Shown: positions 1 to 64,000 of the stretch, in pieces
Layout of the letters: each line of letters begins with the position of its first letter
Numbering within the stretch: the first letter of the stretch is position 1
Notes under the pieces: model-generated
Seen by the model: the letters and a program-made list of their open reading frames with translations, nothing else
Told to the model about the DNA's origin: nothing
Databases searched by the model: none
Translations under genes and position numbers: made by a program
DNA from: a virus
Reading direction: 5' to 3' (one strand)
IMG/VR virus record: IMGVR_UViG_3300027833_000017
Length of the DNA: 64,000 nucleotides

Positions 1-2
1 TA

Positions 3-3000
3 TTTAATTTAATTCCTGTTGGTTTCTTTGGAAACGGTGGTGATTTAGGAGAAGCTGAATGGATAGCTTTACCAGAATGGGAAAGAGCATTAAGAATTGA
101 TCCTGCAGGAACTTACTGTGCTGCGGGTGCAACTCCAGCAAACGGTTTTACTGCCGAACAAAAAACAGCTACAGATATAGGAATATCTAATGATCCTAAT
201 GGATGTTGGGTAGAAGTATCATTATCTGGAGAAGACGGAACATCAGGTATTGATGGAGCACAAGGTGCAGACGGAACATCAGGAGTTGATGGAGCTAAAG
301 GTGATCAAGGCGACGCTGGAACATCCGGTGTTGATGGAACATCAGGTAGTAATGGTACTTCAGGTATTAATGGACTCGCTGGAACTTCAGGAAATGACGG
401 CGTTGACGGAACATCAGGAGTTGATGGAACATCAGGAAAAGATGGTAATAATGGAGAAGACGGTAATGACGGCGTTAATGGAACATCCGGTATTAATGGA
501 ACATCCGGTATTGACGGAACTTCTGGTATTAATGGAGTTAGTGGAACATCCGGTATTAATGGAACATCCGGAATTGACGGAACTTCAGGTATTAATGGAA
601 CTTCAGGTGTAGATGGCCAAGCTGGAACTTCAGGAGTTGACGGAACTTCTGGAACAGATGGAGAATCAATAGAATTTAAAACTTCATTTGATGGTCCACA
701 CTCTCTCGGTGATGACAGAAATTCTGGCGCTGATTTAGGTTCAGTAACAGTAGATACAGGTCTATCATATATTGGTGGTGAATACATTATAGTATCTTTA
801 GATGCTGGTCCTAGTAATTTCGATATAGTACAAGTAACTTCATATGATAGCTCTACTGGTGTAATGATGTGGAATAATGTTTATCAAAGTACAGTAGATT
901 CATTTAATTCTATATGGAACATTAATTTAACAGGTATACCTGGTATTAAAGGTGACGATGGAGATGTAGGCGCTGATGGTGCTGATGGTAGAGGAATTTC
1001 TTCTATTCAAATAGACGAAGATGGTAACATGTCAATTGTTTACACGAACGGCGATGGTGTTACTATACCGAATGTTGCTGGAGATGATGGAACTTCTGGT
1101 GTTGATGGAGATAATGGAACATCTGGTGTTGATGGGACTTCTGGTGTTGATGGAGATAATGGAACTTCAGGAGTTAATGGTACTTCAGGTACAACACCAA
1201 TAAAAGGTGAAGATTATGTAGATGGTGAAAACGGTACATCTGGTAAAGATGGAACGTCTGGTGTTGATGGACTTGCTGGAACATCAGGTGTTGATGGAAC
1301 TTCAGGTGTAGATGGTGAAAATGGTACATCTGGTAAAGATGGGACTTCGGGAGTTGATGGTCCACAAGGTGGAGTAGGTCCAGGTGTTAATTTTAAAGGA
1401 GAGGTTGAAGTTCAAGAACAGTTACCACAAGAAGGAAATGAACAAGGAGATGCATATATTGTACAATTAGATGATAGTTTCTGGATGTGGAATGGAACAG
1501 CGTGGATTAATGGTGGATCAATACAAGGTGCATCAGGAACTTCTGGTAAAGATGGGACTTCGGGAGTTGATGGAAATGATGGGACTTCGGGAGTTGATGG
1601 AACGTCTGGTGTTGATGGAAATGATGGGACTTCAGGAAATGATGGAACTTCGGGAGCTGATGGAACTTCAGGTACAACACCAATAAAAGGTGAAGATTAT
1701 GTAGATGGTGAAAATGGTACATCTGGTAAAGATGGGACTTCGGGAGTTGATGGAGTTAATGGAACTTCAGGTATTAGTGGAACATCAGGCGTTGATGGAA
1801 CTTCAGGTGTAGATGGTGAAAATGGTACATCTGGTAAAGATGGGACTTCGGGAAATGATGGGACTTCAGGTATTGATGGAGTTAATGGAACTTCAGGTGT
1901 AACACCAATAAAAGGTGAAGATTATGTAGATGGTGAAAATGGTACATCTGGTAAAGATGGGACTTCAGGTATTGATGGAGTTAATGGTACATCTGGAATT
2001 AATGGAACCTCTGGTATTGACGGCACATCAGGTATTGATGGAGTTAATGGTACATCTGGAATTAACGGTACATCTGGAATTAATGGAACTTCAGGTATAT
2101 CTGGAACTTCAGGTGTAACACCAATAAAAGGTGAAGATTATGTAGATGGCGAAAATGGTACATCTGGTAAAGATGGAACTTCAGGAACTAATGGATCAAG
2201 TGGATCTTCAGGAGTAACTGGTAATCCAGGAACTTCAGGTATATCTGGAACTTCAGGTAAAGATGGAACTTCTGGTGTAAGTGGAACTTCTGGTGTAAGT
2301 GGAACTTCAGGAACAGACGGTACTTCAGGTATAACACCAATAAAAGGTGAAGATTATGTAGATGGCGAAAATGGTACATCTGGTAAAGATGGAACTTCTG
2401 GAACAGATGGAACTTCAGGTGCAACACCAATAAAAGATGAAGATTATTTTGACGGTACATCTGGTAAAGATGGGACTTCAGGAACAGATGGAACGAGTGG
2501 AACTAACGGAAGTTCAGGTACTGATGGTACTTCAGGAACTAATGGAAGCTCAGGAACTGATGGAACTTCTGGTACAAACGGAACTTCAGGTATAACGCCA
2601 ATAAAAGGTGAAGATTATGTAGATGGTGAAAATGGTACATCTGGTAAAGATGGGACTTCAGGAACAGATGGAACGAGTGGAACTAACGGAAGTTCAGGTA
2701 CTGATGGTACTTCAGGAACTGATGGTAGTTCTGGTGTAAGTGGAACTTCAGGTGTAGATGGTACTTCAGGTACAACTCCAATAAAAGACGAAGATTATTT
2801 TGATGGTACATCTGGTAAAGATGGTACTTCAGGAACAGACGGAACTTCAGGTATAACGCCAATAAAAGGTGAAGATTATGTAGATGGTACTTCTGGTGTA
2901 AATGGAACTTCTGGAACTTCAGGTAAAGATGGAACTTCAGGAACTGATGGAACTTCAGGTACAGATGGAACTTCAGGAACTGATGGAACTTCAGGTACAG

Positions 3001-4175
3001 ATGGAACTTCTGGCTTAAATGGTACATCTGGTAAAGATGGAACTTCAGGTATAACGCCAATAAAAGGTGAAGATTATGTAGATGGTACTTCAGGTACAGA
3101 TGGAACTTCTGGAACTAATGGTACAAGTGGAACTAACGGAAGCTCAGGAACTGATGGAACTTCTGGAACTAATGGTACAAGTGGAACAGATGGAACTTCA
3201 GGTGCAACTCCAATAAAAGATGAAGATTATTTTGATGGTACATCTGGTAAAGATGGAACTTCAGGTACAGATGGTACTTCAGGAACTGATGGAACTTCAG
3301 GTGCAGATGGAACTTCAGGAACAGATGGAACTTCAGGAACAGACGGAACTTCAGGTGTAACACCAATAAAAGATGAAGATTATTTTGATGGTACATCTGG
3401 TAAAGATGGGACTTCAGGTACAGATGGAACGAGTGGAACAGATGGAACTTCAGGTGTAACACCAATAAAAGATGAAGATTATTTTGACGGTACATCTGGT
3501 AAAGATGGAACTTCAGGAACTAATGGATCAAGTGGAACAGATGGAACTTCAGGAACCGATGGAACTTCAGGAACCGATGGAACTTCAGGAACAGATGGTA
3601 CTTCAGGTACAACTCCAATAAAAGATGAAGATTATACAGACGGTACATCTGGTAAAGATGGGACTTCAGGAGTTAATGGAACTTCAGGAGTTAATGGAAC
3701 TTCAGGAATAAATGGAACTTCAGGAGTTAATGGTACAAGTGGAACTTCAGGTAGAAGTATTACTGGACCACGTGGAACAGGAACGTGTTTTGAGCATATA
3801 GCTCTTAATCCAGTTCCAAGAGACGTGACAATTACGAATATAGGATTACAAAAAGCATTTGTAATGGTACCATGGACATTTAAATATGAAGGATTTACGT
3901 TGAAATACATAGAATCATCATATGGTGTTACTAATAACTCTGATGCCGTAACATTTACTTTACATGGTGTAGACAGTACTGGTGGTGTTACTAACATTAC
4001 ACAATGGTCACATAATGCTAATACTAAATTTAGCGCTGCTACTATAAATACAGAAATAGACACAGACTCTAAATATTTGTATATTTCAGCTAATAGAGAA
4101 TCATATACAGGATCAGGATTTACTGCAACATTAGAATTCTTAAATAGCAGTAGTGAATGTAACCAGGAAGTGTAA
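3..4175 (+). CDS. Collagen-like (Gly-Thr-Ser/Gly-X-Asp) fibre protein, 5'-truncated
   Basis: Frame of ORF 864..4175 is open from nt 3 ([13 protein letters not shown]...). Long G-X-Y tracts interrupted by 14 TPIK(G/D)EDY(V/F/T)D motifs, one small globular insert and a C-terminal globular domain. Confidence 0.85.
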
Positions 4176-4198
4176 TAAAAATATAATATATAATTAAC

Positions 4199-4516
4199 AT
4201 GGCTAAATTATTTGAAGAGTTTTTAGAAGAGAAGAATTTCCAAGTATTTACAGGTGAACACTCCATTAAATATAGATTATCATACCAATATGGTAAGGGT
4301 GGTTTTTTAGCAATGGCTTCATCTAGTAAAGAGAATGATAAAGAGATAGAAATAGATGATGTGTTTAAAATAGGTAAAGCTATTGAAGATTCAATCAATG
4401 CCGAGCTTAAAAAATATAAACAGCTATTTACAGTAGAAGAAGATCATGGTTATCAAGGAGCTGGATATGCTTTTTATCTTAATATGGATGATCTAATAAA
4501 AAAGCTAAATAAGTAA
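4199..4516 (+). CDS. Hypothetical protein, possible internal virion protein
   Basis: 105 aa ORF; N-terminus MAKLFEEFLEE resembles T4-type capsid-targeting leaders. Confidence 0.6.
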   Translation: MAKLFEEFLEEKNFQVFTGEHSIKYRLSYQYGKGGFLAMASSSKENDKEIEIDDVFKIGKAIEDSINAELKKYKQLFTVEEDHGYQGAGYAFYLNMDDLIKKLNK

Positions 4517-4519
4517 AAC

Positions 4520-7174
4520 ATGGCAATATCGGTATTTACACATGGAGAAGAATGTATTCCACCTTCGAATCTAATTAACTTAGTTTATAGCGCATCGTCG
4601 TATAATGGTTTAAATGCCACGCCTACATCAAACGCGGTAAATCCATATCATATTAATGGAACACCTGGTGTTGGGGATCAATTAACAATACCAACTACAT
4701 GTTCAGCTGGATTTGATGTTGCATTTTTAGTAGATTATACCGCTTCAATGAGTGGTTCTATAAGTGGTGTAAAAGCAGGTATTACTAATATACTAAATAC
4801 AATTAATACTGTATCAAATGGAAATTATAGAGTAAGTCTTACATTATTTGATGAATATGGTACTAATAATCTGGCAGCACCATCAAATTATAATAACACA
4901 ATATATCAAAATTTACCTGCTTCACAAAAAGTAAAGATAACTAGTGGAGCTAACGATACTCAATTTATTACATGTATGTCACCATTTTTTGGCGTAGGTC
5001 AAACAGCTGATTTTCAATCAAAGTTAAGTGTGATAGATACTTCTAACTTTCCTTTGGGCGCTGGTTCTGCAGGTCCAGAACCGGGTGGGTTAGCAGTAAA
5101 CGAAATAGTTAATAATGGAATTGCCGGAGGATTTAGATCTGACGCAATTAAAATAATCATATTAATTACTGATAATGTACCAGGTGGAGATGATGATATA
5201 AATAATTCAACCGATCAAGCATATTTTAATAATACGCTTATTGGGATAGTTGATTCACTAGACGTTCAAGTTATGGTACAAAGTACTAGAAATCCAACAG
5301 GTGCATATCCATCAGGAGGAGGTAATTTTTATTATGACTTAGCAATTGGAACAACGCCCGCTGGTAGATATGACACAGTTACGTTTGATGCTTCTGGGAA
5401 TTGGGTAAATTCTGGATTAATTACGGGAATAGAATCATTATGTGATGAAAGTTATATACCAACATGTGATGATGCTCCTGCAGGGTGGTATCATGAATAT
5501 GGCTCTACTTTTGCGTTTTATTTTGATGGTTCAACAGTAACAAATATTTATTATTATCCACCAGAATATGCATTGGAATCACCAACTTCTAGTGCTAATG
5601 AAGGTGGAAGTTTTACATTTAATGCATTGACAAAATATGTTACTTATGGTACTAATTTATATTGGACTGTTGATTCTGGAAGTACTATTAACATGTCTAG
5701 TGATACATCCGCTGCAAATCAAGGACAAGTTACAATACAAGAAAATACCGGGGTATCTACGCCACAAAGTGGTAAAAGGCAATTTGGATTTACAGTAACG
5801 CAAGATAATTTAACCGAAGGTCAAGAAAGATTTAAATTACATCTTAGAACTGGTAGTTACACAGGTACTATAGTTGCATCTACGGATTGGTTATATGTTA
5901 ATGATACTTCTTTAAGTCCAACTGCAACACCATCTCCAACAGATATTCCAACGGGTAATTGTCAACACTCTTGGTTCTCCATAGGTGTAGATTCAAATAG
6001 ATATGGATTAAGATATAAATCAATAGAATCTGGAACATATATAAATACACGCCTTAATCAAATGTTAAGTACTGCAAATGTATGGCGTAATGGAAAAGAA
6101 GGTTATGTTGTTTCTGTATGTTCACAAGAAGTGGTAAACATATATGATTTTGATAATAATGGAGCAATTACTAGTATTAGTGGTTTTGAAAGATTAGCTT
6201 CCGGTGGTTCATGTAATGGTGATTCTATATGTAGTTATGAAGCTCCTAACCCAACTGCAACACCGGTTCCAACTGCAACACCAGTTCCAACACCAACTGC
6301 GACGCCATTACCAGATCCGACTCGAACACCAACACCGACTGCAACACCGGTTCCAACTGCAACACCAGTTCCAACAGCAGTTCCGCCAACTGCAACACCG
6401 TATCCGACTGCAACACCAACAGTAACGAAGATTGTTTTGCCAACACCAACACCTAATCCAACAGCGACTCCTGAACCAACAGACGAGTACATATATGAAT
6501 TGAGTTCGTGTAATTCAGAACAACCGAATGTCAAAGCTAAAAGTAATACTCAAAAAATAATAGGAGCTAAATATGAACTTACAGGTTCTTCTTACCAAAG
6601 TGGAAATCCATGGACTATTATTAGACTATCATTTGGTTTTGCTCCTACATGGATAGGTAATGTTTCGAGAGACGCATGTGATGATAACGGTGAGTGTTTA
6701 TTAGAAGGTACACAAATTAAATTACCTAATGGAACATCTACGCAAATAGAAACATTAAAAGTAGGTGATACTTTAGCTTCTAATAATATAGGTAATATGC
6801 CAAACACTGATAACGTGCTTGAATTATTAACATGGGAAGAAACCGATCCATTAGTTTCAAGTACAACTACAACTATTGTAGGTATAGAATTGAATACAGT
6901 CAATAGAGTTTTAAACTTTAATCAGGGATTATTAACATCGACCGTAGCACATTTACATATTATTAAAAGAGATAATTTATGGACAGTTACTCAAGCAATA
7001 AATATTAAAGAGGGTGATATCTTTATAAATGATAATGGCACAGAACATATTATCAGTTCAATTGAAGATATGTCTGGAACTTTTAACACTTATAAGATAG
7101 ATGTTGAAGAGAATGATACATATATTGCCAATGAGATTATTACACACAATAGAAAACTAGAAGGTATAGAATAA
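4520..7174 (+). CDS. vWA domain + Pro/Thr linker + C-terminal Hint domain protein
   Basis: DVAFLVDYTASM (MIDAS-like) and IIILITD; PTATPVPTATP repeats; Hint from CLLEGT (6695) to YIANEIITHN (7150). Confidence 0.8.
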   Translation: MAISVFTHGEECIPPSNLINLVYSASSYNGLNATPTSNAVNPYHINGTPGVGDQLTIPTTCSAGFDVAFLVDYTASMSGSISGVKAGITNILNTINTVSNGNYRVSLTLFDEYGTNNLAAPSNYNNTIYQNLPASQKVKITSGANDTQFITCMSPFFGVGQTADFQSKLSVIDTSNFPLGAGSAGPEPGGLAVNEIVNNGIAGGFRSDAIKIIILITDNVPGGDDDINNSTDQAYFNNTLIGIVDSLDVQVMVQSTRNPTGAYPSGGGNFYYDLAIGTTPAGRYDTVTFDASGNWVNSGLITGIESLCDESYIPTCDDAPAGWYHEYGSTFAFYFDGSTVTNIYYYPPEYALESPTSSANEGGSFTFNALTKYVTYGTNLYWTVDSGSTINMSSDTSAANQGQVTIQENTGVSTPQSGKRQFGFTVTQDNLTEGQERFKLHLRTGSYTGTIVASTDWLYVNDTSLSPTATPSPTDIPTGNCQHSWFSIGVDSNRYGLRYKSIESGTYINTRLNQMLSTANVWRNGKEGYVVSVCSQEVVNIYDFDNNGAITSISGFERLASGGSCNGDSICSYEAPNPTATPVPTATPVPTPTATPLPDPTRTPTPTATPVPTATPVPTAVPPTATPYPTATPTVTKIVLPTPTPNPTATPEPTDEYIYELSSCNSEQPNVKAKSNTQKIIGAKYELTGSSYQSGNPWTIIRLSFGFAPTWIGNVSRDACDDNGECLLEGTQIKLPNGTSTQIETLKVGDTLASNNIGNMPNTDNVLELLTWEETDPLVSSTTTTIVGIELNTVNRVLNFNQGLLTSTVAHLHIIKRDNLWTVTQAINIKEGDIFINDNGTEHIISSIEDMSGTFNTYKIDVEENDTYIANEIITHNRKLEGIE

Positions 7175-7244
7175 CTAATTCGTATCTTTACATGTAAACA
7201 AAACGTTGATATATAATATAACTACTAATTAACGTTATAATTAC

Positions 7245-8492
7245 ATGGAAGAAACCATTTTTATTCAGATAGCTAGCTATAGAGATCCTGAATTATTAAA
7301 TACTCTAAAAGATTGTATAGAAAACTCTGAACACCCAGAGCGACTTAGATTTGGTATATGTTGGCAACATTCACCAGAAGATGAATGGGATACAATGGAT
7401 CTATATAAAGATGATGATAGATTTAGAATTTTAGATGTAAATTACAAAGACTCTACTGGAGCATGTTGGGCTAGAAATAGTATACAACAATTATATAAAG
7501 GAGAAACATATACCTTTCAATTAGATTCTCATCATCGATTTATTAAAAACTGGGATACAGAATTAATTACTATGCTGAAAGGCTTACAAGCTAAAGGTTA
7601 TGAAAAACCTTTACTTACAAGTTATATTTCCTCATATCAACCCGATAACGATCCTGAAGGCAGACAAAATCAACCGTGGTTAATGAACTTTGATAGATTT
7701 ACACCAGAGGGTGTAATATTCTTTTTGCCTGCGAGTATACCTAATTGGAAAAATCTAAAAGGACCAGTATCCTCTAGATTTTACTCTGCTCATTTTGCAT
7801 TTACTTTAGGTAAGTTTGCAGTTGAGGTTCAACATGATCCTGAATTCTACTTTCATGGTGAAGAGATAACTATTGCTATTAGAGCATTTACACACGGATA
7901 TGACTTATTTCACCCACATAAAATAATTGCTTGGCATGAATATACTCGTAAAGGTAGAACTAAACAATGGGACGATGACCCAGAATGGCACAAAAGAAAT
8001 CATAGAACTCACGAAAAAACTCGTAAACTATTAGGTATTGACGGAGAATCTTTTGATTCAGAAGATGAAACATTTGGTAAATATGGTTTAGGAAGAGTTA
8101 GAACTATTGCAGATTGGGAAAAACATTCTGGAATTAGATTAAAAGACAGAAGAGTACAACAACACACATTAGATAATTTATTGTCACCTAATCCAATACC
8201 GTTAGATTATGACAATAGTTTTCTATCAAAATTTAAAACATTCATAGATGTACCAAAGTCTAAGCTAACAGAAAACGATTATGAATTCGTTGCAGTTATA
8301 TGTGAAAAAGAAGATGGAACATCTGTATATAGAAATGATTTAAATGCTAATGAAATTAAAAGTAAACTTAATTCTGATAATGAGTGGATTAATGTTGTTG
8401 TAGATTATCAAGGTGAAAAACCATACAAATGGATATTTTGGCCATATAGTACAACTAAAGGTTGGTGTGAAAAAATAGAAAGAGTCATATAA
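7245..8492 (+). CDS. GT60/Gnt1-like polypeptide GlcNAc transferase
   Basis: IFIQIASYRDPEL, GACWAR, QLDSHHRF..WD, FHGEE..IRAFTHGYD motifs typical of the Skp1-hydroxyproline GlcNAc-transferase family. Confidence 0.75.
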   Translation: MEETIFIQIASYRDPELLNTLKDCIENSEHPERLRFGICWQHSPEDEWDTMDLYKDDDRFRILDVNYKDSTGACWARNSIQQLYKGETYTFQLDSHHRFIKNWDTELITMLKGLQAKGYEKPLLTSYISSYQPDNDPEGRQNQPWLMNFDRFTPEGVIFFLPASIPNWKNLKGPVSSRFYSAHFAFTLGKFAVEVQHDPEFYFHGEEITIAIRAFTHGYDLFHPHKIIAWHEYTRKGRTKQWDDDPEWHKRNHRTHEKTRKLLGIDGESFDSEDETFGKYGLGRVRTIADWEKHSGIRLKDRRVQQHTLDNLLSPNPIPLDYDNSFLSKFKTFIDVPKSKLTENDYEFVAVICEKEDGTSVYRNDLNANEIKSKLNSDNEWINVVVDYQGEKPYKWIFWPYSTTKGWCEKIERVI

Positions 8493-9310
8493 TGAGAAAG
8501 GCACTTACTGGAGTTAGTAACAATGTTGCTAAAAATATTGATAAAATAAAAGTCTGGGCTCATAGTTTCGAAGAACAAACTAACGGAGATGCAGTTCTTA
8601 TAGCAGCAGATATGTCTGAAGATGACAAAATGTCATTAGAAACTAATAATATTAAGTATTTTGAGGTAAAAACTGATCAAAACTTAACAATTAACGATAG
8701 TAGACTAAATCATACAGCGAATTGGATAGAAAATAGTGATTATGATGTTTTTATGGTTACTGATGTTTTTGATGTTTGTTTTCAAGGTGATCCATTTGAA
8801 TTAATGGATTTTGAATCTTATGATTTTTTTGCAGCATCTGAAGGTATATTCCATAGAGAAGAGCCATGGAATATGGATGTTATGAATAAAGCATTTCCGG
8901 AATATCATGAATTTATTAAACCATTTGAAGTTGTTTGTAGTGGAGTAATGGGAGGTAAAAAAGATTCTCTAGTAAAAACACTAAGAATGCAACAAAAATT
9001 AGTTGATGGAGCATTACATGGACATGATATTAGAGATCAAGCAGCATTTAATATTCTAATTTATAAAAACCAAATAGATAATTGTAAGATTTTTAAACCA
9101 AATGATGGGTGGGTAATACATTGTTCATTGTCTGGTCCAACATTTCAACATATAAATTGGGGTTTAGGTGATTTAATCAATAGTAGATATGGATTACCTG
9201 TTCTTAAAGGTAATCATTTAGTAGATTCTAATGATAAATTATATAAAATAGCACATCAATATAATAGAATTCCTGAATGGGATGTTAAAATAATAGAAAA
9301 ATATGTCTAA
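8492..9310 (+). CDS. Putative glycosyltransferase
   Basis: TDVFDVCFQGDPF and DQAAFN motifs; located in the GT operon. Confidence 0.55.
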   Translation: MRKALTGVSNNVAKNIDKIKVWAHSFEEQTNGDAVLIAADMSEDDKMSLETNNIKYFEVKTDQNLTINDSRLNHTANWIENSDYDVFMVTDVFDVCFQGDPFELMDFESYDFFAASEGIFHREEPWNMDVMNKAFPEYHEFIKPFEVVCSGVMGGKKDSLVKTLRMQQKLVDGALHGHDIRDQAAFNILIYKNQIDNCKIFKPNDGWVIHCSLSGPTFQHINWGLGDLINSRYGLPVLKGNHLVDSNDKLYKIAHQYNRIPEWDVKIIEKYV

Positions 9311-10028
9311 AAAGATAGTTTGTACATGTGCTAACACTTTTAAATCATATGATTCTTATTGGAAGACAGTAGATTTTGATTTTGAATTCTTATCTGACAG
9401 ATATCCTGTTGGAATTGAGTATGATGAGCAAAAAGTAAGAGATGTTTTTAATTTTAAAGGTGATGTTAGTAAAAAACACTTTTGGAACTCACAAGGAAAT
9501 AGAAATATCATTTGGTTTTATGCACATCTTAGAATGGCATATTATTTTATACTAAATCCAAATGAAGAGTGGTATTGGTTTATGGATGATGACGTAATTT
9601 GTGATAATTGGTCAGAATTCTTTAAAGCATTTGAAAATAATGATGCGGATTTTATTTCTTATTATCTTTTTAAGAATAAGGATGTGAAAAATCAACCAAA
9701 TATACCTGAAATTGATAAAAATACACATAGTAGTACTGCGTGGTTTAGTAGATTTCCAGGGGATGGTGATAATATTGATAAAAGCGATGAATTATTTGGA
9801 TCATTCTTTCCAATAGTTAGATTTTCAAATAAAAGCTTAAAACACTTGTCTAATTTATTAATAAACAAGCAACATGGATACTCAGAAGGATTTGTACCTA
9901 CTATATTGAACAGGGATGGATTTAAATTAGATACAATTTTTAATAATCAGAGCAAGTCAGATCACTTTGATGTAAATAAGATACATATATTACACAAAAA
10001 TATTAAAGTAGATTGGTCATGGATATAA
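9303..10028 (+). CDS. Putative GT-A glycosyltransferase
   Basis: WYWFMDDDV DxD motif; operon context. Confidence 0.5.
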   Translation: MSKKIVCTCANTFKSYDSYWKTVDFDFEFLSDRYPVGIEYDEQKVRDVFNFKGDVSKKHFWNSQGNRNIIWFYAHLRMAYYFILNPNEEWYWFMDDDVICDNWSEFFKAFENNDADFISYYLFKNKDVKNQPNIPEIDKNTHSSTAWFSRFPGDGDNIDKSDELFGSFFPIVRFSNKSLKHLSNLLINKQHGYSEGFVPTILNRDGFKLDTIFNNQSKSDHFDVNKIHILHKNIKVDWSWI

Positions 10029-10567
10029 AAAAAGTATTTTTAGATTTAGGAACTCATAATTGCGAAGGTTTAAGACATTTTAAAGAAGAATTAAATATTG
10101 ATTCTTCATGGAAAGTACATGCATTTGAACCTAATACTAATTTAGACAACGTGTGTTGGGATACACTAGGATTAGATGTAACTTTACATAAAAAAGGAGT
10201 GTGGACCGAAACAGGTACTTTCGAATTCTTAATGTTTGGTGATAATGGATTAAGTCAAGGTGCATATATTACTCCTGTTGGCGATAAAAAATACACTGAT
10301 TATCATTCTAAGATGTTAGTAGAATGTATAAACTTTATAGAATTTTTAAAACAATTCGAAAACGTTGAGGTTTATATTAAAATGGATATTGAGTGGGCAG
10401 AATATGCAATAATCACTAAAATGTTAGATGAAGGATGGAATAATAATATTAAAAAGATGTGGGTAGAGTGGCACGGTCAACATTCCGATAAATATGTTCA
10501 AGAAGCATCTGAATTAAAAACTAGAATTAAAAACGAGACAAACACACAAATGTTTGATTGGATATGA
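10019..10567 (+). CDS. FkbM-family methyltransferase
   Basis: VFLDLGTH, VHAFEPN, IKMDIEWAEY; ATG at 10019. Confidence 0.8.
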   Translation: MDIKKVFLDLGTHNCEGLRHFKEELNIDSSWKVHAFEPNTNLDNVCWDTLGLDVTLHKKGVWTETGTFEFLMFGDNGLSQGAYITPVGDKKYTDYHSKMLVECINFIEFLKQFENVEVYIKMDIEWAEYAIITKMLDEGWNNNIKKMWVEWHGQHSDKYVQEASELKTRIKNETNTQMFDWI

Positions 10568-11334
10568 AAAAACCACTAATAATTACAGCACTATATGACA
10601 TTGGTCGTTCCGAATGGAAAGATTATTCAATGTCATATCATACATATTTAGCTTGGATGGCAAATACATTAAAGTTAAAATGTGAGATGGTAATTTTTAC
10701 ACAACCTAAATTTGAAGATAGAGTTAGAGAAATGAGATCTTCTGTAGATCCTGATAATAAAATAACTAAATATGTTATAAATGAAACAGAAGATTTAGAA
10801 GCATATAAAAAATGGAATGACCCATTAACAGAATTAATGAACAGTGAATCATTTAAAGAGAAAAGACACTTTGATCATGTACCTGAAATGAATTATCCAT
10901 TATACAATATCATAATGTTCAATAAAGTATTCTTTTTGAAGGAAGCTTTGAATTTATGTCCAGATGCTACACATTTATTATGGTTAGATGCAGGTGGTAT
11001 AAGAGAAAATGTAGATGTCAATGATAATTGGCCAAATATTAAAAGATTAGAAGATAAAATAATTAAGTTTAGTCATAACGTACCCTTTGAAGTTACTGAT
11101 CCTCAGTGGCATAGTTTTTCACAAGTTAGAAACATACAAGGTACTGCATTTGTGTGCCCATCTAAAACAATAGATTGGTATATAAGTGAGATTGAAAAAA
11201 CAGTAGCCTCATGTTTAGAAGGCGGATTTATGGGCAGTGATGAAAAAATATTTGATCTAACCTACATAAAAAATCCAAACAAATTCACCTTGATTAAACA
11301 AGGATGGAGGGAATATTACGAGTGGTTGTCATAG
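10564..11334 (+). CDS. HtrL/WlaTC-like glycosyltransferase
   Basis: IITALYDIGR..W, KVFFLKEA, WLDAG motifs. Confidence 0.65.
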   Translation: MKKPLIITALYDIGRSEWKDYSMSYHTYLAWMANTLKLKCEMVIFTQPKFEDRVREMRSSVDPDNKITKYVINETEDLEAYKKWNDPLTELMNSESFKEKRHFDHVPEMNYPLYNIIMFNKVFFLKEALNLCPDATHLLWLDAGGIRENVDVNDNWPNIKRLEDKIIKFSHNVPFEVTDPQWHSFSQVRNIQGTAFVCPSKTIDWYISEIEKTVASCLEGGFMGSDEKIFDLTYIKNPNKFTLIKQGWREYYEWLS

Positions 11335-11335
11335 T

Positions 11336-12220
11336 ATGTATACATTAGTAACTGGAGGTGCAGGGTTTGTAGGAACACATTTAATTAAAAGTATTTTAAA
11401 TAATACACCACATGCAAAGATCGTTTCATTAGACGATTATTCTACAGGTCAAAAATCAAATCATATAGAAGGAGTACAATATGTAGAGGGACAAACTCAA
11501 CATGCTCTGCGTATATTATCAAGATTTAAATTTGATGTTATCTACCATTTTGGAGAGTATTCTCGAGTGTATCAATCTTATGAAGATTTCGACAAAGTAC
11601 AGTCATCATGTATGGAAGGTACAAGTCAGATAATAAGATTAGCTATTAAAAATAAGGCGGTATTAATATACTCGGCATCTTCATCTCATTTAGGACAAAA
11701 AGATCATAATCTCTCACCATACAGTTGGCTTAAGAAACAAAATGTAGAACTAATCAAAAAACACCAAACTTGGAATGATCTGAAAACTCACATATTTTAT
11801 TTCTTTAATGCATATGGACCAGGACAAATAACTGATGGACCATACGCAACAGTTTTAGGTATATGGGAAAGACAAATCAAGAATGAAAAAGCAATTACAG
11901 TCGTAGAACCAGGAACTCAAGCAAGAATATTTACAAGAGTAGAAGCCATTGCATTAGCATGCGCTCGCCACGAATTACTACCAATTAATTTAGAATGGGC
12001 ATTATATTCAGAGGATAAAACAACACTACTAAAAGTGGTTCAAAAACTAAAAAAGAAAACAAAGTGGATAGAAGCCAGAGAAGGTGATAGATTAAGAGTA
12101 CCAAGAATTAGAATACCTCAACCTCCACATTGGGAACATCCATACAGATTAGAAGATTGGGTCGGAGATCTTAGAAGATGGACAAAACCCACAACACCCG
12201 AAGATTACAATATCCAATAA
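11336..12220 (+). CDS. NAD-dependent nucleotide-sugar epimerase/dehydratase
   Basis: LVTGGAGFVG Rossmann motif; YSWLK (YxxxK); FNAYGP. Confidence 0.85.
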   Translation: MYTLVTGGAGFVGTHLIKSILNNTPHAKIVSLDDYSTGQKSNHIEGVQYVEGQTQHALRILSRFKFDVIYHFGEYSRVYQSYEDFDKVQSSCMEGTSQIIRLAIKNKAVLIYSASSSHLGQKDHNLSPYSWLKKQNVELIKKHQTWNDLKTHIFYFFNAYGPGQITDGPYATVLGIWERQIKNEKAITVVEPGTQARIFTRVEAIALACARHELLPINLEWALYSEDKTTLLKVVQKLKKKTKWIEAREGDRLRVPRIRIPQPPHWEHPYRLEDWVGDLRRWTKPTTPEDYNIQ

Positions 12221-12380
12221 CATGTTACTTATTAAGATGATGTCAATCATGGTTTTAGGCTATCTAATTATGAATAGAATCCTAAAACGAATGGATGATG
12301 GGGTCTGGTGGGATTGGCGCTCTGAGTTCTGGAAAAAGAACAAGAGAAAGCCTAAATAAAATCACTTCTATATATAAAAT

Positions 12381-12833
12381 ATGGAGCATCTAATTAGAGT
12401 AATAGTAGTCATCATTGGCATCTGGTTTAGTCAGCCAAAACCACCTCTTACACCTCTAATTTTCACGCTCCACCGAACACATATTCAATATATACAGGAC
12501 AGTATTCAAAGACCAATTCCAAGAGAACAGGTTAAGATCTTATTTCATTTTGGATACTCACACCCAAATCTAAAAGGACTTACACATCAGATAGACAAGA
12601 ACCGGTTTATAATTCATCTAAATCGTTTCCATATAGCAGACTGGTGGAAGGTGATCCATCATGAATTGGTACATGTAAAACAGTTGACCAATCAGGAGCT
12701 GCAAACGCACGCAACCTACTGGCAATGGCATGATCAGAAATATGGATTCCAAACACCATATGCCAAAAGACCATGGGAACTGGAAGCATTTCGTCAAGCA
12801 GATCAAATTGAAACTCGCACGCTCCATGATTAA
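12381..12833 (+). CDS. HExxH metallopeptidase-like protein with N-terminal hydrophobic segment
   Basis: HHELVHVKQ ... PWELEAF. Confidence 0.6.
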   Translation: MEHLIRVIVVIIGIWFSQPKPPLTPLIFTLHRTHIQYIQDSIQRPIPREQVKILFHFGYSHPNLKGLTHQIDKNRFIIHLNRFHIADWWKVIHHELVHVKQLTNQELQTHATYWQWHDQKYGFQTPYAKRPWELEAFRQADQIETRTLHD

Positions 12834-13049
12834 TCAATTCTCAGTAATAATAACCAGTATAATAGTAATGATAGTAATACATCTATACAAAGACTACAAA
12901 GATAACCAATCAAACCTCTAATATGGAACCAGTATACCTAACCATCCCTACAGTAATATACCTCTTAATCTCTATAAGGGCAAGGAACAGATCTAGACAC
13001 CGATGGTAAACCACCACTGCAGCGCTCCAAGGGCATCCGACCCTCAAGG

Positions 13050-13085
13050 GTGGTAGAAAGTGGTAAAAAGTGGTAGAAAGTGGTA
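13050..13085 (+). repeat. 4x GTGGTA direct repeat, 10-bp period (MraZ-box-like)
   Basis: GTGGTAgaaaGTGGTAaaaaGTGGTAgaaaGTGGTA in non-coding DNA. Confidence 0.8.
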
Positions 13086-13387
13086 AATTTTATCAAACCC
13101 ATCACTTAAAGTCATTCTAAGCTCTAGTCAGTCCCCAGGGGATCAGATATATAGAGGCAAATTGATCGTTCACTAAGTATGAGGAGCTCCCAGAGATGAG
13201 TTAAACGTGGGCGCGAATATACACACGCTCCAGAACTCCGATTACCCCTAACAGCATCCCAGAACACCAGACTAGTCAGGTCCGGTGTCGGGTGGAGGTA
13301 TACTAAATCTCCCATGTATAATTAAAAGACCCGGACTTCAAATACCCGCCGGGCAGGGTTACTCGTTATACTGTTTGGGCTGCCCAG

Positions 13388-14476
13388 TTACGCTTCATCC
13401 GCCGGGTCGAGCTCACTTTCATTAGGAACTGCTGCAAATAGGCGGTCAAACGCATCCTCTTCATGCTTTAGTTTCTCTTTTTCTTCAGCTATCAGCTCCT
13501 GGTTCAAGAGATCTCTCTTATACCTAGTGGTATCAAATTGGACTCCGTTAGTAAAGTCAAAGAATAACTTGTTGCCTACTCCTCCTAGACGGTTCTTAGA
13601 GAATTCCATATACCTTTCAGCTGAGTTCTCAGAGCCTTTCCATTGTAGTTCTAGCATGGCAGTGGTCATGTGTTTTAGTTTGTTAGAGCCGACGAATGTA
13701 CCACCCTTAGATAACTGCAGGATAGTGATAAAGGTAGTGTAAACTTTACGTTTGTTTTTACCTTGGTTGTTGGCGATCATCATGTCTAGGAACCACTTTT
13801 CGGTCTTACCTCTAGTCATGTTACAAGCCTCTTTAATAGTGTCATTTACTTCAGTGTAGGAGTCAGTCAAGACTAAGTCCCAACCTTGTGCTAAGGTCTG
13901 CTCGATTACTGCTTGAGGATTCTCATCTACATAGTCACTCAAGAAGAGAATTGGTAGCTGACCCCAGTGTGGAAAACGTTTTAGGTAACGCGCCATATCT
14001 AGCTGATTCATTTCAGCCGAGATAAAGAGAACCTTTTTAGTAGGATCAGATTTTTGAACTGAGTATAGTGTCTCTAGAAGAACAGTAGTTTTACCAACAC
14101 CTGGTGCACCTGCTGCCATGATATTAGAACCGGGCATGTAACCACCATCATTACTTAGGAATGTGTCAATTGCAGTATCAGTCTTTAGAGGGACGAACAG
14201 ATCATCAGAGAATTTAAGATTATCCAACTTAGTTAGATTGATCTTAAGTTTAGCCGACTTTTTAGAGGGCACTGATTTGTATAGACCGGTATAATCCTTA
14301 GATGAGGTCATCTTACCATCTGTATAGACATTGATAACTCGACCAGCTTCTTGACCGGTTAACCAACCGTATTTAGGGTGATCAGCGCGGGCAATTATAG
14401 TTTCTTTAGTTGAAGGTGCATAGAGCTCGAATGCTCCACCCTTTTGCTTTTTAAATGTAAATTGTGTTTTTGACAT
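13388..14476 (-). CDS. RadA/Sms-like RecA-family ATPase (no Zn finger or Lon domain)
   Basis: GAPGVGKTT Walker A, FISAEM, LTDS Walker B, SKNRLG (cf. RadA KNRFG). Confidence 0.7.
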   Translation of the reverse strand: MSKTQFTFKKQKGGAFELYAPSTKETIIARADHPKYGWLTGQEAGRVINVYTDGKMTSSKDYTGLYKSVPSKKSAKLKINLTKLDNLKFSDDLFVPLKTDTAIDTFLSNDGGYMPGSNIMAAGAPGVGKTTVLLETLYSVQKSDPTKKVLFISAEMNQLDMARYLKRFPHWGQLPILFLSDYVDENPQAVIEQTLAQGWDLVLTDSYTEVNDTIKEACNMTRGKTEKWFLDMMIANNQGKNKRKVYTTFITILQLSKGGTFVGSNKLKHMTTAMLELQWKGSENSAERYMEFSKNRLGGVGNKLFFDFTNGVQFDTTRYKRDLLNQELIAEEKEKLKHEEDAFDRLFAAVPNESELDPADEA

Positions 14477-14498
14477 ATTTTGACTTTTGACTTTTAAT

Positions 14499-14563
14499 TA
14501 TACTACTAATATACGTGAAATAATTGACAACCCAAAATCTGGGCTGACAAAGTTACGAACAAT
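14499..14563 (-). promoter_or_regulatory. Class I (early-type) promoter copy
   Basis: Minus strand ttgtcaattatttcacgTATATTAGtagtata with upstream attgttcgtaactt box. Confidence 0.7.
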
Positions 14564-14757
14564 TATTTCTTTACTTTTTCAAATGAACACACACTACAGA
14601 TAACACCTAAGAACAAGCTCATGAAAAAGAAACCTGCAGCATTGGCCTCACCCGCAAAATGGATATAGGAATCGATAGTTGATGTAATGGTCATATAAGC
14701 CACTACAAAGGCTAAGATAGCAGGAATAAAGAATTTAAGATCTAATATAACTTTCAT
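14563..14757 (-). CDS. Small membrane protein
   Basis: 64 aa, two hydrophobic segments, directly behind a promoter copy. Confidence 0.6.
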   Translation of the reverse strand: MKVILDLKFFIPAILAFVVAYMTITSTIDSYIHFAGEANAAGFFFMSLFLGVICSVCSFEKVKK

Positions 14758-14770
14758 AATTTTAATTTAA

Positions 14771-14850
14771 GAGGAGGAGTAACCTCCATTAGTATACTAC
14801 TAATATACCACTTTTATTTGACAATAAAAAATTATTTGCGGTTTATTTTC
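14771..14850 (-). promoter_or_regulatory. Class I promoter copy + 5' leader hairpin
   Basis: gtggTATATTAGtagtatactaatGGAGGttactCCTCC on the minus strand. Confidence 0.75.
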
Positions 14851-14853
14851 AAT

Positions 14854-14997
14854 TTATTTTTGTTTTTTTCGGTGTATACTGGTACTGATCATACCACTGA
14901 CAAAAGCAGCAGTCTCGCCGATAAGCTGCACGCCAATCCAACAAAGAACAAATTCAAGAAGACTAAAACAAATAGGAGCAGTGAAAAACTCAATCAT
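14854..14997 (-). CDS. Small hydrophobic protein (47 aa, below ORF-track cutoff)
   Basis: MIEFFTAPICFSLLEFVLCWIGVQLIGETAAFVSGMISTSIHRKKQK, just downstream of the promoter copy at ~15025-15080. Confidence 0.55.
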   Translation of the reverse strand: MIEFFTAPICFSLLEFVLCWIGVQLIGETAAFVSGMISTSIHRKKQK

Positions 14998-15024
14998 TAT
15001 ATAAGGGGTTTATTAATTAACTTA

Positions 15025-15080
15025 CATAGCTAATATACCACAAAAAGTTGACAATAAAAAATTATTTAGCGTTTATTTTC
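15025..15080 (-). promoter_or_regulatory. Class I promoter copy
   Basis: ttgtcaactttttgtggTATATTAGctatg on the minus strand. Confidence 0.7.
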
Positions 15081-15120
15081 ACTAAAGGCAGCCATTGGAC
15101 CAAAGGCAGCCGTTAGACAT

Positions 15121-15150
15121 AAAAAAGCCAGCCTCTAAGAGAGACTGGCT
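15121..15150 (-). terminator. Intrinsic terminator
   Basis: agccagtctct-ctt-agaggctggct + tttttt on the minus strand. Confidence 0.75.
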
Positions 15151-15315
15151 GGGAAGGGACTTAGATCTTGAGTCTGACTCAGTGGTATACTGCAGTTAAC
15201 TTGATGCTCTGATCATACTCCCTGTAAATTAGCTTTTTCATAAGCAATTGGCAAGGAACCTCAACGGCACTTAATGGAGTTTCGATTGTCCGTGATCTTG
15301 GTTCCTTGTTCCCAA

Positions 15316-16464
15316 TTAGTTTAGTAATGCACCAACTTGAGCGTTAGCATCTAAGTGTGCATTATCTGCAAAGGGTGAAGCCATTTGATTACCAAGATCA
15401 AACTGCTTACCTAAAATGTTACCGGCTTGGACCATCATCTCTGTAGATTCTCTATCTGTCATATTGAAGACTAAGTTTTCAGGAGCGTGGGTAGCGCAGT
15501 GTGTTACACCATTTACAAGTGACCAAATTGATTGGTCAGTACGTGCATTCTTTTTCTGAGCTGAAGAGAAATCCGTAGGATTCATATTCATCTTAGTGTA
15601 TGCTGCACGATTGTCATTCAATGGGATCCAAGAGTCAGCTGCATCACCTGCTGCACGCTTAACAATGTTGTGTGCTCGTTCCATTTCCCATAGAGAAGCT
15701 GGAGTTTCTGCAGCCAACTTAACTGTATTAGCAAAATCAGTAGGTATAAATCCATTCTTACGCAATTGACTCATATGTTGGTGAAAGTTCTCCATAGACT
15801 CAGGGTTGAGGTTCTTAAGAGAATAAGTTTCTTGAGCCAAACCAGTAGTAAGACCATTAGTACACCACATACGATTTACATAAGGCATAACTTGAATACC
15901 ACCAAATGGTGAGTTCTTCATAGTAAGACCTGCAGTAAAGACCTCATCAGAGAGACCAAGACCACCAAGATCAAATTGAGCCTTAGGATTAAATACATTC
16001 ATAGTAACAGATCCAGTGTTGGCATCTATACCCCAATTGGTAACTTCAAAGCCATGTTGATCAATTACCTGATCAGCAAGACCGATAAACCTTTCATGAG
16101 AGATGAGGTCTGTTGCTTGTTTACTAAATCCAACCACTTTCTTAGTAGTAGGTGATAGGATAATAGTAATCTCATTCAATTGAGCTGCCATAGCATTTTT
16201 CATCTGATTGACAAATTTAGCTTTGGTCTCTGCATTAAATAGAGATTCGAATTTTTTAGCAAAAGTGGCAGACATACCAATCAATTTCATAAGAGACTTA
16301 AAAGCATCTTTAGTAATTTCAAGGCGTTTACCATTATATTCAATAGTGGTGTCATCAATTAGATTGATTTCACGAACCGCAATAGTCTTACGAATAGACT
16401 GTGAGTTAAGCGTTTCGGCTTTACGGTTTTGAATTGCTGTTGAGGAAAGTGTTGTTATTGACAT
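15316..16464 (-). CDS. DUF932-like phage protein
   Basis: RMWCTNG motif and WSLVNGVTH; 382 aa. Confidence 0.5.
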   Translation of the reverse strand: MSITTLSSTAIQNRKAETLNSQSIRKTIAVREINLIDDTTIEYNGKRLEITKDAFKSLMKLIGMSATFAKKFESLFNAETKAKFVNQMKNAMAAQLNEITIILSPTTKKVVGFSKQATDLISHERFIGLADQVIDQHGFEVTNWGIDANTGSVTMNVFNPKAQFDLGGLGLSDEVFTAGLTMKNSPFGGIQVMPYVNRMWCTNGLTTGLAQETYSLKNLNPESMENFHQHMSQLRKNGFIPTDFANTVKLAAETPASLWEMERAHNIVKRAAGDAADSWIPLNDNRAAYTKMNMNPTDFSSAQKKNARTDQSIWSLVNGVTHCATHAPENLVFNMTDRESTEMMVQAGNILGKQFDLGNQMASPFADNAHLDANAQVGALLN

Positions 16465-16517
16465 AGAAGTTCTGTGTTTATTATTATATATTTAAATTTA
16501 AAAAAGTTTCACGTAAA

Positions 16518-16814
16518 TTACGCTAATTCTGGATTTAATTCCGAATTAATTTTGATATAGTCAGCTTGCGTTCCAAGGACCATAGGCTCTTGCCATACTA
16601 TCTCATACTCGATGTATTTGTAACGTGCAACATCATTACTATGAGACTCTACCATTTTACCAAAAACCTCAGCAGGATCAGTATACAAAAGAAGATCCGC
16701 ATCCATCTCAATCATAAAGCTATGACCACCTTTAGGTTTCCAGTGTTCACCACCTTCATAGTGTGCGTAATTCTCATAATACTGTGTATGGACTAAAATT
16801 TTGTTGATGCTCAT
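16518..16814 (-). CDS. Hypothetical early protein
   Basis: 98 aa, TQYYENY...HWKPKGG; behind a promoter copy. Confidence 0.65.
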   Translation of the reverse strand: MSINKILVHTQYYENYAHYEGGEHWKPKGGHSFMIEMDADLLLYTDPAEVFGKMVESHSNDVARYKYIEYEIVWQEPMVLGTQADYIKINSELNPELA

Positions 16815-16830
16815 AATTATCGTTTTTAAG

Positions 16831-16915
16831 AGGAGGAGTAACCTCCATTAGTATACTACTAATATACCACAAATAGTTGACAATAAAAAATTGTGGGCGT
16901 AAAAGTTACGAACAA
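16831..16915 (-). promoter_or_regulatory. Class I promoter copy + leader hairpin
   Basis: ttgtcaactatttgtggTATATTAGtagtatactaatggaggttactcctcc; upstream attgttcgtaactt box. Confidence 0.75.
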
Positions 16916-17353
16916 TTACGCAAATATAGTTAAATTATCTAATTGATCAAGGGATTCACTAAAGTCAACACCAGCAATCTTAGTACAAACATAAGGTTTG
17001 TCCCATTTACCAATATGGACCCAAGTATAATAATCAGGTACATGACCATAATCAGAGTCTTCGAAGCCTTCACCAATACCATCATTCAATATAGGCATAA
17101 TAACCTCCATCAGATCAGCAATCTCAGGATAAGAAACATGATCTTCAAGATCTCTATCCCATCTCTCTTCTCTATAATCTATATAAGGATTCAGTTGCTC
17201 ATAAGTAGAGCCATGGAGCATACTCGGACCTCGCATGATCGCTACTTTAATACCACTATAGTGTTCAGTAGTAATAGATAATTTGTACTCAGGAAGAGCT
17301 TCTTTAAGAGCTTTCCTTTTGGCTTTAACTTGTTCTTTTGTAATATAAGGCAT
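16916..17353 (-). CDS. Hypothetical early protein
   Basis: 145 aa ORF, MPYITKEQV...IGKWDKPY. Confidence 0.65.
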   Translation of the reverse strand: MPYITKEQVKAKRKALKEALPEYKLSITTEHYSGIKVAIMRGPSMLHGSTYEQLNPYIDYREERWDRDLEDHVSYPEIADLMEVIMPILNDGIGEGFEDSDYGHVPDYYTWVHIGKWDKPYVCTKIAGVDFSESLDQLDNLTIFA

Positions 17354-17377
17354 AATTTTATTTTTTAAGATTAATAA

Positions 17378-17836
17378 TTAGGCAGCAATTGCTTCCTTAG
17401 GTGAATTTTGAGTAAAGGCTTTAGAAGCCCAAGAGGATGCACCAACCAATTTATATTGAGACATATCCATCAGGTTAGTATTATCAAACATACCGTTAAT
17501 AGTACCAACAGTTAAGTTAGCCAAGATAGATTCATCGATCAGCTTAACTTTCTTACCAGTTCTTGAGAAGATAGTCAACCAAAAGTTTGAACCTTCAGGT
17601 TTAAACTGAACAGTCTGTAGGGCACCTCTCTTATAACCACTAATGGCACATTCTGGATTGGCCATTATTCTTGGATTATCAAAGTCTCTGGCATCACAGA
17701 CAGTCATACCTAATTTGGTTTTAACAACCATTCTAAATTCACCTGATTTATACTCAGAAAGTATATCAGTGGTCATAAGTTCAGATTGAAGACCGTAGGT
17801 CATCTGGATCGATTTGTTTTTAAATTCTTTAATCAT
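17378..17836 (-). CDS. Hypothetical early protein
   Basis: Start reassigned to ATG 17836 (MIKEFK), which lies downstream of the promoter; the track's longer start runs through the promoter. Confidence 0.6.
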   Translation of the reverse strand: MIKEFKNKSIQMTYGLQSELMTTDILSEYKSGEFRMVVKTKLGMTVCDARDFDNPRIMANPECAISGYKRGALQTVQFKPEGSNFWLTIFSRTGKKVKLIDESILANLTVGTINGMFDNTNLMDMSQYKLVGASSWASKAFTQNSPKEAIAA

Positions 17837-17851
17837 GTTTCTTTTAATTAG

Positions 17852-17948
17852 TGAGGTAATAACCTCGATTAGTATACTACTAATATACCACAAATAAACG
17901 ACAATAAAAAGCTTTTCAGCGTTTATTTTAAAAAAAGTTACGAACAAT
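17852..17948 (-). promoter_or_regulatory. Class I promoter copy + leader hairpin
   Basis: ttgtcgtttatttgtggTATATTAGtagtatactaatcGAGGTtattACCTC. Confidence 0.75.
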
Positions 17949-17954
17949 ACACTA

Positions 17955-18043
17955 AACGCGGGGGTGGGTAACACACAGGGCGGAGTCTACTCTTCCAGCT
18001 CCGAAAAAAAGCTACGCCCCTAAGGAAGGTCTCTGCCTTCAAC
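17955..18043 (-). ncRNA. Candidate small structured RNA
   Basis: GC-rich, ATG-free stretch directly downstream of a class I promoter copy; stems gaagg/ccttc and gggcg/cgccc. Confidence 0.35.
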
Positions 18044-18044
18044 T

Positions 18045-18170
18045 TATACTACTAATATACACGAAAAGAATGACAACCCAAAATCTGGGCTGCCATACTT
18101 ACGAGTTAGTTGCGAACAAAGTTATTAACAATACGTTGCGAACAGGTTTGCGAACAATGACACTTTGTCA
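18045..18170 (-). promoter_or_regulatory. Class I promoter copy with clustered TT-nnn-AACA boxes and TGACA-N3-TGTCA palindrome
   Basis: cgtgTATATTAGtagtata; ttgcgaaca x3 and ttattaaca; tgacactttgtca at 18158-18170. Confidence 0.65.
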
Positions 18171-18171
18171 A

Positions 18172-18576
18172 TTAGGCAGTCAGCGCGTTAAAACGCTTAA
18201 CCATATCCACTGACACTTTATAAGAAGAGCCATTAGACACCTTAGTCACTACCACAGGAGATCGTTTAGATCGCGGCTTATAACCACTAATAGTATACTC
18301 ATCACCCTGAAGATCAATAGTATCACCTACATTAAGCGCACCAAGACCTACCAGACTCTTATACTGATCAAAAGCTTGAGCTTCTTTAGTAACAGCTATA
18401 CCACCAGAACCGATGACACCTGCATTAAGTTTAATAGTAGCAGTCTCAGAGGTAAACGAAATGTTACCTGCAGATAAAGAGATACCATGCTCAGCAGCTA
18501 CTTTTGCCAAGGCAGAGTCAAGAGATACACGAAGAGCCTTAAGGGCTGGGCGGTTGAAAGATTTAATTTTACTCAT
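18172..18576 (-). CDS. Hypothetical early protein
   Basis: 134 aa ORF behind a promoter copy. Confidence 0.65.
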   Translation of the reverse strand: MSKIKSFNRPALKALRVSLDSALAKVAAEHGISLSAGNISFTSETATIKLNAGVIGSGGIAVTKEAQAFDQYKSLVGLGALNVGDTIDLQGDEYTISGYKPRSKRSPVVVTKVSNGSSYKVSVDMVKRFNALTA

Positions 18577-18591
18577 TTAAAATTGTTTTAG

Positions 18592-18670
18592 TGAGGTATT
18601 AACCTCCATTAGTATACTACTAATATACCACAAATAATCGACATAAAAAAATATTTGAGCGTTTATTTTC
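18592..18670 (-). promoter_or_regulatory. Class I promoter copy + leader hairpin
   Basis: ttttttatgtcgattatttgtggTATATTAGtagtatactaatgGAGGTtaatACCTC. Confidence 0.75.
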
Positions 18671-18689
18671 AATTTATTTTCGCGCAAAG

Positions 18690-20000
18690 GCCCCTCACTT
18701 ACTAAACTTATACCAGAGACTTGAAACAAAAGGGGACCAGAAGCATATAAAACATGTCTTTAAGTCAGAAGTAAGATAGGGTCCCCAGAGTACTCCAGAG
18801 CACCAAGTCACCCCAGAGCATATAATAGTCCCAGAGCGTTCCCAGGAAGCTTCCCAGAGAAGTCCCCCAGTAAGCTCCCCCAGAAGCTTCTCCAGAGTAA
18901 GCCCCCAGAAGCTTGCAGGCGCGCTCCAGGAGCTAAAATAGCTTCCCAGGAGCTTACAGGGAGCTACTTCCGGCGGATCACTACCAGCGAGCTCTGCATA
19001 AGTACCTATAGCAATTGCTTGCCTATGCGCACCAAGAGCACCAACACACCAATGAGCTGAGTGCGCAACCAACACATATTACACTATAGACACCAAACAG
19101 AGTACACAGATGAGCCAATCTCAGAGAAGCCGCAGAGCTTACAGGCGCGCGCAGAGAAGCACAGGCAACCAAATACTAATAAACCTATACAGGGACCAGA
19201 GGGACAAGGGCACATATAACTCATTAACACATATGGTACACCACCAATCCGAGGCTTCAATGAGTCCGAGCTCAGGGTGTCAGAGCGCTCAGACTCTTCA
19301 AGAGCTTAAGCTGCCATCAAAGAGTGAAAACGATTTATGGTACGCACGCCCGGATGAAGCGCCGAATTATATAGGTATACCTTAAGTAAGTATATTAGCT
19401 ATAGCTTAATTTTTGTGTCGCTTTTGTGAACACACTATCTCAGCCCGGGGACACCTCAGTTTAGGCCTTTGACCACTCAGAGTAATGGACTCATTATCAA
19501 TCAGATACACACATAACCAAAAAGTACTCAGAGGTGGAGAGAGGCCCCAAAGAATCGCGACCATTTTTAATGTCGTCGGTTCCCAAATAATTGGGTCCCC
19601 GGGGGACAGAGCTCAAAGGGCCCGTTTCGCGCCACTATCACTCGCACGCGCATGTAGACGTTTAGAGCCCTCAGAGTATACACTAACAAAATGGATCTAA
19701 TTACTCAGAGGGCCAAGTCTGGCCACGGATCACGTGAATGGTATTAATTAGTGTCTCAGAGGGCTTAGTGGGCTCAGAGTGCTCAGACTGAAAAGAGTCA
19801 CTATGCGAGCCTCTACTTCGCGCGCACTCTTGGTATCTGCAGTCTATTATAGAATCGCGCGCCCCCGGGGGAGATGAGCCCGGGTCCAGACCGGGTCTGC
19901 GGTTGGGGACCTTAGCGGTATTAAGAGTATATAGAGTGTGGGGGTTTTCCTTTAGTCGCTGAAATTTTCCCAAAACAGAATTTTCCCAGGGACCTTTAAT
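18690..20000. repeat. GC-rich non-coding region with strand-biased CCCAG(A/G)AG and CTCAGAG repeats
   Basis: >10 ccag(a/g)-type motifs at 18780-18965 and many ctcagag to 19790; sits between divergent gene blocks. Confidence 0.6.
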
Positions 20001-20064
20001 TACTATGAGCGATGAAACAAATCAACGAGTGGATTATATAAGGATTATAAAAGACGATTAAGAA

Positions 20065-20265
20065 ATGAATAAACAAGACAGACCTGGCAATAAATTATTA
20101 AAGTGCATGAATCATGACCCAGAAACATCAAAATGGGGCGAGTTTGCCCCTGTAGGTGGTTGTGATGAAGTAGTTAGCGTTGATCCAAAAACTGATAAAG
20201 TTTTATGTTGGCGTTGCACCTCACAAAGCGTGTCTAATATCGGAGGCACCAGAAATCAAGAATAA
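20065..20265 (+). CDS. Small Cys-rich protein
   Basis: 66 aa with C..C..CWRC. Confidence 0.6.
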   Translation: MNKQDRPGNKLLKCMNHDPETSKWGEFAPVGGCDEVVSVDPKTDKVLCWRCTSQSVSNIGGTRNQE

Positions 20266-20290
20266 TTATTAACGTTCAAATAAGATACAA

Positions 20291-20524
20291 ATGGACAAGT
20301 TTAATGAAGAGCACATGCGTGCGTTAGAACAGAGATATAGTGAACTAGTTAATCCTAGAAAATTAATTGAGTATTTGTCTACTCCCGAGGAATTCGAAGA
20401 CTGGGCAAGATTGGGAACACCAAGCGATATTAGATCTGCCATCATCGCATTTGAAAAAGAGGAATTATATGATCACTGTGCAATACTAAAAAAGGTATTG
20501 ATTAGTATAGAAACCAATGAGTAA
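20291..20524 (+). CDS. Small protein with UVR-like motif
   Basis: AFEKEELYDHCAILK. Confidence 0.6.
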   Translation: MDKFNEEHMRALEQRYSELVNPRKLIEYLSTPEEFEDWARLGTPSDIRSAIIAFEKEELYDHCAILKKVLISIETNE

Positions 20525-21458
20525 TATAGAAGAACAATATCGTGGACTATTGGGTTCGCTCTTACATAATTCAATAGAAAAATCAGATCGTACGGGAACT
20601 GGAACCTATTCTATTTTTGGAAGACAGATTAGACACAGTATGAAGGATGGATTTCCTTTATTGACTACCAAGAGAATGGCAGTTAAGACGATGATGACTG
20701 AATTGAAGTGGTTCTTAAAAGGAGATACTAATATAAAATATTTGGTTGATAATGGTTGTAACATCTGGAATGGTGATGCATATAAAAACTTCTTAAAACA
20801 TTCAGTACCACACGATCGCCAAGAAACGATGGAAGAGTTTATTGAGCGAATTAAAACTGACGATGAGTTTGCTAAGAAATGGGGTGAGTTAGGTCCTATC
20901 TATGGTAAACAATGGAGAGGTTGGTTTGGTTATGATAAAAAAGTAGAGCCTGTTTTTGTAGATCAAATCGCAAACCTCATCGAAGAACTAAAAACAAATC
21001 CTGATTCTCGTAGACTTATGGTTAGTGCATGGAATGTTGGAGATTTACCAACTATGACTTTACCGCCTTGTCATTATGGATTTCAGGTTTACACTAGAAA
21101 AACTACTAGAGATGAAAAGATTGTTAATCCTGGGAAATACAGAGCAATCTCACTAATGTGGAATCAAAGATCAGTAGATACTTTCTTAGGTCTTCCATTT
21201 AATATTGCGAGTTATGCGGCATTACTTTGTTTGATCGCAGAAGAAGTCGATATGATTCCAGATCAATTGATTGGAAACTTAGGTGATGTGCACTTATATT
21301 CTAACCACGTAGATCAAGCAATGGAACAGATATCTAGAGAAATGTATGATTTACCCACTGTTTCATTTAAGAATGTAAATATATTAGACGGAGAATTTGA
21401 TTATGAAGTTATAAATTATAAATATCATCCAAGCATTAAAGCACCTTTATCAAATTAA
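20517..21458 (+). CDS. thyA: Thymidylate synthase
   Basis: DRTGTGT, FPLLTTK, LPPCH, QRSVDTFLGLPFNIASY, GDVHLY. Confidence 0.97.
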   Translation: MSNIEEQYRGLLGSLLHNSIEKSDRTGTGTYSIFGRQIRHSMKDGFPLLTTKRMAVKTMMTELKWFLKGDTNIKYLVDNGCNIWNGDAYKNFLKHSVPHDRQETMEEFIERIKTDDEFAKKWGELGPIYGKQWRGWFGYDKKVEPVFVDQIANLIEELKTNPDSRRLMVSAWNVGDLPTMTLPPCHYGFQVYTRKTTRDEKIVNPGKYRAISLMWNQRSVDTFLGLPFNIASYAALLCLIAEEVDMIPDQLIGNLGDVHLYSNHVDQAMEQISREMYDLPTVSFKNVNILDGEFDYEVINYKYHPSIKAPLSN

Positions 21459-21623
21459 ATGTGTAAACCAGCAATTAGATGCAGTAGATGTGAAGAAACC
21501 TTTTGTGGTGGGTTTGAATACAGAATGCATTTCGATAAGCACATAGACGAATGGTACGAATCTGAAGACAAGGCAGAATATATTAAAAAAACAACACATC
21601 AAAATAGATATGAAAACAATTAA
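21459..21623 (+). CDS. Small C2H2 zinc-finger protein (54 aa, not in ORF track)
   Basis: MCKPAIRCSRCEETFCGGFEYRMHFDKH fits C-x2-C-x3-F-x5-h-x2-H-x3-H; ATG abuts the thyA stop. Confidence 0.6.
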   Translation: MCKPAIRCSRCEETFCGGFEYRMHFDKHIDEWYESEDKAEYIKKTTHQNRYENN

Positions 21624-21798
21624 AAAAATATGGAAGTATTTAGTATGGTTAGAAGAACAGCGAATGAAAGCTGCAATCCACTCAGGAAGTGCTGGTCCAT
21701 TGATGTAATTTAAATATGAAAAAAGTAAAACAAGTATTAATTAAATATTGGGACTTATTGTTAAGCGGATACAAACCCAATGGAGGAAATAAATAATT

Positions 21799-22179
21799 AT
21801 GAATATAGCATTAATAGCACACGACAATAAAAAAGCAGATATGGTAGCTTTCGTTTCAAAACGTCTACCATTTTTTAATAGAGAAGATGTAACGATTATC
21901 ACAACAGGAACTACTGGCAAACACTGTAAACATGCTGGTATTAAGAATTTAGAAACTGTACAGAGTGGACCATTGGGTGGTGATGCGCAAATTGCCGCGA
22001 TGGCAGTTGAAGGCAAAATAGACCTAGTTATTTTTATGAGAGATCCATTAGACAAACACCCACACGACGTTGATATTTCTATGTTAATGAGATTATGCGA
22101 CGTACATAATATACCATTGGCAACAAATTACAAAACAGCAAGTTACTTAATTAAATACTTAAAATCAAATCGCCCATGA
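21799..22179 (+). CDS. mgsA: Methylglyoxal synthase
   Basis: IALIAHDNKK, TGTTG, SGPLGGDAQI, DPL..HPHDVD, CDVHNIPLATN. Confidence 0.95.
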   Translation: MNIALIAHDNKKADMVAFVSKRLPFFNREDVTIITTGTTGKHCKHAGIKNLETVQSGPLGGDAQIAAMAVEGKIDLVIFMRDPLDKHPHDVDISMLMRLCDVHNIPLATNYKTASYLIKYLKSNRP

Positions 22180-22775
22180 AAAATAGTATAAAAGAACTTC
22201 TTAAGTTAGAGGTTGAAGCAATACAAAATATTCCAGTAAATGACTCGTTTGAGGATGCAGTGGATATAATTAAGAATCATGTCCATTCATCTGAAAAAAA
22301 TGGGAAAGTAGTATTATCAGGGATGGGTAAAGCTGGTCAGATCGCATTGAATATCTCGACAACACTTAGTTCCACTGGAACTCCATCTGTCTATTTACAC
22401 CCAAGTGAAGCACAACATGGTGATTTAGGTGTTTTATGTAAAGATGATGTCTTAATATTATTGTCAAACTCTGGAAAAACTAGAGAAATATTAGAATTAA
22501 TAATGTTATCTAGAATTTTACACCCTGATGTTAAAGTTATTTCTATCACGGGGAAAACAAATAGTCCACTTGCAGAAAATTCAGATGTTGTATTACACAC
22601 TGGGGATTCTGAAGAAATTTGCCCACTTGGATTAACGCCTACAATTTCAACAACACTAATGACTGTAATCGGCGATATGATCGTGGTTGAGCTTATGAAA
22701 AAAATTGGCTTCACCAAAAAAGAATATTCTAAAAGACATCACAGTGGATACTTAGGTCAGAAAAGCAAAGAGTAA
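22176..22775 (+). CDS. kdsD: Arabinose-5-phosphate isomerase (SIS only, no CBS domains)
   Basis: GMGKAGQIA..STTLSSTGTPS..LHPSEAQHGDLG, SNSGKT, E.CPLGLTPTIST. Confidence 0.85.
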   Translation: MKNSIKELLKLEVEAIQNIPVNDSFEDAVDIIKNHVHSSEKNGKVVLSGMGKAGQIALNISTTLSSTGTPSVYLHPSEAQHGDLGVLCKDDVLILLSNSGKTREILELIMLSRILHPDVKVISITGKTNSPLAENSDVVLHTGDSEEICPLGLTPTISTTLMTVIGDMIVVELMKKIGFTKKEYSKRHHSGYLGQKSKE

Positions 22776-23122
22776 TGAAACAAGATATAGAAACAAGACC
22801 GTGGGGAGAATATGAAGTTGTGTTGGATGCACCTGATGTAAAAATAAAACTCATAGAGGTTTTACCTAAACAAAGAATGTCATATCAGTATCACGAACAT
22901 CGTGGTGAGGTATGGACTATTATTCATGGAACATTGACTATTATTCTAAATGATGAAAAACTTCATCGCGGACCAGGTCAATCAATTAAAATTCCAAAAG
23001 GTGCTAAACACCGAGCATGGAATGAAACAGATTTACCAGTGCATTTCGTAGAAGTTCAAACAGGAACATATTTCGGAGAAGACGATATTATTCGCATCGA
23101 AGACGATTATAATAGAATATAA
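22775..23122 (+). CDS. Mannose-6-phosphate isomerase-type cupin
   Basis: RPWG, SYQYHEHRGEVW, EVQTGTYFGEDDIIRIEDDY. Confidence 0.85.
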   Translation: MKQDIETRPWGEYEVVLDAPDVKIKLIEVLPKQRMSYQYHEHRGEVWTIIHGTLTIILNDEKLHRGPGQSIKIPKGAKHRAWNETDLPVHFVEVQTGTYFGEDDIIRIEDDYNRI

Positions 23123-23827
23123 ATGAAATCACTCGTAATAATCCCAGCAAGATGGAACTCGACTAGATTTCCAGGAAAACCATTAGAATTGATAGGTGAA
23201 AAACCTATGATTCAACATGTTTGGGAAAAAGTATCAAGATCAAACGCTGATGAGGTGTGGATTGCAACAGATGATCAAAGAATATTTGATTGCGCTAAAT
23301 CATTTGGAGCTGAAGTTATGATGACTACTAATTGTGATACTGGAACTGACAGAGTTATTGAAGTTCATCAAACACTAGGTAGTGATATAGTAGTAAACGT
23401 ACAAGGTGATGAGCCATTTATAAATCCTAAAGATATTGATCATGTTATTAGTTTGATAAAATCAAATCCTACAAATACTGTAGCCACATTAAAATCAGAT
23501 CTAATAGAAAACGAAGCAAACGATAAAAACACAGTTAAGATTATGTCAAACCACAATTCAGGTTCAGTGATAGAGTTTACAAGAAATAATGTAAATGGAA
23601 AATCATGGTTTAAGCATATAGGAATTTATGGATATTCTTCTAGTGTATTAGATAAAATTGCAATATTATACCCCACAGAAAACGCGATAAATAAATCACT
23701 AGAGCAATTGACATGGATGGACAATGGAATCGAAATGGTTGCAGGATATACAACATACAAATCATTTGGTATTGACACGCCATCAGATCTAGAACGAGCA
23801 AATAATTTTTTAAAATCAAATAAATGA
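23123..23827 (+). CDS. kdsB: CMP-Kdo synthetase (3-deoxy-manno-octulosonate cytidylyltransferase)
   Basis: IIPARWNSTRFPGKPL, VNVQGDEP, HIGIYGY, LEQL, GIDTPSDL. Confidence 0.9.
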   Translation: MKSLVIIPARWNSTRFPGKPLELIGEKPMIQHVWEKVSRSNADEVWIATDDQRIFDCAKSFGAEVMMTTNCDTGTDRVIEVHQTLGSDIVVNVQGDEPFINPKDIDHVISLIKSNPTNTVATLKSDLIENEANDKNTVKIMSNHNSGSVIEFTRNNVNGKSWFKHIGIYGYSSSVLDKIAILYPTENAINKSLEQLTWMDNGIEMVAGYTTYKSFGIDTPSDLERANNFLKSNK

Positions 23828-24390
23828 TATTACCAACAATTAAACACACTTCGCCATCTTTTATTATGGCATATCAAATGGATGAAAAAATCTGTGATAA
23901 GATAATCGATAATTTTGATGATCTTCCTAAGCTCACGAATTATGACGAATTAAGAGGTTATCATAGGTTATCAAATAATAATTTAGATCCAGATATTTTG
24001 GAAGATTATATGGGATTGGTTAAGGAAGCATTTATGGCATATATAAAAGAATATGAATGGTCTAATATTATGACAACTGATTGGAGTTTCTTTCCACCAT
24101 TTAATATACAGAAATATGAGCCAGGTGAAGCATATAATCCTACACATATTGAATGTGGTGGCCCAAGAAAGGGTAAGATTCAAAGAAAACTAGCATTCAC
24201 AACATATCTTAATGACATTGAAGAAGGTGGAGAAACAGAATTTGTATTACAAGGAATAAAAGTAAAACCTAAAAAAGGACTTACAATTATTTGGCCAGCA
24301 GGCTGGACACATCCTCACCATGGGCTTCCAGCACCCAACGAAATCAAGTATATCGCTACTGGTTGGGCAGGTTATCACCACAGAGACTAA
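23824..24390 (+). CDS. 2OG-Fe(II) oxygenase (prolyl-4-hydroxylase-like)
   Basis: H-I-E, YLNDIEEGGETEF, WPAGWTHPH, KYIATGW. Confidence 0.8.
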   Translation: MILPTIKHTSPSFIMAYQMDEKICDKIIDNFDDLPKLTNYDELRGYHRLSNNNLDPDILEDYMGLVKEAFMAYIKEYEWSNIMTTDWSFFPPFNIQKYEPGEAYNPTHIECGGPRKGKIQRKLAFTTYLNDIEEGGETEFVLQGIKVKPKKGLTIIWPAGWTHPHHGLPAPNEIKYIATGWAGYHHRD

Positions 24391-24396
24391 CATTTT

Positions 24397-24852
24397 ATGA
24401 AGTTCAAAAAATTAACGGGACCACCTACATTTGAACTTGCACCTTACGTTAAAGAATTTATCGAAAACAATAAAGGACTTGATATAGAAATATATTTAGG
24501 GTGTGATAGTCAAAGTAAGGCTATTAAAACAGTATATGCAACTACACTAGTTTTTCATGTTGCATCATCAGGTTGCCATGTGATATATAAAAAAGAAGAG
24601 GTTCCAATTATAAAAGATATGTGGACTAGGTTATGGAAAGAAACTGAAAAATCATGTGAAGTAGCTCTTTACTTAAGAGAACATGGTGTAGAAGTTTCTA
24701 CTATAGATTTAGATTATAATACGGACCCACAGAAAAAATCAAATAAATTAGTTAAAGCTGCGGTTGGATATGTTGAGTCGATGGGATTCAAAGCCAGATG
24801 TAAGCCCGATCTTTTACCTGGAGTTTATGCTGCAGATAATATCGTAAACTAA
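24397..24852 (+). CDS. YkuK/DUF458 RNase H-like protein
   Basis: IYLGCDSQ, RLWKE, IDLDYN, AAD. Confidence 0.75.
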   Translation: MKFKKLTGPPTFELAPYVKEFIENNKGLDIEIYLGCDSQSKAIKTVYATTLVFHVASSGCHVIYKKEEVPIIKDMWTRLWKETEKSCEVALYLREHGVEVSTIDLDYNTDPQKKSNKLVKAAVGYVESMGFKARCKPDLLPGVYAADNIVN

Positions 24853-24896
24853 TTACAATAAATACATATAAGAATAGTAAAACAAATATACAACAT

Positions 24897-26912
24897 ATGT
24901 CATTAGCAGACGGATACGAAAACGAGAAAAATAGAAAAGGAAGTTCAAAGAAAAAAACTACTCCATTCTTAGATGAATTTGGGGAAGATTTAACTTTGGC
25001 GGCATCTGAGGGTAAATTAGACCCAATTATTGGTAGAGATAAAGAGATTTATAGAATTTGCCAAATATTAGCTCGTAGAAAGAAAAATAATCCTATTATA
25101 TTAGGTGACCCAGGTGTTGGTAAAACTGCAATTGTTGAAGCTATTGCTCAACGTATTGTTGATAAGAAAGTTGCAAGAGTTTTGATAAACAAAAGACTTA
25201 TCTCTATTAACATGACAACTATTGTTGCTGGAACTAAATATCGTGGAGAGTTTGAAGAGAGAATGAAGAACATTGTCGAAGAACTCAAAAATAATAATAA
25301 TATTATTGTATTCATTGATGAATTACACACTATTGTTGGTGCAGGTGGAGTGAGCGGTGCGTTAGATGCATCAAACATTCTTAAACCCGCTTTAGCTAGA
25401 GGGCAAGTTCAATGTATTGGTGCAACAACGTTAGATGAATATAGAGAAAATGTTGAAGATGATGGAGCACTTACTCGTAGATTCCAAGAAGTATTTGTAG
25501 ATGCACCATCAGTAGATGATACTATTAATATATTAATGCGCATCAAACATAACTACGAAGAATATCACTCCGTAGAATATACAGATGAAGCGATTGATGC
25601 ATGTGTTAGAATGAGTGATCGTTATATTAAACAACGTGAATTACCTGATAAAGCTATTGATTTATTAGATGAAGCAGGCGCAAGAACACACTTATTAGAA
25701 GTTAAAGTTCCTTCAAGAATCAAAACACTTGAGAAGCAAGCTGAAGAAATAAAATCAGAAAAGAAAGCTGCAGTTGAAAAACAAGATTATGAAGTTGCAG
25801 CAAGACTTAGAGATGATCAAATTTCTATAGAAGGTATAATACTGAGCGAGACTAAAAATTGGGAAGAGTCTCTTAAGAAATCAAAAAGACAAATTAATAT
25901 TTCAGATATAGCTGAAACTATTTCAACACAAACAGGAATCCCTGTTAATAAATTAGGAACTGATGACCTTAAGATGATTAAGGCAATGTCTTCAGAAATT
26001 AAGAATATGATTATCGGCCAAGACAAAGCAGTAGACGCATTATGTAATGTAATTAAAAGATCTAGAACTGGTGTAGCAAGTCACAAAAAACCAAGTGGTT
26101 CTTTTATGTTTTTAGGTCCAACTGGTGTTGGTAAAACTGAAACAGTCAAAGCGTTAGCCGAGTATATGTTCGGAGATATTGATGCAATGATTAGAATTGA
26201 TATGAGCGAATATCAAGAAAAGTTTAACGTATCTCGTTTAATAGGTTCTCCTCCTGGATATGTTGGTCATGAAGATGGTGGTCAATTAACAGAAGCAGTA
26301 AGACGTAAACCATATTCCGTAGTTTTATTCGATGAAATCGAAAAAGCCCATCCAGATGTTTTTAATACATTGCTTCAAGTTTTAGATGAAGGTAGATTGA
26401 CAGATTCTAGTGGTAGAGTTGTAGATTTTACAAACACTATTATTATAATGACATCGAATGTAGGTGCAAGAAAGGTATCAGATTTTGGATCAGGTATTGG
26501 GTTCTCAAGTAAATCTACTATTGCAGAAGAAAGCAAAAAAATGGATTCTATTATTAAGAAAGAGTTAAAGAATAAATTTAGCCCTGAATTTTTAAATAGA
26601 TTAGATGATATTATTTTATTCGATCAATTGCAATCTGCTGACATTTTAAAAATTGTACAAATTGAACTTGGTAATTTTACAGAAAGAATGTCAATAGAAG
26701 GATACTTGTTTAAATTTCTAAAACCAGCAAAAGACTTTTTAGTAAAAGAAGGATATGATCAAGCATATGGTGCGAGACCTATCAAGCGAGCTATTCAAAG
26801 ATATGTTGAAGATATAGTTGCCGATGCAATCTTAGATCAAGCTTTGGTAAAAGGTAAAGAATACACAATTACAAAAAACAAAGACGAAGATAAACTTTTT
26901 ATTAAATTATAG
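24897..26912 (+). CDS. clpC: ClpC-type AAA+ unfoldase lacking N-terminal domain
   Basis: GDPGVGKT/IDELH, UVR M-domain AVEKQDYEVAARLRD, GPTGVGKT/FDEIEK, GIGF ClpP-binding loop. Confidence 0.9.
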   Translation: MSLADGYENEKNRKGSSKKKTTPFLDEFGEDLTLAASEGKLDPIIGRDKEIYRICQILARRKKNNPIILGDPGVGKTAIVEAIAQRIVDKKVARVLINKRLISINMTTIVAGTKYRGEFEERMKNIVEELKNNNNIIVFIDELHTIVGAGGVSGALDASNILKPALARGQVQCIGATTLDEYRENVEDDGALTRRFQEVFVDAPSVDDTINILMRIKHNYEEYHSVEYTDEAIDACVRMSDRYIKQRELPDKAIDLLDEAGARTHLLEVKVPSRIKTLEKQAEEIKSEKKAAVEKQDYEVAARLRDDQISIEGIILSETKNWEESLKKSKRQINISDIAETISTQTGIPVNKLGTDDLKMIKAMSSEIKNMIIGQDKAVDALCNVIKRSRTGVASHKKPSGSFMFLGPTGVGKTETVKALAEYMFGDIDAMIRIDMSEYQEKFNVSRLIGSPPGYVGHEDGGQLTEAVRRKPYSVVLFDEIEKAHPDVFNTLLQVLDEGRLTDSSGRVVDFTNTIIIMTSNVGARKVSDFGSGIGFSSKSTIAEESKKMDSIIKKELKNKFSPEFLNRLDDIILFDQLQSADILKIVQIELGNFTERMSIEGYLFKFLKPAKDFLVKEGYDQAYGARPIKRAIQRYVEDIVADAILDQALVKGKEYTITKNKDEDKLFIKL

Positions 26913-26937
26913 TATAACTACTATAAACATAAAGTAA

Positions 26938-27792
26938 ATGACAGACTTTTCAAAAACATTCAAAGAACTAATAACACAAATTGATACACATGGTGATGTA
27001 TCAAAACCAAGAGATTTAGAAGTTAAAGAACTTCTTCTAAATAGAATCGATATAAATCCAACAAAACCTATTGCTCATTTTGAAGCAAGATCTTTTAATT
27101 GGAAATACTTTGCTGGTGAAATGGCATGGTATTTACACAGAGATACTGACGTAGATTACATAGGTCAATATTCTGGAATGTGGTCAACACTAACAAATCC
27201 AGGTACTAATGAAATCAATTCAAATTATGGTGCATTAGTTCTTAACACAGAACAAATAGGATGGGTTGTAGATTCACTTTTAGCAGATGACAATAGTCGA
27301 CAAGCTATTATGTTTTTTAATCAACCTAAATTTCAATTTAAAGGCAATAAAGATTTCGTATGTACAATGTATGCAAACTTTTTTATTAGAAATAATAAAT
27401 TAAACATGAAAATACAAATGAGATCTAACGATATATTTTATGGTCTTACTTTTGATGCACCATTCTTTTCATTTTTAATGCAGTCAGTTTATCTGATTCT
27501 TAAAAAACATGACAAATATCAAGATTTAGAATTAGGTACATATCATCATTTTGCAGATAACATTCATTTTTATGAAAGACATTTTGAATTAGCAAAGAAA
27601 ATTAAATCCGAAGATGATGCATTAGAATCTAATATTAATACATTGATTTTAGAAAAACTATTAGTAGACTATAATGGCAAAGATGTGTTCTTAACAGACG
27701 AAGGTCTTGAGTTTACGCAAAGATTAGATAACGCACAAGGATCTAAAGAAGTAAATTACAAAAGCATTTTAAAAGATTATTTTACAATATAA
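26938..27792 (+). CDS. Thymidylate-synthase paralogue, dCMP hydroxymethylase-like
   Basis: NSNYG, SRQA, DFVCT, MRSNDIFYGLTFD (Asp at the TS specificity Asn), HFYERH. Confidence 0.7.
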   Translation: MTDFSKTFKELITQIDTHGDVSKPRDLEVKELLLNRIDINPTKPIAHFEARSFNWKYFAGEMAWYLHRDTDVDYIGQYSGMWSTLTNPGTNEINSNYGALVLNTEQIGWVVDSLLADDNSRQAIMFFNQPKFQFKGNKDFVCTMYANFFIRNNKLNMKIQMRSNDIFYGLTFDAPFFSFLMQSVYLILKKHDKYQDLELGTYHHFADNIHFYERHFELAKKIKSEDDALESNINTLILEKLLVDYNGKDVFLTDEGLEFTQRLDNAQGSKEVNYKSILKDYFTI

Positions 27793-27793
27793 T

Positions 27794-28099
27794 ATGGAAC
27801 CACCTAAAATATACATAGATCCTCAGAGAATTTTGGCAGAAGATTTTGAAAAGGTTTTGATTTCTAAATATGATATATTTTATAGACGTATTGTCGAATA
27901 TATACTAAATATAATAGAAAACAAAGAAGAATCTAAAATACTAGCAATTCTTGTAGATGATGAAGGTAGAGAATATGATATGACATTGCCGAGAGAAGGC
28001 TACGAGAAGTCATTATTCAAAGCTAAAGAATACTTTTCAATGATAGAAGAATATGAGACGTGTGATCTAATTAAACAAATACAAAAACAAATAGCCTAA
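27794..28099 (+). CDS. Small protein with UVR-like motif
   Basis: YFSMIEEYETCDLIK; stop overlaps the clpP start. Confidence 0.6.
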   Translation: MEPPKIYIDPQRILAEDFEKVLISKYDIFYRRIVEYILNIIENKEESKILAILVDDEGREYDMTLPREGYEKSLFKAKEYFSMIEEYETCDLIKQIQKQIA

Positions 28100-28788
28100 T
28101 GAATTATTACCCGAACGATAAAGAGTTTCAAAGATTTGCAAAATCTGAGTTTAACGTAAGTGGATCTCATGTAGATCAGTTTACTAAACATATTGAAAAA
28201 CAAAGCTCAATGACTCCTTATATTCTTGAAGAAAGAGAAATGAGAGTTACACAAATGGATATCTTTTCTAGGTTAATGGCCGATAGATTATTGTGGGTTG
28301 CAGGTCCAGTTAATGATGCTATGAGCACAGTTGTTCAAGCACAGTTGATGTTTCTATCTAATAATGCAGCAGATGATATTACAATGCATATTGATTCTCC
28401 GGGAGGTTCAGTTAAATCAGGATTATCTATGGTGGACGTAATGGAATATATACCATGTGACATACGTACAGTTAACACAGGAATGGCAGCTTCAATGGGA
28501 TCAGTATTATTAGGAGCTGGAACAAAAGGTAAAAGAGCGTCACTTAGACATTCGACTACAATGTTACACCAATCTTCAGGTGGATTCAGTGGAAATATTC
28601 AAGATGCTGAAGTTGATTGGGCAGAGTGGAAAAAAGTAAATGTAGAATTATTTAATTTACTTGGAACGTATTGTGGAAAGAAACCAGAAAGAGTAATGAA
28701 GGATGCAACACGTGATTTTTGGTTAAATGCAGAGGAAGCTGTTAAGTATGGAATTATAGACGAGATCATAAAACCAAAACAAAGTTAA
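28099..28788 (+). CDS. clpP: Clp protease proteolytic subunit
   Basis: DIFSRLM, DSPGGSV, GMAASMG (Ser), MLHQ (His), RDFW (Asp). Confidence 0.95.
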   Translation: MNYYPNDKEFQRFAKSEFNVSGSHVDQFTKHIEKQSSMTPYILEEREMRVTQMDIFSRLMADRLLWVAGPVNDAMSTVVQAQLMFLSNNAADDITMHIDSPGGSVKSGLSMVDVMEYIPCDIRTVNTGMAASMGSVLLGAGTKGKRASLRHSTTMLHQSSGGFSGNIQDAEVDWAEWKKVNVELFNLLGTYCGKKPERVMKDATRDFWLNAEEAVKYGIIDEIIKPKQS

Positions 28789-28798
28789 TATATAGATT

Positions 28799-29119
28799 AT
28801 GGCAAGTAGACAAAAAACTAGAGAGGTGTTTATTGAGTTGATTAATTTACAACTAAAACCACATGGCAAAACATATAAAGATGTTGTTAAAGAAAACGAC
28901 TGGTATATGAGGTATAATACTACTAGAGAAAAGGAAGCTGTGTTTATTAAAGAAGCAACTAAAATACTTAAAACAAAATTAAGAATGAGTAAAGCAGTTG
29001 CTGAAAAAGAAATTAGTTGGTTTATTTTACAATGGGGGTTAACTACGAATTCCGAAAACTATTCCGAAGAAACCACATTAGTAAAATCAAAATCTAAAAA
29101 AAAGTATAAAGAAGAGTAA
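28799..29119 (+). CDS. Hypothetical protein
   Basis: 106 aa basic ORF. Confidence 0.6.
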   Translation: MASRQKTREVFIELINLQLKPHGKTYKDVVKENDWYMRYNTTREKEAVFIKEATKILKTKLRMSKAVAEKEISWFILQWGLTTNSENYSEETTLVKSKSKKKYKEE

Positions 29120-29142
29120 ATAATATAAGAATATTATAATAT

Positions 29143-29181
29143 AAAAAAAGGACATTATTAATTAAGATAATGTCCTTTTTT
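29143..29181. terminator. Bidirectional intrinsic terminator
   Basis: aaaaaaaggacattat...ataatgtcctttttt. Confidence 0.7.
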
Positions 29182-29216
29182 AGTTTTTATACAATATCTG
29201 ATATGATAAATACAGT

Positions 29217-29927
29217 ATGAGTATTAAAACTAAAATACCAAAATGGTTTAATGAAGGACCAAACGATATTGAATATCGCACATATAAACTAAAAAGTGCT
29301 GTTTCCAATATTAAGGCTATATTAGAATCGGGTCAATTAATTCCAGCATTGTTTGAAATAGACGATACGTTGGATTACTTATATAGATATGATGCTGTTA
29401 AAATGACACAAAATCCAAATCCAATAGATCAAATAGTAAGTGGGTTTGAAATTCCAGGATTAGAGATATTTTTTCCGGAAGAAGATGATTTAGAAACAGA
29501 TGATGTATTAGATTCTATATTAGATGAAGCTATTGATGAGTTCGAAGAACTTCACTCGATGTGCAGAGAAAGATGGAGAGCGATCGAAGAAGGAACTTCA
29601 TGTGTATATGTACCAAGTAAAAAGTATTTCTTAAATGATGGTTTTGTGTTTATTAAGACAGCCGACAACATGTTGCATATATATCATTTTGTAAAACCAA
29701 ATAAATATTTTACTAAAGATTGGAAAAAGTTTAATATGACGTACATACAATCTGAAGAATGGTCAGAAGATGCTTATTTTAGCAGAATAGAAGAATTAAT
29801 ATCTAAAGATCCAGATAAAATAATAATCAGAACCGATTGCAAAACAGAAACAATATTAGAAAATAACGCAATAGGTGTAATTAATCAAATGATATTTTCT
29901 ATGCTACATAGAGACTACTCATTTTAA
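29217..29927 (+). CDS. Hypothetical protein
   Basis: 236 aa acidic ORF. Confidence 0.6.
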   Translation: MSIKTKIPKWFNEGPNDIEYRTYKLKSAVSNIKAILESGQLIPALFEIDDTLDYLYRYDAVKMTQNPNPIDQIVSGFEIPGLEIFFPEEDDLETDDVLDSILDEAIDEFEELHSMCRERWRAIEEGTSCVYVPSKKYFLNDGFVFIKTADNMLHIYHFVKPNKYFTKDWKKFNMTYIQSEEWSEDAYFSRIEELISKDPDKIIIRTDCKTETILENNAIGVINQMIFSMLHRDYSF

Positions 29928-29966
29928 TACTGATATATAAACCAAAGAAAAAAACATAATATCAAC

Positions 29967-32900
29967 ATGCCAACTGTTTCAAATCAAAACTTAATCGTAG
30001 TATTACCAGAATTAGCTAGGATAGTTAGAGGACAATCATCGAGTATTGGAATCACACTACACCAAGACCACGTAGGTAATCAACTAAACATCGGGGTAAC
30101 CGATAACGTAATCGTAGATGTTTATAATGCTGAAAATCAATTAATATATTCAGTAAGTAAATCTAATGGTACTTTATTATACGGTGCTGCAAACACTGAT
30201 TTACGAGGTGCTATATCACTTGAATTTAGTGCAGAACAAACTGCTGCATTACCATTTGGAGATTTAAATTTTCACGGTGCTATTAAATGTAAAATCACAG
30301 TAGTTAGAGGAATTACTCAAACGCAACTACCAACATTAAAACTTGCCAATATCTATGATGCTGGTGATAAAATAGGTGATATAGTTGCAAGTAGATTCAC
30401 ATTACCTGGTGCTGTATATAAAGTTAAGTCTTTAAGTTCTACAGATAAACCTGCTAGTGGAGAATTAGTTATAAATGACGAAGATCCTAATGGTGTTACT
30501 AAAATTAGAATTGCTTTAACGGACGATAAAGGATATAGAAATAATTATTTAGAGTCTATACTATTAAATAGAATTAATGTTGACGGAGTTAAAGTTTCTT
30601 TATTCTTAACCAATGTAAATAACAATAGTGAATACTCTGCATTTGAAATTAAAACATGGTCATATGTAGATGTATTAAATGTTAATCCTAATAATCCAAT
30701 AAACAACGACTCAAGTGATGCTATTGAATTACACGTACAATCAGAAGGAAATTCATTTATTCCTGGATCTGATTATAAGATCGGAGTAGGTGATGAGCTT
30801 GGTATTTTTAGCGAATCTTATTCTTCACCATCAGCTGGTATTTCAATTATACCACAAGGCGATGTAGCTATTGACGAGGTTAATAGTCTTACGTTTTCAG
30901 GAGGTGCAGTTATTAATAATTTAAATGACGGAAAAGTTGAAGTTGTTTTCCCTTCAGTAACTGTTACAACTTCTGGAACATCTGGTTCTTCAGGAATTGA
31001 TGGAACTTCAGGAATTGACGGTGCTAAAGGTGATCAAGGTGATCAAGGTCTTCAAGGTGAACAAGGTCTAAGGGGTGTCGATGGAACATCTGGTAAAGAT
31101 GGTGAAACAGGAGCACAAGGTGATATTGGTCAAGCTGGAACTTCAGGTACTGATGGAACAAGTGGAGTTGACGGAGCACAAGGTTTAAGAGGATTAGATG
31201 GAACTTCAGGTAAAGATGGTTTAGATGGAACATCTGGAATTAACGGCCAATCTGGAACTTCAGGTATTGACGGTGCTAAAGGTGATGATGGAACTTCAGG
31301 TATTGATGGAGTTGATGGAGTCAATGGAGTCAATGGAGTTGACGGAGCTAAAGGTGATCAAGGTGATCAAGGTATAGCTGGAGCTAAAGGTGATCAAGGT
31401 CTTAAAGGTGATCTAGGTAACACCGGTGTTCAAGGTAACGATGGAACGTCAGGTATTAGTGGAACATCTGGTATTGACGGAAACGATGGAGTTGACGGAA
31501 CAAGCGGAGTTAATGGAGCAGACGGTGCACAAGGTCTTAAAGGTGATCAAGGTGCAAGAGGTGTCGATGGAACATCTGGTAAAGATGGAGTTGACGGAAA
31601 CAATGGTAATGATGGAACTTCAGGTGTTTCAGGTTCTTCAGGAGTTGATGGAACATCTGGTAAAGATGGAGTTGACGGAAACAATGGAGCCAAAGGTGAT
31701 CAAGGTGATCAAGGTCTTCCAGGAAATAACGGAAACGATGGAACTTCAGGAGTTAATGGAACTTCAGGAATAAATGGAACTTCAGGAGTTGATGGAGCCA
31801 AAGGTGATCAAGGTATTACTGGTAACAATGGTGTAGATGGAACTTCTGGAATTAGTGGAACATCTGGAATTGATGGAACTTCAGGTATTAATGGAGTTGA
31901 TGGAAACGATGGAACTTCAGGAACTAATGGTTCTTCAGGAATTAATGGTCTTAAAGGAGATATTGGTCTTAAAGGAGATATTGGTGATAAAGGTGATCCT
32001 GGTAATAATGGAGTTGACGGAAACAATGGAACTTCAGGAATTAGTGGAACTTCAGGAATAAATGGAACATCTGGAATTGATGGAGTTGACGGAAACGACG
32101 GAACTTCAGGACTTTCTGGAACTTCAGGAATAAATGGAACTTCAGGAGTTGATGGAGTTAAAGGTGATCAAGGTGACGCTGGAACTTCAGGAATTAATGG
32201 AGCTAAAGGTGATCAAGGTGACGCTGGAACTTCAGGAGTTGACGGAACATCTGGAATTGACGGAGCTAAAGGTGATCAAGGTGACGCTGGAACTTCAGGA
32301 GTTAATGGAACTTCAGGAGTTGATGGAAACGATGGAACATCAGGAGTTGATGGAACTTCAGGAGTTGATGGAGCTAAAGGTGATCAAGGTGACGCTGGAA
32401 CTTCAGGAACTAATGGTTCTTCAGGAATTAATGGAACTTCAGGAGTTGATGGAAACGATGGAACATCAGGAGTTGATGGAACTTCAGGAGTTGATGGAGC
32501 TAAAGGTGATCAAGGTGACGCTGGAACTTCAGGAGTTAATGGAACTTCAGGAGTTGATGGAAACGATGGAACATCAGGAGTTGATGGAACTTCAGGAGTT
32601 GATGGAGCTAAAGGTGATCAAGGTGACGCTGGAACTTCAGGAACAAATGGTTCTTCAGGAGTTAATGGAACATCTGGAATCAATGGAGTTAAAGGTGATC
32701 AAGGTGACGCCGGAACTTCAGGTATTGATGGAGTTGACGGAGCTAATGGAGCCACTGGACCGCAAGGACCGGAAGGACCACAGGGGCCGGAAGGAGCAGC
32801 TGGAGCAAATGGATCTGGAATTGCAGGAGGAGGAACAACGGGTCAAGCACTTGTTAAATCTTCAAACGTTGATTACGAAGTTGAATGGTCAGACGTTGCA

Positions 32901-33368
32901 ACTGGATCAGGTGGAACTTATTATTGTGTAAGAGCAGAATACACTGCATCGCAAGCTTTAGGTGGGTGTGAATTTATCGATCCAAGTGGATCAGGTGTAT
33001 TTGAAACATCTAACGCATCTATAGGAACACGTGCTGGTGATAATCAAGAATTTTCATTCAGTGGTCAAAATCAACCACCGAAAGCAATTCTTGTATATGC
33101 ATATCAAGCCAACAATTCAAGATATGTTATAACGCATTTAGACGGTGGTGGTAACAACGCATCATTCTATGCACAAGGTATTACAGAATCTGCGCACTCG
33201 TCTAGTTTTAGTATTGGTAATCAAGTTACAACTGATTTATTCACTAACTTTAGTGCAGCTAAAATTAAATTAGATTTAGGTATGGGTAATATCGATGCAG
33301 TAAGAAATGCTGGTGGATTTGGTCAAACAACTAAAGAAGCTCACGCATTTATAATATTCAAATTTTAA
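29967..33368 (+). CDS. Collagen-like fibre protein with many G-X-K-G sites
   Basis: Globular N-terminus, ~620 aa G-X-Y tract ([12 protein letters not shown]), C-terminal domain. Confidence 0.85.
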   Translation: MPTVSNQNLIVVLPELARIVRGQSSSIGITLHQDHVGNQLNIGVTDNVIVDVYNAENQLIYSVSKSNGTLLYGAANTDLRGAISLEFSAEQTAALPFGDLNFHGAIKCKITVVRGITQTQLPTLKLANIYDAGDKIGDIVASRFTLPGAVYKVKSLSSTDKPASGELVINDEDPNGVTKIRIALTDDKGYRNNYLESILLNRINVDGVKVSLFLTNVNNNSEYSAFEIKTWSYVDVLNVNPNNPINNDSSDAIELHVQSEGNSFIPGSDYKIGVGDELGIFSESYSSPSAGISIIPQGDVAIDEVNSLTFSGGAVINNLNDGKVEVVFPSVTVTTSGTSGSSGIDGTSGIDGAKGDQGDQGLQGEQGLRGVDGTSGKDGETGAQGDIGQAGTSGTDGTSGVDGAQGLRGLDGTSGKDGLDGTSGINGQSGTSGIDGAKGDDGTSGIDGVDGVNGVNGVDGAKGDQGDQGIAGAKGDQGLKGDLGNTGVQGNDGTSGISGTSGIDGNDGVDGTSGVNGADGAQGLKGDQGARGVDGTSGKDGVDGNNGNDGTSGVSGSSGVDGTSGKDGVDGNNGAKGDQGDQGLPGNNGNDGTSGVNGTSGINGTSGVDGAKGDQGITGNNGVDGTSGISGTSGIDGTSGINGVDGNDGTSGTNGSSGINGLKGDIGLKGDIGDKGDPGNNGVDGNNGTSGISGTSGINGTSGIDGVDGNDGTSGLSGTSGINGTSGVDGVKGDQGDAGTSGINGAKGDQGDAGTSGVDGTSGIDGAKGDQGDAGTSGVNGTSGVDGNDGTSGVDGTSGVDGAKGDQGDAGTSGTNGSSGINGTSGVDGNDGTSGVDGTSGVDGAKGDQGDAGTSGVNGTSGVDGNDGTSGVDGTSGVDGAKGDQGDAGTSGTNGSSGVNGTSGINGVKGDQGDAGTSGIDGVDGANGATGPQGPEGPQGPEGAAGANGSGIAGGGTTGQALVKSSNVDYEVEWSDVATGSGGTYYCVRAEYTASQALGGCEFIDPSGSGVFETSNASIGTRAGDNQEFSFSGQNQPPKAILVYAYQANNSRYVITHLDGGGNNASFYAQGITESAHSSSFSIGNQVTTDLFTNFSAAKIKLDLGMGNIDAVRNAGGFGQTTKEAHAFIIFKF

Positions 33369-33381
33369 TAAACTAAACTAA

Positions 33382-33399
33382 GGGCGACTTCGGTCGCCC
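33382..33399 (+). other. UUCG tetraloop hairpin between fibre genes
   Basis: gggcgac-ttcg-gtcgccc with no U-tract. Confidence 0.65.
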
Positions 33400-33423
33400 A
33401 AATAATAATATAGAAAGCAAACT

Positions 33424-35298
33424 ATGTCAACATTTACACCAATAACCTTAAATGGAACTGTATCCACGATTAGTGCCCAATTGGCTTACGGAGAAAACGA
33501 TGGAACAGGAATGTCTTTACAGAATCAAACTTATAACATAACGATTTCTGTAAATGCACAATCAACTGGAGATGGTTCCTCTAGAAAAGCAAACGAATAT
33601 AACGGCATCGACGTTTCTGAAGGAATGTGGATATCAGATGCTCAAGGTCAAACGATCTTAAGAATTAAATCAATCTCAGCCAAAACCGAAGGTATTGTAG
33701 AATTAATTGCAGAAGATGTAGATATGTTATCTTTTAGATTAAATAATATTAATTCTTTCGCACAAGGTGGAGGTATTATTGTATTTAGTAATAATTCTGA
33801 AGGAGAAGCAATCATTACTGATACTAGTGCATTTGCTGCAGGTGGTTTAGATAAAGTACAAAGTAGATTTGTTGTAAACGAGGCCGATGATAGAGTTAAA
33901 TTTTCACATACTTCTGCACCCTCTGTTGACAAAGGTGATGTAATAACAATTAATACAAGTGGAGATTTAGTAAAATTCGGAGCAGTTGGTGCTATAAATC
34001 AAAAAATAGGTACAGTATTAGACAGTATTAGAAGTGGTAAAGATGTATTCGTAAAACCATTTAATGATATTATTAGAAATTATAAAAATCCAGAAGCATT
34101 AACAGGTTCACCGGGTTCTATTTATTATACAGACTTAAATAATCCAGGTGAAATCACAACAGTTGCGGGTGGCAAAGCAAGTTATTTACAATTAAATAAT
34201 AAAATAGCTTCTTCTAAAATAGTAGGAACTGCATTACCAGGATCTAACGATGTTGTTATTATTAATGGTACTACTGTACATGACGGTCCTAATGGAGATA
34301 GCGTAACTTCTATTAATGACTTTAAAACAAATATTAATAATCTTGGATTAGATGTTACTGCGACTGCATCAGCAACTCCAGTAAGTATTCAAGGAGGTGA
34401 TATAGAACCTAACTATGCATCTAACGATTATTATAGTGTAAGTGATTCTTATATTGTAACGGGTAAACAAGGTGATACACCTGCAATTGGTGAAATTACA
34501 ATAGGCGATGGTGTAAATCCACCACAAACTATTTTATTTGATAATCCAGACGATACATTAAATTTAGGAGATGTTTATGATGTTATTTCTCCAACGGCAA
34601 TATTAGCTAAATTTCAAGCGGCTATTAATGTAGGTGGTTTAGATCTTGAAGCTGGACTAGTAACTATGTCTGCATACGATGGGCAAACTGTAAAAATCTC
34701 AACAAAGGGATCAGCTACTCAAGTTGTTTTAACTAATGTAAATCCAGCAGCGTTTGGTAATAATGTTGTAGGAACTGCATCGTGGACAGGAATTGGAATG
34801 TCAGCTACAGTTGGTGCTCCAGTTTTAACTTTGAATAGAGCAGCTGGTGGTCCAATTGAAATTACAGGTTCACCAATTACCGGTGGATGGATTAATTCTA
34901 ATGGAGCGGTTTCTTCAAATTCAGGTAGAGTTCCTTATTTATTATTAATTGAATCAAGTGGCGGTGGAACAACTGCACGTGGTGTTAGCACATCTACAGA
35001 TTTAAATAAAACATCTAATGTTACAGCTAATGATGGTGATTCAACAGGAATTAATATAACATATACACCATTTGATGATTCAGTAGTAACTATTAAAGTA
35101 AATGGTATGGAAATTAATCTAGGTGACGGAGTTAAATCAGAAGCATCTTATTTTTCAAATGACGGTGGAACATCTGCAAGATTAATTAAAGACATTGCAG
35201 CTGGAGATACTCTTTATTGGAACGGCTCAATTGCAGGTTATGAATTAGATGCAACAGATGATATCGATGTTGGATACGAAAAATCAAGTTTAGATTAA
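33424..35298 (+). CDS. Putative virion structural protein
   Basis: 624 aa G/T/S-rich, beta-like; C-terminal VKVNG...GYELDATDDIDV module. Confidence 0.6.
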   Translation: MSTFTPITLNGTVSTISAQLAYGENDGTGMSLQNQTYNITISVNAQSTGDGSSRKANEYNGIDVSEGMWISDAQGQTILRIKSISAKTEGIVELIAEDVDMLSFRLNNINSFAQGGGIIVFSNNSEGEAIITDTSAFAAGGLDKVQSRFVVNEADDRVKFSHTSAPSVDKGDVITINTSGDLVKFGAVGAINQKIGTVLDSIRSGKDVFVKPFNDIIRNYKNPEALTGSPGSIYYTDLNNPGEITTVAGGKASYLQLNNKIASSKIVGTALPGSNDVVIINGTTVHDGPNGDSVTSINDFKTNINNLGLDVTATASATPVSIQGGDIEPNYASNDYYSVSDSYIVTGKQGDTPAIGEITIGDGVNPPQTILFDNPDDTLNLGDVYDVISPTAILAKFQAAINVGGLDLEAGLVTMSAYDGQTVKISTKGSATQVVLTNVNPAAFGNNVVGTASWTGIGMSATVGAPVLTLNRAAGGPIEITGSPITGGWINSNGAVSSNSGRVPYLLLIESSGGGTTARGVSTSTDLNKTSNVTANDGDSTGINITYTPFDDSVVTIKVNGMEINLGDGVKSEASYFSNDGGTSARLIKDIAAGDTLYWNGSIAGYELDATDDIDVGYEKSSLD

Positions 35299-35327
35299 TA
35301 TAATATAAATTAATATAAAAAAAACTT

Positions 35328-35368
35328 AAAAAAATGCCGAGCATGACGTAAAATGTTCGGCATTTTTT
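35328..35368. terminator. Intrinsic terminator-like hairpin
   Basis: aaaaaatgccgagca...tgttcggcatttttt. Confidence 0.6.
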
Positions 35369-35426
35369 ATATATAATATCAAGAGGACAATAATGTCCTT
35401 AGGCCTAAAAATAACATATATAAAAC

Positions 35427-36632
35427 ATGGCACAATTAAAAGTAAAACAAATTTCTGATTTCGTATCTGCAGTTGCGGCTGTACATGACGGAGCAATCGG
35501 AACAGGTACCGTAACGGGTATTTCAGTCGCAAAGTCTGAAGCAATTTCAACTGCAGTTTCTGCAGATGTTGTGTTGTTAAGCTCTGCTAAGTCTTATGCT
35601 GACGTTGCTGAAGCTGACGCTATAACTGCTGCAGCAACTGCTGCTGAAAGCTATGCTGATGGTTTAGCTGGTAACTATGATGCTGCTGGTTCTGCTGCAA
35701 CTGCATTAGTTGACGCAAAAGCTTATGCTGATCAAGCTGAGTTAGATGCTGAATCTGAAGCAGGAAGATTAGATGCAATCGTTCTTTCTTCTGCTAAGTC
35801 TCACTCTAACTTACAAAAAGATAGAATTGATGCATTATTATTGGATTCTGACTCTACGTTGGATACATTTGCTGAGATTAAGACTTTCGTAGATGGATTA
35901 GACACTAGTGATGTAGACGGATTATCTTCTGCAATTTCAACAGGTGATTCTACTGCAATTTCAACTGCAGTTTCTGCAGATGTTGTAGTATTAAGCTCTG
36001 CTAAGTCTTACGCTGACGTTGCTGAATCTGACGCTGTAGCTACGGCTTCTGCTGACGCAACATCAAAAGCTAACGCTGCACAGGGTGCTGCTGAAAGTTA
36101 TGCTGATGGTTTAGCTGGTAACTATGATGCTGCTGGTTCTGCTGCAACTGCATTAGTTGACGCAAAAGCTTATGCTGATCAAGCTGAGTTAGATGCTGAA
36201 TCTGAAGCAGGAAGATTAGATGCAATCGTTCTTTCTTCTGCTAAGTCTTACGCTGACGTTGCTGAATCTGACGCTGTATCTACTGCTGCCGGTGATGCAA
36301 CATCAAAAGCTAACGCTGCACAATCTGCTGCTGAAACAAATGCTGCATCTTACACAGACGGAAGAGAATCTAGCATCTTATCTACATTAAGAGGTGAAAT
36401 TTCTAGTCTTGCTGGAACTGATAAGCTTGAGCAAACTGGAACATTTGGTTCTACAACTTCGTTTAGCGTTGCAACTGAAATCGACTTAGACAATGACGAT
36501 ATCTTAGTATTCGTTAACGGTTTACAGATTTCAGATTACACGACTACTGATGGCTTAGCCTTCACAGTTTCTGGTTTAGGTTATGACTTAGAAAACACTG
36601 ATGACATTATCGTTAGAGGTGTTGCTGAGTAA
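35427..36632 (+). CDS. Ala-rich coiled-coil fibre protein with internal duplication
   Basis: AKSYAD repeats; ~160 bp near-identical duplication (35640-35801 / 36087-36248); LDTFAEI motif; C-terminal VFVNG...GYDLENTDDIIV. Confidence 0.7.
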   Translation: MAQLKVKQISDFVSAVAAVHDGAIGTGTVTGISVAKSEAISTAVSADVVLLSSAKSYADVAEADAITAAATAAESYADGLAGNYDAAGSAATALVDAKAYADQAELDAESEAGRLDAIVLSSAKSHSNLQKDRIDALLLDSDSTLDTFAEIKTFVDGLDTSDVDGLSSAISTGDSTAISTAVSADVVVLSSAKSYADVAESDAVATASADATSKANAAQGAAESYADGLAGNYDAAGSAATALVDAKAYADQAELDAESEAGRLDAIVLSSAKSYADVAESDAVSTAAGDATSKANAAQSAAETNAASYTDGRESSILSTLRGEISSLAGTDKLEQTGTFGSTTSFSVATEIDLDNDDILVFVNGLQISDYTTTDGLAFTVSGLGYDLENTDDIIVRGVAE

Positions 36633-36672
36633 TAACTCAATCTACAATACTTAATTTAAGTATTAATTTTTT

Positions 36673-36702
36673 AAAGGCTCGCCCAATCGGGCGGGCCTTT
36701 TT
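36673..36702 (+). terminator. Intrinsic terminator
   Basis: aaaggctcgccc-aatc-gggcgggccttttt. Confidence 0.8.
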
Positions 36703-36739
36703 AATTAAATCTAATATATAATAAAAACCAAATATCAAC

Positions 36740-37951
36740 ATGAACATAGGAATTACTATAAGTTTAGGATCAGAGAATGAAAGTCTTTGGATAAATGGTA
36801 TAAAACTAAATGCGCTTTATTTATTAAAAGCTTTGAAAGAAATAGGATATAATGTATACATATTAAATGCAAGTGAAGTCAAAGCTCCTTATGAGAACAA
36901 AGTAACATGGGATATTGAACAATTCCCAATATACGATTACTATGACAAGTATGCAGATACAGATCTTATGATTTGGTTGGGTGCAACTTACGGCGATAAA
37001 ACTATAGAGGAGTTTAAGAAAACAGGTTATGGTAAAAAAGTAGTCAAATATATTTGTGGTAATAATTATATGAATGATTTAGAGGGTTCTATGTTTAATA
37101 GTGGACCTGATGCTACTGGATATAATCAATCATTAGACGAAGTGTGGTATGTTCCACAACAAGGCGAATTAAATATTGAATATTTTAGAGTAATGCATAA
37201 TTTACCAGTAAATAAAGTAAGACCCGTTCCTTTTGTATGGGATCCTGTATTTTTAGATAAAACATGTGAAGTGTATAATAATTCAAAGACAATAATTGAA
37301 AACAGACCAATTCCAGTGTATGTTCCTGGAAAAGAAAATAAAGACAAACAAATTGCATGTTTTGAACCCAATATTGGCACACAAAAATGGCACTTTATAA
37401 ATTTATTGATAGCAGAAGATTATTATAATAAAGGAGGTAAATTTAAAAAACTAAATATCATGTGCGGTGAAGACATGTTAAAAAACAAATATTATCAATC
37501 TTTATTAACCCACCTTTCATTATATAAATTATCTGGAACAACAGATCATAAATTATCATACCTCCCTAGACTAAGAGCTATTGATGCTATGGCACAATTA
37601 ACAGATGTAGTTATTGCACACCAATATGATAATCCATTAAATTATTCATACTTAGACGCACTCTATTTACAGTTTCCACTAGTACATAACGCAACTATGA
37701 TTAAGGACGCCGGATATTATTATGATGGTAACTTAATTGGACAGGGTTCTCGACAACTTAAACAGGCTATCGAAAATCATGACAATAACATAGAAACATA
37801 TAATGAAAATAGCGAAAGGGTTTTAACTAGATATACTGTATTTAACGAGGGTTTAATAGAAACATATAAACAACTAATTGAAACCACAATGGGAATTAAG
37901 GATCATAAACTAAGATCTACATATGATTGGAAAACAAATCTATACAAGTAG
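36740..37951 (+). CDS. DUF2827-family putative glycosyltransferase
   Basis: IGIT..SLWINGI..N, PFVWDP, FEPNI, AHQYDNPLNYSYLDALY..PLVHN..GYYY. Confidence 0.7.
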   Translation: MNIGITISLGSENESLWINGIKLNALYLLKALKEIGYNVYILNASEVKAPYENKVTWDIEQFPIYDYYDKYADTDLMIWLGATYGDKTIEEFKKTGYGKKVVKYICGNNYMNDLEGSMFNSGPDATGYNQSLDEVWYVPQQGELNIEYFRVMHNLPVNKVRPVPFVWDPVFLDKTCEVYNNSKTIIENRPIPVYVPGKENKDKQIACFEPNIGTQKWHFINLLIAEDYYNKGGKFKKLNIMCGEDMLKNKYYQSLLTHLSLYKLSGTTDHKLSYLPRLRAIDAMAQLTDVVIAHQYDNPLNYSYLDALYLQFPLVHNATMIKDAGYYYDGNLIGQGSRQLKQAIENHDNNIETYNENSERVLTRYTVFNEGLIETYKQLIETTMGIKDHKLRSTYDWKTNLYK

Positions 37952-37954
37952 CAT

Positions 37955-38560
37955 ATGTCTATTGATCCTAACAAAATAATTTTTAAAAGATTAATTAGAG
38001 AGTATGAATTTTTATTAGAAGATTTAGAAGATATAAAAACTGCTAATTCTGAAATAAAAAATAAATTTATGCAAGAACTTTCAGAAATTGATAATGATGG
38101 TATATTAGAATCTGAAGAAATGGAAAACGCCGCTGATTCATGGGCAAATAGTAAGAAAGAAGAGGAAGATTTAGAAAAAGAAACTAATAAACACCCAGAT
38201 TTTAAAAAATTATTTAGAAAATCAGTAATAAAGTGTCACCCTGATAAATTAACACATGACATATCACATGATGAGAAAGATAAATATAAAAAGATATATG
38301 AGGATTTGGTAGATGCCAATGAAACTGAAGATTGGGCAAGTTTAATAACATGTGCAATTAAATTAGAAATAGAATTACCTTCTTCGGCATATGATCAAAT
38401 TAGATCTATAGAAGAAAGTATATTAAAACTAAAAAATAAACAAGAAAATATATTAAATTCAACACCGTGGAACTGGTATAAAACAACAAATAATGACTCA
38501 AAATTAGATATATTAAAACAACATCTTAATTTTATGTCATTATTAACTAATAAAAAATAA
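37955..38560 (+). CDS. J-domain-like protein
   Basis: FKKLFRKSVIKCHPDKL. Confidence 0.6.
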   Translation: MSIDPNKIIFKRLIREYEFLLEDLEDIKTANSEIKNKFMQELSEIDNDGILESEEMENAADSWANSKKEEEDLEKETNKHPDFKKLFRKSVIKCHPDKLTHDISHDEKDKYKKIYEDLVDANETEDWASLITCAIKLEIELPSSAYDQIRSIEESILKLKNKQENILNSTPWNWYKTTNNDSKLDILKQHLNFMSLLTNKK

Positions 38561-38646
38561 TTTTTATTAGTTAGTTTCTTCCAGGGACTAAAAACTTGGT
38601 ACATTAACAAGATATATAATATAACGTAAAAAAGAATAAATCATTC

Positions 38647-41370
38647 ATGTCTCAATTGAAACTAAAACAAATACTTGACTTTTTATCTTCTTCACCAGCA
38701 ACAGGTGAAGTATTGTCATATAATGCAAGTACCGGAAAGTATGAAAACCAACAATTACCAAATACGTTTGGACTTCCTTATGTTTATAATAACGCAACAA
38801 ATCCCACGACAGTTTCTTCTGGTGATTTAGCGTTTGATAACCCTAGTAATCCTAGTAAAATAATTGTAAGTGAAACTAATGCTAGAGGTGGTTCAGCAAC
38901 CGTAACATTAAATGCTGCAGTCGCTTCATCTAATAATTATAAATCTATTATTGTATTAGCAAAATCAACTGATGGTAATGCAAATAAATCATTCTATGTA
39001 ACAGGAAACACAACTGCTTCTGGACAAAGAACATTTAACTTACAACCTATTTCAAGTTCTAATTGGAATAATGTTAGTGATAATGATTCTTTATTTATGT
39101 TTATTCAACCTATTGGTGATGTTGGAACATCAGGAACTTCGGGATCAAATGGATCAAGTGGAAGTTCAGGAACTGATGGAACGAGTGGTGTAAGTGGGAC
39201 TTCAGGTTCTTCGGGAACAAACGGTTCAAGTGGAAGTTCAGGAACTAACGGAACTTCAGGAACCGATGGAACTTCAGGATCAAGTGGATCAAGTGGAAGT
39301 TCAGGAACTGATGGTACTAGTGGAACTAACGGAACTTCAGGAACGGATGGTTCTAGTGGATCTTCAGGAACGGATGGAACAAGTGGAGTTGATGGTGTTA
39401 AAGGTGACAATTATAGTGGAGCAACTTTATCTGGAAATAATTTAATATTAACTCATTCTCAAAATGGCAATGAAATTGTAGGTAGAGTAGTATATGTTGG
39501 AACATCAGGAACTGATGGATCAAGCGGAAGTTCAGGTTCAAGCGGATCTTCAGGAATTACAGGTACAATTGCAGTAGGAACAGTATCTACTGGATTAGAA
39601 AATACACCGGTAAGTGTTACTAATACTGGAACCTCAACTGCAGCTGAATTTGATTTTACTATTCCTGTTGGTGCAACTGGAGCAAAAGGTAATCCTGGAA
39701 CTCCAGCAATTAATGGAACTAACGGATCTTCTGGATCGAGCGGTGTTAAAGGACAAAAAGGAGCTCCAGGTACAAGCGGTACTGATGGAACTTCAGGAAC
39801 GAATGGAACTTCAGGAACGAATGGAACAAATGGAAGTTCGGGTTCAAGCGGTTCTTCAGGAACTGATGGAACTTCAGGAACGAATGGAACTTCAGGAACG
39901 AATGGAACTTCAGGAACTGACGGATCAAGTGGAACTTCAGGAACTGATGGAAGTTCAGGAACTGATGGAACTTCAGGAACGAATGGAACATCAGGGACTA
40001 ACGGATCAAGTGGATCTTCAGGTTCAAGTGGAAGTTCAGGAACTGATGGAACTTCAGGAACTGATGGAACTTCAGGAACGAATGGAACTTCAGGAACGAA
40101 TGGAAGTTCAGGTTCTTCAGGAACTGACGGTACAAGTGGAACAAACGGAAGTTCAGGAACTGATGGAACTAGCGGTATCAATGGTACAAGTGGAACGAAT
40201 GGAACAAACGGAAGTTCGGGTTCTTCAGGAACGAATGGAACAAACGGATCTTCTGGATCAAGTGGATCTTCAGGTGCACAAGGTAATCCAGGTTGGGGTG
40301 TTTCAATGCAAGGACAAGTAGCTACATCATCAAATTTACCAACAAGTGGTAATTCTGACGGTGATGCATATATAGTACAGTCAGACGATTCTCTTTGGGT
40401 ATTTACACAAGCAGATGGTTGGATTGGAGGTGGTTCTATTCAAGGACCAGCTGGTTCTTCAGGGACTAATGGAACAAATGGAAGTTCAGGTTCTTCAGGA
40501 ACTGATGGAAGTTCAGGTTCAAGTGGAAGTTCAGGAACTGATGGAACTTCAGGAACTAACGGAACTTCAGGAACCGATGGAACTTCAGGATCAAGTGGAT
40601 CAAGTGGAAGTTCAGGAACTGATGGAACGTCTGGTACAAATGGTACAAGTGGAACGAATGGTACAAGCGGATCTTCAGGTTCAAGCGGAAGTTCAGGAAC
40701 TGACGGTACTAGTGGAACTAACGGAACTTCAGGTTCTTCAGGAACTGATGGAACTAGTGGAACAAACGGAACTTCAGGTTCAAGTGGATCTAGCGGTTCT
40801 TCAGGAACGAATGGAACTTCAGGAACGAATGGAACTTCAGGAACGAATGGAACTTCAGGAACAAACGGAAGTTCGGGTTCTTCAGGAACGAATGGAACTA
40901 ACGGATCTTCTGGATCAAGTGGTTCTTCAGGTTCTTCAGGTTTAAAAGGTAATACTGGTACTTCTAATACCTATGCAACTGCAATGAATCAACATACAAA
41001 AACTGATTCAAATGTTGAGCATCATGATTTATATTTAACAGGTGCTTTAAAAAGAAATATTATATCGGTTAACGGCGTTGGAGGTGTTTATGACATTAAG
41101 CCTAAACTAGGTGACGCATTTGCATTTACAGCAACGGGATTAATTGATATTACAATGTCTAACATAGGTAACGACAACATAGGTCAATCTGGAACTATAG
41201 TAATTCATAACGGTGCAGGTGCAGGATACAATCCATTACCATCTTATATGAAAACACCCTCAGGTGCTGACATTCAATGGGTAACTACTCCTGGTGCAGT
41301 ATCTATTATATCATATATTATAATAGATGTTGACGCAGTATTAGTTAACTACATTGGAAATTTTGCGTAA
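38647..41370 (+). CDS. Collagen-like (GTS/GSS/GTN) fibre protein
   Basis: Long G-X-Y tracts; FDFTIPVG hinge; GDAYIVQSDDSLW insert shared with the 3..4175 protein. Confidence 0.85.
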   Translation: MSQLKLKQILDFLSSSPATGEVLSYNASTGKYENQQLPNTFGLPYVYNNATNPTTVSSGDLAFDNPSNPSKIIVSETNARGGSATVTLNAAVASSNNYKSIIVLAKSTDGNANKSFYVTGNTTASGQRTFNLQPISSSNWNNVSDNDSLFMFIQPIGDVGTSGTSGSNGSSGSSGTDGTSGVSGTSGSSGTNGSSGSSGTNGTSGTDGTSGSSGSSGSSGTDGTSGTNGTSGTDGSSGSSGTDGTSGVDGVKGDNYSGATLSGNNLILTHSQNGNEIVGRVVYVGTSGTDGSSGSSGSSGSSGITGTIAVGTVSTGLENTPVSVTNTGTSTAAEFDFTIPVGATGAKGNPGTPAINGTNGSSGSSGVKGQKGAPGTSGTDGTSGTNGTSGTNGTNGSSGSSGSSGTDGTSGTNGTSGTNGTSGTDGSSGTSGTDGSSGTDGTSGTNGTSGTNGSSGSSGSSGSSGTDGTSGTDGTSGTNGTSGTNGSSGSSGTDGTSGTNGSSGTDGTSGINGTSGTNGTNGSSGSSGTNGTNGSSGSSGSSGAQGNPGWGVSMQGQVATSSNLPTSGNSDGDAYIVQSDDSLWVFTQADGWIGGGSIQGPAGSSGTNGTNGSSGSSGTDGSSGSSGSSGTDGTSGTNGTSGTDGTSGSSGSSGSSGTDGTSGTNGTSGTNGTSGSSGSSGSSGTDGTSGTNGTSGSSGTDGTSGTNGTSGSSGSSGSSGTNGTSGTNGTSGTNGTSGTNGSSGSSGTNGTNGSSGSSGSSGSSGLKGNTGTSNTYATAMNQHTKTDSNVEHHDLYLTGALKRNIISVNGVGGVYDIKPKLGDAFAFTATGLIDITMSNIGNDNIGQSGTIVIHNGAGAGYNPLPSYMKTPSGADIQWVTTPGAVSIISYIIIDVDAVLVNYIGNFA

Positions 41371-41395
41371 TAATAGAATAAATTAGAGGAACAAT

Positions 41396-44300
41396 ATGAA
41401 GAATATAGGATTTTCAAGAATCGACTTTTGGAGTACCGGAAGTGCACAGAATACATCTAAGGGTACACTCGTAGCTAAGAATACTACTTGGGCTACTTCC
41501 AAAACTACATCTGAAAATAGAAATACTTCGAGAACTACTAACAAAGTACGAAATACTAGTCAATCCACGGTGACAACATGGATAACTACATGGGCAACTA
41601 GTAAATCGACAACAACAACTTTCAATACATCTCGTAGTACTAATACTGTATATGCAACTTCTAGATCAACGACAACATCGTGGACTACATCATGGAGCAC
41701 TTCTAGAGAAACATCTTTAGAAACTGATAGAACTACTACAACAACATGGTCGACTTCTAAAAACACGTCACAATCAACTGAGAGGGCTACAACTACTACA
41801 TGGACAACTAGTTGGACAACTAGTCAATCCACATTGTATCCTGTTGAAACAACCTGGAACACAAGTCAATCCACGTCTAGAAGTACAACTACATCATACA
41901 TTACATATTGGACAACTTCTTGGAATACAAGTAAATCAACGACAACTTCTTATATTACGACATATACAACGTCATGGTCAACTAATAGATCTACAACAAC
42001 AGTGTATAATACAACGTGGATCACTAGTCAAACGACAACAAGATCTACTAATCGCAGTACTACAACAACATTTAACACAAATCAGTCGACATCTAGATCA
42101 ACAACGACTACATATAATACAACTTGGATTACATCTCAGACAACTTCTAGAACCACTGAACATTCAACAACGACCACGTTTAGTACTAGTCAATCAACAT
42201 CTCGTTCGACAACAACGACATATAATACAACGTGGCTCACTAGTCAAACAACAAGTAAAGTAACTAGTAAATCGACAACTACAACTTTTAATACAAGTCA
42301 GTCAACAAGTAAATCTACAGTAACTACATGGACAACAACTTGGTCTACTAGTAAATCAACTTCTACGACAACGACTAAATCTACGACAACGACTTTTAAT
42401 ACAAGTCAGTCAACAAGTAAATCTACAGTAACTACATGGACAACAACTTGGTCTACTAGTAAATCAACGTCTAAGGCGACTAGTAAAAATACCACAACAA
42501 CATGGGTAACAAGTAGAGGAACAGAACATTCAACAACGACTACGTTTACAACAACATGGTCAACAAGTAAATCTACAACTACTACTTTTGACACAGCTTG
42601 GACTACTTCATGGAATACAACTAGATCAACGAATCGTTCTACAACAACTACGTTTAATACTAGTCAATCAACTTCGCACACCACAACAACTGCATGGACA
42701 ACTACTTGGGTAACAAGTCGAGGAACTAATAGAGGAACTAGTAGAAATACAACAACAACATTTGCAACTAGTAGAAGCACAGAGCATACGACAACAACTA
42801 CGTTTAATACAACATGGTCAACTAGTAAATCGACGACAACTACATGGACAACCACATTTGGTACAACCTTTAATACAAGTCAGTCAACGACTAAATCTAC
42901 AACAACTACATTTAATACAACGTGGTCAACTAGTAAATCTACTACAACTTCATGGACAACTTCATGGAACACAACTGTGTTGACTTCCAAATCAACGTCC
43001 AAAAACACAACGACTACGTTTAATACAACATGGTCAACTAGTAAATCTACCACAACAACATTTGCTACTAGTAAATCGACGACGACAACATTTAACACAA
43101 CTCAGTCTACTAGTAAGTCAACAACAACACAGTGGAACACAACTAAAGCAACAACGACGACGTGGAACACAACTAAAGAAACAACGACTGTATACAATAC
43201 ATCTTGGAATACAACTAAATCAACAACAACGACGTGGAACACGACTAAATCAACAACGACTACATGGAATACAAGTCAGTCTACAACGACTACATTTAAA
43301 ACAACATGGAATACAACTAAATCAACAACGACCGTATACAACACGACTAAATCAACAACGACTACATGGAATACAAGTCAGTCTACAACTACAGTGTTCA
43401 ATACATCTTGGAATACAACTAGATCAACGACGACGTCGTTCAACACGACTAAATCAACAACGACTACATGGAGTACAAGCCAGTCAACGGAGCATTCTAC
43501 CACAACAACATTTGCTACTAGTAAATCTACTACAACGACGTGGAACACAACTAAAGCAACAACGACTGTATACAATACATCTTGGAATACAACTAAATCA
43601 ACAACAACGACGTTCAACACGACTAAATCAACAACGACTACGTTTGGTACGTCTCAAGGAACTACTAGAAATACAACAACAACATTTGCAACTAGTAAAT
43701 CTACAACGACTACATGGAGTACTAGTAGAAGCACAGAGCATTCTACAACAACAACATTTGCTACTAGTAAATCGACAACAACAACATGGTCAACTAGTAA
43801 ATCGACGACAACTGCATGGACAACTTACTGGATCACTAGTAGAAATACAACAACAACATTTGCAACTAGTAGATCGACGACAACAACATTTGCAACTAGT
43901 AGATCTACTACAACGACGTACACGACCACTTTTTCAACTAGTAAATCTACTAATACTAGGTTTAATACGTCTAGGGTAACTGACAGAAATACAAGTCAGT
44001 CAACTATTACAAAGGTTTCTACAGGATATTCTAGATCAACAACTAAAGCAACATCATGGATTACTTTAGTTCCTGCAGATAATAGTTCAGGTGGTGGTGC
44101 AGGGCTTTTAACTTCCTGGAATACATCAGTTTCATATATCACAAGCTACAATACAGCAGTGTATGTCAACACATCTCGTGGAACATATAGAAACACACTA
44201 GCGGAATGTATAGTTGAAGGAACACTAGTACATATTGCTGAAGGAATACAAAGACCGGTTGAAGCGTTAGTATATGGTCAAAGTATTTTAACTATGGATG

Positions 44301-44758
44301 GAGCATTTAATACAGATGACATGACTGTATTACCAACAATTAGGGAAGAAGAAGTATACACAAATACATTATCTAATGAACATAGTATTGCCGGTATTTG
44401 GAGAGCAGACGTTATAGGAACAGTTAGTATAAATAATGACCAATTAAGAACTACCATGGCACATATACATATTATAAAAAGAGATGGTATGTGGCAAGCA
44501 AAACTAGCGGAGCACCTAGAGATTGGTGATGTTATGTTTAAAATGAATTATGGAGAATTTTTGATAGAATCTTTAGAAATAGATGAAGTTAATCAATATA
44601 CTGTTTATAAATTAGATGTAGAAGCTAATGATACATTCTTTGCAAATGGAATTTTAACACATAATAACAAAGAAGAACCGTGTGAGCCAGGTGATGCTTG
44701 TGATCCGCGTTCTATATGTTATTCTGAGCGTGACTGTGAGATGGAAGGTATAAAATAA
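41396..44758 (+). CDS. Giant Thr-rich repeat protein A with C-terminal Hint domain
   Basis: Aromatic/basic tetrad repeats aa 62-873; Hint CIVEGT (44207) to FFANGILTHN (44665); Cys-rich tail. Confidence 0.85.
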   Translation: MKNIGFSRIDFWSTGSAQNTSKGTLVAKNTTWATSKTTSENRNTSRTTNKVRNTSQSTVTTWITTWATSKSTTTTFNTSRSTNTVYATSRSTTTSWTTSWSTSRETSLETDRTTTTTWSTSKNTSQSTERATTTTWTTSWTTSQSTLYPVETTWNTSQSTSRSTTTSYITYWTTSWNTSKSTTTSYITTYTTSWSTNRSTTTVYNTTWITSQTTTRSTNRSTTTTFNTNQSTSRSTTTTYNTTWITSQTTSRTTEHSTTTTFSTSQSTSRSTTTTYNTTWLTSQTTSKVTSKSTTTTFNTSQSTSKSTVTTWTTTWSTSKSTSTTTTKSTTTTFNTSQSTSKSTVTTWTTTWSTSKSTSKATSKNTTTTWVTSRGTEHSTTTTFTTTWSTSKSTTTTFDTAWTTSWNTTRSTNRSTTTTFNTSQSTSHTTTTAWTTTWVTSRGTNRGTSRNTTTTFATSRSTEHTTTTTFNTTWSTSKSTTTTWTTTFGTTFNTSQSTTKSTTTTFNTTWSTSKSTTTSWTTSWNTTVLTSKSTSKNTTTTFNTTWSTSKSTTTTFATSKSTTTTFNTTQSTSKSTTTQWNTTKATTTTWNTTKETTTVYNTSWNTTKSTTTTWNTTKSTTTTWNTSQSTTTTFKTTWNTTKSTTTVYNTTKSTTTTWNTSQSTTTVFNTSWNTTRSTTTSFNTTKSTTTTWSTSQSTEHSTTTTFATSKSTTTTWNTTKATTTVYNTSWNTTKSTTTTFNTTKSTTTTFGTSQGTTRNTTTTFATSKSTTTTWSTSRSTEHSTTTTFATSKSTTTTWSTSKSTTTAWTTYWITSRNTTTTFATSRSTTTTFATSRSTTTTYTTTFSTSKSTNTRFNTSRVTDRNTSQSTITKVSTGYSRSTTKATSWITLVPADNSSGGGAGLLTSWNTSVSYITSYNTAVYVNTSRGTYRNTLAECIVEGTLVHIAEGIQRPVEALVYGQSILTMDGAFNTDDMTVLPTIREEEVYTNTLSNEHSIAGIWRADVIGTVSINNDQLRTTMAHIHIIKRDGMWQAKLAEHLEIGDVMFKMNYGEFLIESLEIDEVNQYTVYKLDVEANDTFFANGILTHNNKEEPCEPGDACDPRSICYSERDCEMEGIK

Positions 44759-44812
44759 GGTATAAAATGATTAAAGAATTTAAATATATAAAAAAACAAC
44801 AGAGATAGAGCT

Positions 44813-47635
44813 ATGCCTACTACTTTTTTTAATACTACTTGGTTAACCGCTGGATCTAGGAGCACGTTGAAGACGACTAGCTTTTCTCGAACAACTTCAT
44901 TATACACGTCATATAATAGGGCAACTTCTAGGAATACGGCAAAAACTACCTATTGGAATGTACTTACAGATAAATCTACTTCAACGGGGTGGACAACTAA
45001 AGTTACTACGACATGGTTCACAGATAAAAATACGACGACGACATATAATACAAGTAAGAGTACATCTAAGGCGACTACGACGACGTGGAATACATCTAAG
45101 GCGACTACGACGACGTGGAATACATCTAGAACAACCGAAACAAAGTGGAACACAAGTCAAGCTACATCTAGGGCGACAACAACAACATTTAATACAACAC
45201 GTGCAACCACGACTACATATAACACAACACGTGCAACCACGACTACATATAACACATCTTGGAATACATCACGCGCAACTACAACGACGTGGAACACAAC
45301 TAAAACAACGTTAACTTCGTGGACTACTTCGTGGAATACAACACGTGCAACCACAACAACATTTTCAACTAGTAGATCAACAACGACTACATTTAGTACA
45401 AGTCAGTCAACGGAGCATTCTACCACGACTACGTGGGCAACTAGTAAAGCAACAACGACGACGTGGAACACAACTAAAACAACAACGACTGTATACAATA
45501 CATCTTGGAATACAACTAAATCGACAACAACAACATGGTTAACTAGTAAAGCAACAACGACTACGTTTAGTACAAGTCAGTCAACGGAGCGTACAACCAC
45601 GACTACGTGGGCAACTAGTAAATCGACAACGACTACGTATAATACGTCTAAATCTACTACAACTACATTTGCAACTAGTAAGAATACAACGCGTACAACC
45701 ACGACTACGTGGGCAACTAGTAAATCGACAACGACTACGTTTAATACGTCTAAATCTACTACAACAACATTTATAACTAGTCAAAGCACAGAGCATACGA
45801 CAACAACTACGTTTAATACTAGTAAATCTACTACAACGACGTTTATAACTAGTAAATCTACTACAACTAATTGGACTACAAAATGGTCAACTAGTAAATC
45901 TACTACAACGACATGGAACACAACTAAAGCAACAACGACTACATGGAATACAAGTCAGTCAACTAGCAAATCCACTGTAACTACATGGACAACTTACTGG
46001 AACACCGTAAGAGGAACTAGTAGAGGAACTAATAAATCTACAACGACAACTTTTAATACAAGCCAGTCAACGAGTAAATCGACTACGACAACATTTACGA
46101 CAACCTGGTCAACATCAAGAAATACAACTAGATCAACTAGTAAATCGACTACGACAACATTTAATACAAGTCAGTCAACTTCTAGGTCAACTACTACGGT
46201 TTATAACACATCATGGAACACAACTAAAACAACGTTAACTTCGTGGACTACTTCATGGACTACCTCTTGGAACACAACCAGAGGCACGAATAAAACCACA
46301 ACAACAGTTTACAATACAACGTGGTCAACTAGCAAATCCACTGTAACTACATTTAATACTACTTGGATAACATCGCAAAATACAAAGAGATCTACTTCTA
46401 GAACAACGACTACTACTTTTAATACAAGTCAGTCAACTTCTAGGTCAACGACTACGTCCTATAACACATCTTGGAATACTACATTAATAACTGGAACTGT
46501 ATGGATTACATCGTGGGTGACAACGTTTAATACTAATCAGTCAACGACTAAATCTACAACAACTACATTTAATACAACGTGGTCAACTAGTAGAGCTACG
46601 ACGACGAGTTATACTACCTCATGGACAACGACGTTTAATACTAATCAGTCAACGACTAAATCTACAACAACTACATTTAATACAACGTGGTCAACTAGTA
46701 GAGCTACGACGACGAGTTATACTACCTCATGGACAACTTCATGGAACACGACTAGAGGAACAGAGCATGTGACTACTACAGTTTTTAACACATCATGGAA
46801 TACGACTAGAGCAACGACTACAGTTTACAATACATCATGGACAACTTCATGGAACACGACTAGAGGAACAGAACATTCAACAACGACTACGTTTACAACA
46901 ACATGGTCAACAAGTAAATCTACAGTAACTACGTTCAATACTTCATGGACTACTTCATGGAATACAACTAGGTCAACAGAGCATTCAACTACGACTACGT
47001 TTAATACGTCCCAGTCTACGAATCATGGAACGTCTCATTCGACAGTAACTATATGGAGTACATCCAGGGGAACTAATAGGGGAACAGAACATGCAACGAC
47101 AACTACATGGACAACAACTTGGGAAACTAGTAGAATTACAAACTATACGCGTACAACATCGTGGACTACACAATATCAAACTAGTAAGTCAACTATAACT
47201 ACATTTAATACAACTTGGTTGACAACGTTTAATACTAATCAGTCAACGACAACTTCATGGACTACATCATGGGTGACAACATTTAATACGTCTCAAACAA
47301 CGTCTAAAACGACTACGACTACATTTAATACAAGTCACTCGACTACGACCACATTTAATACGACTAGATCAACTACGACTACATTTAATACAAATGCAGC
47401 GACATCTAAATCGACAACGACTATATGGTCAACTATCTATAGTGTTACTACTTCGTGGAATACCGCATGGAACACAACAACAACGTGGAACACAACGAGA
47501 TCTACAACAAGTGCTATTACTACAACGTGGAGTACAGATTACGAAGTACAAGAAACTTGGTATTCAACTAACGAACCACTAAATGTTTATAATACAAATA
47601 GACAATGGAGAGTAAACAGTTATAATGGTAACTAG
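44813..47635 (+). CDS. Giant Thr-rich repeat protein B (mirror partner of A)
   Basis: Same tetrad grammar aa 60-871, in reversed and complemented order relative to A. Confidence 0.85.
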   Translation: MPTTFFNTTWLTAGSRSTLKTTSFSRTTSLYTSYNRATSRNTAKTTYWNVLTDKSTSTGWTTKVTTTWFTDKNTTTTYNTSKSTSKATTTTWNTSKATTTTWNTSRTTETKWNTSQATSRATTTTFNTTRATTTTYNTTRATTTTYNTSWNTSRATTTTWNTTKTTLTSWTTSWNTTRATTTTFSTSRSTTTTFSTSQSTEHSTTTTWATSKATTTTWNTTKTTTTVYNTSWNTTKSTTTTWLTSKATTTTFSTSQSTERTTTTTWATSKSTTTTYNTSKSTTTTFATSKNTTRTTTTTWATSKSTTTTFNTSKSTTTTFITSQSTEHTTTTTFNTSKSTTTTFITSKSTTTNWTTKWSTSKSTTTTWNTTKATTTTWNTSQSTSKSTVTTWTTYWNTVRGTSRGTNKSTTTTFNTSQSTSKSTTTTFTTTWSTSRNTTRSTSKSTTTTFNTSQSTSRSTTTVYNTSWNTTKTTLTSWTTSWTTSWNTTRGTNKTTTTVYNTTWSTSKSTVTTFNTTWITSQNTKRSTSRTTTTTFNTSQSTSRSTTTSYNTSWNTTLITGTVWITSWVTTFNTNQSTTKSTTTTFNTTWSTSRATTTSYTTSWTTTFNTNQSTTKSTTTTFNTTWSTSRATTTSYTTSWTTSWNTTRGTEHVTTTVFNTSWNTTRATTTVYNTSWTTSWNTTRGTEHSTTTTFTTTWSTSKSTVTTFNTSWTTSWNTTRSTEHSTTTTFNTSQSTNHGTSHSTVTIWSTSRGTNRGTEHATTTTWTTTWETSRITNYTRTTSWTTQYQTSKSTITTFNTTWLTTFNTNQSTTTSWTTSWVTTFNTSQTTSKTTTTTFNTSHSTTTTFNTTRSTTTTFNTNAATSKSTTTIWSTIYSVTTSWNTAWNTTTTWNTTRSTTSAITTTWSTDYEVQETWYSTNEPLNVYNTNRQWRVNSYNGN

Positions 47636-47652
47636 AAATAACTCAATTAATT

Positions 47653-47683
47653 TAAAAAGCATACTTAGGTATGCTTTTTTTTT
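47653..47683 (+). terminator. Intrinsic terminator
   Basis: aaaaagcatac-ttag-gtatgctttttttt. Confidence 0.75.
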
Positions 47684-47758
47684 GCTCTAAAAATAAATGA
47701 GATAAATAATTAAACAAACACAGGTTATTGTGTATAACTATTAAATTACTTTTTATAT

Positions 47759-48670
47759 ATGGAAATGTTTAACAAAAAGGTGCTAAATGAAAGAATTGGG
47801 CCGCTAAAGAAAAATACAAAACTAGAACCACTCGAACAAGTGGAACGATATGTTTTAAGAAAATGTAGAGAACTAGGATTAGAACACAGTTATGATGTTA
47901 TAGCAGAAGAAATGCCGTACTTTAAAACAATGGGATATACAGAATATGCTACTTGTTTTTTAATGCAACCACTAAATCTCAAAATGAGAAGAGAACAAAT
48001 TGCTGATGCTTTAGTACATGATGTCGAACACGTCTATGATTGGGTATCTTACTTTAAAGAAAATATCGAAAAAGATCAAGCTAATAAATATCAAAATCGC
48101 AAGAAAGATTTCGACAGATATGAAGATAAAAGCACTTTGGTTATTTTACCAGGTTCAAATAAGCTTAAAGAAAATTGTTGTTTAAATAAATTAATTGAAG
48201 TTGCTGAGAAACATAAAGGTGATGTTTATTTTAAACCACATCCTATTACTACACATGCAGTTATAGGTGAAATTAAAGATTTATTTGGTGAAGAATCTAT
48301 TTTACCAAGAGACATAGATCTTTATTACTTTTTACAAAAAGCTAAAACAGTATATAGTACACACATTAGTGAAAGCGCATTATATTCTGTTGTTCTTGAA
48401 AAAGAAGTTTATCCAATGGATGTGTGGAATAATATAAGCAGAGGATCTTTTTATACTATAAACTCTAGTCTTTATGATAATAAAGAAAGCGGTGCAGAAT
48501 GGATTAATCAAGTTTTTTCTAGTTACAAATCTGGAATTATAAATCCAGCAATTGATGAAGATTGGAAGGGCAAAGTGGATGATTACATGAATTATATCTA
48601 TGAAAAAAGAGAATATTATAAGGGTTGGTTTATAGACGCTCCACCTAAAGTTAAAAGAAATAAGAACTAA
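47759..48670 (+). CDS. Putative GT-B glycosyltransferase with HP motif (KpsS/KpsC-like)
   Basis: YFKPHP ... LQKAKTVYSTHISESALYSVVLEKEV resembles the capsule-synthesis C-terminal motif. Confidence 0.45.
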   Translation: MEMFNKKVLNERIGPLKKNTKLEPLEQVERYVLRKCRELGLEHSYDVIAEEMPYFKTMGYTEYATCFLMQPLNLKMRREQIADALVHDVEHVYDWVSYFKENIEKDQANKYQNRKKDFDRYEDKSTLVILPGSNKLKENCCLNKLIEVAEKHKGDVYFKPHPITTHAVIGEIKDLFGEESILPRDIDLYYFLQKAKTVYSTHISESALYSVVLEKEVYPMDVWNNISRGSFYTINSSLYDNKESGAEWINQVFSSYKSGIINPAIDEDWKGKVDDYMNYIYEKREYYKGWFIDAPPKVKRNKN

Positions 48671-48718
48671 ATTATAAATTAAACCTACATTCGTGTGGGT
48701 TTTTTTTGCTAGATTATA

Positions 48719-49738
48719 ATGAGAATATTATTTTATGCGGGTTATCAAAAAAACAAATTTGATAGCAATACCAGTATTGGATTAGCAGGAACTGAAATTG
48801 CTATAATTAATATAGCTAAAGAGATAGTTAAATTTGGTTATAAGGTTGTGGTTTCTGGTGAAGTAAAAGATTCTGGTTTAATTGATGGTGTAGAATGGAT
48901 ATCAACACATAATGTTCATGAAAAATATTTTGATCAGTTTGATTATATTATATCTGCAAGTTATATCCATTTTCTAAAAGAGTTTGAAGGGTATTCAGCA
49001 AAGAAAGTATTTTGGGCACATAATACACATCATCACCCATGGTGGAATCACAAAGTGTTAGGAGACGCAAACCTTTTAATACAACGAGTTGATCATACAA
49101 TTTGTTTGACTAATTGGCATAAGAATCATTGGGCACACACATATAATATACCTTTAAATAAAATCTCAGTGATTGGTAATGCCATTGATCCTTCGACATT
49201 TAATGGTACTCCTGAAAAAATAAAAGGTAAATTCATATATAGTTCTGCACCTGAACGTGGCTTATTAGAATTATTAAAAAACTGGCCAAAGATAAAAGAT
49301 ATAATGCCACATGCAACATTAGACATATATTCTCCAGGCTATTCTATAGCAAATCATACTGACTATTCATTTAATAAGTTTGAAGAAGTTACGTGTCATG
49401 GTACAGTAGATCAAGAAACATTACACGCTGCAATGTTACGTGCAGAATATTGGTGTTATGTAACTGATTATGAAGAAACATATTGTATTACTGCGCTTGA
49501 AATGCAATATGCCAAAGTATTACCTATTGTTACCAAGGTAGCAGCCTTAAAAGAGACTGTAAATAGTGGAGTTATCTTAGAAAGAAATGAAACAAATTGG
49601 AATCAGGTTATACAAATACTAGGTACACTAAGTAGTGGACTTAAAGATAAATCAATTAATGATGCTTATAAATGGTCTAAACAACAAACATGGAATGCCA
49701 GATCATATGATTGGAAAAACATATTAGAATCTATATGA
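48719..49738 (+). CDS. GT4-like glycosyltransferase
   Basis: GLAGTE, YSSAPERGL, EETYCITALEMQ, AALKETV. Confidence 0.8.
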   Translation: MRILFYAGYQKNKFDSNTSIGLAGTEIAIINIAKEIVKFGYKVVVSGEVKDSGLIDGVEWISTHNVHEKYFDQFDYIISASYIHFLKEFEGYSAKKVFWAHNTHHHPWWNHKVLGDANLLIQRVDHTICLTNWHKNHWAHTYNIPLNKISVIGNAIDPSTFNGTPEKIKGKFIYSSAPERGLLELLKNWPKIKDIMPHATLDIYSPGYSIANHTDYSFNKFEEVTCHGTVDQETLHAAMLRAEYWCYVTDYEETYCITALEMQYAKVLPIVTKVAALKETVNSGVILERNETNWNQVIQILGTLSSGLKDKSINDAYKWSKQQTWNARSYDWKNILESI

Positions 49739-51066
49739 AAATAGATAAAATTTATATTATAAGTTTGAATGCCGGAGATCCAAGTATTCAGAGAAACATT
49801 GCCACCAGGGTAGATCAACTTGGTATGCCATATTCTGTAGAATGGGAAATAGTTCAAGGTTTTGATGGAACTTCAGGTAATTTATTAGATGGACATAGTG
49901 TATATAATTTATGGAATTTAGGATCTGATTCATGGAATGATTGGTGGAAAAGAGATGTTACTGGTGGAGAAGCAGGTTGTGCAATTAGTCACTTAAGTAT
50001 ATGGAACAATATAATAGAAAACAATGTCAATTGTGCATTAATATTAGAAGATGATTTTGTTTCAGTAGCTCCGCTTACAAATCCAGTTATTCCAAATACA
50101 GAATGGGATATTGCATTTTTAGGTAGAAATGCTATATGTTCTAAGGATGAAAAAAGAATTGATGCAAGTAATAAATGGGTAACAGCTCTTAGTAGTTATA
50201 ATACACACGCGTATGTAATTAAAAGAGACACTGCAAAAATCCTAGTCAATGATTATAACTTTAAACAAAATCTAATTGCACCCGACGAATTCTTAACAGC
50301 AACATATACAGAGCATAGAAGACAAGATATTAATATACTGTTTCCACCAAAACTTAAAGCGATAGCTCCAGTTGATAATTGGATAGAACAAAATAGACCG
50401 CATGAACAATCTATGACAGAACCACATGATGCGAATATTAATTTATTGAAAACACAACCGTATTTCGAAATATTAGATGATAGTGATTGGGATTCATGGA
50501 AATCAAAATATGTAAACGAAACGGTGTCTAAGGGTGAATATGATTTAATGGTAGATGATATAGGAAATAATATTTATGAGTTTCCATTATTTACAGAAAA
50601 ATTCTGTAAAGAAGCCGTAGGTTTGGCAGAAGTTATGGATAAATGGACAAAAGACAGACACGAATTTTATCCAACAAACGATGTCTTATTACCAGAAATA
50701 GGATTAGATCATATTTATAATAGAGTTGTAAGAGAAATAGTTTCTCCTCTTTGTATACATTTATGGGAATTAGAAGGTGCAGGTTGGGACAATATGGATA
50801 CTGAAAACTTTATGGTAAGATACACTACTGATAGACAATCTCATTTAAGTTTACATCACGACTTTAGTCATATTACAATGGTAGTAAAATTAAACGATGA
50901 GTTTGATGGAGGCGGTACATGGTTTCCAAAATATAAAATATTATCAAATCCAAAATTAGTGGGCACTGCAACCATTCACCCAGGAATGATTACACATAAA
51001 CATGGTGCCAGACCAATACACAGTGGGAAAAGATACATTAATGTATCATTTATGAGAAAGAAATAA
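49735..51066 (+). CDS. GT25 (collagen galactosyltransferase-like) + PLOD-type lysyl hydroxylase fusion
   Basis: N-half: IYIISL, GEAGCAISH..IW, LILEDD, WDIAFLGR, AYVI, DEFL. C-half: FPLFTEKFC, NFMVRY..Q.HL..HHD, GGGT.F, HPG.ITH.H, G.RYI.VSF. Confidence 0.8.
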   Translation: MKIDKIYIISLNAGDPSIQRNIATRVDQLGMPYSVEWEIVQGFDGTSGNLLDGHSVYNLWNLGSDSWNDWWKRDVTGGEAGCAISHLSIWNNIIENNVNCALILEDDFVSVAPLTNPVIPNTEWDIAFLGRNAICSKDEKRIDASNKWVTALSSYNTHAYVIKRDTAKILVNDYNFKQNLIAPDEFLTATYTEHRRQDINILFPPKLKAIAPVDNWIEQNRPHEQSMTEPHDANINLLKTQPYFEILDDSDWDSWKSKYVNETVSKGEYDLMVDDIGNNIYEFPLFTEKFCKEAVGLAEVMDKWTKDRHEFYPTNDVLLPEIGLDHIYNRVVREIVSPLCIHLWELEGAGWDNMDTENFMVRYTTDRQSHLSLHHDFSHITMVVKLNDEFDGGGTWFPKYKILSNPKLVGTATIHPGMITHKHGARPIHSGKRYINVSFMRKK

Positions 51067-51081
51067 TTAATAAAAAATAAT

Positions 51082-51510
51082 ATGAAAAAAGAGATTACAT
51101 TTAACGAGATCGTTGGAGATGATGGGCATTTAGTATCACCCGTTTTAAAGAATGGTGCTAAGAATTATTTAATTGATATTGACGGTACAATTACAGATGA
51201 TGTACCAAACGAAGAGCCAGAAAGAATGTCAATAGTTTTACCATATGAAGGATCTGTAGAAACACTTAATAGATGGTATGACGAAGGACATGTTGTAACT
51301 TTCTTTACTTCAAGAACTGAAGGCGTAAGAGAGATTACAGAAACTTGGCTAAATAAACATGGTTTTAAATATCATGGACTATTAATGGGAAAACCAAGAG
51401 GTGGTAATTATCATTGGGTTGACAACCATATTGTTAAGGGTACAAGATATGAAGGTAAATGGGCAGACCTGGTTAGAGAAGAAAGAACGATAGAAGTATT
51501 TCCTTCGTAG
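51082..51510 (+). CDS. HAD-superfamily phosphatase
   Basis: LIDIDGT, FFTSR, LLMGKPRG, WVDN. Confidence 0.8.
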   Translation: MKKEITFNEIVGDDGHLVSPVLKNGAKNYLIDIDGTITDDVPNEEPERMSIVLPYEGSVETLNRWYDEGHVVTFFTSRTEGVREITETWLNKHGFKYHGLLMGKPRGGNYHWVDNHIVKGTRYEGKWADLVREERTIEVFPS

Positions 51511-51521
51511 ATATATATTAA

Positions 51522-52454
51522 ATGAGAAGTATATACACATTTAAGGATTTTCTTTTAGAAGCTGATGAAAATGATCAACTTAAAAAAATCTGCATCGCAG
51601 TTTCTGTAGAAATGCCAGATAATAAATATGTGTATGATTCTAAATATAATGTCTCAAAGGTATTTGAATTATTAGATAAAAATAAAAAAGCAGAACCTTC
51701 TGAAATTCCAGTTCTTAATTATGCTAATTGGAAAATTGAGAAAATGATAAATGATGGATGGGATTCTAAATTTATTTATAATTCAATTGAAGCTAAACAA
51801 AGAGTTTCTTCCAAAGTAAAATGGTGTAAGACTCATGAAAAATCTAAACATACGCCTAAAGTAGTTTTTGATAAATCAAATTTAAAAGAACTTAAATATC
51901 CTATTATAGCTAAACCAGATAACAGATATAGCGGCCAGGGTATTATGGTTTTTAAAGAAGAAAAAGATTTAGAAGGCGTTGATTTAGATCAGTTTTCAGT
52001 TTTCTCAGAAAAGATAAATATCGTAAATGAACTTAGAATTTATTGTTGGAAAGGAAAACCTTTGATGTTAGTATATAGAGTGCCTGCAAACGAAGAAACA
52101 AAAAACCTATCTAAAAAAGCGGATGATAAACTAGTATTTAATTACGAATTATCAAAATCACCTATAACAGAAAATTTAGTTGGTGTTGTTGAAGAATTTT
52201 CAAAAGAACACAATGATTTAGATTTTTATTCAGTAGATATTGTTATAGATGATAAAGATCATCCTTATGTTATTGAAATGTCATCAGAACCTGGACCAGT
52301 ATTTGGTGTTATGGGACATGTATATAAAGAAATGTATAAAGACTATTACGGAGAAGATATTTCAGATAAAACTAAAAAAATAATTGACGCTTATATAGAA
52401 GAGGATATTAATACAACGATTGCTTCAGATGAATCTAGATTCAAAAGAAGATAA
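51522..52454 (+). CDS. ATP-grasp (RimK-like) protein
   Basis: YPIIAKP..YSGQGI, ELRIY, SVDIV..YVIEMSSEPG. Confidence 0.65.
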   Translation: MRSIYTFKDFLLEADENDQLKKICIAVSVEMPDNKYVYDSKYNVSKVFELLDKNKKAEPSEIPVLNYANWKIEKMINDGWDSKFIYNSIEAKQRVSSKVKWCKTHEKSKHTPKVVFDKSNLKELKYPIIAKPDNRYSGQGIMVFKEEKDLEGVDLDQFSVFSEKINIVNELRIYCWKGKPLMLVYRVPANEETKNLSKKADDKLVFNYELSKSPITENLVGVVEEFSKEHNDLDFYSVDIVIDDKDHPYVIEMSSEPGPVFGVMGHVYKEMYKDYYGEDISDKTKKIIDAYIEEDINTTIASDESRFKRR

Positions 52455-52499
52455 ATCGAATAAATAAAAAGATAAATAGAAAGAATTAAAAATAGAATT

Positions 52500-52742
52500 A
52501 TGGCAGAACCTAATATGAACTGTATGATTATTAATGTGTGGATACATCACATGCAAATAGACGAATTATTCGATTTCTTAAATATGAGAATAGATCGTGC
52601 ACCATTTTATTGGTTAAACGAAGCATCGGTGCCTACGTCAATTACTGGTGGTTATGTTATGATTTCATTAACATATGATTCTTATTCTCATTTATCTTCT
52701 AACAGAAACTGGGACGAAGCTCCTGGTTGGATAAAACAATAA
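52500..52742 (+). CDS. Hypothetical protein
   Basis: 80 aa ORF. Confidence 0.5.
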   Translation: MAEPNMNCMIINVWIHHMQIDELFDFLNMRIDRAPFYWLNEASVPTSITGGYVMISLTYDSYSHLSSNRNWDEAPGWIKQ

Positions 52743-52926
52743 TATGAAAAAACAAACAAACATGAAAGCGTTTCTTTTAAATTACAAAGGAGCGAAGTAC
52801 AAAGCTAACACACTTATTGGTGTTATTTGGAAGTTTATTATTAAGAAGAAATAAACAAATCCTAAAAAGAGAGTATAAAGAACGTCTAGATTAATCTAGG
52901 CGTTTTTTTAGGATTAAAACAAATAT

Positions 52927-53670
52927 ATGTATACACTAAGCGAACTTCAACAGATGATCTTCATTGACATCGAAACTAGTACACAAAAAGAAACATTCCA
53001 GGAGATCATAGATGAGAACCCTGCTCTCGAAGAGTATTGGAATATAAAATCTACGCAACTTATTGAAAGTCAGCCAGAAACTCTTAAAGACTTTGCTGAT
53101 CCACATAAAATGTGGTCTCGTATGGCAGGACTTTATCCAGAATGGGGTAAAATAGTCTGTATTTCTGTGGGACAATTAAAGTTTGATGAGACTGGATTTC
53201 CTAATGACTTTAAAGCAATGTCATTTAGTGGAACAGATGAGGCTCAGGTTCTTAAAGACTTTTCACAAACTGCTGCCAAAATTATGCAGAAATATCCTAA
53301 AATGAAATGGGTTGGCCATAATATTAAAGGATTTGATTTACCTTATATTATTAAGAGATCATTGATTAATGAGGTACAAGTTCCCTCTGCATTTCATTTA
53401 CATAAACAAAAACCATGGGAAAACTGTTTACTAGACACACAAGATGTTTGGAAATTTGGTGGATGGAACTCTGCTAAATTAGGTTTAATTTCAGAACTGC
53501 TAGGTATTCCATCTCCTAAAGATGCAATGTCAGGACCAGAAGTAAACGAATATTATTGGAATGATAGGTTAGAAGAAATAAAAACATATTGTGAAAAGGA
53601 TATTCAAGCGACTGCTAACATTATGTTAAAAATGAGCGGCATGCCAATTATAGAAGGTGTTCCCTTTTAA
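52927..53670 (+). CDS. PolB-like 3'-5' exonuclease
   Basis: FIDIET, GHNIKGFDLPY, KPWE..LDT, YCEKD. Confidence 0.85.
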   Translation: MYTLSELQQMIFIDIETSTQKETFQEIIDENPALEEYWNIKSTQLIESQPETLKDFADPHKMWSRMAGLYPEWGKIVCISVGQLKFDETGFPNDFKAMSFSGTDEAQVLKDFSQTAAKIMQKYPKMKWVGHNIKGFDLPYIIKRSLINEVQVPSAFHLHKQKPWENCLLDTQDVWKFGGWNSAKLGLISELLGIPSPKDAMSGPEVNEYYWNDRLEEIKTYCEKDIQATANIMLKMSGMPIIEGVPF

Positions 53671-53672
53671 AA

Positions 53673-53685
53673 TGACAATATGTCA
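53673..53685. promoter_or_regulatory. TGACA-N3-TGTCA palindrome upstream of hsp20
   Basis: tgacaatatgtca; half-site repeated at ~53705. Confidence 0.45.
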
Positions 53686-53791
53686 CTTAGTTCATAAAAT
53701 ATATGTCACTAAGTCTTAATACTCAGTTTGGTATAATATTTTCAGTATACTATACGAGCACGTTGCTCAAATAATTATAAAAAATCAAACT

Positions 53792-54151
53792 ATGTTTTAC
53801 ACAACAAGCGACCACATTGACAACATTTTTAGAGGAATACAAGAACCTCTATGGAAAACTGGAAAATTAATAAGTGATCATCTTACTGATTTTCATTACG
53901 AAGACGGAGTATTTACTATGGCACTTCCTGGATTTTCTAAAAAAGATTTAGAAATTGAAATGGAAGGATCTACTTTAAAAATCTCTGCAGATATTAAAGA
54001 AAAGGATGAAACACTATATAAAAAATCATTCGAAAAGAAATTTAGAGCATCTAATATAGATGTAGAAAGTGTAACCGCTACAATGTCTGATGGAATATTA
54101 ACTATCATGTTAGACAAGAAAGTAAATCCTAAAAAAATTAAAGTAATATAA
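53792..54151 (+). CDS. Small heat-shock protein (Hsp20)
   Basis: ALPGFSKKDLEI, A.MSDGILTI. Confidence 0.85.
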   Translation: MFYTTSDHIDNIFRGIQEPLWKTGKLISDHLTDFHYEDGVFTMALPGFSKKDLEIEMEGSTLKISADIKEKDETLYKKSFEKKFRASNIDVESVTATMSDGILTIMLDKKVNPKKIKVI

Positions 54152-54153
54152 TT

Positions 54154-54179
54154 AAAGCGGCTTATGCCGCTTTTTTTTT
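54154..54179 (+). terminator. Intrinsic terminator
   Basis: aaagcggc-ttat-gccgcttttttttt. Confidence 0.8.
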
Positions 54180-54194
54180 AAAAAAATGCCACCA

Positions 54195-54236
54195 GATTTT
54201 TTTATGTCATTTATTTGTGGTATATTAGCAGTATAA
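54195..54236 (+). promoter_or_regulatory. Class I promoter copy
   Basis: gatttttttatgtcatttatttgtggTATATTAGcagtata. Confidence 0.75.
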
Positions 54237-54251
54237 TTAAACACATAAGAT

Positions 54252-54446
54252 ATGACAAATTTAGATTACGCTAAGATTAGCGACGTAGAAGTAGATGGTA
54301 TAGACACATCGGATTACCCAGATTTTTGTGATGCTTTTATTGCATACGCAGAATATGATGGTAAAGAAATGACAGACGAACAATTAGATTTATTAAACGA
54401 AGATTCTGATTTTGTTTATGAAGCTGTACAAAATTTTTTATTTTAA
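54252..54446 (+). CDS. Small acidic phage protein
   Basis: DGIDTSDYPDFCDAFI; behind a class I promoter. Confidence 0.65.
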   Translation: MTNLDYAKISDVEVDGIDTSDYPDFCDAFIAYAEYDGKEMTDEQLDLLNEDSDFVYEAVQNFLF

Positions 54447-54456
54447 TATATAATAT

Positions 54457-54768
54457 ATGAAAGAAGACGATTTTAATTTTGATGAATTTATGGAAAATAG
54501 CAATAGCGATTTTGAAATGAAACTTGAAGAATACAAAGATCGTATGATTCGATTAGCTATTGAAACTAATTACGCACAAATAGAAAAGAACGGTATTAAT
54601 GATTGGCATCTTAGGCATATGGATCCTACAGAATTAATTTCATTAAACGGAACTTTTAAAATGATGCTCGATTATTTTGAAGAAAACGAAGAATACGAAA
54701 AGTGTGCTAAGATTATGAAGCAACTAAATACTATGGATTCTATTATGTCTCCAAAGCGAGATATATAA
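54457..54768 (+). CDS. Small protein with UVR-like motif
   Basis: YFEENEEYEKCAKI. Confidence 0.65.
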   Translation: MKEDDFNFDEFMENSNSDFEMKLEEYKDRMIRLAIETNYAQIEKNGINDWHLRHMDPTELISLNGTFKMMLDYFEENEEYEKCAKIMKQLNTMDSIMSPKRDI

Positions 54769-54771
54769 AGC

Positions 54772-55029
54772 ATGAAGTATATAAAATTATTTGAAGAGGA
54801 TAGAGTAGATCTTAAAAACGAAAATCCTCTTTTGATTAAAATAAGACATTTTGGTGGAAGTGTTAAAAGTCTTGATGATTGGTTAAGATCAAAGATAGGT
54901 GAAACAAATCCATATAAAGACACTATAATGGTAAACGGTCCACATATGGGAAAGAAAGATAAATCTTTGCCATATCAAGATTTCCAAAATGGAGAATCGG
55001 ATTTAGTAAATAATAATTATGGAAGATAA
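54772..55029 (+). CDS. Hypothetical, possible internal virion protein
   Basis: MKYIKLFEE leader. Confidence 0.55.
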   Translation: MKYIKLFEEDRVDLKNENPLLIKIRHFGGSVKSLDDWLRSKIGETNPYKDTIMVNGPHMGKKDKSLPYQDFQNGESDLVNNNYGR

Positions 55030-55249
55030 AATAGCAAAAGAAATAGCATTTCAATTAAAAAGAATAGCAGACGCATTAGAAAAATCTAATAAAAATTCGG
55101 AAACATCTGAAAAAAGAAATGCTGTTATTGGCAAACTTCAAGAAAAAAATCTAAAAGCAGATCTGAGAGAAAAACTTAATTTAGATCAAGCAGATTACAC
55201 ACCACATCCTAATTCTCCTAGATTTAAAACAGATGATGGATCCTTATAG
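55019..55249 (+). CDS. Hypothetical protein
   Basis: QLKRIADALEK coiled segment. Confidence 0.55.
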   Translation: MEDKIAKEIAFQLKRIADALEKSNKNSETSEKRNAVIGKLQEKNLKADLREKLNLDQADYTPHPNSPRFKTDDGSL

Positions 55250-56039
55250 TGTATTAGGTGTCGACAAAACATCTTCACAAGATGACATTAAAAAAGCATA
55301 TAGGAAATTAGCCAAAGAATATCATCCTGATAAAAACGATGGCAATGACGAAAGATTTAAAGAGATTGCAGACGCTTATGAAAAAATAGGTGATGATTCT
55401 TCGAGGCAAAAATATGACTCAGCCTCTAACTTTCAAAATTTTAACGGATTTAGTGATGGAAATATTAATATGTCAGAGCTTTTTGATCAAGTATTTGGCA
55501 ATGCATTTGGATCCAGACAATCGTCTAAGGGTCAAGATTTAAGATTAGATTTACATTTAAGTTTTGACGAAGCTTATGCTGGAACTTCTAAAAAGTTTGC
55601 AGTTAATGGTCAAGATATTAAAGTTGATTTTAAAGCTGGACTTAAAACAGGAATGAAACTAAGAGTCGCGGGAAAGGGACAACCTCATCAATATAATTCT
55701 ACACTACCAAGCGGTGATCTTATTATTCACATACATGTAATGCACAACAGTGATTGGATTTTACAAGACAATGATATTTGGTTAGATTTGAATCTATCAT
55801 GGGAAGATATATTCTTAGGAACTAAAGTAAATGTAAATACACCTGAAGGTCCACTCTATATTAATGTGCCTGAGAATAGTTATCCTGGAAAAGTTCTTAG
55901 AATCAGAGATCGAGGATATCCCGTATATGGCACCGAAAAAAAAGGTGCACTTTTATGTAAATTAAATGCTTCTTATTTTGAACTTAATTCCGAACAATTG
56001 GAATATATAAAGAAAGTAAAGAGCATAAAAGATGAATGA
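55233..56039 (+). CDS. dnaJ: DnaJ/CbpA-like co-chaperone (no Zn finger)
   Basis: DPYSVLGV..IKKAYRKLAKEYHPD; DnaJ C-terminal LRVAGKG..GDL. Confidence 0.85.
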   Translation: MMDPYSVLGVDKTSSQDDIKKAYRKLAKEYHPDKNDGNDERFKEIADAYEKIGDDSSRQKYDSASNFQNFNGFSDGNINMSELFDQVFGNAFGSRQSSKGQDLRLDLHLSFDEAYAGTSKKFAVNGQDIKVDFKAGLKTGMKLRVAGKGQPHQYNSTLPSGDLIIHIHVMHNSDWILQDNDIWLDLNLSWEDIFLGTKVNVNTPEGPLYINVPENSYPGKVLRIRDRGYPVYGTEKKGALLCKLNASYFELNSEQLEYIKKVKSIKDE

Positions 56040-56295
56040 TTATACGTTTAGCGACGATAGTAAAAAATGGTTTAGAATATTCGATGGACTCATAGTTAAC
56101 AATGAGGATATGTTTTTCAATGCATTATATATGGCCATTACACATCATCCAACTTATGTCATTGCTTCAGATTTAGAAGACGAGCGCAAGATCACTATTT
56201 TAGGTGCAATGTTAAAGCACTTTGAAAAAAAAGAAGAATTCGAAAAATGCGCCAGTATTTATAACATTAAAAAACAGATTAAAACAATATGCTAA
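56032..56295 (+). CDS. Small protein with UVR-like motif
   Basis: HFEKKEEFEKCASI. Confidence 0.65.
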   Translation: MNDYTFSDDSKKWFRIFDGLIVNNEDMFFNALYMAITHHPTYVIASDLEDERKITILGAMLKHFEKKEEFEKCASIYNIKKQIKTIC

Positions 56296-56474
56296 TAATA
56301 GAAGTAGATAAGGGGAATATAGAAAGGGCACTGAAACAGTATAAAAGAAAGGTTAGAAATACTAAACAAATAAATCACTTAAGAGATCAACAAGATTTCA
56401 CCAAGCCATCAGCAAAGAAACGTCTTAAGATGCAAAAAGCCAAGTACTTGCAATCAAAAAATCAACCGGAATAA
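56289..56474 (+). CDS. rpsU: Ribosomal protein bS21
   Basis: MLIIEV..GNIERALKQYKRK...LR...F.KPS.KKR....KAKY. Confidence 0.9.
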   Translation: MLIIEVDKGNIERALKQYKRKVRNTKQINHLRDQQDFTKPSAKKRLKMQKAKYLQSKNQPE

Positions 56475-56588
56475 TATATTAATAAATTATCCTAATATTT
56501 TAATTGATTTCTATATTAGGTAAACCGTATATTAATATATACTATAAGAAGCAACTAAGTTGTAACTAAAAACAAAAGGTAATTTAAG

Positions 56589-56849
56589 ATGGCAGGCTTT
56601 ATTTCAAGTTCAGATAAAGATAGTTTGATGAGAGCTAGTTACTACCAGATAACTAGAAATTTTACTAAAACAGTAAATAGATTCATCGCATTCAAGGATA
56701 CAGATCGTATCGTTGAAATTCCTCATGGAATAAAACAGCGTTCTAAATTTATCGACCTAATGATTAAATACTTCGAATCATTAGAAGAGTACGAGAAATG
56801 TACTAAGCTGGTAAAACTAAAAGAACTTGTCATAATGGCAGGGGATTAA
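56589..56849 (+). CDS. Small protein with UVR-like motif
   Basis: YFESLEEYEKCTKL. Confidence 0.65.
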   Translation: MAGFISSSDKDSLMRASYYQITRNFTKTVNRFIAFKDTDRIVEIPHGIKQRSKFIDLMIKYFESLEEYEKCTKLVKLKELVIMAGD

Positions 56850-56868
56850 TTATAAAAATAATTATTAA

Positions 56869-57576
56869 ATGAGTAGAGGAACAGAAAAGCAAACAAGACA
56901 ATCTAAAAACGGAACAATAGATTCCGGTTTAAAAAGAGTTACACTTAGACAGTCCCAACATAAATACGTACAACAAATAGAAGAAAACGAAATAACATTT
57001 TGTTACGGTCCAGCAGGAACATCAAAAACATTTACTGCATGTTTCGTAGCACTTAAATTACTACAAGAAAAGAAAATAAAAGAAATTATCCTTTGTAAAC
57101 CCATACAAGAAGCGGGTGAAAAGTTAGGATTTTTACCAGGAACAAAAGAAGAAAAGATCGACCCTTATATGAATTCGTATATTTCGAATATCACTAAAAT
57201 AGTAGGAGGTCAACAAGCAAAATATTTATTTGATAGCAAAACAATTAGATTTGAGCCACTTGCGTATATGAGAGGTGATACTTTTGATGATGCGCTTATG
57301 GTTTTAGATGAAGCACAAAATGCAACATTTAAACAATTAATGTTATTTGTAACTAGAATGGGTAAATCAAGTAAAGTTGTAGTTACAGGTGATGTCAGTC
57401 AACATGATATTGCTAAGCAGCAAGTAGGTTTACCAGGGTTCATAGAGATTATGCAGGATGTAAAAGGAATCGGTGTACATATATTTAGTAATAAAGATAT
57501 TGTAAGAGCTAAGATCTTACAGGAAGTCGTACAGAGATATGATGAGTGGAAATCAAAAAACGAAAACAAATTTTAG
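56869..57576 (+). CDS. phoH: PhoH-family ATPase
   Basis: GPAGTSKT, LGFLPG, PLAYMRG.TF, LDEAQN, TRMG, GD..Q.D. Confidence 0.92.
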   Translation: MSRGTEKQTRQSKNGTIDSGLKRVTLRQSQHKYVQQIEENEITFCYGPAGTSKTFTACFVALKLLQEKKIKEIILCKPIQEAGEKLGFLPGTKEEKIDPYMNSYISNITKIVGGQQAKYLFDSKTIRFEPLAYMRGDTFDDALMVLDEAQNATFKQLMLFVTRMGKSSKVVVTGDVSQHDIAKQQVGLPGFIEIMQDVKGIGVHIFSNKDIVRAKILQEVVQRYDEWKSKNENKF

Positions 57577-57620
57577 AAACATTTTAATGATTCCGTATAT
57601 AAGTACTAAACATACTATAT

Positions 57621-58256
57621 ATGGAATCATATCAAATCTTATTAAAGCATAGCCACTCTGGAAATCCAGACATAACCGAAATCGGATTAGACGAAGCGGG
57701 GAGAGGTGCTTTATCAGGACCAGTGACCGTAGCTGCATGCATCATGCCATACGGATTTCAACATGAACTTATTAAAGATTCAAAATTATTAAGTGAACCT
57801 CAAAGAGTAGCTGCAAGGCAGATGGTTTTAGATAACTGTATTGCATATTCTATTAAACATGTCAGTGTTGAAGACATTGAAAATACCAATATTTTAAAAG
57901 CAACATTAGAAGGCATGCGCAGATGTTTAGAAGATGTAAAAGATAATTTAATTGATTTTGATTTTATTCTTGTAGATGGAGATCAATTCCATGGGTTTGA
58001 TGGAATTCCATTTGAAACAGTAGTAGGTGGAGATAATACATATGTATCAATTGCTGCAGCTTCTATTTTGGCCAAAACAGAAAGAGATTTACTTATGAAA
58101 GAATTAAGTACGGATTTTCCAGCATACGGTTGGGGTTCAAATAAAGGATATGGTACTAAACAACATAGAGATGCTATATTAAGCGAAGGTGCAACACCTC
58201 ATCACAGAAATTCATTTATAAGTCATATGCTAACCAAAACTAATACATTGTTTTGA
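57621..58256 (+). CDS. rnhB: Ribonuclease HII
   Basis: GLDEAGRG.LSGPV, DSK.L, VDG, SIAAASILAK, NKGYGT..H. Confidence 0.93.
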   Translation: MESYQILLKHSHSGNPDITEIGLDEAGRGALSGPVTVAACIMPYGFQHELIKDSKLLSEPQRVAARQMVLDNCIAYSIKHVSVEDIENTNILKATLEGMRRCLEDVKDNLIDFDFILVDGDQFHGFDGIPFETVVGGDNTYVSIAAASILAKTERDLLMKELSTDFPAYGWGSNKGYGTKQHRDAILSEGATPHHRNSFISHMLTKTNTLF

Positions 58257-58597
58257 GAGGATTATTAGGAGGAATGTTATTGTTCTTGGCAGGGCAAACA
58301 TTAATTTGGTTTCAAACTAACGGTCAATTCCTAAGTCCATGGGCAAAAAAGAATCCGTTGATAATAAGTGTTTTAGGTGGCACTGTTATTAGTTATATGT
58401 TTATTAAAGCGACTGCATTAATTGCAGGATATTATGATGGTGCACTATGGCCTGGAAGATTTATAGGATTTTCTATGGGAATTACTTCTTTTGCATTCTT
58501 AACTTGGTACTTCTTAAATGAAGGTATTAATATTAAGACTGCAGTTTCACTTTGTTTAGCATTCGCACTTATTGCGGTTCAATTATTTTGGAAATGA
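58253..58597 (+). CDS. Four-TM membrane protein
   Basis: Hydrophobic 114 aa. Confidence 0.6.
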   Translation: MRGLLGGMLLFLAGQTLIWFQTNGQFLSPWAKKNPLIISVLGGTVISYMFIKATALIAGYYDGALWPGRFIGFSMGITSFAFLTWYFLNEGINIKTAVSLCLAFALIAVQLFWK

Positions 58598-58848
58598 AAA
58601 AATTAAAATTACCTTGGTTAGAAAATGATAAACCAACCAATGTTGTGGTTTACAGAAAACAAAAGAATAGTAACACATATTATATGATAGTCACTAACAT
58701 TCACGTTGATGTTATTAATAACGGAAGAGCAACAAAGCCAATAGTAGATCATAAATATGAAATCGTAGAATTAGGAATTGGTTTTAATTTTATAGAAGAA
58801 TGGGCTACAAAATATAGTATAAAAACACCAAAGGTTTTGGTTAAATAA
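58594..58848 (+). CDS. Hypothetical protein
   Basis: ATG 58594 overlaps the upstream stop. Confidence 0.5.
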   Translation: MKKLKLPWLENDKPTNVVVYRKQKNSNTYYMIVTNIHVDVINNGRATKPIVDHKYEIVELGIGFNFIEEWATKYSIKTPKVLVK

Positions 58849-58853
58849 ATTTT

Positions 58854-59081
58854 ATGAAAAGATCAATTAATATTATTAGCACTTGGATAGGCGTATTGTT
58901 AGGATTAGTTATAATAGCAACTGTATTGACAATACCAACACAATATTTGTGGAACACATGTTTAGTTCCGGCAATAGACGGCATAAATGCTATAGGATTT
59001 TGGCAAGCACTGGGACTTAATGTGTTATCTACTATTTTATTTAAGGGTTCCGGTACTCCTAAAACTAATCCCGAAAAATAA
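58854..59081 (+). CDS. Small membrane protein
   Basis: LWN...I.FWQALGL. Confidence 0.6.
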   Translation: MKRSINIISTWIGVLLGLVIIATVLTIPTQYLWNTCLVPAIDGINAIGFWQALGLNVLSTILFKGSGTPKTNPEK

Positions 59082-59100
59082 ATTAAAAAAAGTGCTCTCA

Positions 59101-59142
59101 GATTTTTTTATGTCGTTTATTTGTGGTATATTAGTACTATAA
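59101..59142 (+). promoter_or_regulatory. Class I promoter copy
   Basis: gatttttttatgtcgtttatttgtggTATATTAGtactata. Confidence 0.75.
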
Positions 59143-59158
59143 TTAAAAAGCGAAAGAT

Positions 59159-59419
59159 ATGAGTTATACAAGATTTGACAGACATAGCTGTTTTACTTCA
59201 GAAATGAGAACTATGACAATGGACATTATCAATGCCACTGAAAACGACGAGTTTACAAACATGGCCTATGGGCTTTTTGACGGATATTTATATGATGATC
59301 TTTTACATAAGGCTATAAAATTAGGCGTGAGTAAAGATATAGAAAATAAAATCAAAGGCTTGATCAAAGCTATTGAGATGTATTTACTTTTAACAAAACC
59401 AACAATAAAAAATACATAA
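59159..59419 (+). CDS. Hypothetical early protein
   Basis: 86 aa behind a promoter copy. Confidence 0.6.
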   Translation: MSYTRFDRHSCFTSEMRTMTMDIINATENDEFTNMAYGLFDGYLYDDLLHKAIKLGVSKDIENKIKGLIKAIEMYLLLTKPTIKNT

Positions 59420-59420
59420 T

Positions 59421-59888
59421 ATGACAGCAAAGAAAATAATGTACTTAGATATGGACGGAGTATTAGTTGATATATTTAAAGCGTGCGAAACAAAATATGG
59501 TAAAGACTTAGTTCCAAATATAGGTGAAATTCTAGATGCGGATCCTGAATTATTCTATGAAGCTGAGCCAATTCCTGGAGCTATTGAAGCTTTTAATAAA
59601 TTAGTAGAAGTGTTCGACGTTTATTTATTAACGACAGCGCCATGGGAAAGTTTAGGTTCTGTTAAGGCTAAAAGAATGTGGGTTAGAAAATACTTAGGAA
59701 AGCCTGCATATAAAAGAATAATTACTAGTCATCATAAAAATCTAATGATCGGCGATTACTTAATCGATGATAGAACAGTCAATGGTGCTGGTGAATTTAA
59801 AGGCGAACTAATTCAATTTGGTACAGAAACTTTTCCAGATTGGGATACAGTACTTAACTATTTAAAAATTAAACAAGATGATATTTAA
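59421..59888 (+). CDS. 5'(3')-deoxyribonucleotidase (NT5C-like HAD)
   Basis: YLDMDGVLVD, HKNL..GDYLIDDR. Confidence 0.85.
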   Translation: MTAKKIMYLDMDGVLVDIFKACETKYGKDLVPNIGEILDADPELFYEAEPIPGAIEAFNKLVEVFDVYLLTTAPWESLGSVKAKRMWVRKYLGKPAYKRIITSHHKNLMIGDYLIDDRTVNGAGEFKGELIQFGTETFPDWDTVLNYLKIKQDDI

Positions 59889-60120
59889 AGAAAATACTGA
59901 CGCACTTTTTGATACACACAAAAAAACAAATAAGGTTACATTATCTTGTACTAATGAAATACAAATTGAAGGTGCTAGAAATTTTATAGAAAACTTTAGG
60001 AGTTGGTTGTCGTATTTTGAATGCGAAGACGAGATACAAACAAATCTATTAAAAGAAATAATAGACGATGTTGAAATAACTTTTAGAAAGAAGCATCAGG
60101 AAATTGTTCGTAACTTTTAA
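59878..60120 (+). CDS. Hypothetical protein
   Basis: 80 aa ORF. Confidence 0.5.
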   Translation: MIFKENTDALFDTHKKTNKVTLSCTNEIQIEGARNFIENFRSWLSYFECEDEIQTNLLKEIIDDVEITFRKKHQEIVRNF

Positions 60121-60177
60121 AAATAAAACACGTCAGATTTTTTTATATCAATTATTTGTGGTATATTAGTAGTATAA
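60103..60177 (+). promoter_or_regulatory. Class I promoter copy with upstream attgttcgtaactt box
   Basis: attgttcgtaactttt...gatttttttatatcaattatttgtggTATATTAGtagtata. Confidence 0.75.
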
Positions 60178-60191
60178 TAAAAGTTAAAAAT

Positions 60192-60590
60192 ATGAGTAAA
60201 TTTAATGTAAATGAAGTAAGATGTAACGGAGTCGGTGGCTCAGGTTATCAAGCAGTTCTTAAACACAAAGCTGCAATCCAAGAAATTTGTCAAGAAGTTA
60301 GAGATCTTATAGGTATTGAAAAACTATGGGAACTAGCAACCGTAGAACCTAATGTTGATTATCATCAGGGAACAAGATTTAATTCTGTAGAAGACAACAC
60401 ATATAGACTTGTTACTGGAATTGCCAGTCACGTCTCGGAATATCTTCCAACAAGCGAGTTGATCGAGATGCACGTAGGAGCTGTTCTATTGATGTTAACG
60501 ATGGAAGATAAAGTAACACTTGTTGCCGATGCATGCAGAGACTGCGCAAGCGCAGATCATTGGTACACATTTGAAAAAGATTGGGGATAA
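60192..60590 (+). CDS. Hypothetical early protein
   Basis: Start reassigned to ATG 60192, downstream of the promoter. Confidence 0.6.
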   Translation: MSKFNVNEVRCNGVGGSGYQAVLKHKAAIQEICQEVRDLIGIEKLWELATVEPNVDYHQGTRFNSVEDNTYRLVTGIASHVSEYLPTSELIEMHVGAVLLMLTMEDKVTLVADACRDCASADHWYTFEKDWG

Positions 60591-60591
60591 G

Positions 60592-60804
60592 ATGACTATT
60601 GAAGAAAGATACAATCGTATAGACTCTGCGCCATATGTTATATTTCAAGATGACAAAACAGTTCATACTGTTGAAAGTATAGAAATATTTGAAGATATGG
60701 TCATTGTAGAAACAAATACAGGTTGGTTATTCAATGATATGGATTTATTTACCTTAGAAGAAATGGTGGATATTGAAGAAAAAATAAAAGATTTATTAAA
60801 ATAA
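60592..60804 (+). CDS. Hypothetical protein
   Basis: ATG 60592. Confidence 0.5.
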   Translation: MTIEERYNRIDSAPYVIFQDDKTVHTVESIEIFEDMVIVETNTGWLFNDMDLFTLEEMVDIEEKIKDLLK

Positions 60805-60815
60805 ACGCACAAATA

Positions 60816-60854
60816 CTTTTTTATGTCAAATATTTGTGGTATATTAGTAGTATA
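60816..60854 (+). promoter_or_regulatory. Class I promoter copy
   Basis: ttttttatgtcaaatatttgtggTATATTAGtagtata. Confidence 0.75.
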
Positions 60855-60866
60855 AAAACAAAGGAA

Positions 60867-61334
60867 ATGAAAAAAGTAATATTTGATTTAGATGGAACAT
60901 TGGCTCTCATCGATAAGCGAAGAGCTATTTCTACGAAGGACAATGGCAAAATGGATTGGGACACTTTCTTTGATCCTAAGAACATTGATCTTGATCAACC
61001 ACACGATGCTGTAATTAAGATGGCTCAAATGTTGAGTGACGCAGGACACATGATTGTTATTTTTAGTGGTAGATCTAAAGCAACTAAAGATGCAACTAAA
61101 ACATGGCTAAACAAATTCGATGTGCCATTTGATGTATTGAAGATGAGACCAACTGGTAAAGATTTTAAGTTTATGCCAGATGACGATCTTAAGAAGAAAT
61201 GGTTTAATGACTTATTTCCAACGCAAGGTCATGTTGACGATGTAGTTTGTGTATTTGACGATAGACAGAAAGTAGTTGATATGTGGAGAGATATGGGTTT
61301 AACTTGTATGCAAGTTGCACCTGGTAATTTTTAA
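60867..61334 (+). CDS. HAD phosphatase (polynucleotide kinase 3'-phosphatase-like)
   Basis: IFDLDGTLA, FSGR, LKMRP, VFDDRQKVVDMWR..G. Confidence 0.8.
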   Translation: MKKVIFDLDGTLALIDKRRAISTKDNGKMDWDTFFDPKNIDLDQPHDAVIKMAQMLSDAGHMIVIFSGRSKATKDATKTWLNKFDVPFDVLKMRPTGKDFKFMPDDDLKKKWFNDLFPTQGHVDDVVCVFDDRQKVVDMWRDMGLTCMQVAPGNF

Positions 61335-61348
61335 TAAAAATAAAAGAT

Positions 61349-61636
61349 ATGAAATTTAAAGATTTAAAATTTAAGAAACAACATCACGGCGGCGTAGGAG
61401 CTATTGCAAAGTTTAAAGAAGTTACAGTGAGTATTCAAGCAGGTAAGTTTGTTTATAGTACTCCACGTGAAGATGGGTTAGACTCTACACAATACGCTTC
61501 ATTTGAAGTTGCTATATTTAAAAATTCTGAGGGTGGTGGTTTTGTCACCGATAAATTTTTAAATACTGATGGTGATGAAGTTGCTGGATGGACTTCTAAG
61601 AAAGACGTTGAAAACCTTTTACAAAAATTAAAATAA
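61349..61636 (+). CDS. Hypothetical protein
   Basis: 95 aa ORF. Confidence 0.55.
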   Translation: MKFKDLKFKKQHHGGVGAIAKFKEVTVSIQAGKFVYSTPREDGLDSTQYASFEVAIFKNSEGGGFVTDKFLNTDGDEVAGWTSKKDVENLLQKLK

Positions 61637-61866
61637 TGGGAGCAGAAGGATTATTTTTAACAATTTTCTTAGGAGTATTTGCATTCGTAATGGGATGGAT
61701 GAAAGGTTGTGAAGACGAGCAATCAAGAATTAGAGATGCTTTTAGATCAGAAGATTATACGTATAGTGGATTTTTAGATGTTCTTGAAAAATACGAAGAA
61801 GAGAAGGAAGCCGCTAGATATTGGGCTAAACACGAAAAAAAGAAAAGAAAAAGAAAAAACAAATAA
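61636..61866 (+). CDS. Small membrane-anchored protein
   Basis: N-terminal TM segment, basic tail. Confidence 0.55.
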   Translation: MGAEGLFLTIFLGVFAFVMGWMKGCEDEQSRIRDAFRSEDYTYSGFLDVLEKYEEEKEAARYWAKHEKKKRKRKNK

Positions 61867-61867
61867 T

Positions 61868-62230
61868 ATGATTAAGGATATACAACCTCAAATTCCCTTA
61901 ACTAAAGACGAGAAAGGTAATCTACAAATTGACAATGAATTTATTGATCTTTTTTACAAAGAAACCGAAAGAAATTGGAAATTGGTAAGAGAGCGAGATG
62001 GTATGACTAAATATTCAAGAGATGTATTATGGGTAGAGTGGCAAGAGGATGGTACATTTAAAGAGCAGTTTAAAGAAATTGCAATAGGACGAAGTTTGAT
62101 TATGTCGCCGTTCAACGAATATTATACGTGGATGACAACAGTGTTAACAGAGATTTTAGGATCTGATGAAACGTTTGTTAAATTTAGAACCGACAATTCA
62201 ATATACACATTATACAAAATAAATGAGTAG
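61868..62230 (+). CDS. Hypothetical protein
   Basis: ATG 61868. Confidence 0.55.
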   Translation: MIKDIQPQIPLTKDEKGNLQIDNEFIDLFYKETERNWKLVRERDGMTKYSRDVLWVEWQEDGTFKEQFKEIAIGRSLIMSPFNEYYTWMTTVLTEILGSDETFVKFRTDNSIYTLYKINE

Positions 62231-62816
62231 ACAATTTACATGGTGGCGCAGATTTCATGGAGTTGTTAAATTGCCCAAGAAATATTTATTTAAAGGTGCA
62301 AGTGAGCTTCAACAAAGAATAGAATTTGGTGAATATGAATTCAATCATTTAGGCAGAGAAGTATACTTAGAAGAAAAGATTTATGAAGCTAAAGTAGAGG
62401 CTATTAAAAAGGAAAGTCCTTGGTTAAATGATGAAACTCTAATCGAAGCCATTGATTATGATAGAAAACAATATAATAAGCGTAAATCTATTATGATGAA
62501 AAATCATTTAGAAATAGAACAAAAGCTTCTTTGGAAATTGGCTGAAGATTTAGCCAAGGAATTTGACATGACAAAGGAAAGAGTTTCAGATATAATGGAA
62601 ATATTTGATGGTAACACTAGAGATTTATATTTTAAATGTAAAAGTATTGCGCTAGGTAAAAAGTTTGATCCAGAAAAAATGCAAAGATTTGTTAACGAAC
62701 AACCGCGACATATTCTAAAACCCAAAGAAAGAAAATACATTATGCTTTGGACAAAGCTAATCAAAGAACATGATTGGAAAAAGTATTTAAACTGGGAACA
62801 ATTAAACAATTCATAA
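62223..62816 (+). CDS. Hypothetical protein
   Basis: 197 aa, FTWWRRF. Confidence 0.55.
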   Translation: MSRQFTWWRRFHGVVKLPKKYLFKGASELQQRIEFGEYEFNHLGREVYLEEKIYEAKVEAIKKESPWLNDETLIEAIDYDRKQYNKRKSIMMKNHLEIEQKLLWKLAEDLAKEFDMTKERVSDIMEIFDGNTRDLYFKCKSIALGKKFDPEKMQRFVNEQPRHILKPKERKYIMLWTKLIKEHDWKKYLNWEQLNNS

Positions 62817-62834
62817 AAACCACATATAACTTAA

Positions 62835-63038
62835 GTGACTATTGGTACTCTTTCATATTATATTTTATTTGGTGTCATTGTAAATGCACTATACGATTTC
62901 TTAATTTCTACAATAGATAGAGAAGATCTAAGATTTAGTATGCTCGAAAGAATTTTAATAGGTCTTTTTTGGCCAGCGTATTTGGTATTACTTGTTATTA
63001 ACTTTATAATAAAATACATAAATGGAAAAAATAAATAA
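62835..63038 (+). CDS. Small membrane protein
   Basis: Two hydrophobic segments, LFWP. Confidence 0.5.
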   Translation: MTIGTLSYYILFGVIVNALYDFLISTIDREDLRFSMLERILIGLFWPAYLVLLVINFIIKYINGKNK

Positions 63039-63954
63039 TTACGGATATTGCTGTATCAATACTACTTTGCAGAAATCTGAAAAAGTTACTACTAATCGTA
63101 GCATGATTAAGCGTACGTTTGCAGCTAAAGGTATTGAGTATGCATCAGAGCTTGCATTATTAAATGTAAAAGATTTAGTTAAAGTAATTAATTGGAATAA
63201 TCGCAATGACATCAAACTCTTTCGTATTAGTTCTGATATGTTTCCATGGATGAGTGAGTATGAATTGTCTGATTTACCAGATTATAATAAAATCGTAAAT
63301 GTTCTTAAAGGTGCCGGTAAAATTGCGATGGATAATGGTCAACGTTTAACATTTCACCCTGGACCATTCGATGTATTAGCATCGCTTACACAACGAGTAG
63401 TTGACAAATGTATTATTGATCTCAACAAACATGGTGAAATTATGGATTTACTTGGCTTACCAAGAGATCACTCTGCACCAATCAATATACATGTCAATAC
63501 TACACAAGGTGGTAAAGACGAAGCAATGCAAAGATTTGTAGATAATTTCAAATTACTTGACGATTCTGTACGTACTCGATTAGTTGTAGAAAACGATGAC
63601 AAAGAAAGTCAGTACACGACCGAAGATCTATATGAAGGTGTATTTAGTAAAGTTGGTGTTCCTATCACATTCGATTATCACCATCATTGGTGTCATCCAG
63701 GTACATTATCACAAGAAGAAGCACTTAAACTTGCAGCTAAATCTTGGCCAAAGGGTATCAAACAATTAGTACACTATTCTTCATGTCAACAAGTACATGA
63801 AGATGAGACTCAAACAAATAAGCGTGCACATGCAGATTATATCTATGAGTATATAGAAACATATGGCTTATATCTAGATATCGAGCTAGAAGTAAAAGCA
63901 AAAGAATTGGCTCTACAAAAATATTTGAAACAATATCAATTAGAGTTAGTATAA
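63022..63954 (+). CDS. uvsE: UV-damage endonuclease
   Basis: GYCCIN, LFRISSDMFP, RLTFHPG, LVVENDD, FDYHHH, HADY, ELEVKAKE. Confidence 0.92.
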   Translation: MEKINNYGYCCINTTLQKSEKVTTNRSMIKRTFAAKGIEYASELALLNVKDLVKVINWNNRNDIKLFRISSDMFPWMSEYELSDLPDYNKIVNVLKGAGKIAMDNGQRLTFHPGPFDVLASLTQRVVDKCIIDLNKHGEIMDLLGLPRDHSAPINIHVNTTQGGKDEAMQRFVDNFKLLDDSVRTRLVVENDDKESQYTTEDLYEGVFSKVGVPITFDYHHHWCHPGTLSQEEALKLAAKSWPKGIKQLVHYSSCQQVHEDETQTNKRAHADYIYEYIETYGLYLDIELEVKAKELALQKYLKQYQLELV

Positions 63955-64000
63955 CCATTATAAAATTAGTATATGAAAAAAATTAAAAATGTATTGAGCA

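What the first reader, a model, noticed from the sequence alone, without database searches (positions are those of the whole stretch)
41579..47425. Two adjacent Thr-rich proteins are 'reverse complements' of each other at the amino-acid level: a candidate sequence-coded antiparallel protein duplex
Seen: both proteins parse into segments of n aromatic tetrads ([WFY]-x-T-x), m basic/polar tetrads ([KRQH]-x-T-x) and a 2-residue spacer, giving lengths of 10, 14, 18 or 22. Protein A aa 62-873 (nt 41579-44014) and protein B aa 60-871 (nt 44990-47425) are both 812 aa and 56 segments. A's length series (14,10,10,22,18,14,18,18,18,22,14,22,14,22,14,22,14,22,14,14,22,14,22,14,14,22,14,22,14,10,14,10,10,14,...,14,10,10,14,18) is B's series read backwards. 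One irregular junction (A LYPVE / B NYTR) needs V treated as the aromatic position. An (n,m) segment in A faces an (m,n) segment in B; for example A YNTTWITSQTTSRTTEHSTTTT (2,3) faces B YNTSWTTSWNTTRGTEHSTTTT (3,2). Key residues obey i(A)+j(B)=928 (F856/K72, Q868/W60, W62/K866), with few exceptions. The pattern continues into A's basic N-flank and B's Trp-rich C-flank. It is not a DNA inverted repeat: both genes are on + and Thr-coded. Inference: the chains co-evolve as an antiparallel beta-ribbon (~270 nm if fully extended), zipped by cross-strand aromatic/cation pairs, with an aperiodic barcode that fixes the register. I know of no description of such a pairing code.
Basis: partly seen in the sequence, partly recalled or inferred. 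Interest (0 to 1): 0.97.

Follow-up and report, generated by a model that had tools for sequence, protein, structure and literature searches.

The report
Mirror-coded two-protein phage fibre
Two neighbouring threonine-rich proteins of an uncultured T4-like marine phage match residue by residue when one is read backwards (aromatic opposite basic, Thr opposite Thr, about 870 positions, no gap), and insertions and swaps are mirrored between the two genes in dozens of related phages, which points to an undescribed, sequence-coded way of zipping two chains into a very long fibre.

Summary
Scoring aromatic-versus-basic matches between A (41396-44758) and reversed B (44813-47635) gives one peak at i+j=928: 180 matches, next best 99, segment-shuffled controls 63.7±5.3. 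There is no DNA inverted repeat.

The gene pair is conserved upstream of one conserved gene in about 40 IMG/VR phage contigs. Repeat lengths range from about 200 to 1400 residues, and each pair keeps one antiparallel diagonal. Close relatives show mirrored indels (+24 and +10 aa in A, +10 and +24 in B) and compensatory swaps (R·W to W·Q).

One contig fuses A and B into a single self-complementary 1297-aa chain. The cultured Stenotrophomonas phage DLP6 carries a self-complementary hairpin on a baseplate-wedge protein in the gp7 position.

In this clade A ends in a Hint/BIL self-processing domain. Other clades have a Peptidase_S74 chaperone instead.

Direct antiparallel A–B pairing in a virion fibre is strongly supported by covariation. 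The beta-ribbon geometry and the oligomeric state (AB or (AB)3) are inferred.

Literature searches found no description. This scan had already noted the same design in other genomes.

The parts
41396..44758 (+). Gene A, 1120 aa: Thr-rich fibre chain with a C-terminal self-processing domain
   Evidence: ORF list and translation. Conserved with its partner in IMG/VR relatives.
41396..41452 (+). A residues 1-19, conserved N-terminal motif (MKNIGFSRIDFW...). Proposed virion-proximal attachment end (inference).
   Evidence: The same motif starts A in distant loci: MKNLGFTKKDFW, MKNFLAFKIDLW, MKQIGFSRINLW.
41453..44065 (+). A residues about 20-890: mirror-coded repeat region of [WFY]-x-T-x and [KRQH]-x-T-x tetrads in a^n b^m segments plus a 2-residue spacer. 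All key residues sit at even positions.
   Evidence: Parse. Antiparallel alignment at i+j=928. Shuffle control.
44207..44665 (+). A residues 938-1090: Hint/bacterial-intein-like domain (Cys938 ... T-x-x-H ... THN1090). The following residue is Asn, so no +1 nucleophile.
   Evidence: Motif positions. Alignment A2 has invariant T100 and H103 (positions in its first row, block B), and every member with a complete domain ends in THN. The profile matches PDB Hint/BIL chains: 6tmm 3.6e-7, 2lwy 'bacterial intein-like domain' 1.3e-4, several inteins. Pfam hits are below cut-off.
44666..44755 (+). A residues 1091-1120: short Cys-rich tail after the Hint domain
   Evidence: Translation. Cys-rich tails are also present in L001 and L010-L013.
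44813..47635 (+). Gene B, 940 aa: Thr-rich partner chain, in the same reading frame as A and 54 nt downstream of its stop
44924..47536 (+). B residues about 38-908: mirror-coded region complementary to A 890-20
47537..47632 (+). B C-terminal tail (…NRQWRVNSYNGN), conserved in the clade. It lies next to A's N-terminus in the antiparallel arrangement.
47759..48670 (+). Conserved 303-aa neighbour found directly downstream of B in all related loci. Predicted glycosyltransferase-like fold (beta-Kdo-transferase type).
   Evidence: 80 loci found with it as query. AF2 model from a 24-sequence alignment, pLDDT 79.9. Foldseek top hits WbbB, KrkA and KpsC, E 2e-4 to 1e-3, TM about 0.33. Atlas lead: Capsule_synth on 25% of one cluster. 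PHROG 26179, unknown function.

Best explanation
A and B are the two chains of one virion fibre. They lie side by side in opposite directions over about 870 residues in an extended, beta-type conformation. All coded residues sit at the same alternate positions, so they share one face. On that face every fourth residue of A is an aromatic (W/F/Y) or a K/R/Q/H that sits opposite a residue of the other class in B. Thr sits opposite Thr in between. The other face pairs N with S and T with S/T. Each chain is written as runs of n aromatic and m basic tetrads closed by a 2-residue spacer. The irregular series of (n,m) values acts as a barcode, so only the cognate partner in one register matches (180 matches, against at most 99 in any other register and at most 92 for self-pairing). 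A's conserved N-terminus and B's conserved C-terminus form one end, probably the virion-proximal end. A's C-terminus and B's N-terminus form the other end, where a natural fusion places a hairpin turn. That end carries a removable self-processing module: Hint/BIL here, a Peptidase_S74 intramolecular chaperone in another clade. The module probably helps nucleate assembly and is then cleaved off. The conserved neighbouring glycosyltransferase-like gene and further glycosyltransferases suggest the Ser/Thr surface is glycosylated. Shown: the complementarity, its co-evolution, and the fused forms. Inferred: physical contact, beta conformation, cleavage, glycosylation and location on the virion. Whether the unit is one AB duplex or three of them in a six-stranded needle is open.
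For: There is a single peak at i+j=928, z about 22 over segment shuffles, and an ungapped alignment with 180 aromatic/basic and 303 Thr/Thr pairs. Pair preferences are specific: H with Y (15 of 15 His), Q with W (33 of 34 paired Gln), F only with K/R, and N with S and E with N on the other face. In 30 distant loci there is 1 aromatic-aromatic and about 3 basic-basic pairs against about 2400 aromatic-basic pairs. Pairs of very different length (436/512 to 1425/1429 aa) each keep one diagonal. Indels are mirrored: L010/L011 have +24 aa at about A645 and +10 at about A756, matched by +10 at B170 and +24 at about B267. L012 has +44 and +36 in both genes at mirrored sites. Compensatory swaps occur, e.g. 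A778·B150 is R·W here, W·Q in L010/L011 and W·R in L013. L017 fuses A and B into one 1297-aa ORF, self-complementary with about 97 pairs and a GGDAKAKAAE turn. Its N-terminus is A-like and its C-terminus B-like. DLP6 protein AMQ65900.1, in the gp7 position of the baseplate cluster, has a self-complementary 630-aa C-terminal region (peak 80 against 28.2±2.4 for block shuffles). Nine related proteins also show self-complementary peaks (52-86 against 40-52 for the next best), but these were not tested against shuffles. The context is fibre-like: collagen-like tail-fibre proteins lie upstream, a Peptidase_S74 domain sits on A in relatives, and the phage is T4-like by a gp23 hit.
Against: AlphaFold2 on a stop-read-through A790-Hint-B140 construct gave pLDDT 28.8, which says nothing either way. 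A free two-stranded ribbon hundreds of nm long has no precedent, and it would expose about 11% aromatic residues. There is no proteomic or EM evidence that A and B are in the virion. Some distant pairs need 1-2-residue offsets. The A-B fusion is seen on one contig only. The family-wide pair matrix used alignments scored for aromatic/basic pairs, which is slightly circular, though the alignments are almost ungapped.
Confidence: 0.75

Rival explanations
1. The same antiparallel A-B pairing, but the biological unit is a trimer of duplexes, (AB)3. This would be a six-stranded antiparallel needle like the tip of the T4 long tail fibre gp37, with the outgoing and returning strands on two polypeptides. 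One face would be buried around a threefold axis.
For: In one clade A carries a Peptidase_S74 intramolecular chaperone with the SDR-x-LKK motif; 5 of 8 members score over the Pfam cut-off. By established knowledge this domain folds trimeric phage fibres and spikes and then cleaves itself off. gp37 is described as a six-stranded antiparallel needle made by three chains (PMC9659904). Burying one face would solve the problem of exposed aromatics. Fused single-chain forms have the out-and-back topology of gp37.
Against: The window's A has a Hint domain, not S74. The gp37-type HxH iron sites are absent: 1 HxH in A, 0 in B. The DLP6 hairpin sits on a gp7-position wedge protein; from my memory of the T4 baseplate, gp7 is present as one chain per wedge, which would favour a single hairpin. 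No second register is detectable in the sequence.
Confidence: 0.35
2. A and B do not touch. Each is an extended or disordered, heavily glycosylated mucin-like brush. The mirror pattern would arise because both are laid in opposite orientation along a third periodic component, or are read by the same modifying enzymes.
For: Composition is about 45% Thr and 15-18% Ser. A conserved glycosyltransferase-like neighbour and several other glycosyltransferases are present. There are many N-x-S/T sequons: 49 in A and 55 in B.
Against: A shared template or shared enzyme predicts identity, not class complementarity (aromatic opposite basic, with 1 aromatic-aromatic pair in about 2400). It does not predict specific H·Y and Q·W pairs or compensatory swaps. 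No candidate third aperiodic component exists. Fusion into one self-complementary chain is what is expected of direct partners.
Confidence: 0.06
3. The pattern is a by-product of DNA-level processes (inverted duplication, antisense relation, repeat slippage) or of low-complexity composition, with no meaning for the proteins.
For: Both genes contain tandem DNA repeats of 30-174 nt. One 108-nt unit in B is duplicated at 100% identity.
Against: There is no long inverted repeat. Thr opposite Thr cannot come from a reverse complement in any frame. Shuffles that keep composition and segment grammar give 63.7±5.3 against 180. The complementarity holds in pairs only 56-62% identical to this one (L012, L013) and in more distant pairs whose neighbouring conserved gene is only 55-65% identical.
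Confidence: 0.01

Closest known systems
Needle domain of the T4 long-tail-fibre tip, gp37 (Bartual et al. 2010, as described in PMC9659904)
   Same: A long thin phage fibre segment built of antiparallel beta strands that run out to a tip and back. The fused relatives (L017, DLP6 AMQ65900.1) have the same out-and-back single-chain topology. Both are tail or baseplate associated in T4-like phages.
   Different: gp37 is one chain used three times and is held by HxH-iron sites. Here the out and back strands are two separate gene products. There is no HxH and no sequence similarity to any PDB chain. The coded region is 870 residues long (my recollection, not checked here, is that the gp37 needle is far shorter). 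Register is set by an aromatic/basic barcode. Trimer state is unknown.
Heterospecific coiled-coil zippers (charge-coded partner and register choice)
   Same: It works like one. Two chains of the same repeat type choose partner, orientation and register through complementary residues at fixed repeat positions.
   Different: The repeat has period 2/4 and is Thr-rich, which suggests an extended beta-type strand, not an alpha-helical heptad. Pairs are aromatic-cation or aromatic-amide, not charge-charge. The barcode is aperiodic over hundreds of residues.
Designed beta-hairpins with cross-strand Trp-Lys/Arg (cation-pi) and Thr-Thr pairs, and tryptophan zippers (recalled from the peptide-design literature, not tested here)
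   Same: The same kinds of cross-strand pair are known to stabilise two-stranded antiparallel sheets.
   Different: Those are peptides of 12-20 residues. Nothing comparable in length, in two chains, or natural was found.
Phage fibres with C-terminal self-cleaving assembly modules (Peptidase_S74 intramolecular chaperone of K1F endosialidase and T5 pb1)
   Same: A homologues in one clade carry this module. The window's A carries another self-processing module (Hint/BIL) at the same place.
   Different: The window's A has no S74 domain. As far as I could find, a Hint domain has not been described as a fibre maturation module.

Membership tests
Hint / bacterial intein-like (BIL) domain (A residues 938-1090) | N-terminal Cys/Ser nucleophile at the first domain residue | tested here: met
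   Cys938 in E-CIVEGTLVHI. It is conserved in L001, L010-L013 and L015.
Hint / bacterial intein-like (BIL) domain (A residues 938-1090) | Block B T-x-x-H and C-terminal His-Asn | tested here: met
   T100 and H103 of alignment A2's first row are invariant in all 8 rows. The domain ends in THN in all seven members that have a complete domain.
Hint / bacterial intein-like (BIL) domain (A residues 938-1090) | Significant similarity to known Hint domains | tested here: met
   The profile of A2 matches PDB 6tmm/6y75 at 3.6e-7, 2lwy 'bacterial intein-like domain' at 1.3e-4, and inteins at 2e-3 to 3e-2. Single-sequence Pfam hits are below cut-off (18.3 and 17.6 bits).
True (splicing) intein | Cys/Ser/Thr at the +1 position after His-Asn | tested here: not met
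   The +1 residue is N here, and K, R or F in relatives. Cleavage is therefore expected rather than splicing (inference).
Peptidase_S74 intramolecular chaperone | PF13884 match at the C-terminus with the S-D-x-R-x-K cleavage motif | tested here: not met
   Absent from the window's A. Present in A of the L029 clade: 5 of 8 over cut-off, motif FSDRSLKKDI.
T4 gp37-type needle | HxH motifs that coordinate iron along the axis | tested here: not met
   1 HxH in A and 0 in B. No PDB sequence match.
T4 gp37-type needle | Homotrimer giving six antiparallel strands | not testable with these tools
The only hint is the S74 domain in relatives.
TxT ice-binding / antifreeze-type beta-solenoid | Constant-length coils (about 12-15 residues) that stack TxT motifs | tested here: not met
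   Segment lengths vary aperiodically between 10, 14, 18 and 22. The complementarity is between chains, not between successive coils.
Mirror-coded Thr-rich fibre pair (family defined here and in earlier notes of this scan) | Two adjacent same-strand Thr-rich ORFs with one antiparallel aromatic/basic diagonal, upstream of the conserved 303-aa gene | tested here: met
   Window pair. About 40 IMG/VR loci.

The most novel reading that the evidence does not exclude
These phages use a protein analogue of a nucleic-acid duplex. Two beta-type strands would recognise each other antiparallel through a small pairing alphabet: W·Q, Y·H, F/Y/W·K/R, T·T, N·S. An aperiodic 'sequence' of segment lengths would set partner and register over hundreds of nanometres. 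The two strands evolve by mirrored indels and compensatory swaps, much as RNA helices do. Such a code would be directly usable to design addressable protein fibres.
Probability: 0.55. Interest if true: 0.95.

Novelty: categorically new. Interest (0 to 1): 0.9.

Why it matters
If the two chains pair as the covariation says, this would be, as far as I could find, the first natural example of a long hetero-duplex of beta-type strands whose partner choice and register are written in an aperiodic residue code. It would add a design principle for protein fibres and nanomaterials alongside coiled coils and collagen. It would explain a large, unannotated family of giant Thr-rich ORFs in marine T4-like phages. 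It would also give sequence-only rules (mirror complementarity) for finding interacting fibre chains. The cultured phage DLP6 makes it testable in the laboratory.

Tried and rejected
- AlphaFold2 was run on a single chain made by reading the three stops between A and B as Gly (A790-Hint-B140, P0006). It gave pLDDT 28.8 and pTM 0.17, which is uninformative.
- A DNA inverted-repeat explanation is rejected, and a reverse-complement coding relation is rejected because Thr faces Thr.
- Self-pairing of A or B and parallel pairing are rejected: 88, 92 and at most 72, against 180.
- Pfam and PHROGs give nothing for the repeat regions of A and B, and there is no PDB sequence relative.
- tblastn of B against cultured phages found no match, with the low-complexity filter on.
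- The Hint domain as a locus query found only the near-identical contig.
- A search for further A-B fusions with the L017 junction found only the same contig.
- Five literature searches for a description of such a fibre or code found nothing relevant. The DLP6 paper does not mention the Thr-rich region.
- A second register, which would indicate a six-stranded tube, cannot be separated from the tetrad grammar by sequence alone, so I did not pursue it.


Full report
**What is there**

The window is part of a large T4-like phage known only from metagenomes.
- The closest held record, IMGVR_UViG_3300009495_000010, is 96% identical over this stretch.
- A 150-kb relative carries a gp23-type capsid gene.

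ORF A (41396-44758, 1120 aa) and ORF B (44813-47635, 940 aa) lie on the + strand. Two collagen-like proteins with tail-fibre PHROG matches lie upstream. A conserved 303-aa gene and several glycosyltransferases lie downstream.

**Check of the observation**

Both proteins parse into runs of aromatic tetrads, then basic tetrads, then a 2-residue spacer, and all key residues sit at even positions.

| Comparison | Matches |
|---|---|
| A vs reversed B, aromatic opposite basic, i+j=928 | 180 |
| Next best register | 99 |
| Same-class pairing, reversed | ≤72 |
| Forward (same-direction) comparison, same-class matches | ≤91 |
| 2000 shuffles of A's own segments, best register | mean 63.7, sd 5.3, highest 89 |
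| A-A / B-B antiparallel | 88 / 92 |
| Parallel pairing | ≤72 |

- The alignment is ungapped from about A20 to A890 and has 303 Thr-Thr pairs.
- No DNA inverted repeat longer than 22 nt exists.
- Because Thr faces Thr, no reverse-complement reading can produce the pattern.

The pairing is finer than "aromatic versus basic":
- His pairs only with Tyr.
- Gln pairs almost only with Trp.
- Phe pairs only with Lys or Arg.

On the other face, Asn pairs with Ser and Glu with Asn. The duplex is therefore coded on both faces.

**Co-evolution**

With the conserved downstream gene as query I fetched 80 IMG/VR loci. Wherever enough upstream DNA is present there are two Thr-rich ORFs.
- Their lengths range from 281/412 to 1425/1429 aa.
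- Each pair has one dominant antiparallel diagonal over the whole repeat region, with at most a few offsets of 1-2 residues.
- In 30 distant loci, the key face holds about 2400 aromatic-basic pairs, 1 aromatic-aromatic pair and about 3 basic-basic pairs.

Close relatives show the events directly:

| Relative | Change in A | Mirrored change in B |
|---|---|---|
| L010 / L011 (82% identical) | +24 aa near A645; +10 aa near A756 | +24 aa near B267 (mirror about A660); +10 aa at B170 (mirror A758) |
| L012 | +44 aa; +36 aa | +44 aa; +36 aa at mirrored sites |

Compensatory swaps occur as in RNA helices. For example, A778·B150 is R·W here, W·Q in L010/L011 and W·R in L013.

**Fused forms**

Contig L017 has a single 1297-aa ORF where others have two genes.
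- Its N-terminus is A-like and its C-terminus is B-like.
- The two halves are complementary at one sum (about 97 pairs) around a short GGDAKAKAAE linker.
- This fusion was found on one contig only.

A homology search with B independently returned the "baseplate wedge subunit protein" of the cultured Stenotrophomonas phage DLP6 (AMQ65900.1).
- It sits in the gp7 position after gp6.
- Its last 630 residues are self-complementary around a turn near residue 975: peak 80, against 28.2±2.4 for block shuffles.
- Nine related proteins from other sources also show self-complementary peaks (52-86 against 40-52 for the next best), though these were not tested against shuffles.

Such single-chain hairpins are what is expected if A and B are physical partners, with A's C-terminus next to B's N-terminus.

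**The ends**

A's N-terminal motif and B's C-terminal tail are conserved. The opposite end varies by clade:

| Clade | What sits at A's C-terminus / B's N-terminus |
|---|---|
| Window clade | Hint/BIL domain on A: Cys938, T-x-x-H, THN1090, no +1 nucleophile; profile E 3.6e-7 to PDB Hint chains; followed by a Cys-rich tail |
| Second clade | Peptidase_S74 intramolecular chaperone on A |
| Third clade | A ends in a Gly-rich CxR[GN]C tail; a separate ORF between A and B joins a guanidinoacetate-methyltransferase-like domain (PDB 1p1b, 3e-15) to a Hint-like half |
| L055 | B has a globular insert of about 170 aa near its N-terminus |

Known fibres carry their self-cleaving module at the distal C-terminus. 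By analogy I infer that A runs outward from the virion and B runs back.

**Neighbour**

The conserved 303-aa protein folds confidently with a 24-sequence alignment (pLDDT 79.9). It resembles beta-Kdo transferases (WbbB, KrkA, KpsC; E about 2e-4 to 1e-3, TM about 0.33), and the Atlas lead to Capsule_synth agrees. Glycosylation of the Ser/Thr-rich fibre is plausible but untested.

**Mechanism and limits**

The best reading is direct antiparallel pairing of A and B in an extended beta-type fibre. Partner and register would be fixed by the aperiodic barcode. I hold this at about 0.75.
- Physical contact is inferred from covariation and from the fusions.
- The conformation is inferred from the period-2 pattern.
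- The oligomeric state is open. The S74 domain points to a trimer of duplexes like the gp37 needle (PMC9659904). The gp7-position hairpin of DLP6 points to a single duplex.

**Comparison and novelty**

- There is no Pfam or PHROG family for the repeats and no PDB relative.
- Five literature searches found no description.
- The closest known objects are the gp37 needle (same topology in the fused forms, but a homotrimer with HxH-iron sites, which are absent here) and heterospecific coiled coils (same logic, different fold).
- Earlier notes of this scan (e1-5343396, e1-5366186) reached the same "mirror-coded fibre" reading on other genomes.
- This report adds the family-wide test, the mirrored indels and swaps, the finer pair code, the fused forms, the cultured-phage example and the variable end modules.

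Noticed in passing
window 4520-7174 (+): A second protein of 884 aa ends in the same kind of Hint-like C-terminus (…YKIDVEENDTYIANEIITHN-RK…). This phage may therefore use Hint domains as a general C-terminal module on large, probably structural, proteins.
   Followed up: no
L018:4233-5282 (+), between A and B in one clade: A 349-aa protein joins a guanidinoacetate-N-methyltransferase-like domain (PDB 1p1b, E 3e-15) to the C-terminal half of the Hint-like domain. It could methylate the Arg/Lys key residues of the fibre, which is speculation.
   Followed up: partly
A C-termini in L014, L018, L021, L026, L037, L045, L053, L061, L078: In the clade with the methyltransferase ORF, A ends in a conserved Gly-run followed by C-x-R-[GN]-C-[IQMN] and the stop codon. 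Its function is unknown.
   Followed up: no
window 46523-46737 (B) and 42227-42501 (A): A 108-nt (36-aa) unit is duplicated at 100% DNA identity in B. The mirrored duplicated unit in A is only 86-87% identical. This suggests either recent gene conversion in B or staggered co-expansion of the two genes.
   Followed up: no
L055 (A 1241-4816, B 5893-9942): A has recurrent one-residue bulges at YSSH motifs relative to B. B carries a globular insert of about 170 aa near its N-terminus, possibly a tip or receptor-binding domain.
   Followed up: partly
window 49711-51066 (+): A GT25 glycosyltransferase is fused to an OGFOD2/PLOD-like oxygenase domain, next to collagen-like proteins (864-4175, 29967-33368, 38647-41370). 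This looks like a collagen-modifying enzyme set in a phage. Earlier notes of this scan also flagged it.
   Followed up: no
L029:5872-6438 (+): A 188-aa ORF with no family match lies between A (with S74 domain) and B in the S74 clade.
   Followed up: no

Follow-up and report, generated by a model that had tools for sequence, protein, structure and literature searches.

Organization of the locus

The analyzed window, a 64,000-nucleotide stretch of viral DNA, contains an intact gene whose predicted product combines an N-terminal GT25 domain with a C-terminal lysyl hydroxylase (LH) domain of the PLOD/L230 type (Table 1). The original prediction had given this ORF exactly the same limits, which we could confirm: the ATG at position 49735 overlaps the stop codon of the upstream GT4 gene (ATGA), and homologues begin at the same M-K-I-D-K-I-Y. 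Besides three genes for collagen-like proteins, designated colA, colB, and colC, genes for two Thr-rich fibre proteins were found immediately upstream (41396-47635). Pfam gave no match for the terminal domains of the collagens or for ORF 47759-48670. The window also carries KDO-pathway and other sugar genes.

Table 1. Features of the enzyme locus and collagen-like genes in the window
Feature	Position	Strand	Basis or remark
colA, collagen-like, 5′-truncated by the window edge; 2 Lys at Y	3..4175	+	
colB, collagen-like fibre protein, 1133 aa, 205 G-X-Y triplets, 18 Lys at Y	29967..33368	+	Best candidate substrate
colC, collagen-like, 907 aa, 164 triplets, 4 Lys at Y	38647..41370	+	
GT4 (GT-B) glycosyltransferase, translationally coupled (ATGA overlap)	48719..49738	+	Pfam Glyco_transf_4, Glycos_transf_1
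Predicted bifunctional enzyme, 443 aa, GT25 plus PLOD/L230-type LH domain	49735..51066	+	
GT25 (COLGALT-like) GT-A domain, residues 1-230	49735..50424	+	PF01755, COLGALT1 match
Putative DxD motif E105-D106-D107 of the GT25 domain	50047-50055	+	Alignment to COLGALT1 F-E-D-D
Disordered interdomain linker, residues 231-240	50425..50454	+	pLDDT < 50 (AF2 model); length varies in homologue alignment
LH domain (2OG/Fe(II) double-stranded beta-helix), residues 245-443	50467..51063	+	L230 alignment, Foldseek
Predicted Fe triad of the LH domain, H374, D376, H423	50854, 50860, 51001	+	Mapped onto L230 residues
Predicted 2OG ligands of the LH domain, Y363, R433	51031 (R433)	+	Mapped onto L230 residues
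HAD-type phosphatase	51082..51510	+	Pfam; conserved downstream neighbour, T4-like subgroup
ATP-grasp ligase (R2K / sugar-transfer-associated type)	51522..52454	+	Pfam; conserved neighbour

The C-terminal half resembles PLOD-type lysyl hydroxylases

By sequence and model, the closest known enzyme is L230 of Acanthamoeba polyphaga mimivirus, a bifunctional collagen lysyl hydroxylase and hydroxylysyl glucosyltransferase (Luther et al. 2011, as described in PMC9614988). Residues 253-440 of the phage protein matched the LH domain of L230 (6ax6) with an E value of 1.8e-28 and human LH3 with an E value of 1e-22. An AF2 model of the full-length protein had a pLDDT of 88.6, and its pTM of 0.54 leaves the interdomain geometry uncertain. 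The LH domain of this model was aligned by Foldseek with that of L230 at a TM score of 0.87 and an rmsd of 1.9 Å over 202 columns, and lysyl hydroxylases were retrieved with E values of 1e-18 to 1e-23, compared to about 1e-6 for prolyl hydroxylases. The sequence matches and the fold thus bear out the assignment of this half to the PLOD-type lysyl hydroxylases.

The iron-binding triad H825/D827/H877 and the 2-oxoglutarate ligands Y814/R887 of L230 (PMC5802723) align with H374/D376/H423 and Y363/R433 of the phage protein, each of which is at least 90% conserved in 27 homologues. Ile419 aligns with Leu873, the dimer-forming residue of L230 that is needed for activity on whole collagen, and is a hydrophobic residue other than Leu. 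The motifs quoted in the original prediction coincide with those conserved in the 27 homologues, namely, G81-C82..S85-H86, E105-D106-D107, and D184-E185-F in the GT25 domain and H374-H375-D376, H415-P416-G417, H421.H423, and R433-Y434 in the LH domain.

The N-terminal half is a COLGALT-like GT25 domain

As anticipated, an HMM search matched the N-terminal half to the Pfam GT25 family PF01755 (E value of 8e-16; 58.9 bits versus a cutoff of 24). Human COLGALT1 was matched in its catalytic domain with an E value of 1.6e-9, much better than a bacterial GT25 protein (6e-3), and Foldseek gave the same order (1e-14 versus 5e-7). The GT-A fold of the model fits COLGALT1 (9evk) at an rmsd of 3.0 Å. The phage protein has a single GT domain, which corresponds to residues about 325-496 of COLGALT1, in the C-terminal catalytic part of that protein; the two-domain COLGALT architecture with a non-catalytic GT1 and a catalytic GT2 domain was not found in it.

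In the 27 homologues, E105 and D107 are invariant and D106 alternates with Glu. Even in homologues as distant as 28% identity, the motifs G-C..S-H, E-D-D, and D-E-F show little or no variation, which speaks for an enzymatic role that has been kept. Since the GT25-like domain of L230, the closest characterized enzyme, transfers glucose from UDP-glucose (PMC9614988), the donor cannot be read off family membership. Of the term "GT25 galactosyltransferase" used in the original prediction, the family assignment is therefore upheld, but the galactosyl specificity is not established.

Collagen-like proteins as candidate substrates

The 205 triplets of colB are uninterrupted, and Lys occupies the Y position 18 times, in accordance with the earlier estimate of about 18, and the X position 4 times. 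The contexts of Lys at Y include GAKGDQ (10 times), GLKGD, and GVKGDQ. In the other two collagens, Lys at Y is scarce (4 of 164 triplets in colC and 2 of 296 in colA); colA contains eight P-I-K-G-E-D motifs at periodic helix breaks. The Lys-rich colB lies 16 kb upstream of the enzyme gene, and this distance, together with the low Lys content of the nearest collagens, is a caveat to the assumption of a collagen substrate. Furthermore, K-G is followed by D or E at 29 of its 30 occurrences in colA and colB. The K-G-D/E motif also stabilizes collagen triple helices free of hydroxyproline, so that selection for Lys at Y need not be connected with hydroxylation.

Distribution and gene neighbourhood of related proteins

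A search for relatives yielded 2347 cluster representatives at an E value of ≤1e-3; proteins of similar length formed 364 clusters at 90% identity. Of the 47 related viral loci whose upstream flank extended over 8 kb or more, 38 contained a same-strand collagen-like ORF upstream of the enzyme gene; downstream, such an ORF was found in 2 of 54 loci. After de-duplication at 90% LH identity, an upstream same-strand collagen-like gene was present in 21 of 27 clusters of IMG/VR relatives. In the pooled collagens of the related viral loci, Lys is the commonest residue at Y (28%) and is near zero at X.

Homologues were also detected in bacterial chromosomes (Dawidia, Thiothrix, and others). Of 40 such loci, 39 had a bacterial context and the remaining one resembles a phage contig; in 38 of the 39, no collagen-like ORF was found within 10 kb, indicating that the family is not tied to collagen everywhere. 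The neighbourhoods in Dawidia soli and Thiothrix consist of housekeeping genes and gave no clue to a substrate. The description of the enzyme as "eukaryote-style" was overstated in view of a family that is large in uncultured phages and extends to bacterial chromosomes, whereas the homology to PLOD and COLGALT holds.

A homologue of the GT4 gene is adjacent or fused to the enzyme gene in 66 of 82 related loci, suggesting that the functional module probably comprises LH, GT25, and GT4. Single-protein GT4-GT25-LH fusions occur in many of the relatives. The idea of a pathway on one polypeptide would apply to the GT25 and LH domains, which share a chain, but probably not to the whole pathway, given the coupled GT4. 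Homologues of the HAD-type phosphatase lie beside the enzyme gene in 14 of the 82 loci, and ATP-grasp homologues were found in 19, including a locus in which the ATP-grasp gene lies beside a stand-alone LH gene.

Four of five large contigs with relatives carry a gp23-type capsid gene, and the assignment of the phage as T4-like is drawn from these contigs; on one 74-kb fragment with a relative (G001), gp23 was not found. The records returned by tblastn for the Lon-like protease and PhoH of the window were predominantly metagenomic, the best matches being two metagenomic megaphages, and megablast of 10 kb gave no useful match to cultured relatives. A tblastn search of GenBank phages with the enzyme revealed no close cultured relative; the only matches, in Synechococcus and Roseobacter phages, were partial and had about 30% identity. 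In a quick maximum-likelihood tree of LH domains, the phage protein fell outside a well-supported clade of 39 proteins with L230 architecture; proteins of this architecture, such as P0272, carry the PF25342 GT_PLOD domain. As the tree is unrooted, has a poorly resolved backbone, and was calculated without animal sequences, no direction of transfer was drawn from it.

Predicted role in the modification of collagen-like fibres

Taken together, homology, fold, catalytic residues, synteny with collagens carrying Lys at Y, and the T4-type capsid genes of relatives support the central proposal of the original prediction, and every computational test that we ran agreed with it. We consider it likely that the phage-encoded enzyme has the collagen-like fibres of the phage itself as its target. 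It would work in the cytoplasm of the infected bacterium, where the LH domain, an Fe(II)/2-oxoglutarate dioxygenase, would hydroxylate Lys in X-Lys-Gly of new, not yet trimerized fibre chains, with colB as the main candidate substrate. The GT25 domain would then use a UDP-sugar to attach a hexose (glucose or galactose) to the hydroxylysine thus formed, and the co-translated GT4 likely adds a second sugar. The products would be fibres with O-glycosylated hydroxylysine, like animal collagen and mimivirus fibrils. L230 hydroxylates the collagen L71 when both are co-expressed in Escherichia coli (PMC9546862), which speaks for the feasibility of such a pathway in bacteria. The substrate, the sugars, and the sequence of the steps are our inference, as is the advantage for the phage, which may lie in the solubility or stability of the fibres, in their resistance to proteases, or in host recognition.

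A more far-reaching version of this proposal, which we regard as conceivable but rather speculative, is that T4-like marine phages run a full self-encoded collagen maturation in the bacterial cytoplasm. LH, GT25, and GT4, perhaps with the ATP-grasp and HAD proteins, would act in sequence to build a hydroxylysine-linked di- or oligosaccharide on collagen-like tail fibres, and the GT-B enzyme for the second sugar would be non-homologous to its animal and mimivirus counterpart.

The enzyme might instead, or in addition, modify Lys residues of other proteins, such as the Thr-rich pair or host proteins. No Lys-rich collagen is encoded as close to the enzyme as the Thr-rich pair, in which 48 of the 88 Lys residues precede Ser and 9 precede Ala; in animals, X-Lys-Ser/Ala is the site of the telopeptide type that LH2 recognizes. 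The telopeptidyl LH activity of L230 (PMC5802723, PMC9546862) and the bacterial homologues lacking collagen neighbours point in the same direction. However, the neighbour conserved across distant viral relatives is the collagen-like gene, not the Thr-rich one, and in the related phage G003 a 1170-aa collagen with a homologue of the colB N-terminal domain is encoded directly upstream of the GT4 and GT25-LH genes, so that we regard substrates of this kind as unlikely.

Even less probable in our view is that a single activity is used, either hydroxylysine formation alone for cross-linking or stability, with GT25 as a structural or binding module, or hydroxylation of a non-protein substrate. Such a reading could draw on the 44 LH-only proteins among the 150 best cluster representatives and on L079-type loci, in which stand-alone LH genes are found next to collagens and a GT of another type (GT2), but it is at odds with the near-invariance of the GT25 catalytic motifs in distant homologues.

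A role of the GT25 domain as an LPS/O-antigen glycosyltransferase that remodels the host surface, with an unrelated function of the dioxygenase domain, would fit the JGI name of family members ([quoted passage not shown]), the interpretation of glycosyltransferases in the tail-fibre hypervariable region of pelagimyophages as O-chain modifiers (PMC7029224), and the sugar genes of the window, but is highly improbable given the much closer similarity to COLGALT1 than to a bacterial GT25 protein, the covalent fusion with a protein-lysine hydroxylase, which is seen in the whole family, the strong synteny with collagens, and the fact that L230 itself was first misannotated as an LPS enzyme (PMC9546862).

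Implications

In textbooks, the formation and O-glycosylation of hydroxylysine are presented as hallmarks of animal collagen. Our literature searches, which were light on subscription journals, retrieved no report of a phage or bacterial lysyl hydroxylase or of hydroxylysine in these groups; the only documented non-animal case found was L230. If modification of phage collagens is correct, hydroxylysine glycosylation would be a widespread trait of prokaryotic viruses, common in the ocean virosphere, rather than a speciality of animals and giant viruses. Marine myophages encode many glycosyltransferases in their tail-fibre regions that would then have to be re-read as modifying the virion and not the host LPS, and the finding would be relevant to the question of how the PLOD/COLGALT system originated. 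By analogy with L230, these small enzymes may express well in bacteria and might be useful for producing modified recombinant collagens.

Comparison with known systems

The phage protein shares with L230 the arrangement of a GT25-like N-terminal and a PLOD-type C-terminal LH domain in one viral polypeptide. The LH domains are 36% identical, both viruses make their own Pro-poor collagen-like proteins, and both enzymes were annotated as LPS biosynthesis enzymes. However, the phage protein is only half as long (443 versus 895 aa), lacking the middle PLOD-GT/accessory region, in place of which there is only a 10-residue disordered linker. It is encoded by a tailed bacteriophage rather than a giant virus of amoebae and is coupled to a GT4 of the GT-B type. 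The activity of L230 is proven, whereas that of the phage enzyme is deduced from sequence and model.

In humans, the same two catalytic modules, acting from Lys via hydroxylysine to hexosyl-hydroxylysine, are provided by LH3/PLOD3 and COLGALT1 (GLT25D1), which form a non-covalent complex (PDB 8zgc), whereas the phage has both in one chain. The phage enzyme lacks a signal peptide, the ER context, the GT and AC domains of PLOD, and the first GT domain of COLGALT1. In the case of LH3 the second sugar is added by a GT-A domain, unlike the non-homologous GT4 that is the candidate in the phage. The viral and bacterial collagen prolyl 4-hydroxylases PBCV-1 vCPH and Bacillus anthracis P4H are likewise non-animal 2OG/Fe(II) dioxygenases with collagen-like repeats as substrates, but they belong to a different subfamily and have a different target residue.

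Domain structure and predicted active sites of the GT25-LH protein

The open reading frame (ORF) of the enzyme encodes 443 amino acids, and its start ATG overlaps the stop codon of the preceding GT4 glycosyltransferase gene (ATGA). Translation could also start at a TTG located eight codons further upstream, but homologues share the N-terminus M-K-I-D-K-I-Y. The originally predicted coordinates are exact. In Pfam, residues 4-108 match GT25 (PF01755; E 8e-16, 58.9 bits versus a cutoff of 24), and the C-terminal half gives only a sub-threshold, OGFOD2-like match. Searches against the sequences of solved structures matched residues 253-440 to the lysyl hydroxylase (LH) domain of mimivirus L230 (E 1.8e-28) and the C-terminal half to human LH3 (E 1e-22). 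Residues 33-198 match the catalytic domain of human COLGALT1 (E 1.6e-9), and a bacterial GT25 protein matched the N-terminal half with 6e-3 at best, over 45 residues only. The PF01755, COLGALT1, L230, and LH3 matches uphold the identity as GT25 plus PLOD-type hydroxylase.

An AlphaFold2 model based on an alignment of 27 homologues (mean pLDDT 88.6) shows two well-folded domains and a disordered linker (residues 231-240); given a pTM of 0.54, the orientation of the domains relative to each other is uncertain. In Foldseek, the model matched LH3 (E 1e-23), the L230 LH domain (TM 0.87, rmsd 1.9 Å, 36% identity), and COLGALT1 (E 1e-14, rmsd 3.0 Å), and prolyl hydroxylases reached no better than ~1e-6.

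Residue equivalences were counted on the HMMER alignment to 6ax6. The Fe(II) triad H825/D827/H877, the 2OG ligands Y814/R887, and the dimerization residue L873 of L230 (roles from PMC5802723) correspond to H374/D376/H423, Y363/R433, and I419 of the enzyme. The E105-D106-D107 motif of the GT25 half lines up with F-E-D-D in COLGALT1. Across the 27 homologues (identity down to 28%), conservation at each of these positions is complete or at least 90%, the exception being D106, which alternates with Glu. As judged from this conservation, both halves look catalytically competent. An intact ORF, the domain matches, and conserved catalytic residues thus confirm the GT25-LH fusion gene.

Comparison with mimivirus L230 and the animal enzymes

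L230 contains a GT25-like domain (residues 1-194, 28% identical to GLT25D1) and a PLOD-like domain (residues 537-895). In collagen peptides, L230 both hydroxylates Lys and adds a sugar, which is glucose, not galactose (PMC9614988). Originally annotated as an LPS enzyme, L230 hydroxylates the collagen L71 upon co-expression in E. coli (PMC9546862), which indicates that a bacterial cytoplasm can sustain the hydroxylation chemistry. The phage enzyme has the same predicted pairing of functional modules, but is half the size and lacks the PLOD-GT/accessory region. Its partner is GT4, whereas in animals a PLOD-type GT-A domain adds the second sugar and in mimivirus R699 takes the corresponding place. 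Human LH3 and COLGALT1 form a non-covalent complex (PDB 8zgc), of which the phage GT25-LH fusion and the GT4-GT25-LH triple fusions represent a covalent version.

In a quick, unrooted maximum-likelihood tree of 140 LH domains, whose deeper nodes are unresolved, the enzyme groups with other compact GT25-LH forms, outside the clade of 39 L230-architecture proteins (SH-aLRT 99). By sequence and predicted structure, it is a new compact, phage-borne form of the L230/PLOD-COLGALT system. In the literature searched, we found no paper on a bacteriophage lysyl hydroxylase or on glycosylation of hydroxylysine in such a virus. Hydroxylysine chemistry is limited to animals and mimivirus in a review of collagens from prokaryotes (PMC8968730), and a pelagimyophage study read the glycosyltransferases of the tail-fiber hypervariable region as enzymes that modify host O-chains (PMC7029224).

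Gene neighborhoods of viral and cellular relatives

The enzyme is a member of a large family that has no name. In a 50%-identity library, 2347 representatives match at E ≤ 1e-3. Among the best 150, LH alone was found in 44, GT25+LH in 34, GT25+PLOD-GT+LH (L230-like) in ~28, and GT4+GT25+LH in 23. Relatives of similar length form 364 clusters at 90% identity, some on contigs of up to ~250 kb; source names, where given, read 'LPS biosynthesis' GT25.

We surveyed 82 IMG/VR loci. A collagen-like ORF lies upstream in 38 of the 47 loci whose upstream flank spans at least 8 kb, and downstream in just 2 of 54. Counted per LH-domain cluster, a same-strand upstream collagen-like ORF is present in 21/27 (90% identity) and 11/14 (70% identity), and of five records without a neighboring collagen, three have collagen repeats in another part of the contig. 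When the non-redundant collagens are pooled, the most frequent Y residue is Lys (28%; up to 55% in individual ORFs), which is virtually absent at X. A GT4 homologue is fused to, or directly upstream of, GT25-LH in 66 of the 82 loci.

HAD and ATP-grasp neighbors occur in 14 and 19 of the 82 loci, respectively. In the window both follow the enzyme gene, and in the very different locus L079 a stand-alone LH is likewise followed by ATP-grasp. This recurrence suggests an additional modification step tied to the module. Another conserved member may be DUF6445, which in L062 and L079, two distant types of locus, lies between the GT/LH genes and a giant collagen rich in Lys.

In GTDB, Cytophagales isolates also encode full-length GT25-LH proteins (~30% identity) on large chromosomal contigs (Dawidia, Parachryseolinea, Chryseosolibacter; e.g., loci L087, L089, L090, and L102), and stand-alone LH domains are present in Thiothrix (L097, T. 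fructosivorans), Leucothrix, and other GTDB genomes; the stand-alone LH of chromosomal homologues shows ~46% identity. Of 40 fetched GTDB loci, one carries collagens; it is probably a phage contig that was binned into a MAG of Flavobacteriaceae. In 38 of the remaining 39 no collagen-like ORF was found within 10 kb, and the neighbors, where inspected, are housekeeping genes. The GT25-LH/LH family is therefore not bound to collagen everywhere, and these loci serve as a rough negative control for collagen neighbors arising by chance.

Collagen-like proteins of the window

Coordinates of features in the window and in two related loci
Feature	Coordinates	Properties
colA, collagen-like	3-4175	cut by window edge; Lys: 2 at Y, 19 at X (G-K-D-G)
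colB, collagen-like	29967-33368	single uninterrupted run of 205 G-X-Y triplets; Lys: 18 at Y, 4 at X
colC, collagen-like	38647-41370	collagen nearest to enzyme; Lys at Y just 4 in 164 triplets
Two adjacent Thr-rich fiber proteins	41396-47635	37-44% Thr; 88 Lys, chiefly in S-K-S or T-K-S contexts
GT4	48719-49738
GT25-LH enzyme	49735-51066 (+)
HAD phosphatase	51082-51510
ATP-grasp ligase	51522-52454	R2K/sugar-transfer-associated type
PF11397 'GlcNAc' glycosyltransferase	7245-8492	E 3e-73
P4H-type 2OG-FeII_Oxy_3 dioxygenase	23824-24390	E 8e-11
Two thymidylate-synthase-family genes, Lon-like protease, ClpP, full DnaJ	20517-21458, 24897-28788, 55233-56039
Sugar genes	7245-12220, 22176-23827, 36740-37951	FkbM methyltransferase, HtrL/YibB-like, KpsF-like SIS isomerase, CMP-KDO-synthetase-like cytidylyltransferase, DUF2827, NAD-dependent epimerase (possible UDP-sugar 4-epimerase)
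DUF6445, L062	8397-8960	collagen, LamG lectin, DUF6445, 770-aa GT4-GT25-LH protein
DUF6445, L079	7171-8103	collagen, DUF6445, GT2, stand-alone LH, ATP-grasp
ATP-grasp, L079	10617-11570

The collagens of the window together hold ~35 X-Lys-Gly sites. For colB, the original prediction of about 18 Lys at Y agrees with our count, the commonest site being G-A-K-G-D-Q (10 times). In colA, eight P-I-K-G-E-D motifs are placed at periodic helix breaks. A near-identical non-collagen insert (T-P-I-K-G/D-E-D-Y-V/F-D-G) splits colA every ~40-60 residues, resulting by sequence in a strictly periodic, segmented triple helix. In colA and colB, 29 of 30 K-G sites are K-G-D/E, the classic stabilizing ion pair of triple helices without hydroxyproline; Lys at Y by itself is therefore no evidence of hydroxylation.

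In the related phage G003, the homologue of the N-terminal non-collagen domain of colB (E 5e-22) is a collagen of 1170 aa, which has 23 Lys at Y and is located directly upstream of the GT4 and GT25-LH genes. From this arrangement, the ancestral order seems to have been colB-type collagen, GT4, GT25-LH. In the window, ~14 kb separates colB from GT4/GT25-LH, comprising other fiber genes, a DUF2827 gene, colC, and the two Thr-rich fiber proteins. The end of the first of these shows weak, sub-threshold Hint/intein-like matches (E 0.004-0.009). The original reading, in which the enzyme modifies phage collagen-like fibers, is supported, agreeing with all computational evidence obtained.

Phage assignment and further genes of the window

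The window genes are dense, mainly on one strand, and include PhoH, RNase H, thymidylate synthases, ClpP, a Lon-like protease, and DnaJ; no tRNA was found in the window. Among the records searched, an IMG/VR fragment of 74 kb (estimated 27% complete) is the closest. Of five large viral contigs bearing enzyme relatives, four have a gene for a major capsid protein of the T4 gp23 type; one of these is a 187-kb record (estimated 98% complete). Through these contigs, the genome is indirectly assigned to a T4-like phage. The protease and chaperone set is unusually rich for a phage, and one of the two thymidylate-synthase-family genes is possibly a dNMP hydroxymethylase.

PF11397 is the family to which the Skp1 hydroxyproline GlcNAc-transferase belongs. 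The PF11397 protein and the P4H-type dioxygenase could act on Pro as another 'hydroxylate then glycosylate' pair, but the two genes are unlinked and the window collagens are Pro-poor. The sugar-metabolism genes, of which the window has a large complement, might supply or extend fiber glycans.
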